From Alphaproteobacteria bacterium (GTDB lineage Bacteria; Pseudomonadota; Alphaproteobacteria; Rs-D84), in the NCBI GenBank assembly GCA_017642565.1, contig JAGCOU010000041.1, positions 1 through 32,247 on the forward strand: a DNA stretch of 32,247 bases, written 5' to 3'. Numbering within the stretch: position 1 is the stretch's first letter; each line of letters opens with the position of its first letter. This document shows positions 1 through 32,247 of this stretch, piece after piece. A program made the translations under genes and the position numbers. Under the pieces are notes generated by a model. That model had not been told where the DNA came from. It was given only the letters and a program-made list of their open reading frames with translations, and made no database searches.

Positions 1-767
1 CCCAATACAGGTTGCAAATTGCCATCACTTTCAAATTTAGCATTTGGGCTGCTGGTTGAATCTTTGTCGTCGTGACCCGCCATTACAGACAGCAACAATG
101 CGGCATCTTCAACCGTTCTGGTAATTGGACCCGGAGTGTCCAAACTTGACGCAAATGCAACGCATCCCCAACGAGAACATAAACCGTATGTAGGTTTTAA
201 ACCAACCAAACCTGTGATTGAACATGGAAAACGGATAGAACCACCTGTATCTGTTCCTGTGGCTGCTATTGCCAAGCCAGATGCAACGGCACTGGTTGAA
301 CCACCAGAAGAACCACCTGCGGTTAATCTTTTTTCGATTTGCCATGGACTAACAGGGGCACCAAAATAGGAAGTTTTTGAAAATGTTCCCATTGCGAATT
401 CGTCCAAATTTGATTTGCCCAATAATACTGTTCCTGCATCAATGAATTTTTGAGAAATAGTTGATTCATATTGTGGAACGAAATTTTCAAGCATATGTGA
501 TGCCGCAGTTGTACGAATGCCACGCGTTGCAAACAAATCTTTCATTGCAATAGGCATACCATCTAATGCCAATGTGTTCCCGTTGGCGTATCTTTCATCT
601 GATTTAGCAGCATCTTCCAAAGCACGTTCTGGTGTATTTGTAATATAGCAATTTAATTGTTTGCCATATTTTTCAATACGTGCCAAATATGCGCGTGTTA
701 ATTCAGTCGCACTGATTTCGCGAGATTTTAATTTTTCTAGTGCTTGTTTTATAGTCAGGTTTATCAT
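1..767 (-). CDS. gatA: Glu-tRNA(Gln)/Asp-tRNA(Asn) amidotransferase subunit A, N-terminal part (runs off left edge)
   Basis: Absent from the ORF track because no stop lies in the window. Reverse-complement translation from ATG 767-765 stays open to position 3: MINLTIKQALEKLKSREISATELTRAYLARIEKYGKQLN...GMPIAMKDLFATRGIRTTAASHML...GKSNLDEFAMG...TAGGSSGGSTSAVASGLAIAATGTDTGGSIRFP. This carries the amidase signature GGSSGGS...GTDTGGSIR. Confidence 0.93.
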   Translation of the reverse strand, partial: MINLTIKQALEKLKSREISATELTRAYLARIEKYGKQLNCYITNTPERALEDAAKSDERYANGNTLALDGMPIAMKDLFATRGIRTTAASHMLENFVPQYESTISQKFIDAGTVLLGKSNLDEFAMGTFSKTSYFGAPVSPWQIEKRLTAGGSSGGSTSAVASGLAIAATGTDTGGSIRFPCSITGLVGLKPTYGLCSRWGCVAFASSLDTPGPITRTVEDAALLLSVMAGHDDKDSTSSPNAKFESDGNLQPVL

Positions 768-775
768 TTTCGTTC

Positions 776-1663
776 CTATTTTTTGTTTGTGTGTTCAAGT
801 TTTTGGATTAACTGATACGGTAACGCTGTTGTTCCTCTGGCTTTTATAAATTCCATAACATCACTTAATATTTGTATGTTATAGTATTCTTGTAAGCAGT
901 CTACTATATATTTAGAGACCCCTAATTTTTTTACAGGCATATTTAATTGCCTTTTTGTTAGTATATATTTTTTCGATTCATCTTGGTGGTTCTTTGGAAA
1001 TAAAAATTCACCAATATATTTTCTAATCAAAGGATTATGGCATTCGCCGTTACGAACACATTGTGTACAGCTGTAGTTGCAACATATGGGATTACCAAAA
1101 CCATAAGTGGCAGATGGAGAAAGAGATTGGATGGGACATGACATATGTTCCTTGTGTTCTGAGCCGTGATAATCTGGGTTAATTTTTATTATTAATTGAT
1201 CCTTTTTTGCACCATCAGCAAGTTTTCTAAGTTGTGATATTTTTGGGGTATTCCATAAACTTATTTGTATTTCTTCCAAATTATAAGATACACTAAAACC
1301 ACAACGTGTTGTTTCTTTGGAATTAATATTTTTAATTGTGTTTAAATAATCTTGTATTTCTTGTGGGGATTTGCGTGTCCTATAATCGCCACTATAATCA
1401 TAATTACGTGGTGATGTTAAAAGGACATTAGTTTCACGCCAAGAATATTCGTGCAAACAATCAAAAAAGTTTCGTTCAAATTCGTCGAAATTGATATTGT
1501 TCTTTTCACATAATTTTTTTAATTTGTCGGAATCAAAGATTGCAGACAAATCATGTACGGTATCAATCCCATTTGATAATAAAATATTTGTGATATGTTC
1601 AGGCATACCAAGATATTTGATTTTTATGTTTGCTTCGTCAAATGTTAAACCGCATATAGCCAT
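776..1663 (-). CDS. Hypothetical Cys-rich protein with RpoA-CTD-like helix-hairpin-helix modules at both ends
   Basis: 295-aa ORF whose stop lies 8 nt before the gatA ATG. The N-terminal LGMPEHITNILLSNGIDTVHDL and C-terminal LGVSKYIVDCLQEYYNIQILSDVMEF resemble the RNAP alpha C-terminal HhH. The central cluster CCNYSCTQCVRNGECH contains a CX3CX2C spacing. I recognise no family. Noticeably more AT-rich than gatA. Confidence 0.7.
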   Translation of the reverse strand: MAICGLTFDEANIKIKYLGMPEHITNILLSNGIDTVHDLSAIFDSDKLKKLCEKNNINFDEFERNFFDCLHEYSWRETNVLLTSPRNYDYSGDYRTRKSPQEIQDYLNTIKNINSKETTRCGFSVSYNLEEIQISLWNTPKISQLRKLADGAKKDQLIIKINPDYHGSEHKEHMSCPIQSLSPSATYGFGNPICCNYSCTQCVRNGECHNPLIRKYIGEFLFPKNHQDESKKYILTKRQLNMPVKKLGVSKYIVDCLQEYYNIQILSDVMEFIKARGTTALPYQLIQKLEHTNKK

Positions 1664-1677
1664 GTGTTTATAATTCC

Positions 1678-2079
1678 TTATCTCGTTTTATATTTGTTGG
1701 GATACAATTTGTGCGCGATTTTATAGGGGCATTTCCCTTTGCGCATGTTGTCGATACAGTCCCAAATACTGTGATGTTGTTCTGGTTTTTTTGTGCAATG
1801 GAATTTGATATCATCACAAAATATGTGTGCTTTCTTTATCATAGGAATTCCTGCACCAGTAAAATTATATTGTTCCGTTTCAATATGCATATTTATTAAA
1901 CAGTTGCAAACTTTGGCATCTTTTAATTGTGAAAGCGTTTTCTTGGTAATGCGTATTTTGTTGTTGGAACGGCCGTCATAAAAATAGCCAGAACGATGTA
2001 TCCAAGATGGATGCCCTTGGACATTTAAATCCAAAGACCATAATCTGTATATGTGCTTGGTCGTTCTTTTCTTTATCAT
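1678..2079 (-). CDS. Hypothetical Cys/His-rich small protein
   Basis: 133-aa ORF. Its ATG lies 2 nt after the gatC stop (TAAcaATG), and the G-rich end of gatC can act as its SD. The C-terminal FCDDIKFHC...WDCIDNMRKGKCPYKIAHKLYP loosely resembles the Cys region of the adjacent 295-aa ORF. Confidence 0.65.
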   Translation of the reverse strand: MIKKRTTKHIYRLWSLDLNVQGHPSWIHRSGYFYDGRSNNKIRITKKTLSQLKDAKVCNCLINMHIETEQYNFTGAGIPMIKKAHIFCDDIKFHCTKKPEQHHSIWDCIDNMRKGKCPYKIAHKLYPNKYKTR

Positions 2080-2081
2080 TG

Positions 2082-2378
2082 TTAATCCCCGTCCATAACC
2101 TTTGGTACTGCAAAATAACCACGAGATACGCCAGCAGTGTCTGGGTCATTAGCCAATATTTTATCGCGCATATTCGGTTCGGTTACAATATCTTCGCGCA
2201 ACGGCAATTTATGTTCCGCAGGGGATAACATAGGTTTTACACCAGTTGTATCAATCTTTTGTAATTTATCCAACCATTCGACAACGCTGTCTATGTTCAT
2301 TTTTTCCAATTTTTCATCAGGAATATCGATTTTTACTAAATCTGCAAATTTATGTAATTGTTGCTTGCTAAATGCCAT
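2082..2378 (-). CDS. gatC: Glu-tRNA(Gln)/Asp-tRNA(Asn) amidotransferase subunit C
   Basis: 98 aa. Typical GatC layout: ...VKIDIPDEKLEKM...VVEWLDKLQKIDTTGVKPM...LREDIVTEP..RDKILANDPD...GYFAVPKV. Confidence 0.9.
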   Translation of the reverse strand: MAFSKQQLHKFADLVKIDIPDEKLEKMNIDSVVEWLDKLQKIDTTGVKPMLSPAEHKLPLREDIVTEPNMRDKILANDPDTAGVSRGYFAVPKVMDGD

Positions 2379-2408
2379 TTTCTTGTCCTATTGTTTCAAA
2401 GCATGAAA

Positions 2409-2436
2409 ATTATACAATGATTTTGCTTAAATTCAA
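2409..2436 (-). promoter_or_regulatory. Sigma70-type promoter for gatC operon (TTGAAT-N16-TATAAT)
   Basis: On the minus strand, TTGAAT is at 2436-2431, followed by a 16-nt spacer and TATAAT at 2414-2409. This lies about 30 nt upstream of the gatC ATG. Confidence 0.55.
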
Positions 2437-2461
2437 GGTTTTTTCTGTGCAAAACAAACAT

Positions 2462-2773
2462 TTATCTTGGTTGTCTGCGCTGGTTGTTAATATAGTTTTG
2501 TAAAAATTTATCGTCTATCATGTTTTTGAATGTTGGACTGTTTGTATACCTGGGGTCTGAGACAATAAGACCGATAATACCAACTTGTTCGCCCACAGAA
2601 TATGAAAATTTTCCATTATACTTGTTTAGCGCGCCGATTTCCCATGGATATTTGTCTGTGCGATACATTTCTATTTGATATTCTACATATTCTGATGTGC
2701 GAGCCAAATCTACTGGTATCATACATGTATTACATGCAGTGATTGATATTTGACCTGTGATTTTATATTTCAT
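2462..2773 (-). CDS. Hypothetical protein (103 aa)
   Basis: ORF with an ATG start, same orientation as gatC and upstream of it. No recognisable motifs. Confidence 0.5.
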   Translation of the reverse strand: MKYKITGQISITACNTCMIPVDLARTSEYVEYQIEMYRTDKYPWEIGALNKYNGKFSYSVGEQVGIIGLIVSDPRYTNSPTFKNMIDDKFLQNYINNQRRQPR

Positions 2774-2843
2774 GTCTGTGCCTTTTTTTAAACTTGTAAA
2801 ATATTATTTGTCGTATATACTTTCAATGTAAAAGGACTGTACA

Positions 2844-3290
2844 ATGATTTTATGTGATTGCAAGGATTTTCCGCGAATTGGACGCATAATTGGTTTAGAT
2901 TGGGGGTTGCGCAGATGTGGTGTGGCTGTCGCAGATGAAAATCGCGGATTTGTGTTCACTAGACCCCAATTAAATGTTAAAAGTCAGGATGAATTGATTA
3001 AGAATGTTTTAACAATTATTGCAGAAGATAGGCCTGTTGGGTTGGTTATTGGTTTGCCACTTCACGCTGATGGCAGTGATAGTGATACTACAAAATTGGT
3101 TCGTGAATTTGCTGATTTGTTATCTAAACAAACAGATTTGCCTATAATTTTTGTTGAAGAAAATTTAACAAGTGCCGCAGCCCAAGAAGAAATAGGGCGC
3201 AAAAGCATCACAAAAATTAAACAAGAACTGGATTCTGTGTCAGCTAAAATAATCCTTGAAAACGCAATCGCTTTGTTAAAAAGACTTTAA
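2844..3290 (+). CDS. ruvX: Holliday junction resolvase-like pre-16S rRNA nuclease YqgF/RuvX
   Basis: 148 aa. Has the N-terminal RIIGLDWGLRRCGVAVAD motif (YqgF G-L-D-x-G-x-x-R-x-G-x-A), then GLVIGLPLHADGS and a C-terminal SAKIILENAI. Confidence 0.85.
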   Translation: MILCDCKDFPRIGRIIGLDWGLRRCGVAVADENRGFVFTRPQLNVKSQDELIKNVLTIIAEDRPVGLVIGLPLHADGSDSDTTKLVREFADLLSKQTDLPIIFVEENLTSAAAQEEIGRKSITKIKQELDSVSAKIILENAIALLKRL

Positions 3291-4333
3291 TCATTCGGTG
3301 TTTCGTCTGGTATTTTTCCATCTGTGGACAGCAATGTTGCAATCCAACGCGTAGATTCAAACTGTGCCGTAGTGATATAGATTCCTGCCAAAATAGGAAC
3401 ACTGAAGAACATCCCGGCGGGTCCCCAAATCATTCCCCAAAATACCAAGTTTATTAAGATTGCTAATGTAGAGATATTCAATGTTTTTCCAGTTAATTTT
3501 GGGTCTATGATGTTGCCAAAAACGATTTCTATGACGATTAATGAAATCGCAGTGAATAACGCTAGGTGCCAAGAATCGCCACTTATCAAAGCATAGGCAA
3601 TTGGTAAAGCACAGGCAAGTATTGAACCAATTGTTGGAATATAATTCAATATAAAGATTATAAACGCCCATACTGTCGCGTATTCAAGCCCGATGATTTT
3701 TAATGATATATATGCACATAAACCAGTAGCAGCAGATATAGCTGTTTTGGTAAATAAATATTTTTTCATATTTTCATCAATGCTGTTCAATATATAACGC
3801 AATTTTTTTGCCTTGATTCTAGACAAAGGCATAGCATCTATTTTTTTATTGAAAGAACTTTGTTCAACAAACATGAATATCAAATATATCAAAACCATGC
3901 CGGTTGATGTTGCTATTCCTGCCAAAGATGTGCCTATGTAGCCCGCGATTTGTGGCAGGTTTGGAATTAAGTTTATGTCTATGTCAACACCGAATTTGTT
4001 CGAGATGAATTGACTGAATATAAATAATTTTTCTTGTAATATAGGTGTTGCATTATAAAGTTCTGCCAACATAGGTTTTATTTGTGTTGCAAACAAATAT
4101 ATAATGCCACCAACAGTTGCTACGGATAATATATTTGATATAAAAGTAAATATTTTCGAAGGCAATTTACAAGAATTAAAGTTCGCTTTATAACATGGCA
4201 TTATTTTTCTGTAATAAGCCGATATAGCGTTTAATAAATACCATAAAAATGTCGCAAATAATATCGGTATAAATATAGATCGACCTATCCATAAAAGAAA
4301 TATTAATGCTATGAAGAAAACTAAATTATTCAT
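3287..4333 (-). CDS. AI-2E family (PerM/UPF0118) membrane transporter
   Basis: 348 aa, multi-pass membrane protein. The C-terminal region has the WGMIWGPAGMFFSVPILAG pattern typical of the family. Its stop overlaps the ruvX stop (convergent genes). Confidence 0.75.
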   Translation of the reverse strand: MNNLVFFIALIFLLWIGRSIFIPILFATFLWYLLNAISAYYRKIMPCYKANFNSCKLPSKIFTFISNILSVATVGGIIYLFATQIKPMLAELYNATPILQEKLFIFSQFISNKFGVDIDINLIPNLPQIAGYIGTSLAGIATSTGMVLIYLIFMFVEQSSFNKKIDAMPLSRIKAKKLRYILNSIDENMKKYLFTKTAISAATGLCAYISLKIIGLEYATVWAFIIFILNYIPTIGSILACALPIAYALISGDSWHLALFTAISLIVIEIVFGNIIDPKLTGKTLNISTLAILINLVFWGMIWGPAGMFFSVPILAGIYITTAQFESTRWIATLLSTDGKIPDETPND

Positions 4334-4349
4334 ACAGTTTACCTTTCAG

Positions 4350-5210
4350 TTAAAAAAGACGTGTTTGTGTAAGAATAGCAAGTATTAACGCCAAATTTAT
4401 CCCTATGGCAGTCAACGCATATCCATGACGAATGTCTTTGAAGAAATCTGCCTTGCGTTTTGTATACCACAAAGCAAACAGTAACAATAATGTTCCAGAC
4501 CATATAACTGTTGGGATGCCTGTGATAAAGCATTTACAGAACAATAAAAACAAAAATGCTACCAATGTATTATTAAAATTCGCCAAGACCCAATCATTTA
4601 ATTTACTAAACCATTTGCATTTGATTTGTAAATTTGGTTTGACAGATGTTGTTCCTTTGAATAAATAGCCTGGCGTCCATAACAAAAAGAATCCGAACGG
4701 CATAGATAAAATTGTCTTCCATGTTGATATACCGAGTGTTTTGCAGCGTTTGTATTTTGCATAAATACCAGCAATAGAAACACCCAACAGATATGCAGAT
4801 AAAATTAATAATAATGTGAATAGTATAAAGAAAATAGTCGGGTGCATTAAATATGCCATCATTATTTTCATCTTTAATGCGTTGCCATTTGAACCTAGGC
4901 CAAGAATAGCAATAAACGATGAAAGAATCCCAATTAAAGACGCGGCATTCGTTATAGCAACAAAATCATTTTGATGTATATCATCATGTGGTAATTTCTT
5001 TATCAGATACCAAACAGAAAATACAAAAGTAAAGACAAGGCACATGTACATTATTAACATAGAGTCCAGGTTTAATACAGTTTGTACCGCAGAAAATATT
5101 AAACTTAGTATTAACCCAAGTCCTAGAAACATAACGGAAAACATTAATGGTTTACTTAAAACCCAAGTTTTCAATTGATTTTGTTTTTCTTGTCTTTTTG
5201 TTTTTTGCAT
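4350..5210 (-). CDS. Hypothetical polytopic membrane protein
   Basis: 286 aa with about 8 hydrophobic segments. Lies directly downstream of sufC on the same strand. No family recognised. Confidence 0.6.
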   Translation of the reverse strand: MQKTKRQEKQNQLKTWVLSKPLMFSVMFLGLGLILSLIFSAVQTVLNLDSMLIMYMCLVFTFVFSVWYLIKKLPHDDIHQNDFVAITNAASLIGILSSFIAILGLGSNGNALKMKIMMAYLMHPTIFFILFTLLLILSAYLLGVSIAGIYAKYKRCKTLGISTWKTILSMPFGFFLLWTPGYLFKGTTSVKPNLQIKCKWFSKLNDWVLANFNNTLVAFLFLLFCKCFITGIPTVIWSGTLLLLFALWYTKRKADFFKDIRHGYALTAIGINLALILAILTQTRLF

Positions 5211-5245
5211 AAGGTGTCCTTTTGGTTATATTTCTTATATCAGTC

Positions 5246-5923
5246 TTAGTTTATCACAATTTTGCCATCAAATAAAGTAGTAGTTTGTGTTATGTTAATC
5301 GCCGAAGAAAAACTATCTTGGTGTGATATAAATAAAAATGTGGTATCTGGCATTTTGTTTATCGTGTCGATAATTTGTTTTTGAACATTTTTGTCTGCGC
5401 CAGAATCTGGTTCATCAAGAATAGCAAACTTTGGTTGCGTTAACAGTAATCGCAACAGCATAATTCTTTTGCGTTCGCCACCTGAAAAACCGACATTCAC
5501 ACAGCGGTTAAGCCAATCTTTGGGGATATCTAATTCTGTGCGCACAGCCTCTAACTTTTCCAAAAATTCGCCCATAGATAAATCTTTGCCTGAATCAAAA
5601 TGTTTATGAGCAATCATAGAATGTTTTAAAAAACTTAAAATTGTTAATCCTGGAATTTCTGGAACATTTTGAGCGCTTAAAAATATACCTTGTAATGAAC
5701 GAGTGGTGGCGTTTTCTTTGGTTATATCAATGCCATCAAAAATTATTTTTCCTGAATCTATGGTATAAGAAGAATCTCCTGCAATCGTGTTTACCAAAGT
5801 TGATTTTCCAGAACCGTTACGACCAGCAAGGCGATGTCTTGCGCCGTCTTTGATGACCAGATTGATATCTTTTAACAATGGTTTTTTATCCATAGATACA
5901 CAAAGATTTTTTATTTCTAACAT
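5246..5923 (-). CDS. sufC: Fe-S cluster assembly ATPase SufC
   Basis: 225 aa. Walker A GRNGSGKST, a Q-loop, the VNVGFSGGERKR signature, Walker B ILDEPDSG and the H-loop ISH. Adjacent to sufB. Confidence 0.9.
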   Translation of the reverse strand: MLEIKNLCVSMDKKPLLKDINLVIKDGARHRLAGRNGSGKSTLVNTIAGDSSYTIDSGKIIFDGIDITKENATTRSLQGIFLSAQNVPEIPGLTILSFLKHSMIAHKHFDSGKDLSMGEFLEKLEAVRTELDIPKDWLNRCVNVGFSGGERKRIMLLRLLLTQPKFAILDEPDSGADKNVQKQIIDTINKMPDTTFLFISHQDSFSSAINITQTTTLFDGKIVIN

Positions 5924-5927
5924 GTTT

Positions 5928-7271
5928 TTATTCTTTTTTTAAAGCCATTTGAATTAACTGTTTTGATTCTACCAAAAACTCCATAGGTAATCTAGAAATT
6001 ATTGGTGATGCGTTTGCGCCAACAACAAGCGCAACGGCTTCATCTTCTTCCAACCCACTTTGCATGAGATAGAGCAGGGTGTTTTTATCAATTGCACCAG
6101 TTGTTGCTTCGTGAGATTGTTGATTAAGACCATTGGAATGAACAATGGTTGGAATAGTATTTGCAGTGGCATTGTCGCCAAGGATTCGGCTGTCGCATTT
6201 GCAAGCGTTTATGCCGTCTTTGCCAGCAAAAGATACAAGACTGCGAAATGTTTGATGCGAATAATCTGTGGCGATGCCGTATGAAACGATATTTGATTTT
6301 GTATCATTTCCAATATGAATCATTTTTGTTCCTGTATCTGCTTGTTGAATGCCTCGTGTAATAGACAGAGAATAAAAATCACTGTGAGATTTGTCGCCGT
6401 ATAAAATAGTAGACGGATACTTCCAAGTCATACTCGAACCTATTTCAATTTGTGTCCAATCAAGTCCTGCATTTTTATAACATTTTCCGCGTTTAGTCAC
6501 AAAATTTAATATGCCGTTTGCGTCGTGTTTAAAATCGCCGTATACGGCAGAATCTCCCGCATACCAATTTTGAACTGTGGAATATTTTACATAAGCGTTG
6601 TCTTTGACAATGATTTCCACAACGCCACTGTGTAACTGGTGATTTGGTCGGCGAGGAGCGCTGCAACCTTCCATATAAGAAAGCGAAGATTCTTCTTCGG
6701 CTATGATAAGAGTTCTTTCAAATTGTCCTATTTTTGCAGTTTCGATTCTAAAATAACTCGCCAAATCTATAGGACATTTTACGCCACGTGGAATATAAAC
6801 AAATGTTCCGTCTGAAAATACCGCGGCGTTCAGTGCTGCAAAAAAATTATCGTCATATGGAACGACAGTGCCGAGATATTGTCGAACTAAATCAGGGTGT
6901 TTTTCTACTGCTTCTGAAAGGGGTAAAAATATTATACCGAGTTTTTGTAATTCTTCGGTATAAGATGTATGAACAGATTTACTGTCAATCACGGTGTCTG
7001 TCGCCATACCAAGCAGTGCGCGTTGCTCTGCTTCTGGGAGACCCATTTTGTCATAAGTTTCTTTTAATTTCGAATTATCAATTTTTTGTTTTTCGTTGTA
7101 ATAATTCAAAGAATCATAATCTATGGGCGCATAGTCTATTTCAGCCCAGTGCGGTTCTTTCATCTTTTGCCATTTTTCAAAAGCTGACAGCCGCCAGTCT
7201 AATAACCATTCTGGCTCTTTGCGCAAGGATGAAATTTTGCGAATAAGTTTTTCGTTTAATGTTTTTTTCAT
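5928..7271 (-). CDS. sufB: Fe-S cluster assembly scaffold SufB
   Basis: 447 aa. Contains FERTLIIAEEESSLSYMEGCSAP and a C-terminal region with beta-helix-like repeats typical of the SufB/SufD family. Lies 4 nt upstream of sufC. Confidence 0.9.
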   Translation of the reverse strand: MKKTLNEKLIRKISSLRKEPEWLLDWRLSAFEKWQKMKEPHWAEIDYAPIDYDSLNYYNEKQKIDNSKLKETYDKMGLPEAEQRALLGMATDTVIDSKSVHTSYTEELQKLGIIFLPLSEAVEKHPDLVRQYLGTVVPYDDNFFAALNAAVFSDGTFVYIPRGVKCPIDLASYFRIETAKIGQFERTLIIAEEESSLSYMEGCSAPRRPNHQLHSGVVEIIVKDNAYVKYSTVQNWYAGDSAVYGDFKHDANGILNFVTKRGKCYKNAGLDWTQIEIGSSMTWKYPSTILYGDKSHSDFYSLSITRGIQQADTGTKMIHIGNDTKSNIVSYGIATDYSHQTFRSLVSFAGKDGINACKCDSRILGDNATANTIPTIVHSNGLNQQSHEATTGAIDKNTLLYLMQSGLEEDEAVALVVGANASPIISRLPMEFLVESKQLIQMALKKE

Positions 7272-7810
7272 TTATCGGTTGATGCTAGTGCTTGTGCTTG
7301 GGCAAAAAATGTTAGAGATTGTCCCAAAAGACCGTCTGTAAATGTTGTCGATAAAATTCCGTCAGTATCAGTTGAAGACATGTGCTGTAAAAACATATTG
7401 GCACGATTCAAATAATGACTGACATTGTGTGAAATGTTTGTATCAAGTTTTATCGCACGACGCAATTTTTCTAAAACAAAAGGATTCTTTGCATATTCGT
7501 CCATAATTCCACCAAGTGCCCGCCAAAGAGGGTGTTCAGAAGTTGTTCGTGGCATGATATCAATGGCAGCCATAATAGGAATCAGGTCTTGTAATAAATC
7601 TTGATAGATAATTTCAGCCTTGTCAGTAGTATCGTTAACGGACATTTTATTTTTGAGTAAATTTTGCATTTTAACAATTAAATTATACTGAAATGTCAAA
7701 GTTTTTGCCATTTCGCGAACGTTCCTGTTGGTGCTTATCGTTAAGAGTAAACCTGCGATTGAACCAAGTGCACAAACCATAAGCACAATTAAAATAATCA
7801 TATCTTCCAT
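7268..7810 (-). CDS. Hypothetical protein with N-terminal TM anchor, translationally coupled to sufB
   Basis: 180 aa. N-terminal hydrophobic helix IILIVLMVCALGSIAGLLLTI. Its stop overlaps the sufB start (ATGA at 7268-7271). Confidence 0.55.
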   Translation of the reverse strand: MEDMIILIVLMVCALGSIAGLLLTISTNRNVREMAKTLTFQYNLIVKMQNLLKNKMSVNDTTDKAEIIYQDLLQDLIPIMAAIDIMPRTTSEHPLWRALGGIMDEYAKNPFVLEKLRRAIKLDTNISHNVSHYLNRANMFLQHMSSTDTDGILSTTFTDGLLGQSLTFFAQAQALASTDK

Positions 7811-7919
7811 GTTGAAAACCTTAATTTTTTGTCTTTACTTGGCTTAGTATAACATGTTTTATCGATTCGTGCGATTTTTTCTCGCATATATTTTTTTGTA
7901 ATTTTTATGTTTTTAAGTC

Positions 7920-7948
7920 TTGCACAGATTCGGTCAAATTGATATAAT
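7920..7948 (+). promoter_or_regulatory. Sigma70-type promoter (TTGCAC-N17-TGaTATAAT)
   Basis: TTGCAC at 7920-7925, a 17-nt spacer, and TATAAT at 7943-7948 preceded by TGa (extended -10). The predicted TSS near 7955 argues against the 7954 ATG and for the 7981 start. Confidence 0.55.
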
Positions 7949-7980
7949 TATAAATGATAATGGAAAAGAAAGGAAAAAAG

Positions 7981-8889
7981 ATGTTCCACAAAATTTGTGT
8001 TTTTATCGCTGTGGCAGGGGTCACAGGTTTTGCATTTGCTGCGAATAGAACGCAACAGATTGTCACTTCAGAAGTCTTTGGCGATACAGTCGAAGAAGTA
8101 GAAGAAGATGTAAATCGTGGCGAAAGAGTTCAAACTTTTTATGAGCCAGAGCCAGTGTATTACGAAGACACTGTTTATCAGGGGGCGCCAGTGTGGCCGA
8201 TGCCTGGTTCAGAGGCTGATGTTGAAATCGCATGTGGTGAACCTGGATGCGTTGAACAAAATAAGATTGTATCTCATGTTGGTGCGGGTTTGGTTATTGA
8301 AAATAATATTAACACAATCGGTACTGGTTGGACAGGTGGCCCAAATATTCATAATGGTATAATGATTCCTGCTGGTTTTGACTACGAATGTGCTAATAAT
8401 GCAGAAATGCCATTGATGCGCCGCGAAATGATGGAAGACGATGGTGGTTCTGTGTTGGCTATGTCCCGCAGTTCGCGTAAAACTTGTAATAAACAGGCGG
8501 ATTCGTATGCTATGTTTGCACAACGTGCTGGTTTTGCGCCTGAAAAAACTTGCAATAAAACAATGGGCGTTAATGACAGAGATGTTTCTGTGAATGAGTA
8601 TGTTGATGAAGAAAGCACAGAGCCTGCACAAGATCAGGTTCGTTCATGGGTCGTGGCGAGTGGACAAACCCTGCGTCAAGTTTTGCAATCTTGGTGTGAC
8701 AAAGAAGGATGGGATTTGGTTTGGACAACTGCGCGCGAATATCCAATAGAAGCGAGTGCGGTATTCAAAGGGCGCTTTGTAGATGTTGCATCGGCTTTGG
8801 TTCGTAATTTTGAACGTGCAACACCAATTCCTTATGCAAAATTTTATAAGGGTAATAGGGTGATTGTGGTTTCGACTTCGGAAGAATAA
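7981..8889 (+). CDS. Secreted TcpQ/PilL-like type IVb pilus biogenesis protein
   Basis: Start reassigned to ATG 7981 (SD AGGAAA upstream). Signal peptide MFHKICVFIAVAGVTGFAFA/AN. The C-terminal WVVASGQTLRQVLQSWCDKEGWDLVWTTAREYPIEASAVFKGRFVDVASALVRNF matches my memory of the TcpQ/PilL C-terminal domain. Confidence 0.6.
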   Translation: MFHKICVFIAVAGVTGFAFAANRTQQIVTSEVFGDTVEEVEEDVNRGERVQTFYEPEPVYYEDTVYQGAPVWPMPGSEADVEIACGEPGCVEQNKIVSHVGAGLVIENNINTIGTGWTGGPNIHNGIMIPAGFDYECANNAEMPLMRREMMEDDGGSVLAMSRSSRKTCNKQADSYAMFAQRAGFAPEKTCNKTMGVNDRDVSVNEYVDEESTEPAQDQVRSWVVASGQTLRQVLQSWCDKEGWDLVWTTAREYPIEASAVFKGRFVDVASALVRNFERATPIPYAKFYKGNRVIVVSTSEE

Positions 8890-8920
8890 AGCCTTAACAA
8901 AATAGGGACGGGGGACAAAG

Positions 8921-10552
8921 ATGAAAATTTCTTTAAATATCTGTTTATTTAGTTGTTTGTTTAGTTTTGTACTTGCTGGATGTACATTACACGAATCGGC
9001 TAAGGTATCCGCAGAGGTGGATCGAGATTTTGTTAATGCTTATGAAGCGTTTGAAATGGCAAAAAATCCTCGTGCCAAGGTGGCAAGCGGTGACACCGTC
9101 ACTATGAGCGAAGGTGTATGGTTGGGTAACAAATCTACATTACAGGAACATAAAAATTCATTGCCTGCTAAATTTGAAACAGATACAGGGGTGACTATGT
9201 TGTTGAACGAGCCTGTAACTCTCCAGGTTTTGGCTAATGACATAAATTCCATCACAGGTATTCCCGTAAAAATAGATAGCCAGGTTGATGCTGAAAAGTT
9301 AAGAAAGACTGTGGATGTTGCGTATACAGGTAAATTGTCTGGCTTGCTTTCGCAAATCGCGACAGATTTAGATTTGCTTTGGTACTATGACAAAGACTCT
9401 ATCGTATTTTATGAAACAGAAACAAGAACATATACATTGTATGCGTTGGGAACAGATGTATCTTATCAGTCTTCGGTCCAAACAGATAGTGGTAACCAGG
9501 TTTCTTTGGAATCTACTTTAAAAGAATGGGACGAAGTAGAATCTACTATTAATTCTATTATAAATAATTCTAAGAATGCACAATTCACAGTATCACGCAG
9601 TTTAGGGACAATTACGGTAACTGCGTCTCCGTCTGTTTTGAATCGTGTCGGTGAATATATTGCAAAACAAAATAAACGGTTGTCACAATTAGTGACGATT
9701 GATGTCAAAGTATTGCAAGTGTCTTTAACGAATAATTCTGCGTTTGGGTTGAATTTAGCGGCAGCAATTAATTCTGCCTCAGGCTTAAATATCGTTGCAA
9801 ATCCAAAGAATAATTTATCTTTGACCGAATCGAGTTCGATGAATGTTGCTGTGTTGTCAAATGCAGTTTCTGCTTTGACTGGTGCAACGCATTTGGATGC
9901 AACTGGCAACGTAGTTTCTGGCGCTTATACTAACGATCAAATCAATAATGGTTCGATGGCGCGAATCGCTGGAACAAACGCTTTGATAGAGGCTCTGGCA
10001 AAGCAGGGCAAAGTGTCTTTGGTTACAAATGTGGGTGTTACAACGCGTAATAATCGTGTCGCACCCGTGACTAATACAAAAACCACAGGTTACATTAAAC
10101 GTTTCGAATCGCGTAATTTTACAACTGTTGAATCGAGTACTGTTGACCAGGCTGATTTGGAAACAGGATTTTCGATGCAATTGTTGCCTAATGTTTTGGA
10201 AAACGGCAAGATATTGTTGTTGTTCAAAATGTCTGTTCGTGAATTGTTAAAGATGTCAACGCAAACTATCGGGACATTCACATTGCAACTGCCAGAGGTT
10301 GAAGAACGTTCTTTCATGCAAGAAGTAATAATGGAATCAGGACAAATGTTGGTGGTTTCTGGGTTTGAAAAACAAAAGAACGATGATACCAGATATGGAC
10401 TTGGCGATGCTGACTTTATGGCATTATCTGGTTCTCGCGAAACCGGAGCAACTCGTGAAGTATTGGTTGTTATCTTGACACCACAAGTTTTGGTCAGCCC
10501 GCTGGATGCAGAAAAAAATATACAACAGCATTGGGGTGCCCCTCTGAACTAA
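8921..10552 (+). CDS. Outer-membrane lipoprotein secretin, PilN/TcpC-like (type IVb pilus secretin family)
   Basis: 543 aa. Lipobox VLAG-C at residues 17-21. Secretin-type C-terminal domain: VTIDVKVLQVSLTNNSAFGLNL ... GQMLVVSGFEKQKNDDTRYGLGD ... REVLVVILTPQVL. Lies 31 nt downstream of the TcpQ/PilL-like gene. Confidence 0.75.
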   Translation: MKISLNICLFSCLFSFVLAGCTLHESAKVSAEVDRDFVNAYEAFEMAKNPRAKVASGDTVTMSEGVWLGNKSTLQEHKNSLPAKFETDTGVTMLLNEPVTLQVLANDINSITGIPVKIDSQVDAEKLRKTVDVAYTGKLSGLLSQIATDLDLLWYYDKDSIVFYETETRTYTLYALGTDVSYQSSVQTDSGNQVSLESTLKEWDEVESTINSIINNSKNAQFTVSRSLGTITVTASPSVLNRVGEYIAKQNKRLSQLVTIDVKVLQVSLTNNSAFGLNLAAAINSASGLNIVANPKNNLSLTESSSMNVAVLSNAVSALTGATHLDATGNVVSGAYTNDQINNGSMARIAGTNALIEALAKQGKVSLVTNVGVTTRNNRVAPVTNTKTTGYIKRFESRNFTTVESSTVDQADLETGFSMQLLPNVLENGKILLLFKMSVRELLKMSTQTIGTFTLQLPEVEERSFMQEVIMESGQMLVVSGFEKQKNDDTRYGLGDADFMALSGSRETGATREVLVVILTPQVLVSPLDAEKNIQQHWGAPLN

Positions 10553-10583
10553 ATAAATTATAATAATAAATCTTCAACAAAAC

Positions 10584-10626
10584 CCGGCAACTTATGTAAC
10601 ATTTGTACACTGCGTTGCCGGTTTTT
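10584..10626 (+). terminator. Putative intrinsic terminator after secretin gene
   Basis: CCGGCAAC (10584-91) pairs with GTTGCCGG (10614-21) and is followed by TTTTT (10622-26). The loop is long (22 nt). Confidence 0.5.
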
Positions 10627-10640
10627 ATTGAACCTTTATC

Positions 10641-10690
10641 ATTCTAATTTATTTATGAATCGGTATATTCACTTGCTTGTCGCGGACTAT
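10641..10690 (+). repeat. Dispersed promoter/leader-like repeat, copy 1
   Basis: attctaatttatttatgaatcggtatatt (10641-10669) matches 28019-28047 at 27 of 29 positions. The following cacttgcttgtcgcgg resembles 27948-27968 and 28048-28068. Confidence 0.7.
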
Positions 10691-10761
10691 GATTCCCCTC
10701 CACCAGAGGGGAGGGCCACAGAGTGGCGGGGGGCAACACAAACTTGTTTGTGTCTACACCA

Positions 10762-10821
10762 CTTCGTCAAGACTTCGTGGTGCAAGCATCCCTTCGTTAA
10801 AACTTCGTGGTGCAGGCACGA
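10762..10821 (+). repeat. 30-nt tandem duplication inside the structured element
   Basis: Unit 1 is 10762-10791 (cttcgtcaagacttcgtggtgcaagcatcc). Unit 2 is 10792-10821 (cttcgttaaaacttcgtggtgcaggcacga). Hand alignment gives 24 of 30 identical. Confidence 0.8.
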
Positions 10822-10878
10822 CTCTTCGAGTCGTTAACCCTCCTTCCTGCTACGCGAACTCCCCCATGCTGGGCTAAT

Positions 10879-10907
10879 AAAAAAACCGTTCGATTGAACG
10901 GTTTTTT
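10879..10907. terminator. Bidirectional intrinsic terminator (rpsT and upstream element)
   Basis: A-run 10879-85, stem CCGTTC (10886-91) / GAACGG (10896-901) with loop GATT, then T-run 10902-07. Confidence 0.8.
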
Positions 10908-10926
10908 AAATGGTTATTTTTTATAA

Positions 10927-11187
10927 CTAAACAATCTTAGCAACTTTTTTTGCAAGACGCGCTACTTTGCGGGAAGCAGTTTTCTTTGGCATTGTTTTAC
11001 CTGCTGCTTTCATGATTTTGCTTTCTGCGGCGCGTGTTGCAGCAACTGCTGCGGCTTTGTCGCCAGATGCGATAGCTGTTAATGCTTTTTTAGTTGCTGT
11101 TTTAACAGCACTGCGGCGCGCAGTATTAATTGCGTTCTTCTTTTCAGTTACTAAAATTCTTTTTTTACAAGATTTATGATTTGCCAC
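10927..11187 (-). CDS. rpsT: 30S ribosomal protein S20
   Basis: 86 aa, basic. MANHKSCKKRILVTEKKNAINTARRSAVKTATKK matches the S20 N-terminus. Confidence 0.95.
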   Translation of the reverse strand: MANHKSCKKRILVTEKKNAINTARRSAVKTATKKALTAIASGDKAAAVAATRAAESKIMKAAGKTMPKKTASRKVARLAKKVAKIV

Positions 11188-11261
11188 TTTATTTTCCTTT
11201 TATTTTTGTTGGGTTTTATGTTATTTTATAAGAAAGATTAATAAAATCAAGGGAAAATGAC

Positions 11262-11849
11262 ATGTCTTATTTAATTTCTTTAATTACTTCTTATTTTTTA
11301 GGTGCAATTCCGTTCGGGTTGTTGGTCGCAAAATTGTTCAACAAAGGCGATATAAGGAAAGTCGGTTCGGGTAATATCGGGGCTACGAATGTTATGCGGG
11401 TCGGGGGGCTGCGATTGGCGGGATTTGTGTGGTTGCTCGATATGGCCAAGGCTGTTGTTGCAGTGCTGATTGGCAGGTATGTCGGTGGCGAATCGTTTGC
11501 TGTGTGGTGTGGTTTTATGGCAATCATTGGGCATTGTTTCCCAGTTTGGTTGCGTTTCCGTGGGGGCAAAGGTGTGTCTTGTCTTTTTGGTGTGTTGCTT
11601 GCTGTGAATCCGATTCTTTTTGTTGTGTGCGGAATAGAATGGTTAATCGTTGCTTTGGGAACTGGTATATCTTCGGCAGGCGCGCTAATCGTATTCTGTT
11701 TGATGCCGGTGCTCGGTTTTTGCATGAGTTTTGGTATAGGGATGGCATTTTTGGCTATATCTGCACTTTGCGTTGTTCGACACAGAGAAAACTTTTTGAG
11801 ACTTTTCAAAGGTCAAGAATCTATCATAGAGTGGAAGTGGAAAAAATAA
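11262..11849 (+). CDS. plsY: Glycerol-3-phosphate acyltransferase PlsY
   Basis: 195 aa membrane protein containing GSGNIGATNVMR and FKGGKG-like RFRGGKGV motifs. Confidence 0.9.
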   Translation: MSYLISLITSYFLGAIPFGLLVAKLFNKGDIRKVGSGNIGATNVMRVGGLRLAGFVWLLDMAKAVVAVLIGRYVGGESFAVWCGFMAIIGHCFPVWLRFRGGKGVSCLFGVLLAVNPILFVVCGIEWLIVALGTGISSAGALIVFCLMPVLGFCMSFGIGMAFLAISALCVVRHRENFLRLFKGQESIIEWKWKK

Positions 11850-11859
11850 TATTTTATAT

Positions 11860-11888
11860 TTGTATTTATTCGCAGATTATGATATAAT
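11860..11888 (+). promoter_or_regulatory. Sigma70-type promoter (TTGTAT-N17-TGaTATAAT)
   Basis: TTGTAT at 11860-65, a 17-nt spacer ending in TGa, and TATAAT at 11883-88. The SD AGAGGGA lies at 11901-07, ahead of ATG 11914. Confidence 0.55.
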
Positions 11889-11913
11889 GATTGCATATAA
11901 AGAGGGAATATAA

Positions 11914-12729
11914 ATGAAGCATTTTATTTCAATAGCAGTGTTATCTTTGTTGGTTTGTGGTGCCCAGGCTGCACAGAATGGACGTGCTACGATGGCAGGA
12001 AAGACTGTTATGTCTGCGCCACGTGCAACCGCATCTATTAACCAATTAAATGGTATGGGGGCGCCTGTGGCAAATAATGTGCCAACAAATCAAATACCTT
12101 ATACGGAACCTGTTCAACCAACTCCTCCTGTGGAAGAAGTTGATAGACGCGAAGAAGAACGCAATGCCTGTATAAATAATAATATTGGTATTGGAAATAC
12201 TTTCGTGTGGGCTTCGCGTAATAGTGATACTTCTAATTATGCAGCCATGATGGAAGATGTTAACAATCCAAAGAACAATGTTTGTTTCGTGCGTGTGGAA
12301 TTGAAATCTGATGACGAATCGCGGGTTTCTGTTTCTGATATTCCTGCGAAATATTTTATGTGGGGCGAAAATATCGAATGTGGTTCTTGGGTAAACGAAA
12401 AAGATATGGAAAAACGTATCTTGGATGCTAAGAAAGGCGCGCGAATCGGCGGTATCGTTGCAAGTACTGTCGGTGGCGCAGGACTTGGCGTTGGTGTGAT
12501 GGAAGCGTTTGGAAACAAGGCTATCGGTGGTAAAGTCCAAGGACAGAAAGCCCTGGAAGGTGCTCAATTATACAGATCTCAATTGTTGGTTTACAAAGAA
12601 AAAAATATTACGGAATATAATAGAATCGTCAGTGCTTTGAAGGTTATCAAAGAATCTGGTTCTACGGAAGCTATTGGTAATGTAGATTATGCTACATACA
12701 AACCTTTGTTGGATGAATTTGCTAATTAA
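11914..12729 (+). CDS. Secreted hypothetical protein with glycine-zipper hydrophobic module
   Basis: 271 aa. Signal peptide MKHFISIAVLSLLVCGAQA/AQ. The module EKRILDAKKGARIGGIVASTVGGAGLGVGVMEAF is shared with the protein at 16116-16922. Confidence 0.7.
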   Translation: MKHFISIAVLSLLVCGAQAAQNGRATMAGKTVMSAPRATASINQLNGMGAPVANNVPTNQIPYTEPVQPTPPVEEVDRREEERNACINNNIGIGNTFVWASRNSDTSNYAAMMEDVNNPKNNVCFVRVELKSDDESRVSVSDIPAKYFMWGENIECGSWVNEKDMEKRILDAKKGARIGGIVASTVGGAGLGVGVMEAFGNKAIGGKVQGQKALEGAQLYRSQLLVYKEKNITEYNRIVSALKVIKESGSTEAIGNVDYATYKPLLDEFAN

Positions 12730-12743
12730 AAAGGAAGTAGAAT

Positions 12744-13259
12744 ATGAAAAAGTATTTGGTTTTGGCTTTGTTGTTGGTTCCAACTGTTTCTTTTGCGGCG
12801 CCATCTGTTCGTGTTTTGGGCAGTGGTTCTGGAACAACTGCTTCTTCGGCAACGGGGACGAAAATTACACCGGCTAAGACAGCAAATGTTTCCAAGGCTG
12901 CTGCAACTAATACAGGCAGAACTGCGTCTGGTTCTCGTATAGGAACTGTGCGTGCAATGCCAAAAGTGGGCAGTGGCACAGTTAGCACAACTGCATCTGG
13001 AACCGCATCAAGATTTCCTGTGATAACACCTGCTCATTCTTACAGCAGTGTGACAAAACCTCAAACAGCAAGTGGCACTACGATAAATGTAGATTTGGAT
13101 AATTATTATAATAAAGAAGAAGTTAATAATATTATCAATGCACTGAAAGAAGAAGACGACCCAAGAATTGATGCTATTAGATTGGTTGACCCTTCTACTC
13201 CTGGTTTGCATACCAAAGATTTGCCAAGCGATTATGTTTATATGTGGATAGAAGAATAA
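12744..13259 (+). CDS. Secreted Ser/Thr/Gly/Ala-rich hypothetical protein
   Basis: 171 aa. Signal peptide MKKYLVLALLLVPTVSFA/AP, a low-complexity S/T/G/A-rich middle and an acidic C-terminus. Lies 14 nt after the preceding ORF, with an AAGGAAG SD. Confidence 0.65.
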   Translation: MKKYLVLALLLVPTVSFAAPSVRVLGSGSGTTASSATGTKITPAKTANVSKAAATNTGRTASGSRIGTVRAMPKVGSGTVSTTASGTASRFPVITPAHSYSSVTKPQTASGTTINVDLDNYYNKEEVNNIINALKEEDDPRIDAIRLVDPSTPGLHTKDLPSDYVYMWIEE

Positions 13260-13287
13260 TTGTTTTGTGCATTTTTTACTTAAAAAA

Positions 13288-13316
13288 GGTTGTAGTTTTG
13301 TTCTACAATCTTTTTT
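13288..13316 (+). terminator. Intrinsic terminator
   Basis: GGTTGTAG (13288-95) pairs with CTACAATC (13303-10) and is followed by TTTTTT (13311-16). Confidence 0.7.
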
Positions 13317-13319
13317 GTT

Positions 13320-14330
13320 ATGAATGCGTTATTAAAAAAACTTTTGATATTGCGAACCTCTGGAATTGGTCCGGCGAAATATAATGCGCTGGTGGAACAA
13401 TATGGCGATGATGATGCGATTATAGATGCATTGGCGCCTGTGCAAGATTTTATCGATTCTGTGAAACGCGAAATAGATTTAGCATATAGTTTAAACATAG
13501 AATATATTTGTGATTCCGATTCGAGATATCCAAAACAATTAAAGGCAATTAAAAATCATCCAATAATAATCTCTGCGCGTGGTAACACAGATACTTTGCT
13601 TAAATCAAGTGTGGCTGTGGTTGGAACGCGACATTCTACGGCGGCTGGAATGAATTTTATTGCTGATTTGGCTGAAACATTTGCGGCGCATAATTTTTCT
13701 GTGGTTTCTGGTATGGCGATGGGAACAGATACTGCGGCGCATGTTGGGGCACTAAAGGCGGCTGGTTGTGCACAAACTATTGCGGTGTTGGCTGGGGGCG
13801 TTGATTATATTTGGCCACTCGAAAACGAATCGTTATATTATGAAATCTTGGAACGAGGCGTTGTAATCAGTGAAATGCCTGTGGGAATGAAACCAAATGC
13901 ACAGAATTTTATTCAAAGAAATCATTGGGTTGCAGGACTTGCTGATTTTTTAATCATCGGTGAAGCAGATGCAAAATCAGGAAGTATGACCACTGCCCGA
14001 TTCGCTTTGAAATATAAAAAGCGCGTATTTGCGGTGCCTGGACACCCAAGCGATTCTCGAAGCGAAGGACCTAATTCTTTGATAAAAAGTGGCGAAGCAA
14101 CATTGTGTATGTCTTCAAAAGATTTTTTTGATGATGAAAATGTCAAGACAGATAAAAAAATTGTGAGACCGCAAAATGATATTCTCGATAAATTAGGAAT
14201 GATTCCTGTCTCGGAATCTGTATTGGCAAATCTTGTCAAAAAACCAGTTCCGGAAATCAAAGCTGATTTAGTGGTCTTGGAATTACAAGGTTTAATACGA
14301 AAACAAGATGGCGGTTATGTCTTAAATTGA
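13320..14330 (+). CDS. dprA: DNA processing protein DprA (Smf)
   Basis: 336 aa. Rossmann-like core with VVGTRHST..G...A..LA, SGMAMGTDTAAHVGAL and GSMTTARFALKYKKRVFAVPG. Confidence 0.85.
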   Translation: MNALLKKLLILRTSGIGPAKYNALVEQYGDDDAIIDALAPVQDFIDSVKREIDLAYSLNIEYICDSDSRYPKQLKAIKNHPIIISARGNTDTLLKSSVAVVGTRHSTAAGMNFIADLAETFAAHNFSVVSGMAMGTDTAAHVGALKAAGCAQTIAVLAGGVDYIWPLENESLYYEILERGVVISEMPVGMKPNAQNFIQRNHWVAGLADFLIIGEADAKSGSMTTARFALKYKKRVFAVPGHPSDSRSEGPNSLIKSGEATLCMSSKDFFDDENVKTDKKIVRPQNDILDKLGMIPVSESVLANLVKKPVPEIKADLVVLELQGLIRKQDGGYVLN

Positions 14331-14617
14331 TTTTTTAAATGTATATACAGTGTATATACAAAGTGCGAAAAACCAAGAAAAAAACGAATCGTTGTCAAAA
14401 AATAAATCGTAGATTTTAACTTAACATTTAGTTGCAAACAGAAATTAATTTTATACATTAATCGCATATCCAAACGATTGATTTTTATCAATCACTAAAG
14501 CGAGAGAAAAGAGTAGGGCACGCATAAATAATAAATGTAAATTTACTGTTTATGTGGGTGTGGTTCTTTAACCACAAAAAGGCGTAAACTCTTTTGGAAG
14601 GAAAAGGAGCAAACGAC

Positions 14618-15898
14618 ATGCAAGTAACAGCAACATTGAAGAACCCAAACGTCGAATCAATCATGGGGGCTTTTGCGGCCAAAATAGATTCAAGCGCGTT
14701 TGCAACATGGATTGCCCCTCTTAAAATGGAAGTGTGTCAAAAGTGTTTAAACCTTGTTGCGCAAAACCAATTTACCGCCGACTATGTCAAAAGAGAATAC
14801 GGAGAAATCCTGAAGGCAATAGCGGCGGATTTTCTTTTAGATTTAAATATTGTGGCTGGGGCGACTGTTAATAATATTGCAAAATGTGCAAATGATAATG
14901 TGGTTTGTGAATTTGTTCCTGCTGCAAAAACTCAAAGCGCAAAACAAAACGGTTTTGATAAATTTATCTGTTGTGATGAAAATATGTTTGCTGTTGCTGC
15001 GTGCAAAAAAATAGCAATGGCGAATGCTTCATTTTCTCAGTTATTTATATATGGTGGAAGCGGTGCTGGGAAATCTATGTTATTAGATTGTATTTGCGAT
15101 TCGTTTTCTGGGCATGTTGTTAAAATGACAGGTGGTCAATTTGTTGCAGATTTTGCTCGCTCTTTGCGCGATAAAACGATTTTTTCTTTTAAAGATTACT
15201 GTCGTAATTGTGATATATTTATGATGGACGATGTGTGTGCGTTGGCTGGTAAACGTGCAAGCATGGATGAATTTTTGCAATTGATTATGGATTTGAAAAC
15301 TGCTGGCAAAAGTATTGTCCTTACTGCGAATTGTGCGCCAAGCGCGTTAAATGGTTTCGATAGACGTGTTCAATCTTTGTTTGCTTCTGGTTTGGTTGTT
15401 GATGTTGTTGCACCAAATGCTTATGTTCGTCGTTCTATGTTGGTGCGCGCAGGTGTCAAAACAGATGTCGCAGACGAATTGTCAAAATCTATTGCTGCTG
15501 ATGGACATTTAGTAGACGGCATTATCAACAAAATAAAAACATACACAGAATTAATGGGCGAAAGCGTTAATATGGAAATTGCTTCTCGTTTGTTGGCTGA
15601 TGTGTTGCAAAAAAATAAAACACCAATTGCTATGGTAAAGGCAATGTGTGAAAAAATGTCTGTGTCATACGAAGAAGTTTGTGGTAATTCTCGTGCTCGC
15701 CGTCTTGTGCGTGCGCGTCAAATAATGATGGTTGCATTAAAGTCTGCAACAAATTTATCTTTGACAGAAATTGGTAATGTTTGTGGTGGACGCGATCATG
15801 CCACAGTGGTTTATGCACTTAATCAAATTGAAAATCAAAAGACAGTAGATTTGATGCTGAATGCAGAAATAGACGCGATGATTAAATTGTGCAAATAG
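14618..15898 (+). CDS. dnaA: Chromosomal replication initiator DnaA
   Basis: Start set at ATG 14618, preceded by an AAGGAG SD at a standard short spacing. The track TTG at 14594 is unlikely. AAA+ core: LFIYGGSGAGKSMLL, then a Walker B box (IFMMDD). C-terminal DNA-binding domain: ...LSLTEIGNVCGGRDHATVVYA. Confidence 0.9.
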   Translation: MQVTATLKNPNVESIMGAFAAKIDSSAFATWIAPLKMEVCQKCLNLVAQNQFTADYVKREYGEILKAIAADFLLDLNIVAGATVNNIAKCANDNVVCEFVPAAKTQSAKQNGFDKFICCDENMFAVAACKKIAMANASFSQLFIYGGSGAGKSMLLDCICDSFSGHVVKMTGGQFVADFARSLRDKTIFSFKDYCRNCDIFMMDDVCALAGKRASMDEFLQLIMDLKTAGKSIVLTANCAPSALNGFDRRVQSLFASGLVVDVVAPNAYVRRSMLVRAGVKTDVADELSKSIAADGHLVDGIINKIKTYTELMGESVNMEIASRLLADVLQKNKTPIAMVKAMCEKMSVSYEEVCGNSRARRLVRARQIMMVALKSATNLSLTEIGNVCGGRDHATVVYALNQIENQKTVDLMLNAEIDAMIKLCK

Positions 15899-15933
15899 AA
15901 ATTTTCGGTAAGCGAAAAAAAGGAGAGAAAAAT

Positions 15934-15960
15934 ACCTGCCGTTTTCGGCGGGTGTTTTTT
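15934..15960 (+). terminator. Intrinsic terminator after dnaA
   Basis: ACCTGCCG (15934-41) pairs with CGGCGGGT (15946-53, one G-U pair), followed by a T-run to 15960. Confidence 0.7.
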
Positions 15961-16065
15961 GCGTCGAAAAGGAACGTTTGAGTAGTATTTATATAAATTG
16001 AAAATCAGTGAGAAAAAAACCTAGATTTCCGGGGTTTTGTTTTTTTGTTTCAATGGGCAAATAGT

Positions 16066-16094
16066 TTGATTTAAACGTTCCTTTGTGTTATACT
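16066..16094 (+). promoter_or_regulatory. Sigma70-type promoter (TTGATT-N17-TGtTATACT)
   Basis: TTGATT at 16066-71, a 17-nt spacer ending in TGt, and TATACT at 16089-94. It overlaps the track TTG start at 16083, so that start is rejected. Confidence 0.6.
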
Positions 16095-16115
16095 ATTTAC
16101 GATAGAGGGAGTGCC

Positions 16116-16922
16116 GTGAAAAAACTTTGTTTTATCGGTATAATTCTTGCATTAACGCCAAGTTTAAGTTTTGGTGATAATTTTCGTGTAAATAAACTTG
16201 TCCAAGAAAAACAGCGCAAAATGGCAGAACTCGAAAAATGTATGGGGTCAACGAAGGGATTAAAGATAGCTGGTATATCAACACTTGGTCTAACGGCTGT
16301 TGGTGTTGCTGGCAATGTAATTGAGGCGAAAAAGATAAAAGAATATGATGACAAAATAGAAAGCACTGAAAAAAGCATAGCAAAAACCCAAAAACAAATA
16401 GAAAAAGCGCGTGCAGATTTAGCAAAACAACAAGCAGAGGCTGGGCAAGATAGTTCCCAAATAGTTATGTCTGAGACTGATAAGGTTATGCAAGAAAAAT
16501 TGAAAACACAAACATTTACAACGGGGGTTGCCAAAAATAAATATGGAGAATGCAAAGGTTTTAATGTTTCTATATCTGCGGAAGATTGTAAAGATTTATT
16601 AAATGAGACTTGGTTTGTTGAAGGTGAAGAAATGTCAAGTGGTGGAGTGTCCAGTTGTTCTGTGACCAAAGGTGTTGTTGGACAGGCAGGGGCGCTAAAT
16701 GATGAAAGCGATGGGGCTTATTGTTGGTGCAGTATGCTGGGTGCACAAGGTACAGATTCAGATACATTGTATCTTAGTAATTCTTCTTGGGTGTATATAG
16801 GTGATTTAGGTAGCAATTGTGGCGCAAAGTGTGCTTATGAATGTGCAACAAAAGTTTTAAAAGATAAAGACATTAGAAAAGTTATTATGAATGCAGTATG
16901 GTTTCATAAAATAGATATATAA
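16116..16922 (+). CDS. Secreted coiled-coil protein with Cys-rich C-terminal domain and glycine-zipper module
   Basis: GTG start at 16116 with SD AGAGGGAG at 16104-11. Signal peptide VKKLCFIGIILALTPSLSFG/DN. Module EKCMGSTKGLKIAGISTLGLTAVGVAGNVIEAK. K/E/Q-rich coiled-coil stretch. The C-terminal region carries 9 Cys (CKGF...CKDL...CSVT...CWC...NCGAKCAYEC). Confidence 0.7.
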   Translation: MKKLCFIGIILALTPSLSFGDNFRVNKLVQEKQRKMAELEKCMGSTKGLKIAGISTLGLTAVGVAGNVIEAKKIKEYDDKIESTEKSIAKTQKQIEKARADLAKQQAEAGQDSSQIVMSETDKVMQEKLKTQTFTTGVAKNKYGECKGFNVSISAEDCKDLLNETWFVEGEEMSSGGVSSCSVTKGVVGQAGALNDESDGAYCWCSMLGAQGTDSDTLYLSNSSWVYIGDLGSNCGAKCAYECATKVLKDKDIRKVIMNAVWFHKIDI

Positions 16923-16957
16923 AAAAACACCCACCAAAAGTGAAGTGTGTTTTTTAT

Positions 16958-18088
16958 TTAAAACCAACTTTTCTTTTCCGTTTTATTGCCGGCGAAATCG
17001 TTTAAGGCTTTCTTTTGTTTTTCGCTTAATTTTTTTGGAATTGTAATTCCTATTTCTATGTATAAATCGCCAAAGCCACCGCGACCAGTTGGCATACCGT
17101 GTCCACGAACACGTAATTTTTCGCCTACTTGGGTGCCGTTCGGTATCTTTACAGATAATTTTTTATCGTCCAAAGTTTCAATTTCTATTTCGCCACCAAG
17201 TGCTAGTGTTGCAAAATCTAAATCTTGGTGCATTAATAAATCGTTGCCGATGCGTTCAAATCGTTTGTCAGGGCGAATATGAACATCAATGTAAAAATCA
17301 CCGGCTTCGCCACCGTTCGGGGCGGCTTCGCCCATTCCTGCCATGCGCAGACGCGCGCCGTCCATGATGCCAGCAGGTATTTTTACATCCAATGTGCGTT
17401 GTTTGTTTACCGTTCCTGTTCCTTCGCAGGCACTGCATTTTTTATCAATCTTTTTACCCAATCCGTGACATTCAGGGCATGGGGTTTCAACTGCGAAAAA
17501 TCCCTGACGTGCATGAACATAACCTGTGCCACCACAAGTTGAACATTTTGGGGCTTCTTTGCCATCTGCTGTGCCGTGACCATTACATTTTTCGCATTTG
17601 ACAGCACTTGTGAATTTTACAGTGTGGGTTGTGCCGAAATATGCATCTTTTAAATCAATAACGACTTCGTCCAGTAAATCACGCCCGCGCATGTGCGAAG
17701 AATGTCCGTTTCCACCAAAATCGCCACCAAAACCAAAGCCACGCATCGCTTCGCGTAAAATATCTTCCATGCCACCCATGTCACCACCGCCCATATTGAA
17801 ATGAAAAGCACCATTCCCAAAAGGATTTCCGCCCATGCCAGCGCCAGCACTCGCCCCGTTGCCACCAGCAAAGGCTGCGTCACCAAATCTATCGTATGCC
17901 GCGCGTTTTTGAGGGTCTTTTAATATATCAAAAGCGTTATTAACTTCTTTGAATTTTTCTTCGGCTGTTTTATCACCTGGGTTTTTATCTGGGTGATATT
18001 TCATAACCAATTTATGATAAGCTTTTTTTATGTCAGCATCGCTAGCATCTCGTGCGACACCCAAGACTTCATAAGGATTTTTATTCAT
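16958..18088 (-). CDS. dnaJ: Molecular chaperone DnaJ
   Basis: 376 aa. J-domain (YEVLGV...HPDKNPGD), a G/F-rich linker and four CxxCxGxG zinc-finger repeats. No dnaK adjacent in this window. Confidence 0.95.
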
Positions 18089-18255
18089 AATTTTACCTGT
18101 TTAATTCTTTTTGTATCAAATATATAGGTATATTATATTAAAAATCAAGTATATAAAAAGACTATTTTTTTGCTGTTTTTTTGGGAAAAGGGAATAGTTT
18201 CACTTGCTAAAATTTCAAAAATGTTCTAATAATATTGTGTTAAAAAGCAGGAAGA

Positions 18256-20223
18256 ATGATGAATAAATATGATGCTTCGGATATTCAGGTCTTGGAAGGT
18301 TTGGAACCAGTAAGGTTAAGACCGGGTATGTATATTGGTGGAACAGACGAGAAAGCCTGGCATCATTTGCCGGTCGAAATTATGGACAATTCTATTGACG
18401 AAGCTGTTGCTGGATTCGCAAAAAAGATAGTCGTCAATTTAATAGATGCTAAGACTATTGAAATTACAGATGATGGACGTGGAATACCTGTGGATGAACA
18501 TCCAAAATATCCTGGTAAATCCGCATTGGAAGTTATTTTAACAACTCTTCATTCTGGTGGAAAATTCAATAATAATGTTTATAAAACTAGTGGTGGACTA
18601 CATGGAGTTGGCAGTGCGGTTGTTAATGCTTTGTCTTCAAATATGGATGTGACAATTTCAAGAGATGGCTTTGAATGGAGACAGACTTTTTCGCGTGGCA
18701 AAGTGACGAGTCCTATTGTAAAAGGTAATCCTACGAAGGCACACGGAACAAGAATTAAATTCACTTTGGATGACGAAATTTTTGGTGAAAACGCTGTGTT
18801 CAAGCCAGTTAAGATTTATCGTATGGCGCGTGCTAAATCTTTCTTGTCGCGTGGTGTCAAAATCGAATGGCATTGTAATCCGGCTTTGCTGACAGAAGAT
18901 ATGAATATAGAAGCTGATAAAGTTTTTTACTATCCAAATGGGGTTGCTGATTTTATCACAGAAAAGACTGAATCTAAACCGTGCATTTTGCCCAAAATTT
19001 TCAGTGGTGCGATAGATTTTCCTGATGATAGTGGGCGTGTAGAATGGGCTTTGACTGTGTTGACTGATGAGAACGGTGCGGCATCTGATGATGGTTTCTT
19101 TGCGTCTTATTGTAATACGATTGCAACGGTTGATGGTGGAACACATGAAAATGGATTTAAGGCTGCTATTACCAAGGGATTAAAGGCCTATGGTGAAAAG
19201 GTGAATAACAAAGCGGCAGCATCTATTATTAGTGAAGATGTTTTTGATTCTGTTGCTGCAATTGTTTCTGTGTTTTACAAAACACCCCAATTTTTAGGAC
19301 AGACCAAAGAAAAATTGTCTAACCCTGAAATTGCGAGGTATACTGAAAACGCTTTGCGCGATCCGTGGGAAATGTTTTTGGCAGCAGACCCAAAAACAGC
19401 AAATGCATTGTTGGATTTTGTCGTGAATTTGGCTAATGCGCGTATTAAAACTAAACAAGTCAAAGATGTTGCGCGTAAAACACCAACCAAAAGAATTCGT
19501 ATGCCGGCAAAATTGGCAGATTGTTCAAAGCACGGTATAGAGGGAACTGAATTATTTATTGTTGAGGGAGAATCTGCTGGTGGAACCGCAAAACAGGCAC
19601 GTGACAGGGCAACCCAGGCTATTATGCCTTTGCGAGGCAAGGTATTAAATGTTCTATCTAATTCTGATGAACGTTTTAGCGCAAACAAGGAATTAAATGA
19701 TTTGATTGATATTATTGGTGCAGGAACAGTCAAAGATTGGAATGATGAAAAACTGAGATATGAAAAAATTATAGTAATGACTGATGCGGATGTGGACGGC
19801 AGTCATATTGCTTCGTTGCTGATGGCGTTCTTTTATCAATATATGCCGCAATTAATTTATGGGGGACATTTGTATTTGTCTTGTCCGCCGCTTTATAAAT
19901 TGACTTGTGGAACCGAATCGATTTATGTTGATACTGATGAAGAACTTGAAGAATTAAAAACCGGTAAATATAAAAATAAAAAGATTGAAATTTCACGATT
20001 CAAAGGGCTGGGTGAAATGATGCCAAATCAATTAAAAGAAACAACTATGTCGCCAAAGACACGCAGGTTGATTCGTGTTGATTTGCCACCTAAGACAGAA
20101 GACGGTCAAGAAGACACAGAAAAAACAAAAACACTCGTGTATGATTTAATGGGTAAAAAACCTGAATTTAGATTTAGGTTTATTACCGAACATGCCCAAT
20201 TTGTAAAAGATTTATTCGTGTAA
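18256..20223 (+). CDS. parE: DNA topoisomerase IV subunit B
   Basis: 655 aa. GHKL ATPase N-terminus (LEGLEPVRLRPGMYIGGTD...EIMDNSIDEA), Toprim domain (ELFIVEGESAGG...MTDADVDGSHI) and no GyrB-type insertion. Length and N-terminus fit ParE better than GyrB. Confidence 0.85.
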   Translation: MMNKYDASDIQVLEGLEPVRLRPGMYIGGTDEKAWHHLPVEIMDNSIDEAVAGFAKKIVVNLIDAKTIEITDDGRGIPVDEHPKYPGKSALEVILTTLHSGGKFNNNVYKTSGGLHGVGSAVVNALSSNMDVTISRDGFEWRQTFSRGKVTSPIVKGNPTKAHGTRIKFTLDDEIFGENAVFKPVKIYRMARAKSFLSRGVKIEWHCNPALLTEDMNIEADKVFYYPNGVADFITEKTESKPCILPKIFSGAIDFPDDSGRVEWALTVLTDENGAASDDGFFASYCNTIATVDGGTHENGFKAAITKGLKAYGEKVNNKAAASIISEDVFDSVAAIVSVFYKTPQFLGQTKEKLSNPEIARYTENALRDPWEMFLAADPKTANALLDFVVNLANARIKTKQVKDVARKTPTKRIRMPAKLADCSKHGIEGTELFIVEGESAGGTAKQARDRATQAIMPLRGKVLNVLSNSDERFSANKELNDLIDIIGAGTVKDWNDEKLRYEKIIVMTDADVDGSHIASLLMAFFYQYMPQLIYGGHLYLSCPPLYKLTCGTESIYVDTDEELEELKTGKYKNKKIEISRFKGLGEMMPNQLKETTMSPKTRRLIRVDLPPKTEDGQEDTEKTKTLVYDLMGKKPEFRFRFITEHAQFVKDLFV

Positions 20224-20251
20224 AAAAAATCCGCCGTTCAGGCGGATTTTT
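20224..20251. terminator. Bidirectional intrinsic terminator (parE / pgsA)
   Basis: A-run, then stem ATCCGCC (20229-35) / GGCGGAT (20241-47) with loop GTTCA, then a T-run to 20251. Confidence 0.8.
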
Positions 20252-20264
20252 ATTCTTATTTTCT

Positions 20265-20867
20265 TTATTTTACTTTCTTTAATTTTTGGGCGAATGTAAT
20301 TGTATATTGAAATGCACTCCAGATAGATGCAACCAAAGCGGCCCACAAACCAATAATGCCAATTTTAGGAAGTGCATAAATTAAATAGAATATCGCACGG
20401 TTTGTTGTGTCTGTTGTGACAGAAGAAAATACTGCAAACCATAACAAAAATGCAGCGATAGCAATCATTTGCAAGGTTGTTTTTATTTTGCCCATTGAAA
20501 AGCGAGCCTTTGGAACAGGCATTTCTATTTTTTGTGTTCCCAAAAATTCACGCAGACCACTGATGTATAATTCACGTGCAATCATAAATATTACAGGTAT
20601 CACAACAAACCAAACTGGTGTCATCAAAACCAGCATAATCAAAGTATTGCAGACTAATAATTTGTCGCCGATATGGTCAAGAACACCACCGAGTTTTGAA
20701 CAGCATTTATATTTGCGTGCTAAAAATCCATCGAACCAATCGGATATAGCGCCCAATGCAAACAGAATAAATGTTAACCATGGACGATTAAGCATGATTG
20801 TGAATATAATGGCAAATGCAGTTAATATGCGAAATATAGATAAAAAATTAACAAAAAATTTCATTGT
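20265..20867 (-). CDS. pgsA: CDP-diacylglycerol--glycerol-3-phosphate 3-phosphatidyltransferase
   Basis: Start moved to the internal ATG at 20867 (MKFFVNFLSIFRIL...). CDP-alcohol phosphatidyltransferase motif DWFDGFLARK...GGVLDHIGDKL. The uvrC-pgsA adjacency matches E. coli. Confidence 0.85.
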   Translation of the reverse strand, partial: TMKFFVNFLSIFRILTAFAIIFTIMLNRPWLTFILFALGAISDWFDGFLARKYKCCSKLGGVLDHIGDKLLVCNTLIMLVLMTPVWFVVIPVIFMIARELYISGLREFLGTQKIEMPVPKARFSMGKIKTTLQMIAIAAFLLWFAVFSSVTTDTTNRAIFYLIYALPKIGIIGLWAALVASIWSAFQYTITFAQKLKKVK

Positions 20868-20892
20868 GTTTCTCCTTAGGTTTATGTTTATA

Positions 20893-22320
20893 TTATAGCA
20901 TTTCTGAATGAAAATATTTATATATTTTTTCTGCTGCGGATTTTCCAAGACCAGGGACATGTAACAGAGATTTTAAATCAGCGTCCATAATAGAATGCAC
21001 AGAACCATAGTGTTGCAAAAGTTGTTTTTTGCGAATCGGTCCAATGCCTTCGATTTCGTCCAGAACCGATGCGGTCATTTGTTTTGCGCGCGTGGTGCGG
21101 TGATAAGTTATAACGAATCTGTGCGCTTCATCACGAACATTTCGTAAAAGTAAAAACAAAGGCGAATCTTTGGCGAGACTTTTATTAACTGTCCCGTCTG
21201 GCATTATAAAGTGTTCGTCTCCGTTTCTAACAACACCTTTGGTGACACCTAGAACTGGTATTTTTCCGTTTGCTACTTTGGTTGCAATATTCCATTGAGC
21301 GGGACCGCCATCAACGATTATTAAATCAAGTTTTGGACCGTCTTTTATTGCGCGAGTTACAAATTCTTCCATCATAGCGATATCGTTTCCGGCGCGCGCT
21401 GAATCATGCAATTTAAAATGTCGGTAAGAGGTTTTTATAAAACCTTCGTGTCCAAATGCTATCATTGCACCAACTGGTTGTTTGCCAAACAAATGAGAGT
21501 TATCAAATACACCAACACAATTTAATTTTAGATTTAACCATTGTTCAAGTTCTGTGACATTTTTGTCCCATTGTAAATTTGGTGTATACGGTGTATTCTG
21601 TCGTATACCGCGATTTGTAGTTGTTGTTAATGCAGTGATTTTATCGCGTATAATTGCTGCGTTTTCATAGTCTGTTTTATCAGAAAAATCTTTCATTAAT
21701 TTTGTTAAATCTACGATGATTGGTTCGCTGTCTCCTGTTAATATTCTGCGTGCCAAAGCAACATTTTTATCATAATCTGTTTGTGGAATACAACATGGGG
21801 CACTGCATCTTCCTATTTGATAAAGCAGGCATGGTCGAGAACGATTTTTCATAAATGTATCAATACATGTACGAAGTTTGCATACGCGCTGAATTGTTTT
21901 TATTGTGTCGTTCAAAGCAGATACTGATGGGTATGGTCCAAAAACATCTTTCTTTTGAGAAATTTTGCCCCTGAATTTAAGCAGACGCGGAAATTCATGT
22001 TTGGTTAAAGCTAGCATTGGATACATTTTTCCGTCTGTTAGCATAATGTTATATTTTGGTTTAAATGTTTTTATCAGTTTTTGTTCCAAAATTAATGCGT
22101 CTTGTTCGCTGTTTGTGGTTTCCCAGTCTACGCGTTTTACCAACAAGCGCATAACTTGTTTATGATTTTCCAGTTTTGAGATATCTATATACTGTCGCAG
22201 GCGATTAAGCAGGTTTTTGGCTTTCCCTACATACAAAAGATTCCCGTCCCTGTCGTACATTTTATATACCCCAGGTGACAAAGGAGCGTTTTCAATTAAA
22301 TCTCTAAATTGAATATTCAT
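20893..22320 (-). CDS. uvrC: Excinuclease ABC subunit C (compact, 475 aa)
   Basis: GIY-YIG domain (GVYKMYDRDGNLLYVGKAKNLLNRLRQY), Cys-rich segment (RPCLLYQIGRCSAPC), UVR-like helix (YENAAIIRDKITAL), endonuclease domain (VGVFDNSHLFG) and a C-terminal (HhH)2 (IEGIGPIRKKQLL...VPGLGKSAAEKI). Confidence 0.85.
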   Translation of the reverse strand: MNIQFRDLIENAPLSPGVYKMYDRDGNLLYVGKAKNLLNRLRQYIDISKLENHKQVMRLLVKRVDWETTNSEQDALILEQKLIKTFKPKYNIMLTDGKMYPMLALTKHEFPRLLKFRGKISQKKDVFGPYPSVSALNDTIKTIQRVCKLRTCIDTFMKNRSRPCLLYQIGRCSAPCCIPQTDYDKNVALARRILTGDSEPIIVDLTKLMKDFSDKTDYENAAIIRDKITALTTTTNRGIRQNTPYTPNLQWDKNVTELEQWLNLKLNCVGVFDNSHLFGKQPVGAMIAFGHEGFIKTSYRHFKLHDSARAGNDIAMMEEFVTRAIKDGPKLDLIIVDGGPAQWNIATKVANGKIPVLGVTKGVVRNGDEHFIMPDGTVNKSLAKDSPLFLLLRNVRDEAHRFVITYHRTTRAKQMTASVLDEIEGIGPIRKKQLLQHYGSVHSIMDADLKSLLHVPGLGKSAAEKIYKYFHSEML

Positions 22321-22337
22321 TAATTATATGATATTAT
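22309..22337 (+). promoter_or_regulatory. Putative sigma70-type promoter (TTGAAT-N17-TGaTATTAT)
   Basis: TTGAAT at 22309-14 (inside the uvrC 5' end on the opposite strand), a 17-nt spacer ending in TGa, and TATTAT at 22332-37. Confidence 0.45.
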
Positions 22338-22369
22338 AAAAGAAAGAAAAATCAAATAGAGGTGTAAAA

Positions 22370-22831
22370 ATGAGACAAGAATCAGGTCGTTCTATGATTG
22401 AAATGGTCGGCGTATTGGCTATTATGGGTATGTTAACAGCAACTGCTTTTGCTTTGATTTCTCTGGGAATTAATAGACAAAAACAGGCACGCGTAGTTGA
22501 CGATGTGGTTACAATGGTTGCCGGGGTGCGAAGCCTTTTGGGTGATTATGACGATTTTTCAAATATTGATAATGCTACGATTTTCGGTGCAATATCGGTA
22601 AGTAATAAAAACCCATACGGCGGAACATACGAATTGTCTGTGGATAGTTCTAATACTCGTCAATTTATTGTAAAAATAAACGGATTAACAAAAAGTGATT
22701 GTGAGGCGCTGAAAACAAAAGCATGGACAGAATCTGTGGGATATGTTTCTTCGGATCATAAAGAGAGTGGGGCTTCTGCGAATTGTGTTGATGGAAAAGA
22801 AAATGTCGTTTCCATTGTGTACGGCGAATAA
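22370..22831 (+). CDS. Type IV pilin-like protein (prepilin-type N-terminus)
   Basis: 153 aa. MRQESG/RSMIEMVGVLAIMGMLTATAFALI has a short leader ending in Gly, Glu at +5 and a hydrophobic alpha1-N helix. Two C-terminal Cys (C..C) could form a disulfide-bonded loop. The +1 residue is Arg, which is atypical. Confidence 0.6.
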   Translation: MRQESGRSMIEMVGVLAIMGMLTATAFALISLGINRQKQARVVDDVVTMVAGVRSLLGDYDDFSNIDNATIFGAISVSNKNPYGGTYELSVDSSNTRQFIVKINGLTKSDCEALKTKAWTESVGYVSSDHKESGASANCVDGKENVVSIVYGE

Positions 22832-22834
22832 TGT

Positions 22835-23797
22835 ATGGCAGAATTTATTACAATTTCTAGTGTGGAATCAGGAACGCGACTTTTGCGGTGGTTTTTACGA
22901 CATTATCCTGGTATGAGCCAGAGAGATTTTTATAAACTTTGTCGTGGTGGACAAATAAGAGTTAATTCTTCGCGCTGTAAGGGAATGGAAGTGTTGGACA
23001 CCGGTGACATTGTTCGGGTTCCGCCGACACTGCAATCATATCAAAATGTTAAAAAAATAGAAACCGGAGAGCATTATTCTTTGGTTGATTTAGAAAATTT
23101 ACGCAAGTGTATCATTCATAATGATGCAGATATAGTGGTGTTTAATAAACCAGCTGGATTGGCAGTGCAAGGAGGAACAGGAATAAAAAAGTCTATTGAT
23201 AAGATGGCTGCTGCGCTGTTCCCTTATGATAAAATTTCTTTGGTTCACAGAATAGATAGAGAAACGAGTGGCCTGTTGGTAGTCGCAAAAAATCAAAAGG
23301 CGGCGCAAAGTTTAGCAAATCAATTTCAAAATAAAACTGCGCACAAGGAATATTTGGCTTTGCTTCAGGGAACTGTCACGCAAAAGTCTGGTGTCATAGA
23401 CAATTATGTTGCCAAAGGACAAGTTTTTGAAGATTTTGCAAAAATACCTGATGGCGTGGGTGCTCAACGAGCGGTTACTGAATATAAAGTTTTAAGTGAA
23501 GCATCAGGATTGTTATCCTGGGTTTTGTTTAAACCAAAAACAGGTAGAACCCATCAATTAAGGCTGCATAGCGCATTTTCGCTGCATGCGCCAATCATAG
23601 GCGATGATTTATATGGTAATAGACGCGATATGGTCGATGAGGTATTGGGGTCTGTATTGCATACAAAAAAATTATTTTTATTTGCATATCGAATAACTTT
23701 CAGGCACCCTAGAGATAATAAAGAGATAACTTTGTCTGCAAGTGTTCCTGATTTTATGCAGTCTGTTATAAAATTTCTGGAATTGCAGATACCATAA
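22835..23797 (+). CDS. RluA-family 23S rRNA pseudouridine synthase (RluC/RluD-like)
   Basis: 320 aa. S4-like N-terminus (RLLRWFLRHYPGMSQRDFYKLCRGGQIRVN) and catalytic motif HRIDRETSGLLVVAKN. Confidence 0.85.
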   Translation: MAEFITISSVESGTRLLRWFLRHYPGMSQRDFYKLCRGGQIRVNSSRCKGMEVLDTGDIVRVPPTLQSYQNVKKIETGEHYSLVDLENLRKCIIHNDADIVVFNKPAGLAVQGGTGIKKSIDKMAAALFPYDKISLVHRIDRETSGLLVVAKNQKAAQSLANQFQNKTAHKEYLALLQGTVTQKSGVIDNYVAKGQVFEDFAKIPDGVGAQRAVTEYKVLSEASGLLSWVLFKPKTGRTHQLRLHSAFSLHAPIIGDDLYGNRRDMVDEVLGSVLHTKKLFLFAYRITFRHPRDNKEITLSASVPDFMQSVIKFLELQIP

Positions 23798-23807
23798 AGG
23801 TAAAAAA

Positions 23808-25904
23808 ATGTTTTGGTATATTTTTTATAAAAGACATCTTGCGTTGTTGCGTGGCATAGCCTTTTTCTTTATGGGCTTGATAGTTGCTTTTATAATCGCT
23901 TTGAACCAAGTTAATCTTGAATCGTTGCGCGGAAGTATTCTAGGAATGTTGCGCGAAACTACTAATATGCCCATAGAGATAGATGGTAAAATTTCATGGC
24001 GTTTTTCGTTGCAACCTGAAATAGAATTAAATGGGGTTCGTATACCAAATGCTGATTGGGCAAAAAATAAAAATCTTTTTGTCGCAGAAAAAATAGACGT
24101 GAGATTAGATTTGTTGTCGTTGTTAAAACCTCATCCTGTGGTGCGTCATATCAAAGTTTATAATGCTGAAATTGCTTTGGAAAAAAATGCCAAAGGGGAA
24201 GATTCTATTGTGTATATCGATTCGCAAAAAACACCAGAGCAACCAGAGGATGAAAACCCAGAACAACCACAGCAGCCTTTGTATCCTGTGGCTTTGATGC
24301 CGTTTTCTGGTTTGGAAATACAAAATATAACTGCTGATATTTATGGTAATCAATATTCTTTGTCTGGATTTGCTATGCGTAATTACATGCGAGAAGATAA
24401 TATTGAATACAGTGGTTGGGTTAAACCATACGAAATAAATTTTCCTTTTGTGATACAGTTTTCTCAATATAATTCGGAAAGAAAAATATATCCGTTAAGA
24501 ATCGCTTTGGCCACAGGGGCAGAACCATTAATTGCTGATGTTGCGCTGGAAGGAACCAGTAAAGCCCCAATAGATTTTGTTGTTCATGGTGAAATTCCTG
24601 ATTTGGCAAAATCTGGTCGCTGGTTTAATTTTGATGTAGAAGAAATGCCAAAAATATCACTTAATATTGCTGGTGGCATAGATAGAAAAAAAATATCGTT
24701 TAGAAAATCTTCATTATCTATTTATGGTATAGATGTTGATTTTTCTGGTTCTTATGATTGGTCAAAAAAGATTCCAGTAATCAAGGCAAAATTTTCATTT
24801 GACGAATTGAATCTTTATAAAAGTTTCCCAGAATGGTATGGCGCAGGAAAAGAGTGGGTGCATCCAAATCGCGACTTAAATGTTTTTCATGATATGCCTT
24901 TGTTTGGAGAATATTTATATGATATTGATGCCGATGTGGAATTGTCTTTAAAACGTTTTGTCGTTTATCGTTCGTTAGATTTAACTGATATGAAAGTCAA
25001 AGCACGTGTCAAAAATCATCATGTTTTGTTGGATGTTACAACAGGATTTGCCGATGGAAAATTGGATGCGGCGATTGTTGCTGATATTGATGACAAAGGT
25101 GTTTATACAGTGCGTGCGGCGGCAAACGGTGAACGCATTTACGTAGGTGGAATTTTATCAGAAATAAATGTTAACAATGTTATTTCTGGATTACCTGTGA
25201 ACCTGGCCTTTTACGTAGAAGCGCGCGGTGCAAATATGTCACAAATTATGCAAACTATTACTGGACCTGTGATTGTGTATTCTGTGGACAGAGGTTTTGC
25301 ACATGCTGATTTGGTCGAATATATGTATGGCGGAGATTTCTTGACGAGTCTGCGTCATAATGTAGAAGATATATTCACGGGTAACAAACGCGATATGATT
25401 GTTATAGACAGCGCAATTGCTAATTTAAAACTACGAAATGGGTTGATAGAAACTCAAAATGGGGTCGCAGTTGAAACTCATGTTATAAATATGCGACTTG
25501 CTGGTGAATTAGATTTGGGCAAAGAAACTATACAAATGTCTTTGGCGTCTGTGCCTGTGCGTGGTTTGAAAATATCTTTGTCTGGTAATTTGGTTAATGC
25601 CATGCAAATAACGGGCAATCTTGCAGAACCTGATTTTAAAATAAATGGGGCGGCAGTTGCTGGCAAGGTTGGGTCTGCTGTGGGCATTGGTTTGTTGCTG
25701 TCACCTTTGACTGGGGGGTTAAGTATCGCTGGTGGTTTGGTTGTTGGTTTGCTGGCCGGTGATATGTTGGAAAGTTGGTTGGCTGATGATAACCCTTATA
25801 AGACAGCGCGCAAAAAGGGTGCACCAAGAAAACGTGGTGATCCAGAATGGATGGACAAACCGATAAAAGTGCTGGTCCAAGATTTCTTTGCAACAAAGGA
25901 GTAG
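23808..25904 (+). CDS. AsmA-family outer-membrane biogenesis protein
   Basis: 698 aa. N-terminal TM anchor, AsmA-like N-terminal repeats (..ISWRFSLQPEIELNGVRI.. / ..IKVYNAEIAL) and an AsmA_2-like C-terminus (LKLRNGLIETQNG...LAGELDLGKE). Confidence 0.65.
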   Translation: MFWYIFYKRHLALLRGIAFFFMGLIVAFIIALNQVNLESLRGSILGMLRETTNMPIEIDGKISWRFSLQPEIELNGVRIPNADWAKNKNLFVAEKIDVRLDLLSLLKPHPVVRHIKVYNAEIALEKNAKGEDSIVYIDSQKTPEQPEDENPEQPQQPLYPVALMPFSGLEIQNITADIYGNQYSLSGFAMRNYMREDNIEYSGWVKPYEINFPFVIQFSQYNSERKIYPLRIALATGAEPLIADVALEGTSKAPIDFVVHGEIPDLAKSGRWFNFDVEEMPKISLNIAGGIDRKKISFRKSSLSIYGIDVDFSGSYDWSKKIPVIKAKFSFDELNLYKSFPEWYGAGKEWVHPNRDLNVFHDMPLFGEYLYDIDADVELSLKRFVVYRSLDLTDMKVKARVKNHHVLLDVTTGFADGKLDAAIVADIDDKGVYTVRAAANGERIYVGGILSEINVNNVISGLPVNLAFYVEARGANMSQIMQTITGPVIVYSVDRGFAHADLVEYMYGGDFLTSLRHNVEDIFTGNKRDMIVIDSAIANLKLRNGLIETQNGVAVETHVINMRLAGELDLGKETIQMSLASVPVRGLKISLSGNLVNAMQITGNLAEPDFKINGAAVAGKVGSAVGIGLLLSPLTGGLSIAGGLVVGLLAGDMLESWLADDNPYKTARKKGAPRKRGDPEWMDKPIKVLVQDFFATKE

Positions 25905-25907
25905 GTG

Positions 25908-26678
25908 ATGTTTACGTGGTTAAATATTATACAAATTTTTGTAATCGTTTTTATTGTGTATGTGTTTTATGTAAGTTTTATAAAAAATACTTCGTCTGAA
26001 AGATTGGTTCGTGGACTCATAGGTCTCGGCATTCTTTGGGCGTTGAGTTTTTTATTGCCGTGGGTTCATTTGTATTTGCTTGGTCGTTTTTTGCACTGGA
26101 TTGCGCTTTTTATGTCTATGGGGTTGATAGTGATTTTTCAACCAGAATTGCGTAAATTTTTGGCTTTGATGGGAAATGTAAAGGGATTAAAAAAAGCAAT
26201 TTTCACTTTTAAGCAAATTGAAAAAAAAGCAAATGATAAACAAAAAGCCATAGACGAAATAGTTAAAGCCGTGTCTTATATGTCTGAAAAACATACAGGG
26301 GCGCTGTTGGTGTTTATGAACGAAGAAGATATGGCGACTATTGAAAGATATGGAACACAAATAAACGCGATTATTTCAAGTGAATTATTGTTGACTATAT
26401 TCTTTAATAAAACGCCTTTGCATGATGGGGCTGTTTTGGTTATGAATAATAAAATTGCTTATGCGGGTGCTATATTGCCTTTGTCCCAGAATCAGTTGCA
26501 ATGGAAATATGGAACGCGTCACAGAGCTGCGCTTGGTATGAGTGAAGCATCCAATGCCACAATTTTAATCGTTTCTGAAGAAACAGGTGATATATCGTTT
26601 GCTGAAAAAGGCAGTATAAAAAAATATGACGATTTGAAAAAAGTAAAAAATAAATTGGAAAAATTATTGATAAAATAA
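25908..26678 (+). CDS. cdaA: Diadenylate cyclase CdaA (c-di-AMP synthase)
   Basis: Three N-terminal TM helices followed by a DAC domain (FQPELRKF, GALLVF, TPLHDGAVLV, GTRHRAALGMSE, ILIVSEETGDIS). ATG 25908 is preferred over GTG 25905 because AAGGAG (25896-901) lies 6 nt upstream. Directly abuts the asmA-like stop. Confidence 0.85.
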   Translation: MFTWLNIIQIFVIVFIVYVFYVSFIKNTSSERLVRGLIGLGILWALSFLLPWVHLYLLGRFLHWIALFMSMGLIVIFQPELRKFLALMGNVKGLKKAIFTFKQIEKKANDKQKAIDEIVKAVSYMSEKHTGALLVFMNEEDMATIERYGTQINAIISSELLLTIFFNKTPLHDGAVLVMNNKIAYAGAILPLSQNQLQWKYGTRHRAALGMSEASNATILIVSEETGDISFAEKGSIKKYDDLKKVKNKLEKLLIK

Positions 26679-26736
26679 ATTGCAGAAACAATGTTTTGTC
26701 AATTGTGATAATATTTTAAATTGTGAAGATTTGCTC

Positions 26737-26766
26737 TTGCACCGAATCGGGGTTTTTTGATAAAAT
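26737..26766 (+). promoter_or_regulatory. Putative sigma70-type promoter for dnaN (TTGCAC-N18-TGaTAAAAT)
   Basis: TTGCAC at 26737-42 and TAAAAT at 26761-66, preceded by TGa. Confidence 0.5.
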
Positions 26767-26810
26767 CAGGGATAAGGAAAAAAGTAAATTAAAAAGAACA
26801 GGAGCAAGTT

Positions 26811-27920
26811 ATGGAATTTTCAGTGTTTCGTCAGGTTTTAATACGTGCGCTGGGGCATATGCAATCTATCGTTGAAAAACGCGCTACATTGCCCATTTTG
26901 GTTAATGTTAAAATAGAAGTGGCAGATGATTTAATTTTGTCTGCGACAAATGTAGATTTGGAATTGGTTGAACATGTTGCGGCAGATATAACTTTGTCTG
27001 GTAAAACAACTGTGCCGGTCCAAATGCTTTATGATATTGTTCGTAAATTGCCAGATGATGCGGAAATAAGTTTTAAGCAATCTGGGGACAAGTTGGTTGT
27101 ATCAAGTGGACGCGCAGTTTTCCATTTGCCGACTTTGCCAGCAGAAAATTTCCCTGCGATGGCTGGTGGAAATTTAAGCACGAAATTCCAAATGACGACT
27201 GGTGATTTGGCTCATTTAATTAATCAAACAAAGTTTGCTATACCAACAGATGATGTTCGTTATCATTTGGGCGGTATATATTTCCATATTGATGATAATG
27301 GCAAATTGACTGCGGTTGCAACTGACGCGCAAAGAATGGCTTTGTGCGCTATCAAAGCACCGGCGGGAACAAATGGTATGCCATCTGTAATTATCCCAAG
27401 ACGCGTTATTGGCGAATTATCTAAATTGTTAGAAGATGCAAATGTTGATGATGTTTTGGTTGAACTATCTGATACCAAGGCTCGCTTTACTGTTGGTGCT
27501 GCCACATTGACGAGCAAATTGGTCGATGCTCAATATCCAAATTATCGTGTTGTTATTCCAAAGGGCAACGATAAAATCGCTATTTTGGACAGAAAGCAAT
27601 TTGTTAACGCAGTAGATTTGGTTTCTGTGGCGAGTGTTGATAAAACAAAATCTGTATCATTATCATTTTCTATGAATAAATTGGTTATCAATGCATCGAG
27701 TCCTGATGCCGGAACCGCTACCCAAGAATTAGATATTGAATACAATGGCGATGCAGTATTTACTATTAATTTCAATGTTAAATTCTTACTTGATGTAGCA
27801 GGCCAAGTCGAAGGTGAAAAATTCCAGATAGAAATGCAGGAATCTTTGTCACCAACGATTATCAAATCTACGGAAAAGGATACTGATTCGTTGTTTGTGT
27901 TAATGCCAATGAGAATGTAA
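26811..27920 (+). CDS. dnaN: DNA polymerase III beta sliding clamp
   Basis: 369 aa. LGHMQSIVEKRATLPILVNVKIE...LSATNVDLE at the N-terminus, ATDAQRMA in the middle and a C-terminal ...LFVLMPMRM. Confidence 0.92.
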   Translation: MEFSVFRQVLIRALGHMQSIVEKRATLPILVNVKIEVADDLILSATNVDLELVEHVAADITLSGKTTVPVQMLYDIVRKLPDDAEISFKQSGDKLVVSSGRAVFHLPTLPAENFPAMAGGNLSTKFQMTTGDLAHLINQTKFAIPTDDVRYHLGGIYFHIDDNGKLTAVATDAQRMALCAIKAPAGTNGMPSVIIPRRVIGELSKLLEDANVDDVLVELSDTKARFTVGAATLTSKLVDAQYPNYRVVIPKGNDKIAILDRKQFVNAVDLVSVASVDKTKSVSLSFSMNKLVINASSPDAGTATQELDIEYNGDAVFTINFNVKFLLDVAGQVEGEKFQIEMQESLSPTIIKSTEKDTDSLFVLMPMRM

Positions 27921-27943
27921 AAACAAAATAAATTAAATATAAT

Positions 27944-28005
27944 TATTCATCTGCTTGTTGTCGGCGCGTTTATGTAGGTTTACTACACTGCACTTGCCGA
28001 CAACA
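27944..28005 (+). repeat. Dispersed repeat copy 3 (leader half) closing a long hairpin
   Basis: tattcatctgcttgttgtcggcgcgtttatg resembles 10667-10690 and 28048-28074. TGTTGTCGGC (27956-65) pairs perfectly with GCCGACAACA (27996-28005) across a 30-nt loop. A TATAAT lies at 27938-43 just upstream. Confidence 0.6.
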
Positions 28006-28018
28006 TCGCATCTAAACA

Positions 28019-28078
28019 ATTCTATTTAATTTATGAATCGGTATATTTATTTGTTTATTGTTGGCGCGTTTATGCCGT
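28019..28078 (+). repeat. Dispersed promoter/leader-like repeat, copy 2 (upstream of efp)
   Basis: attctatttaatttatgaatcggtatatt (28019-28047) matches 10641-10669 at 27 of 29 positions with the same geometry (ATTCTA-N17-TATATT). It is followed by tatttgtttattgttggcgcgtttatgccg and then T7. Confidence 0.7.
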
Positions 28079-28147
28079 TTTTTTGTTGCGAAAAGAGAAC
28101 TTTTATTATATTCTTATGCCGTAAATTCTTAACAAGAGGTAAAACAA

Positions 28148-28717
28148 ATGGCATCTTATATTGCAAATGATATGCGTGTGGGTTGGGTAATTTCCCATAA
28201 CGGTAAACGTTATTCTGTGACTTCTATTACAAAGGTAAAACCTGGCAAAGGTGGCGCTTTTGTTCAGGCTGATTTGCGTGATATTGATTCAGGTAACAAA
28301 GGTGGCGACAGATGGCGCGCAGAAGACAAAGTTGAAAAATTGATGGTTGAAGATTTGGAATGTCAATATTTGTACACCGATGGAACAGATGCGACATTTA
28401 TGAATTTGTCTGACTATGAACAGTTTACTATGCCAAATGAAAGTTTGGGTGAACAGATGAAATTTTTGGCTCCTGAAATGATTGTTCGTGCCAATTTTGT
28501 CGAAGGTCATCCAGTATCAATCACTTTGCCAAAAACAGTAGTTGCAACAGTTGAAGAAACTGAACCTGCATTAAAAGGTCAAACGGCAACCAGCAGCGGC
28601 GGCAAACCTGCAATTTTGGATAACGGTGTTCGCGTTCAAGTTCCAACCTTTATTGAACAAGGCGAAAAGATTGTGGTAAATACTGAAACATTAGAATATG
28701 TGGAAAGAGCAAAATAA
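28148..28717 (+). CDS. efp: Translation elongation factor P
   Basis: 189 aa. Contains the KPGKGGAFVQADLRD loop and the C-terminal GEKIVVNTETLEYVERA motif. Confidence 0.95.
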   Translation: MASYIANDMRVGWVISHNGKRYSVTSITKVKPGKGGAFVQADLRDIDSGNKGGDRWRAEDKVEKLMVEDLECQYLYTDGTDATFMNLSDYEQFTMPNESLGEQMKFLAPEMIVRANFVEGHPVSITLPKTVVATVEETEPALKGQTATSSGGKPAILDNGVRVQVPTFIEQGEKIVVNTETLEYVERAK

Positions 28718-28732
28718 ATTAGCATCTTTAAC

Positions 28733-28760
28733 AAAAACCGCCAACATGGCGGTTTTTTTT
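28733..28760 (+). terminator. Intrinsic terminator after efp
   Basis: ACCGCC (28737-42) pairs with GGCGGT (28748-53) with loop AACAT, followed by a T-run to 28760. Confidence 0.85.
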
Positions 28761-28763
28761 GGT

Positions 28764-28792
28764 TTGCTTTTTGGGATAATCATATTTATAAT
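28764..28792 (+). promoter_or_regulatory. Near-consensus sigma70 promoter (TTGCTT-N17-TATAAT)
   Basis: TTGCTT at 28764-69, an exact 17-nt spacer and TATAAT at 28787-92. Predicted TSS near 28799. Confidence 0.6.
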
Positions 28793-28798
28793 AATCTT

Positions 28799-28995
28799 GA
28801 ACCTGGATGGGATTTTAGGTTCGGGGCTGTCATAAGCCCATCTAATCCGGTGTGTAAAACACATCGTCAAATCCCCCAACCATTGGTTGGGGAGCCGCAG
28901 GCTATACAACAGGGGCAACCCGAAAGCCGCGGAATCAATGATTAGATGATTTATGAACTCCCCGACCGCCATTTTATGACGGTCTTTTTGTTTTT
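28799..28995 (+). ncRNA. Structured ~190-nt leader or small RNA, unclassified (candidate cis-regulatory RNA switch)
   Basis: The closing helix 28818-28847 / 28940-28967 is built from GGUUCGGGG/CCCCGACC, UCAUAA/UUAUGA and CAUCUAAUC/GAUUAGAUG. It encloses hairpins 28848-66, 28874-92 and 28895-932; the last is capped by GGG-GCAA-CCC. A weak terminator (GACCG 28964-68 / CGGUC 28980-84, then U-runs) follows. Confidence 0.55.
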
Positions 28996-29018
28996 AACAT
29001 AAAAAATGGTTGGGGAAT

Positions 29019-29393
29019 ATGAAAGATTCTATTTGTATCAAAGGTGTCACTTTTAAAAGAATTAATGAAGATTTGTTTAAAGAAATAGACCCAAACACAA
29101 TATTATTTTTTATGATATCACAATCTGGTCTGGTTGACAGACGCGGAACAATTTATATTTTCACCAAATCTGCGGCATTTTTTATGGACAGAGAAGATTA
29201 CGGCGATGGTTTCATAGATAGACTTTTGTTATCTGTAGAGGAATGGGATTTGATAAATGTATATTTTTGTGATTTGTTGATTATAGACCCAAAAATTTAT
29301 AATACTTTTGCGCGTGAACTATGTGCGCGAAACATACGTGATTTTTGGTTTGAAACAGCAACATGTGTTTACAGAGATAAATATATTGAATAG
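29019..29393 (+). CDS. Hypothetical cytoplasmic protein (124 aa)
   Basis: ATG 29019 is preferred over the track TTG at 29010. The SD-like GGTTGGGGA at 29008-16 lies 2 nt upstream. No motifs recognised. Confidence 0.6.
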   Translation: MKDSICIKGVTFKRINEDLFKEIDPNTILFFMISQSGLVDRRGTIYIFTKSAAFFMDREDYGDGFIDRLLLSVEEWDLINVYFCDLLIIDPKIYNTFARELCARNIRDFWFETATCVYRDKYIE

Positions 29394-29430
29394 TTTTGGG
29401 TATCTTTTTTTATGGACAACAATAATTAAC

Positions 29431-30102
29431 TTATTTTTTTAATGTAATTAAATATTTTTTCTGTGATGGGGAAATGCGAAATGATTCTGTGCATTTTTGA
29501 ATAGTTTTGTTATGTGTCCAAGTATCAAGATTTTTGTTTTCTATAATTTTTATAACTGAATCCCAATTTTTTGCCAATGCTGTCGCAAAATACCAAGCGC
29601 GCATCATATTAACATAATATTCTGTGCTTTTTACTTTTATCACCATATTCGCATATTTTAAATTAAAATTTTCGCCAAGATAAAAACGCATTAATAATCC
29701 AATTGCAAAACGTTGGGTATAAATATGTTTCGATTTAATCCATTTTTTTATGTATGGCAAAAGTTTATCAATGTTTTTTATAAATGTTTTTGGTATTAAT
29801 TGATCGCAAGTTGCCCAATTATCAACGTATACAAGAAATTTATCAACGTTTTTTATACATATTTCAAAATCTGGGATATTAGATAAAACAAAAGCGTGAA
29901 TTTGGTTTTCTTCAAAATATTTATGTGGCAGAGAATTTAAAAAAATTTCAGGATTTGAAATTGTTTTTGCATATTTTTTTAATTCTGGTGTATGAATCCC
30001 TATGATATTTTCTTTGTTTATGGTTGGTAATAAACTTGCATTGAATTTTGCAAATTTTTCATCGCGCATATTGAATAAATCAGTCACAATTTTGTTTGTC
30101 AT
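29431..30102 (-). CDS. DNA alkylation repair protein (AlkD-like HEAT-repeat family)
   Basis: 223 aa, helical repeat protein. The pattern ...ELKKYAK...HKYFEENQIHAFVL...WIKSKHIYTQRFAIGLLMRFYL...MRAWYFATALAKN fits the DNA alkylation repair enzyme family as I remember it. Confidence 0.6.
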   Translation of the reverse strand: MTNKIVTDLFNMRDEKFAKFNASLLPTINKENIIGIHTPELKKYAKTISNPEIFLNSLPHKYFEENQIHAFVLSNIPDFEICIKNVDKFLVYVDNWATCDQLIPKTFIKNIDKLLPYIKKWIKSKHIYTQRFAIGLLMRFYLGENFNLKYANMVIKVKSTEYYVNMMRAWYFATALAKNWDSVIKIIENKNLDTWTHNKTIQKCTESFRISPSQKKYLITLKK

Positions 30103-30108
30103 ATTTTT

Positions 30109-31050
30109 TTATATCTTATATCCGCTGCCCATGATGTTTTGAATTTCGTTGATGCAATTTTGGGTCATTTCTTCTTTTGCGGCGGTTAAATATTCGCGCG
30201 GGTCAAAAACTTTTTTATTTTTGGCTAATGTTTCACGAATTGCGGCAGTAAATGCAAGTCGCGAATCTGAATCTACATTGACTTTGGTGATGTGAAGCGA
30301 AATGGCTTTGCGAATTTGTGCTGGTGCGATTCCCAAGGCGTTTTTTATGTCGCCACCAAATTGATTTATATCTTTGACATATTTTTGCGGAACAGATGAT
30401 GCACCATGCAAGACCAATGGGGTGCGCGGAATTTCTGTCGTGATTTCTTTTAATATATCAAAGCGCAAAGATTCTTTGGCGCTTTTTCTTTTGTATGCAC
30501 CGTGCGAAGTCCCAATTGCAACAGCCAAAGAATCTGTTTGGGTTTTGTTTACAAAATCTTTAACGATTTTTGGGTCTGTGTAGGAATGTGAAGCAGATTT
30601 TGTGTTTTCGTCTTCGATTCCAGACAAAGTGCCGATTTCTGTTTCAACTGATACATCAAATTTATGGGCATAGTCTGCTGTGCGGCGCGATATTTTTATA
30701 TTTTCTTTGGTTGGTAAAGCACTGCCGTCAAACATGACAGATGAAAAACCTAAATCAATCGCAGTTTTGCAGATTTCAAAACTATGTCCGTGGTCAAGAT
30801 GCAGGGCAATTTGATTCTTTTTATATTTCGCACCACAGATTAACCCCATTAAAATATCTTTGCCCATGTATTTCAGCGCGCTTTCGGATACTGCCAATAT
30901 CACAGGACTTTGAGTTATTTCTGCGGCTTTTAAAATGGCGTCCAATGTTTCCATATTATAAAAATTAAACGCTGGGACAGCGTATCCGCCACGCAAGGCG
31001 CGATTCAATAATGTTTTTGTGTTAGCTAATCCAAAATTAGAATAGTGCAT
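30109..31050 (-). CDS. fba: Class II fructose/ketose-bisphosphate aldolase
   Basis: Start moved to ATG 31050, with a GGGGGA SD 6 nt upstream. MHYSNFGLANTKTLLNRALRGGYAVPAFNFYNMETLDAILKAAE...PVILAVSE...LHLDHGHSFE...VLHGASS. Confidence 0.85.
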   Translation of the reverse strand: MHYSNFGLANTKTLLNRALRGGYAVPAFNFYNMETLDAILKAAEITQSPVILAVSESALKYMGKDILMGLICGAKYKKNQIALHLDHGHSFEICKTAIDLGFSSVMFDGSALPTKENIKISRRTADYAHKFDVSVETEIGTLSGIEDENTKSASHSYTDPKIVKDFVNKTQTDSLAVAIGTSHGAYKRKSAKESLRFDILKEITTEIPRTPLVLHGASSVPQKYVKDINQFGGDIKNALGIAPAQIRKAISLHITKVNVDSDSRLAFTAAIRETLAKNKKVFDPREYLTAAKEEMTQNCINEIQNIMGSGYKI

Positions 31051-31196
31051 TAAATCCCCCTGTTTTTTAGTATTATAACATATTTTTGACAAAAAAGTGT
31101 AATTTTTTGTATAAAAACTTGACAATTAAATTTTTTCTGTCAAAATTTTAGTAACGAATCGGGAGAGCCAGAGAGATAACAAACGAGGAAAACAAA

Positions 31197-31565
31197 ATGA
31201 AAAAAGTTATTTTGTCAGTATTGGGTTTAACTTTGTTGGCTGCATGCTCTGGCTATGATTATTACAAAACAGATGTTCGCTATCGTCAAGAAGGCAAAGA
31301 TTGCGTATATTACTATGGCGAAAAAGGCAATAAATTCAATGATGAAATTCGTTCATTGAAAGATGCCAAGAAAATCGTGTATCGTAATACAAATTGCCAA
31401 GACTTGTACATGGACGATACTTTTGGCGCAGAACGCAATGACAGAAAAGCGATTGTTCCTGTGTATACAGAACCAAAAGTTGCTTCTAAGTGCGGTTGCA
31501 CAAAATGTGGCAGAAAACAAACTTTGAAAAGCAGATATATTATCGTTCCAGCTTATGCAGGTTAA
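31197..31565 (+). CDS. Hypothetical lipoprotein
   Basis: 122 aa. Lipobox LLAA-C (MKKVILSVLGLTLLAACSG), an SD GAGGAAAA upstream, and six further Cys. Confidence 0.7.
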   Translation: MKKVILSVLGLTLLAACSGYDYYKTDVRYRQEGKDCVYYYGEKGNKFNDEIRSLKDAKKIVYRNTNCQDLYMDDTFGAERNDRKAIVPVYTEPKVASKCGCTKCGRKQTLKSRYIIVPAYAG

Positions 31566-31583
31566 TCTGTTGATAAATAATTT

Positions 31584-31611
31584 AAAAAACACCGCTGTGG
31601 CGGTGTTTTTT
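31584..31611 (+). terminator. Intrinsic terminator
   Basis: ACACCGC (31589-95) pairs with GCGGTGT (31600-06) with loop TGTG, followed by a T-run to 31611. Confidence 0.8.
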
Positions 31612-31620
31612 ATTTTTTAT

Positions 31621-31649
31621 TTGTTTATAGGTCTTTTTTGTGATAAAAT
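31621..31649 (+). promoter_or_regulatory. Putative sigma70-type promoter (TTGTTT-N17-TGaTAAAAT)
   Basis: TTGTTT at 31621-26, a 17-nt spacer ending in TGa, and TAAAAT at 31644-49. This places the TSS downstream of the 31555 and 31648 ATGs. Confidence 0.5.
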
Positions 31650-31674
31650 GAAAGCATTACAAAGGAGTCTTTAT

Positions 31675-32046
31675 ATGAAAAAAATTATAAATAAAATCAA
31701 TTTTGCCTTAATCGCCATGGTTGTGTCTACATCTGCGTTTGCTGCCAAGGCTGTTGGTTCAAATACTATTCAAGTGCAAACAGGTATGTGTGATTTAATT
31801 ACCAGATTGCATGGTATTTTTGAAACTTTGCGAATTTTGGCTTTTGTTGGTGCTGCTTTCTATATCGCAGGATGGGCATGGAAATATATTTCAAGTGGTG
31901 ACGCAAAAGTAGAAGACCTTAAAAAGCAAGGTATTGCTTTGTTGGTTGGTTTCGGTTTGTTATTCATGATTGGTGTTTTGTTCTCGTTCATATTATCTGC
32001 TTCTGGCATGGAAATGATGGGGTGCGAAGCTTTAACAAACTGGTAA
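31675..32046 (+). CDS. Small secreted two-TM protein, VirB2/TrbC-pilin-like
   Basis: ATG 31675 with an AAAGGAG SD at 31661-67. Signal peptide MKKIINKINFALIAMVVSTSAFA/AK, then two hydrophobic helices (LRILAFVGAAFYIAGWAW and GIALLVGFGLLFMIGVLFSFIL) separated by a charged loop. That is the layout of T4SS major pilins. Confidence 0.45.
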   Translation: MKKIINKINFALIAMVVSTSAFAAKAVGSNTIQVQTGMCDLITRLHGIFETLRILAFVGAAFYIAGWAWKYISSGDAKVEDLKKQGIALLVGFGLLFMIGVLFSFILSASGMEMMGCEALTNW

Positions 32047-32061
32047 AGATTATATTTATTG

Positions 32062-32089
32062 AAAAACCGTCCGGATGGACGGTTTTTTT
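32062..32089. terminator. Bidirectional intrinsic terminator
   Basis: A-run 32062-66, stem CCGTCC (32067-72) / GGACGG (32077-82) with loop GGAT, then T-run 32083-89. Confidence 0.8.
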
Positions 32090-32247
32090 ATCTGATGATT
32101 ACAGGGTAATTTTCTTTCCAGAATCTTTTTCGAATATTTTTTACTTGTTTAGGGGTTTCTTCGAAACTCGTCTTAAGTAAATGTTTTTCTGGTGTTGTGT
32201 TATGCCTCTTAAATTCGTTTCTCGCTTTAATCGCGTAAGTTCTAACC
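32088..32247 (-). CDS. C-terminal fragment of an unidentified protein (runs off right edge)
   Basis: The minus-strand frame is open from the window edge to stop TAA at 32090-32088: ...VRTYAIKARNEFKRHNTTPEKHLLKTSFEETPKQVKNIRKRFWKENYPVIIR*. Not in the ORF track because no start lies in the window. No family recognised. Confidence 0.35.
   Translation of the reverse strand, partial: VRTYAIKARNEFKRHNTTPEKHLLKTSFEETPKQVKNIRKRFWKENYPVIIR

Follow-up and report, generated by a model that had tools for sequence, protein, structure and literature searches.

Flexible islets and integration hotspots combine fixed core flanks with varying content, gain genes by homologous recombination in those flanks, and hold accessory genes that are younger than their surroundings. 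A lead of a different kind is offered by Ogr/Delta of the P2/P4 phages, small Cys4 zinc-finger activators that work via the RNAP alpha subunit. In genomes of about 0.9 Mb, the shedding of dispensable DNA is to be expected. The hyperplastic regions of T4-type phages are shuffled via conserved PeSL cassettes, each a promoter plus a stem-loop terminator (Arbiol et al. 2010, PMC2839356), and free-standing homing endonuclease genes, such as seg and mob of T4, are characterised in general terms by Edgell et al. 2010 (PMC2988022).

The locus described here lies in the gat operon of Candidatus Enterousia, uncultured gut bacteria (order Rs-D84, genomes of ~0.9 Mb). It is an operon-embedded flexible islet, or hotspot of horizontal gene transfer: its content varies among relatives, and its inserts have a history distinct from that of their surroundings. 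A literature search returned no account of an insertion separating gatC from gatA, the Enterousia literature being concerned with genome reduction and metabolism only, and the two genes at the center of this work, ORF133 and ORF295, are previously undescribed.

Anatomy of the locus

The window, by which we mean the whole stretch of DNA analysed (32,247 nt), carries on its minus strand the order gatC, ORF133 (133 aa), ORF295 (295 aa), gatA. Its relevant features are as follows, with families A to D defined in the next section.

1..767, minus strand: 5′ part of gatA, the downstream conserved anchor of the hotspot, truncated by the window edge
776..1663, minus strand: ORF295, a “C-A-C” fusion cassette (alpha-CTD-like helix-hairpin-helix (HhH), family-A Cys domain, alpha-CTD-like HhH)
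1678..2079, minus strand: ORF133, a divergent family-A protein of the “CDDIKF.C ... GKCPYKIA” subtype
2082..2378, minus strand: gatC, the upstream conserved anchor (PF02686, TIGR00135)
2409..2436, minus strand: promoter-like TTGAAT-16-TATAAT (10/12 matches), upstream of gatC and within the family-B insertion tract
2462..2773, minus strand: ORF103, a family-B cassette inserted between ruvX and gatC
2844..3290, plus strand: ruvX (YqgF), the divergent neighbor bounding the locus (PF03652 in syntenic loci)

A sequence-only reading of this DNA had described two same-strand ORFs wedged tightly between gatC and gatA, and the coordinates and spacers are exactly as it claimed: 2 nt (TAAcaATG) between gatC and ORF133, 14 nt between ORF133 and ORF295, and 8 nt between ORF295 and gatA. 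Its naming of the flanking genes is equally sound. GatC passes the cut-offs of both PF02686 (49 bits, cut-off 23) and TIGR00135 (66.3 bits, cut-off 47.1), and GatA scores 282 bits with PF01425 and 263 bits with TIGR00132 (residues 11–241), the latter below the full-length cut-off because the window holds only 255 GatA residues. The ribosome-binding signals are interleaved with the preceding genes: the GGGGA Shine-Dalgarno of ORF133 sits within the last gatC codons, and the AGGA Shine-Dalgarno of gatA overlaps the TAG stop of ORF295.

The same reading had seen no terminator in the cassette and a promoter upstream of gatC. The former stands: from 767 to 2436 no terminator-like site was found in the gat orientation. 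The promoter-like site is indeed present, but such sites occur across the region at chance level only. Judged by geometry alone, ORF133 and ORF295 are almost certainly co-transcribed and translationally coupled with gatC and gatA. Upstream of gatC, the gap to ruvX, which holds ORF103, measures 465 bp in the window versus ~37 bp in most relatives. An Rfam scan of the whole window matched no RNA family and ARAGORN found no tRNA in it; among the proteins that the window encodes are the competence-type DprA, pilus secretin and TcpQ.

Four cassette families at one site

We retrieved 80 Enterousia loci and compared 79 species representatives, to which L001, L004, and the window were added to give 82 loci; all genomes compared are MAGs. 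The proposal that gatC–gatA spacing would reveal a presence/absence polymorphism in related genomes is borne out: the two genes are adjacent (1–59 nt) in 32/79 species representatives and separated by one to four same-strand ORFs in the other 47. Over the 82 loci gap lengths span 1–1885 bp (32 empty, 50 filled), and in 50/50 filled loci the ORFs occupy the whole gap on the gat strand, with junctions of 1–25 nt. The neighboring suf and AI-2E junctions are invariant, the SD of neighboring junctions being 7–45 bp. Presence of the cassettes is patchy on the phylogeny, and sister species carry different families.

All of the gap ORFs examined (n = 79) belong to four lineage-restricted families, A–D, with A-B, A-A, and C-A-C fusions also occurring. 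Family A is a Cys4 domain of ~130 aa in which C49, C127, and C136 are invariant and C104 and G134 nearly so, with no conserved His, Asn, Asp, or Glu; families B and D are ~90 and ~200 aa long, respectively; and family C is a true RNAP alpha-CTD joined to a coiled coil, with PF03118 scores of 59.1 and 41.7 bits against a cut-off of 23.8. The motifs stay conserved across family members that are 14–40% identical. Truncated or internally deleted copies exist (74 aa in L018, 55 aa in L021), as do relics (L034, L084) and chimeras.

The cassette proteins are basic and free of hydrophobic segments. A+T-rich genomes account for part of the high pI. We asked whether their Lys/Arg-rich C-termini might be a secretion signal and dropped the idea: the tails overlap the A-rich Shine-Dalgarno region of the next gene, and hydrophobic segments are absent.

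The families are almost confined to this place. An HMM scan of ~1 Mb of flanking sequence plus the 32-kb window found families A–D only here and directly upstream of gatC, and an exhaustive search of 1.84 billion representative proteins gave 25 clusters only; every cluster whose genomic context was checked (L086–L092) lies in this lineage's kind of locus. A word-indexed protein search with the family-A profile returned 11 proteins. In metagenomes, where the sequence-only reading had asked whether the pair would be phage-borne, plasmid-borne or always gat-linked, context-blind pattern matches lie between gatC and gatA wherever the flanks are readable. A relative with 50% G+C has the order gatC-A-A-D-gatA. 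The exception is P0024, a family-A/HhH protein outside the gat locus, which adjoins a tRNA gene.

Domain architecture of ORF295 and ORF133

ORF295 divides into three domains, the middle one bearing a short insertion:

1448..1663, minus strand: ORF295 residues 1–72, N-terminal alpha-CTD-like HhH (PF03118, hhalign, AF2)
980..1435, minus strand: ORF295 residues 77–228, family-A domain (classical-A-only HMM, 56.9 bits)
779..958, minus strand: ORF295 residues ~236–295, C-terminal alpha-CTD-like HhH (hhalign to family C)
1076..1084 (approximate), minus strand: window-specific 9-nt insertion that adds “CCN” and creates CX3CX2C

The RNAP-alpha-CTD-like HhH modules that had been proposed at both termini of ORF295 are supported by profile–profile comparison with family C, itself bona fide PF03118: in hhalign the N-terminus reaches 89.7% probability (E 1.9e-6) and the C-terminus 95.4% (E 1.9e-8). 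Directly against PF03118, ORF295 reaches 20.2 bits (E 5e-4) over residues 10–44 only, under the gathering threshold of 23.8 bits, and the P0024 region homologous to the ORF295 C-terminus matches PF03118 with E 0.006. The AlphaFold2 models of the two proteins have pLDDT values of 47.6 and 45.2 and are too poor for placing the four conserved Cys; the usable and only confident part is ORF295 residues 10–70 (pLDDT 70–86), a compact helical HhH fold. Its top Foldseek folds in the PDB are the RAD51C N-terminus and RNAP alpha-CTD, with TM scores of 0.57–0.76 (normalised to target), at E values of at least 0.59 that are not significant; Foldseek gave no PDB match below E 0.59.

The Cys cluster of ORF295, to which the sequence-only reading had drawn attention, survives in part. 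C121, C199, C208, and G206 are conserved and C176 is near-invariant. The CX3CX2C spacing, in contrast, stems from the 9-nt insertion (the “CCNYSC” part), which is unique to the window and missing in P0001, P0002, L026, and L202. An Fe-S or radical-SAM-like interpretation of CX3CX2C was accordingly rejected, the spacing being unconserved in homologues and no radical-SAM Pfam match being present.

Paralogy of the two proteins via a common Cys domain, which had been suggested by eye, holds at the level of sequence profiles: a leave-subfamily-out family-A HMM scores 56.9 bits on ORF295 (residues 77–228) and 18.9 bits on ORF133 (residues 45–132), against a best score of 10.1 bits among 400 shuffled sequences. 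ORF133 is strongly basic (pI 9.8, net charge +16). Both are real genes. Homologues of the pair are found at 66–92% identity, those of ORF295 including P0001 (92%) and P0002 (76%), and the dN/dS values (0.16–0.20 for ORF133, 0.15–0.31 for ORF295, 0.13–0.31 overall) are those of purifying selection.

Database searches and base composition

Searches of Pfam, NCBIfam, PHROGs, and PADLOC with ORF133, ORF295, ORF103, and representatives of families A–D gave nothing except alpha-CTD, leaving A, B, and D unmatched. In PADLOC the only match was a weak one, of the family-C HhH region to PglW (E 2e-6), with none for ORF133, ORF295, or ORF103. With families A, B, and D as profile queries, the PDB sequences yielded no significant match. 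The check by profile and structure that had been suggested for the two proteins places only the alpha-CTD-like modules near a known family; the AlphaFold2 models are poor outside the N-terminal HhH, and the Foldseek matches are not significant. No phage or plasmid homologue was found in IMG/VR (ORF295 as query), PHROGs, INPHARED, or PLSDB (tblastn for phage/plasmid); no GIY-YIG, HNH, LAGLIDADG, or His-Cys-box nuclease domain was matched by Pfam in families A–D; and neither the scanned ORFs of the window nor the loci yielded an intI integrase.

The low G+C content, which had been read as fitting a foreign origin, does not bear this out. The cassettes have 31–35% G+C (ORF295, 31.2%), inside the range of the native window ORFs (26–44%, median 38%). 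Across loci the arrays average 34% G+C versus 39% for the rest of each locus, and array composition follows that of the host (r = 0.71): the relative with 50% G+C carries an array of 46%. We therefore rejected G+C as a sign of foreign origin.

Exchange between species

Divergence between the window and L026 differs strongly from gene to gene: dS is 0.016 for ORF103, 0.11–0.12 for ORF133/ORF295, 0.83 for gatC, and 1.34 for gatA. ORF103 is 99% identical to its counterparts in both L026 and L008. Two tracts of recent exchange with L026 are visible:

2335..2995, no strand assigned: tract 1, ~5 differences in ~660 bp, with flanks 75–88% identical
720..2105, no strand assigned: tract 2, ~95% identity across ORF133 and ORF295

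Against L008, tract 1 spans ~2350–2890. Tract 2 covers only ~25 bp of gatC and ~47 bp of gatA in the comparison with L026, and ends at the ORF295 stop codon in that with L202. Overall, similar tracts end 25–150 bp beyond the inserts, at end points that differ between pairs. Four further independent cases of exchange were found. They involve, among others, L007/L014/L025, whose cassettes are 97–98% identical versus 84–85% and lie at different array positions, as well as L031/L045 and L001/L084.

The core genes are also mosaic, the window gatA being 94.7% identical to that of L008 versus a background of ~80%, and therefore general recombination is active here. That tracts are limited to the inserts could reflect either selection or drive. 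Synonymous conservation at the cassette ends (0.72–0.74 versus 0.35–0.55) is modest and was not accepted as a recombination signal, since constraints on translation initiation explain it equally well.

A model for the islet

Our preferred explanation, which we hold to be reasonably probable, is that ORF133 and ORF295 represent two cassettes from a flexible islet that is embedded in an operon, specific to Candidatus Enterousia and relatives, and swapped by short-patch recombination, and that their products most likely bind DNA or RNAP partners. The neighborhood of gatC is a hotspot accepting families A–D in gat orientation, as single genes, arrays of at most four, or fusions. Cassettes move between species as ORF-sized or pair-sized units, in tracts that run only ~25–150 bp into the conserved flanks; one cassette can occupy different array positions or have different neighbors, and cassettes fuse, shuffle, and disappear by internal deletion. 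There is no room for promoters or terminators of their own, each start having its Shine-Dalgarno in or just past the end of the preceding gene, and expression would come from read-through and translational coupling with gatC and gatA. DNA could be taken up by natural transformation, as DprA and the pilus secretin among only three such genes in the window would suggest, and short-patch homologous recombination would then be anchored on the highly conserved gatC 3′ end, the gatA 5′ end, and the conserved cassette ends. The essential, tightly coupled operon would both supply expression and make imprecise deletion costly.

The products are predicted to be soluble, basic, and cytoplasmic, with a putative structural Zn(Cys)4 site in family A and a minor-groove-binding HhH of the alpha-CTD type; given these predicted modules, binding of DNA or RNA polymerase partners is the most likely activity. 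They probably bind zinc and nucleic acids. Rather than belonging to the amidotransferase, they would be dispensable proteins that evolve fast and modulate transcription or the nucleoid, possibly as players in a genetic conflict.

Several other explanations deserve weighing. In one, the proteins would serve this lineage as added subunits or regulators of the amidotransferase or of translation, inherited vertically and kept in the operon for stoichiometric co-expression with GatCAB. This would agree with a gat linkage that is almost exclusive over deep divergence (including a relative whose RuvX is 48% identical), with translation-related neighbors (ruvX, gatCAB, tRNA-Phe, a MiaB-like gene), and with a gene arrangement that suggests translational coupling. 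The sequence-only reading had itself set such gat accessories against an insertion, and one half of this is seen: the genes are restricted to the lineage and linked to gat, but far from universal, 32 of the 79 species having no cassette, and they pass horizontally between members of the lineage while gatC and gatA do not move with them. Sister species differ in families, cassette content, copy number, and order vary freely, and the domains suggest DNA or RNA polymerase (alpha-CTD) rather than tRNA or GatCAB, which makes this a rather improbable account. A small but appreciable chance goes to conflict genes directed at phages or competitors, for example zinc proteins and soluble decoys of the alpha-CTD that titrate away phage factors aimed at RNAP alpha, spread across species by gene-specific sweeps. 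Such genes would be accessory, diversify fast, and cross species yet stay under purifying selection, all as found here; family C is a stand-alone alpha-CTD with a coiled coil; and the small modules, arrayed and fused, recall loci shaped by arms races. Counting against it are the single weak PADLOC match of an HhH region to PglW, the lack of relatives in PHROG or phage databases, and the lack of a toxin-like or nuclease-like partner.

The shape of the exchanged tracts raises the matter of homing. If some family encoded or recruited an activity that breaks the empty gatC–gatA junction, it could be copied in by double-strand-break repair with short co-conversion, and the intergenic position between highly conserved essential genes, the patchy presence and decay by internal deletion, the low-divergence tracts centered on the insert with end points 25–150 bp into the flanks that vary by pair, and the DNA-binding-type HhH modules fused to a Cys-rich domain would all be in keeping with selfish cassettes of this sort. 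However, no family shows GIY-YIG, HNH, LAGLIDADG, His-Cys-box, or any other nuclease signature in Pfam, the invariant positions of family A are four Cys and a Gly, His, Asn, Asp, and Glu being absent from them, the site is common to four unrelated families, dN/dS of 0.13–0.31 speaks for lasting purifying selection, and filled and empty alleles would have to meet in one cell, which is rare for chromosomes. We consider selfish homing unlikely, and to the same degree its fuller form, in which a new class of ORF-sized selfish chromosomal elements would home into gat junctions by an unrecognised nuclease or recombination-stimulating activity of the Cys4 domain, aided by the HhH, with the operon as expression platform and landing pad. 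The origin first proposed, in which foreign DNA of a phage or plasmid entered this genome's gat operon in a single recent event, now seems very improbable. ORF295 does lie near the low end of the window ORFs in G+C, the arrays are ~5 points below the rest of their loci, and exchange of the cassette pair is recent in comparison with its flanks; but the pair is one state of an old variable array that runs through the lineage: the same four families, almost confined to the locus, fill the same site in 47/79 species and in the relative with 50% G+C, their composition tracks that of the host, IMG/VR, INPHARED, PLSDB, and PHROGs hold no homologue, and the 25 clusters among 1.84 billion proteins fall in this lineage's kind of locus in every context checked (L086–L092). 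Least credible of all are spurious ORFs or pseudogene debris in an enlarged intergenic spacer: the truncated copies and relics of some relatives (L018, L021, L034, L084) would fit, but the gaps are fully filled by ORFs on the gat strand in every filled locus, selection is purifying, and motifs are kept across 14–40% identity.

In these genomes of ~0.9 Mb, an essential tRNA amidotransferase operon hosts a private, fast-turnover set of four uncharacterised families that cross species as single-ORF units. If the preferred explanation of an islet swapped by short-patch recombination is true, flexible islets can exist within tightly coupled essential operons, and conserved coding termini can act as landing pads for short-patch interspecies exchange. 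It would also bring three new protein families together with stand-alone RNAP alpha-CTD paralogues, whose role may be to modulate transcription or the nucleoid, or may lie in genetic conflict or selfish drive. For annotation a caution follows: membership of this operon implies no role in the operon's pathway.

Comparison with known systems

At the level of the proteins, the closest known relative is RNAP alpha-CTD (PF03118): family C lies above the threshold, and ORF295 shows kinship with that family at either end. Unlike in the RNAP alpha subunit, the modules here stand alone or are fused, without the alpha N-terminal domain. With Ogr/Delta the cassettes share the pairing of a Cys4 domain with the alpha subunit's sphere, in that the Cys4 domain is fused to, and co-resident with, alpha-CTD-like modules; they differ in having no Ogr_Delta Pfam match at E ≤ 1, in Cys spacing and size, and in the lack of a phage context.

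At the level of the locus, integron gene cassettes are similar in being promoterless, co-oriented small ORFs in variable stacked arrays with expression from an upstream promoter (predicted here), but no intI was found in the window or the loci, and homology lies at the cassette gene ends instead of attC, for which the junctions of 1–25 nt leave no space between cassettes. Free-standing homing endonuclease genes likewise sit between essential genes, occur sporadically, show co-conversion-like flank similarity, and leave degenerating copies; in the four families, however, no nuclease domain or catalytic motif is detectable, and the flank tracts are very short, whereas free-standing endonucleases cut hundreds of bp away and drag longer tracts. 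Like chromosomal hotspots, the gat islet has conserved core flanks, variable content, and inserts younger than their surroundings. It differs from them in being placed within an operon that is essential and translationally coupled, where they fall between transcription units, in being built of single promoterless ORF units with junctions of 1–25 nt, in drawing on four lineage-private families instead of an open gene pool, and in involving no integrase, tRNA attachment site, or repeats. The hyperplastic regions of T4-type phages resemble it in holding small ORFans of unknown function between core genes, and in the ORF-sized insertion, deletion, and replacement among relatives by recombination at short conserved sequences that bound the ORFs; the gat islet, in contrast, belongs to a bacterial chromosome and not to a phage, and in place of cassettes of promoter plus stem-loop terminator, it is bounded by stop/Shine-Dalgarno/start junctions and conserved gene ends, no terminator-like sites having been found.

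Gene content of the gatC–gatA insert

In the window, gatC and gatA are separated by two inserted ORFs, and a third cassette lies upstream of gatC.

Genes of the gat region in the window
767 to window edge, minus strand: gatA (curated model match)
776-1663, minus strand: ORF295, inserted ORF, 295 aa
1678-2079, minus strand: ORF133, inserted ORF, 133 aa
2082-2378, minus strand: gatC (curated model match)
2462-2773, minus strand: ORF103, 103 aa, family B, third cassette, between ruvX and gatC

ORF calls and the curated models agree with the gene order, coordinates and junctions of the sequence-only reading, with spacers of 2, 14 and 8 nt between gatC, ORF133, ORF295 and gatA. A GGGGA, AAGGA or AGGA motif precedes each inserted ORF and gatA, placed in or just past the end of the previous gene. 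That the cassette region holds no terminator is matched by a consensus scan, which found no terminator-like site on the minus strand of the gat region. The promoter proposed upstream of gatC stands in part: the site is present (TTGAAT-16-TATAAT, 2436-2409), but such matches occur no more often than by chance in this A+T-rich DNA. The inserted tract of ORF103 (with 2379-2461 and 2774-2843) holds the sole near-consensus promoter-like site upstream of gatC.

Homologues of ORF133 are 66-91% identical to it, and those of ORF295 92% and 76%. Against three relatives, dN/dS (Nei-Gojobori) is 0.16-0.20 for ORF133 and 0.15-0.31 for ORF295, with gatC and gatA at 0.04-0.09. This coding conservation contradicts an explanation by spurious ORFs; judged by it, ORF133 and ORF295 are genuine genes.

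A variable site across related genomes

A GatA query against one genome per GTDB species gave 80 loci. Every one derives from a MAG, either of Candidatus Enterousia or of an unnamed gut/rumen alphaproteobacterium; the order Rs-D84 lineage has fermentative genomes of 0.75-1.0 Mb (PMC12306168). Homologue contigs are syntenic on both sides (TcpQ, sufBC, AI-2E permease, ruvX, gatC ... gatA, gatB, MiaB-like) and differ between gatC and gatA, one reading gatC-296aa-84aa-93aa-135aa-gatA and another gatC-129aa-gatA. The gatC-gatA distance ranges from 1 to 1885 bp (82 loci): the two genes are adjacent (1-59 nt) in 32 of the 79 species representatives, and in the other 47 the gap holds one to four gat-strand ORFs with junctions of 1-25 nt. 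The suspected insertion polymorphism is thus real, and relatives do not universally carry these genes. The control junctions p180-sufB, sufB-sufC, sufC-p282, p282-AI-2E and AI-2E-ruvX are almost invariant (medians 2-43 bp). Between ruvX and gatC there are 37 bp, or ~460 bp in four genomes, the window among them. On the GatA tree cassette content is patchy, and sister species are unlike.

Variation recurs at a second junction, gatB-miaB, which has small-ORF families of its own. Its gap (e.g. L001:11030-11577) spans -4 to 1281 bp, and its families are unrelated to families A-D of the gatC-gatA gap; over 71 loci measured, they include a 55-aa 'MKIVTIIEDNPITGVRYGTVE' protein (48 ORFs) and a 120-140-aa family (22 ORFs), and many of the ORFs terminate ...TKHK right before miaB. 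Past the window edge, 12/12 related loci scanned (e.g. L001:9372-9447, L026:7502-7577) have an antisense tRNA-Phe(GAA) gene in the gatA-gatB interval, so gatCA and gatB are probably separate transcription units in this lineage.

Four private families

All 79 gap ORFs fall by clustering into four families. The motifs of family A (48 ORFs, ~120-150 aa) are 'IPxxSC' and 'C..C...G(K/E)C.DEF(V/I)...IGKKLFADKY'; three of its Cys are invariant and a fourth nearly so, and a Gly is conserved too. Family B (15 ORFs, 80-103 aa) has 'YQLExY ... FSYSVG'; family C (7 ORFs) combines an RNA_pol_A_CTD domain, scoring 59.1 and 41.7 bits where the cut-off is 23.8, with a coiled coil after it; and family D comprises 9 ORFs of 170-237 aa. 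All four are basic (median pI 8.6-9.7) and without hydrophobic segments. Families A, B and D are new; in family C the domain is known and its stand-alone architecture is new. Fusions are seen (A-B, A-A, and C-like/A/C-like in ORF295), as are truncated copies, internally deleted copies and relics.

The paralogy of ORF133 and ORF295, noticed by eye, is real, since both outscore shuffled sequences with an HMM built from 36 'classical' A proteins only: ORF295 reaches 56.9 bits (residues 77-228) and ORF133 18.9 bits (residues 45-132), against 10.1 for the best of 400 shuffled controls. The helix-hairpin-helix modules placed at both ends of ORF295 are supported by profile-profile matches to family C (89.7% N-terminus, 95.4% C-terminus), and the N-terminus matches the RNA polymerase alpha C-terminal domain (alpha-CTD, PF03118) just under threshold. 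The CX3CX2C spacing, taken for an Fe-S-like motif, did not survive: the 'CCN' of 'CCNYSCTQC' is a 9-nt insertion unique to the window, and the spacing is not conserved. What is conserved is four Cys spread across the family A domain, a pattern that would suit a structural zinc site more than an Fe-S cluster.

Run over ~1 Mb of flanking sequence (80 species) and the other 30 kb of the window, HMMs of the four families found no member, ORF103 upstream of gatC aside. Exhaustive searching with HMMER through 1.84 billion representative proteins gave 25 clusters only. Divergent members with readable context lie again between gatC and gatA; a 50%-G+C relative, its RuvX only 48% identical, reads gatC-A-A-D-gatA. 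A context-blind DNA pattern scan of metagenome contigs yielded 13 true family A loci, all those with readable flanks between gatC and gatA. The single family A member found outside the gat locus, P0024 (260 aa; L090:1-1100, L091, L092), has an A core and a C-terminal alpha-CTD-like module; its gene comes immediately after a tRNA gene and a terminator-like hairpin, and is preceded by an A+T-rich spacer of its own. With P0024 as sole exception, the families are gat-linked wherever flanks are readable. No relatives were found in IMG/VR, PHROGs, INPHARED phages, PLSDB plasmids or PADLOC, and both a phage or plasmid gene and a known defence system were rejected on this basis.

Low G+C had been read as a sign of foreign origin. 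ORF295 (31.2%) and ORF133 (35.1%) lie within the 26-44% of window ORFs (window, 37%). Over 48 filled loci, array G+C has a mean of 34%, with 39% elsewhere in the locus; it follows host G+C (r = 0.71) and reaches 46% in the 50%-G+C relative. The low G+C of the cassettes is the mild bias towards A+T that accessory genes under weak constraint usually show, not a recent-foreign signature. A one-off foreign insertion is contradicted; as an account of origin it is too narrow, the same families filling the gap in 47/79 species.

Exchange between species

The unexpected result of the analysis is the contrast in divergence between cassettes and flanks. Between the window and L026, from another species representative, the flanks are 75-88% identical over 6 kb and dS is 0.83 for gatC and 1.34 for gatA, against 0.118 for ORF133, 0.111 for ORF295 and 0.016 for ORF103, the last being 99% identical to L026 and L008 with flanks at ~80-85%. 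Mismatch maps of the window and L026 show two near-identical tracts, ~2335-2995 and ~720-2105, with a diverged gatC between them, intruding only ~25-150 bp into flanking genes. The family B tract has other ends against L008 (~2350-2890), and similarity to L202 halts at the ORF295 stop codon, after which L202 has another A gene, not gatA.

Other loci behave likewise. One A gene is 97-98% identical across L007, L014 and L025 (flanks 84-85%), from ~10 nt before the ATG to the stop codon; it heads the array, next to gatC, in one species and closes it, next to gatA, in the others. The common cassette of L031 and L045 is 98.3% identical against 86% for the flanks, and that of L001 and L084 92.7% against 82-87%, with a deletion relic of a neighbouring cassette. 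On a short contig (L201:1-876, P0008) a chimera joins an ORF295 N-terminus to an ORF133 C-terminus: gatC is followed by a full ORF133 homologue and then by an ORF that opens with the N-terminal ~49 residues of the ORF295 type and switches at 'KLK|D' to another 133-type gene, of which it keeps the C-terminal two thirds. At the join the two parts have only 8 nt in common, too short an overlap for a k=141 assembly artefact. Units of one ORF or a pair have thus been swapped between species with very short flanking tracts, and fused, rearranged and deleted.

Core genes here are recombination mosaics in places as well, the window gatA 5' part (1-792 against L008:5976-6767) being 94.7% identical and the other shared region ~80%; recombination is therefore generally active in these bacteria.

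Other features of the window

TcpQ-domain and secretin proteins and DprA (7954-10552, 13320-14330) are candidate type IV pilus/natural-transformation functions, which could explain inter-species DNA exchange. As dnaA, a gyrB-like gene and dnaN lie in the window (14594-15898, 18256-20223, 26811-27920), the gat hotspot is within ~15-25 kb of a probable replication origin. For six ORFs of 153-286 aa (4350-5210, 7268-7810, 11914-12729, 12744-13259, 16083-16922, 22370-22831), Pfam gave no match at E <= 0.001; two of them (286 aa, 180 aa), which adjoin the AI-2E permease and sufB, show synteny and conservation among relatives. A UvrC-like ORF (20265-22320, minus strand) is short (475 aa), with GIY-YIG, UVR, RNase H-like and HhH domains present, and as listed shares 68 nt with the CDP-alcohol phosphatidyltransferase ORF downstream of it.

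Mechanism and alternatives

The array inside this essential operon consists of ORFs without promoters of their own; the set is variable and private to the lineage. Its cassettes would be expressed by read-through and translational coupling. Natural transformation may bring them in (the window encodes DprA, a secretin and TcpQ), and they would then be placed by short-patch recombination anchored on the very conserved gatC 3' end, gatA 5' end and cassette ends; imprecise cassette loss would be costly in a coupled essential operon. Given the basic character of all four families and their lack of hydrophobic segments, together with the alpha-CTD modules and the Cys4 domain, the products are plausibly cytoplasmic proteins binding nucleic acid or RNA polymerase partners. 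AF2 models of the window proteins are poor and gave no functional lead, and PDB profile searches with the cassette families were empty, so we hold this biochemical account with low confidence, and the evolutionary and architectural account with fair confidence.

The finding raises the question of what drives the spread of the cassettes, and with it come three uncharacterised protein families. Position, patchiness, decay and insert-centred tracts would all fit a homing-like selfish element, resembling free-standing endonuclease genes (PMC2988022), but a nuclease signature is found in none of families A-D, and a recognisable homing endonuclease was rejected for this reason. Dispensability, free variation and the separate histories of insert and flank do not suit an accessory role in GatCAB or translation, although the linkage to gat does. 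A role in conflict or defence would agree with the dynamics of the cassettes; direct evidence for it is absent.

Relation to known systems

The behaviour of the array most resembles that of flexible genomic islets (integration hotspots) and of T4-type phage hyperplastic regions, in which ORFans are shuffled via short conserved boundary cassettes (PMC2839356). Having neither attC nor intI, it is not an integron. Unlike islets and T4-type regions, the gat array sits inside an essential, coupled bacterial operon, consists of single promoterless ORFs with almost no spacer, and draws on only four private families.

Follow-up and report, generated by a model that had tools for sequence, protein, structure and literature searches.

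On the forward strand of the window (the whole stretch of 32,247 nucleotides that was analysed, from an alphaproteobacterial contig), a structured RNA of ~195 nt (28799-28995) lies downstream of the efp terminator, with a promoter before it and an intrinsic terminator at its end. An ORF for a 124-aa protein begins 24 nt past the end of the RNA (28995 to the start at 29019). The region forms a self-contained expression unit, in which promoter, leader RNA (~195 nt) and intrinsic terminator are followed by a short G-rich spacer and then the gene. Its features are listed below with the evidence for each in brackets.

28764..28792, + strand: promoter (sequence; fixed distance before the RNA kept in relatives)
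28799..28822, + strand: P0, the 5'-terminal hairpin, 28799-28807 with 28814-28822, loop UGGGAU (minimum free energy (MFE) fold, RNAalifold, pair counts)
28823..28847, + strand: 5' strand of the long-range stem, H1 28823-26, H2 28830-35, H3 28839-47 (covariation)
Inside 28823..28847, + strand: P2, an alternative local hairpin, 28824-28 with 28835-39 (prefix folding)
28848..28866, + strand: P3 hairpin (fold and pair counts)
28874..28892, + strand: P4 hairpin, segment 2 CCCCAACC (28874-81) with segment 3 GGUUGGGG (28885-92), putative anti-antiterminator (pair counts, pair probabilities)
28885..28967, + strand: fold B, a three-way junction like that of sRNA-Xcc1, putative antiterminator (RF02221 score, MFE of the 3' half, covariation)
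Parts of fold B, + strand: closing helix 28885-94/28958-67, P5 28895-28932, P6 28933-37/28947-51
28940..28963, + strand: 3' strand of the long-range stem, H3 28940-48, H2 28951-56, H1 28960-63 (covariation)
28964..28995, + strand: intrinsic terminator, stem 28964-72 with 28976-84, U-rich tract 28985-95 (fold, relatives, pair probability)
29008..29021, + strand: G-rich Shine-Dalgarno region GGUUGGGG at 29008-15 and ATG at 29019-21 (sequence; duplex energies)
29019..29393, + strand: 124-aa ORF, a conserved protein and one of many gene types behind the leader (homologues, structure model)

The original prediction had placed a near-perfect promoter directly behind the efp terminator. The efp terminator was found at 28733-57, and TTGCTT (28764-69), a 17-nt spacer and TATAAT (28787-92) are all present. 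The -35 hexamer matches TTGACA at only 3/6 positions, and the promoter was missing from the list of a consensus scan for this reason. The -10 element is conserved in relatives: a perfect TATAAT occurs in 40/84 distinct copies, and in 65/84 the best -10 hexamer has its end 6-7 nt upstream of the first base of the RNA. The promoter call is thus supported by conservation and not by the -35 consensus, and transcription probably starts at ~28799. As had been noticed from the sequence, the leader is more GC-rich than its surroundings, with a G+C content of 0.475 at 28800-28999 compared to 0.24-0.36 in the AT-rich flanks. The fold z-score of the window RNA was -6.2, indicating structure beyond chance.

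The 124-aa protein had been described as lacking a recognisable function, and our searches agree with this description. It is acidic by our own residue count, belongs to no Pfam family, and only 29 close and 11 distant relatives were found. The AlphaFold model was confident (pLDDT 86), and no fold match to it, toxins included, was found in the PDB or BFVD.

Two mutually exclusive folds

Fold A comprises the 5' hairpin P0, a long-range stem, a four-way junction and the terminator, and is the MFE structure of the window leader RNA. In 92 distinct sequences, 94.3% of the cells were paired in fold A, a percentage that is inflated, as is that for fold B below, by the fitting of each alignment to its own model; 54/59 pairs showed changes on both sides. 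The covariation score was 0.535, compared to 0.184 for shuffled columns and 0.05-0.07 for slid partners. A long closing helix enclosing three hairpins had been proposed from the sequence alone, and its three inner parts covaried very strongly: GGGG/CCCC (28823-26/28960-63), UCAUAA/UUAUGA (28830-35/28951-56) and CAUCUAAUC/GAUUAGAUG (28839-47/28940-48). The outer GGUU/GACC pairing, however, was unsupported, as GGUUC is the 3' strand of P0 and GACC is a strand of the terminator. P0 itself (28799-28822) had been overlooked; it covaries, with 9/9 pairs changed on both sides in the 92 sequences. Its loop (GGGAUUU, 28809-15) is a candidate partner of 28869-75 in a putative pseudoknot. The three enclosed hairpins (28848-66, 28874-92 and 28895-932) were borne out by fold and covariation, with 7/7 pairs of P3 and 8/8 pairs of P4 changed on both sides.

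The four-way junction was confirmed for the window, and some relatives carry an extra hairpin. The window has the GCAA loop reported for the third hairpin, but in relatives this loop varies or is missing, and the second of the two AAUC motifs noted in the joining strands is the 5' strand of the alternative hairpin P6. The long-range stem is ~20 bp long and its sequence differs between copies. Prefix folding of the RNA showed that the local hairpin P2 forms first and is later displaced. G.U pairs outnumbered A.C mismatches by 485 to 61 in fold A and by 182 to 23 in fold B, which indicates that the structure is selected on the + strand RNA.

Fold B (28885-28967) is mutually exclusive with fold A, and the 5' strand of the terminator forms part of its closing helix. 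In its own alignment of 79 sequences, 95.2% of the cells were paired and 20/26 pairs were changed on both sides, with a covariation score of 0.328 compared to 0.152 (shuffled) and 0.05-0.07 (slid). P6 was 97.4% paired and the helix between segments 3 and 4 (3:4 helix) 96.9% paired in this alignment, and the pairs of fold B exceeded both controls even on the alignment fitted to fold A. A raw MAFFT alignment gave no support for fold B; misalignment was the cause, and model-based alignments were used instead. Fold B is the MFE structure of the isolated 3' half (-33.7 kcal/mol). Furthermore, segments 2, 3 and 4 co-vary in several lineages, as GGUUGGAGG/CCUCCAACC, GGUCGAGGA/UCCUCGACC and GUCGGGAAG/CUUCCCGAC. 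By energies with enforced pairs, which are noisy, folds A and B are separated by no more than ~1-3 kcal/mol at the decision point in many relatives, whereas in the window fold A is ~9-16 kcal/mol more stable than fold B. The strict exclusion concerns only the 2:3 and 1:4 pairings against the 3:4 pairing; P2, P6 and shortened H2/H3 need not alternate, since pseudoknots that contain them together are possible in principle.

A weak terminator had been predicted at GACC. The terminator is present and conserved, being kept in 19/19 protein-anchored relatives, but it is not weak: the hairpin at 28964-84 (-8.5 kcal/mol) is G+C-rich and is followed by the U-tract UCUUUUUGUUUUU, as in intrinsic terminators. 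It was missing from the list of a simple scan because of a C.A mismatch in the stem. The idea that the closing stem and the terminator exclude each other did not hold, since both coexist with a terminator pair probability of 1.0. Mutually exclusive pairings do exist, and the real competitor for GACC is the helix 28885-94/28958-67 rather than the outer stem. In the full-length window RNA, the probability was 1.0 for the terminator and 0 for the 3:4 helix. In the 3' half alone, it was 0.93-1.0 for the 3:4 helix and 0.07 for the terminator, and restoring segment 2 to the 3' half brought the terminator back to 0.999. The two helices share 28964-67, and the computed pair probabilities flip with the upstream parts, as in an expression platform.

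The 8-mer GGTTGGGG was confirmed to occur twice, at 28885-92 and in the Shine-Dalgarno region at 29008-15, with its complement CCCCAACC at 28874-81. Relatives do not keep the exact 8-mer before their ORFs; complementarity of the Shine-Dalgarno region to C-rich leader segments is a family-wide trait. In the window, the Shine-Dalgarno duplex was calculated at -20.2 kcal/mol with segment 2 and -18.4 kcal/mol with segment 4. The family mean for the duplex of segment 4 with the spacer, which is enriched in G-runs, was -8.7 kcal/mol; control genes gave -5.2 and shuffled spacers -5.5 (p ~1e-9). Fold B leaves the Shine-Dalgarno-complementary segment 2 free, and this masking logic was counted against the switch reading discussed below.

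Copies of the leader and comparison with known RNAs

The leader had been assigned to a single orphan ORF. Searches with sequence patterns and a covariance model brought up 94 copies instead, before many unrelated genes in Enterousia-like Alphaproteobacteria of gut, rumen and termites, with several copies per genome. The downstream genes encode outer-membrane proteins, autotransporters, GT2 and GT8 glycosyltransferases, a restriction enzyme, a methylase, a SLOG protein, HTH proteins and members of the 124-aa family. An ORF on the same strand starts within 120 nt downstream in 82/86 copies, mostly at ~10-30 nt, which leaves no space for a separate promoter. Promoter, RNA and terminator precede the ORF in 19/19 protein-anchored loci that retain upstream sequence. 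Conservation is strongest in segments 1-4 and the terminator, which is partly a collection effect, as segment 4 and the terminator served as anchors of the pattern that retrieved the later copies; few junction positions reach 70%. These data support the interpretation as a highly structured, conserved leader located in cis, with its own promoter at one end and, immediately before an ORF, a terminator at the other. A scan of IMG/VR gave 11 pattern matches, of which 0 fitted the covariance model and the one inspected lacked any hairpin. No description of the leader RNA was found in the literature, either by the name Enterousia or by sequence strings.

The RNA had been said to fit no riboswitch class. 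In agreement with this, the Rfam 15 scan of 28700-29100 gave nothing at the gathering score, and no riboswitch class, ydaO-yuaA, yybP-ykoY and SAM-II/V included, gave a match even at E up to 10. The gathering score was likewise reached by nothing in the window or in 19 further loci. The RNA is not wholly unclassifiable, however, as its 3' half is a near-threshold relative of sRNA-Xcc1 (RF02221), the only match of the permissive scan: 44.9 bits over 28885-28975 (model positions 1-87, E 6.7e-7 in a 401-nt search), with a gathering cut-off of 53 bits. The best relative (L021) scored 49.4 bits, and 0 of the 36 loci scanned reached 53. In the reverse direction, a model built from fold B (R2) found the sRNA-Xcc1 of phage Aaphi23 (L034, 1997-2078) with 45.1 bits (E 2e-7) and missed the Stx-phage copy (L035). 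The full-length family model gave no match on the phage sRNA-Xcc1 loci, one of which is detected by the 3'-half model alone. A plasmid search with the Rfam consensus returned a single partial match.

Fold B shares with sRNA-Xcc1 the three-way junction, the G-rich/C-rich closing helix, a first hairpin with a UAUACAA/GAAA internal loop and a GNRA-capped inner stem, and a second short hairpin. The UAUACAA hairpin is reduced or replaced in many members of the leader family. True sRNA-Xcc1 elements lie ~40 nt upstream of a co-directional gene, namely phage ant, symE of integron cassettes or an ORF6N gene of APSE. The family element differs in its double length and in three further respects: its 5' half invades the junction, its P4 hairpin sequesters the closing strand, and its terminator and closing helix overlap. 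None of these three parts is present in the two phage examples of sRNA-Xcc1 that we examined.

The arrangement also resembles known attenuators (trp-leader type, riboswitch platforms, T-box, BglG-RAT, ANTAR) in its three successive competing pairings; the middle one, here the 3:4 helix, has one strand in common with an intrinsic terminator. Unlike these, the leader has no leader peptide, no tRNA-binding features and no match to a known aptamer, and its antiterminator would be a whole three-way junction locked by the ~20 bp long-range stem. Like ANTAR/RAT sites and c-di-GMP riboswitches, it is present several times in a genome and thereby defines a regulon. A conserved structured domain with covariation, as in riboswitches, is present, and no coherent metabolic or transport theme was found across the leader-associated genes. 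Only a global signal, for example a second messenger, would suit such a set of genes. As for a riboswitch in the strict, ligand-sensing sense, conservation is stronger in the competing helices than in the junctions, and the highly diverse genes give no hint of a metabolite.

The c4 antisense RNA of phages P1 and P7, with its a1/b1 sequences, is encoded in the leader of the genes that it controls. The present family is similar in that variable sequences in loops (P6 and P2) are complementary to variable single strands of the same transcript, and in that related elements lie upstream of ant genes. It differs from c4 in that the Shine-Dalgarno complementarity comes from conserved C-rich segments and not from variable loops. 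A c4-type target at the downstream ribosome-binding site was not supported: when the P6/H2 strands were compared with the 75 nt downstream in 18 loci, 14/18 were no better than shuffled sequences. A tRNA-like reading of the G-CCA after the closing helix was rejected because it is not conserved, and ARAGORN found no tRNA or tmRNA in the window.

A candidate attenuation switch and its alternatives

With moderate confidence, we read the leader as a transcription-attenuation switch that may act on translation as well. In the proposed mechanism, fold A would be the default state, in which H1, H2 and H3 join the 5' half to the 3' half and P4 is formed by segments 2 and 3. Beside H1, the terminator hairpin would then form, transcription would stop, and a short RNA would be released. 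In fold B, segment 3 would instead pair with segment 4 and close the sRNA-Xcc1-like three-way junction with P5 and P6. Since this helix holds GACC, the 5' strand of the terminator, the terminator could not form, and RNA polymerase would read through into the gene. P4 would thus serve as anti-antiterminator, the 3:4 helix as antiterminator and the 28964-84 hairpin as terminator, following the logic of a three-element attenuator. Both folds are present in the alignments; that they alternate in vivo and control read-through is what we infer from them. Given the complementarity of the C-rich segments 2 and 4 to the Shine-Dalgarno region, translation of the read-through transcripts is probably gated as well. 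The signal may stabilise the three-way junction, as a protein or a small molecule could, or it may occupy segment 2 or the 5' half. As fold A is so much more stable in the window, an effector would have to contribute much or act kinetically, and the small-molecule version is weakened by the scarcity of strongly conserved junction nucleotides.

It is unlikely, in our view, that the leader is constitutive, with fold A as its sole functional state: a 5' stabilising hairpin, a partial terminator with fixed low read-through and perhaps a processing stem of the RNase III type. P2, P6 and the 3:4 complementarity would then be folding intermediates or remnants of an sRNA-Xcc1-like ancestor. The predominance of fold A in the window, as MFE structure with a terminator probability of 1.0, fits such a leader, as do the early formation and later displacement of P2 and the stronger covariation of fold A (0.535 against 0.328). 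However, remnants or intermediates would hardly keep P6 97% paired with compensatory changes, and the joint change of segments 2, 3 and 4 in several lineages would be unexpected. In addition, the two folds are near-isoenergetic in many copies, and the Shine-Dalgarno complementarity would need a purpose.

Somewhat less probable still is that the copies are stand-alone, trans-acting sibling sRNAs whose C-rich anti-Shine-Dalgarno segments target G-rich ribosome-binding sites, with the downstream gene expressed by incidental read-through. The strong promoter and strong terminator of the unit suit this explanation, as do a CCUCC sub-family, tandem copies (L026, L049) and at least one copy without a co-directional ORF (L056, 2665-2848). 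In addition, sRNA-Xcc1 is a discrete 88-nt RNA in Xanthomonas, the only genus for which such accumulation is known. Against it stand the position of 82/86 copies directly before a co-directional ORF with no room for another promoter, the dependence of all 19 full-length protein-anchored 124-aa loci on the leader, and the fact that both C-rich segments are base-paired in fold A. The cis and trans readings are not mutually exclusive.

We regard it as very improbable that the copies are repeats at the DNA level (miniature mobile elements, recombination sites or integron-attC-like sequences, for example) whose similarity stems from recombination and not from selection on the RNA. They are indeed multi-copy and lie beside accessory-type genes, tRNA genes flank 6/19 loci, sRNA-Xcc1 occurs in integron cassettes, and two copies (L028, L026a) are hybrids. 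But the excess of G.U over A.C is strand-specific and 8-to-1, copies within one genome (L043) differ in H2/H3 and yet retain complementarity, and promoter and terminator stand in fixed register, the ends of the element being the promoter and the U-tract and not inverted repeats. Least plausible of all is a type III toxin-antitoxin-like module with the RNA as antitoxin of the 124-aa protein: the gene order of promoter, structured RNA, intrinsic terminator and protein gene is that of ToxIN, and RNA and ORF move as a pair between neighbourhoods, but the RNA lacks tandem repeats (none in 28600-29500), the same RNA precedes mutually unrelated, mostly secreted or envelope genes including outer-membrane proteins and glycosyltransferases, and the protein resembles no toxin in family or fold.

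Implications for the regulon and for sRNA-Xcc1

Under the preferred reading as an attenuation switch, the same leader before many envelope, glycosyltransferase, restriction-modification and other genes of a genome would tie these genes into one RNA-controlled regulon. A further, tentative possibility is that the sRNA-Xcc1-type junction is the sensor of a new class of RNA switch, which would respond to a global signal (a small molecule or a dedicated protein) and, in uncultured gut Alphaproteobacteria, be coupled to the anti-antiterminator and terminator, co-regulating a contingency-like regulon. If so, that regulon would include surface proteins, LPS glycosyltransferases, restriction-modification genes and the 124-aa family, and the sRNA-Xcc1 elements before phage ant and integron symE would also be cis-regulators and not trans-acting sRNAs. 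To our knowledge, sRNA-Xcc1 has hitherto been described only as a trans-acting 'virulence sRNA'; the leader family connects it with a concrete, predicted cis-regulatory mechanism.

With very strong covariation and no fewer than 92 distinct copies, the leader represents a large RNA family that is absent from Rfam 15, and it joins the list of structured leaders without a known signal. Its many natural variants, including copies with mismatched halves, are ready experimental material. The hosts belong to an uncultured, host-associated lineage of Alphaproteobacteria described as having reduced genomes, in which transcription factors may be scarce, and the distribution of the leader suggests that surface proteins, glycosyltransferases and restriction-modification genes are jointly controlled there by one RNA device.

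Locus and long-range fold of the leader

The leader RNA occupies 28799-28995 and is preceded by a promoter and followed by an ORF for a 124-aa protein (29019-29393). Its locus contains the following elements:

28733-57, + strand, efp terminator, after the efp stop codon
28764-92, + strand, promoter, TTGCTT and TATAAT separated by a 17-nt spacer
28964-95, + strand, hairpin and U-run closing the G+C-rich stretch
29019, + strand, start codon of the 124-aa ORF, 24 nt beyond the end of the hairpin and U-run

The promoter hexamers, their 17-nt spacing and the efp terminator ahead of the leader were present in the sequence as originally predicted, and the GC content of the leader (0.475) indeed exceeded that of its AT-rich flanks (0.24 to 0.36). 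The fold had a z score of -6.2 against shuffles on the + strand. A minus-strand ORF of 93 aa (28691-28972) lies antisense to the leader and overlaps the structured RNA; it is most likely spurious. The efp gene (28148-28717) separates dnaN from the leader in the window, and several of the related loci compared (L011, L017, L022 and L023) have the leader directly after dnaN. The shared post-dnaN sequence CATCTAAACAATTCTATTTAATTT indicates that efp was either inserted in the window or lost in the relatives. Downstream of the window, a locus of the same species (L001, 4117-5276) carries a CopG-antitoxin-family gene paired with a 308-aa gene without a Pfam match, which may be a toxin-antitoxin-like pair unrelated to the leader.

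RNAalifold, run without prior input on an alignment of 19 sequences (A2), returned hairpins P3 and P4, the terminator and the following helices, together termed fold A:

28799-28822, + strand, P0, 5'-terminal hairpin
28823-26/28960-63, + strand, H1
28830-35/28951-56, + strand, H2
28839-47/28940-48, + strand, H3

Both sides had changed in 23 of the 45 predicted pairs. With P5, which was outside the RNAalifold set, added for pair counting, 93% of the cells in A2 were paired, and the covariation score was 0.394, as opposed to 0.178 for shuffled columns and 0.06 to 0.08 for slid partners. The larger alignment A3 (92 distinct sequences) gave 94.3% paired cells, both-side changes in 54 of 59 pairs and a score of 0.535 (0.184 shuffled, 0.05 to 0.07 slid), and nearly every H2 and H3 position showed all four Watson-Crick pair types. 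G.U pairs outnumbered A.C pairs by 485 to 61, indicating selection on the + strand RNA. Chance clearly does not explain the structured leader, and the observation of it was for the most part correct. Most of the closing helix and hairpins originally drawn agree with RNAalifold and the pair counts, except for the outermost GGUU/GACC pairing: GGUUC is part of P0, which had been overlooked, and GACC is part of the terminator.

A second fold related to sRNA-Xcc1

Rfam 15 returned nothing at gathering score for the whole window, and a permissive scan of 28700-29100 listed no riboswitch class, in agreement with the earlier failure to match one. The one notable permissive match was sRNA-Xcc1 (RF02221) at 28885-28975, which scored 44.9 bits where the cut-off is 53 (E 6.7e-7). 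Pairings in conflict with fold A were also found to vary compensatorily:

28824-28/28835-39, + strand, P2, local hairpin
28933-37/28947-51, + strand, P6, local hairpin
28885-94/28958-67, + strand, 3:4 helix, segment 3 with segment 4

P6 occurs as AAUCA/UGAUU, AGCAU/AUGCU, GAACA/UGUUU, ACUG/CAGU and GUUU/AAAC. Together with P5 (28895-28932), P6 and the 3:4 helix form exactly the three-way junction of Rfam's sRNA-Xcc1 (fold B). The fold B pairs failed when tested on the raw MAFFT alignment, owing to misalignment. They exceeded both controls even in the alignment that had been fitted to fold A (84.3% paired; score 0.196 versus 0.143 shuffled and 0.01 to 0.05 slid). A covariance model built from 16 three-way junctions (R2) aligned 81 copies with 95.2% of the cells paired, both-side changes in 20 of 26 pairs and a score of 0.328 versus 0.152 and 0.05 to 0.07 for the controls, each alignment being biased toward the structure to which it was fitted. 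P6 was paired in 97.4% and the 3:4 helix in 96.9% of the cells of the R2 alignment. Segments 2, 3 and 4 had co-varied in several lineages (GGUUGGAGG/CCUCCAACC, GGUCGAGGA/UCCUCGACC and GUCGGGAAG/CUUCCCGAC).

R2 also recovered the sRNA-Xcc1 element of phage Aaphi23 (L034, 1997-2078; 45.1 bits, E 2e-7), so the likeness is reciprocal, and the core of the leader is a near-threshold relative of sRNA-Xcc1. The Xanthomonas sRNA-Xcc1 is an 88-nt RNA on Northern blots and precedes symE in integron cassettes. APSE phages carry the element upstream of an ORF6N gene, Xylella has five copies about 380 nt apart, and the elements of phage Aaphi23 and Stx phages are followed, after about 40 nt, by same-strand antirepressor genes. 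None of these examples has the 5' half, P4 or the overlapping terminator of the leader.

In the window, the P0 loop GGGAUUU (28809-28815) is complementary to AAAUCCC (28869-75), a stretch on the immediate 5' side of segment 2 (28874-81) that runs into it. Matching changes in relatives (GGGAAUU/AAUUCCC and GGAAAU/AUUUCC) and a duplex energy of -5.3 kcal/mol versus -3.4 kcal/mol for shuffled loops (p = 6e-7) are only suggestive of a pseudoknot. If true, this pairing would provide a partner for segment 2 in fold B.

Predicted competition between the folds and access to the start region

The 2:3 pairing (P4) and the 1:4 pairing are strictly exclusive with 3:4. On geometric grounds, pseudoknots might in principle accommodate P2 alongside H2, and P6 alongside a shortened H3. 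The 3:4 helix includes 28964-67 (GACC), the 5' strand of the terminator. Mutually exclusive structures do exist, as originally proposed, but the helix that competes with the terminator is the 3:4 helix and not the outer closing stem first drawn.

Pair probabilities in the window (RNA; terminator; 3:4 helix; P4)
Full length, 28799-28995; 1.0; 0; 0.97
3' half, 28885-28995; 0.07; 0.93-1.0; not applicable
From 28848, segment 2 restored; 0.999; about 0; 0.98

These shifts suggest that P4 would act as an anti-antiterminator, the 3:4 three-way junction as the antiterminator and 28964-84 as the terminator, with the long-range stem as a putative second lock. When successive prefixes were folded, P2 formed earliest and H3 next, and P2 was displaced once segment 4 had been transcribed. 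At the decision point, fold A was more stable than fold B in the window by 9 kcal/mol, a margin that rose to 16 kcal/mol for the complete RNA; in many relatives the two were no more than 1 to 3 kcal/mol apart. Fold B was ahead by 9 kcal/mol in L028, whose two halves are mismatched. At this locus (1994-2171, identical in L029), UUUAGAAAG and GGUACGUU of the 5' half are not complementary to GACUAUCUG and UUAUCAA of the 3' half; thus H2 and H3 cannot form, and the three-way junction is intact. L028 is either a natural recombinant, with predicted constitutive read-through, or an assembly chimera.

The repeated 8-mer GGTTGGGG, noted originally in P4 and the Shine-Dalgarno region, is real, but its exact sequence is not kept across the leader family. 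Segment 2 (-20.2 kcal/mol) and segment 4 (-18.4 kcal/mol) are alternative pairing partners of the window's Shine-Dalgarno/start region, and the minimum free energy structure of the read-through transcript has it paired with segment 4. GGG occurred in 68% of the spacers versus 29% of control genes (p = 6e-4), and spacer pairing with segment 4 reached -8.7 kcal/mol versus -5.2 (control) and -5.5 (shuffled) kcal/mol (p about 1e-9), the control genes being from Enterousia loci only, a possible confounder. The G-run enrichment and better pairing with segment 4 make a translational layer in leader control likely. The H2 3' strand of one leader sub-type, UUUUUGAAAACG, is also complementary to codons of the conserved FKR motif (UUUUCAAAAG) inside the ORF, over 12 bp in L012, about 50 nt past the RNA 3' end, and also in L015, L030 and L026; the match may be coincidental.

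The 124-aa ORF and the multi-copy leader family

The 124-aa protein belongs to no Pfam family, and its own family is tiny (29 clusters; alignment A1). Promoter, RNA and terminator precede the ORF in every homologue locus with enough upstream sequence retained. The genes upstream (efp, dnaN, yebC or mnmE) and downstream (an alkylation-repair gene, secB, ompH or an AMP-binding enzyme gene) vary between loci, indicating that the RNA and the ORF move as one unit. The AlphaFold model of the protein was confident (pLDDT 86, pTM 0.83) and had no match in the PDB or BFVD. By residue count the protein is acidic; there was no indication that it serves as an effector of the leader. A profile search found the domain fused behind DUF192 (PF02643), at the C terminus, in three larger proteins (P0033, P0035 and P0038); P0038 has an additional weak FtsK/SpoIIIE-like N-terminal match below the Pfam cut-off.

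Two pattern scans of GTDB genomes anchored on the RNA 3' end, followed by nhmmer and a covariance model from A2 (R1), recovered the 94 copies underlying A3, from Alphaproteobacteria MAGs of gut, rumen and termite. Several genomes hold multiple copies (at least 4 in RUG12675, 3 in HGM16795 and 3 in JBKSMS); the window has one. The end of the best -10 hexamer and the start of P0 were 6 to 7 nt apart in 65 of 84 copies, and in 40 the hexamer was a perfect TATAAT. A same-strand ORF started within 120 nt, mostly about 10 to 30 nt away, in 82 of 86 distinct copies. These ORFs encode paralogues of the 124-aa family, many signal-peptide proteins, an outer-membrane beta-barrel protein, autotransporters, GT2 and GT8 glycosyltransferases, a Mrr_cat_2/ResIII restriction enzyme, a C5 methylase, a SLOG protein and XRE-type regulators.

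Tandem leaders precede one gene in L026 (1-161 and 209-399), where the first copy is a hybrid of two variants, and in L049 (6275-6450 and 6577-6812), where the two belong to different sub-families. One sub-family, with the Shine-Dalgarno-like/anti-Shine-Dalgarno-like (CCUCC) pair GGUUGGAGG/CCUCCAACC as segments 3 and 4, comprises L049 6275-6450, L051 6265-6456 and 7030-7208, L056 2665-2848, which has no co-directional ORF behind it, and L089 7293-7466. Of 19 loci scanned, 6 (L037, L041, L044, L051, L056 and L059) had tRNA genes no more than a few hundred bases from the leader, which may reflect island-like or hot-spot locations. Copies in records labeled Endomicrobiia (L077, 4726-4952) and Limosilactobacillus (L052, 1-120) are likely mis-binned contigs or the result of transfer.

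With 94 copies before diverse genes, the leader is a multi-copy element and not, as had been proposed, the private riboswitch of one orphan ORF; the competing helices first drawn and the unclassified status of the core, a near-threshold relative of sRNA-Xcc1, were likewise revised. A predicted cis-acting RNA switch is still the best-supported reading of the leader.
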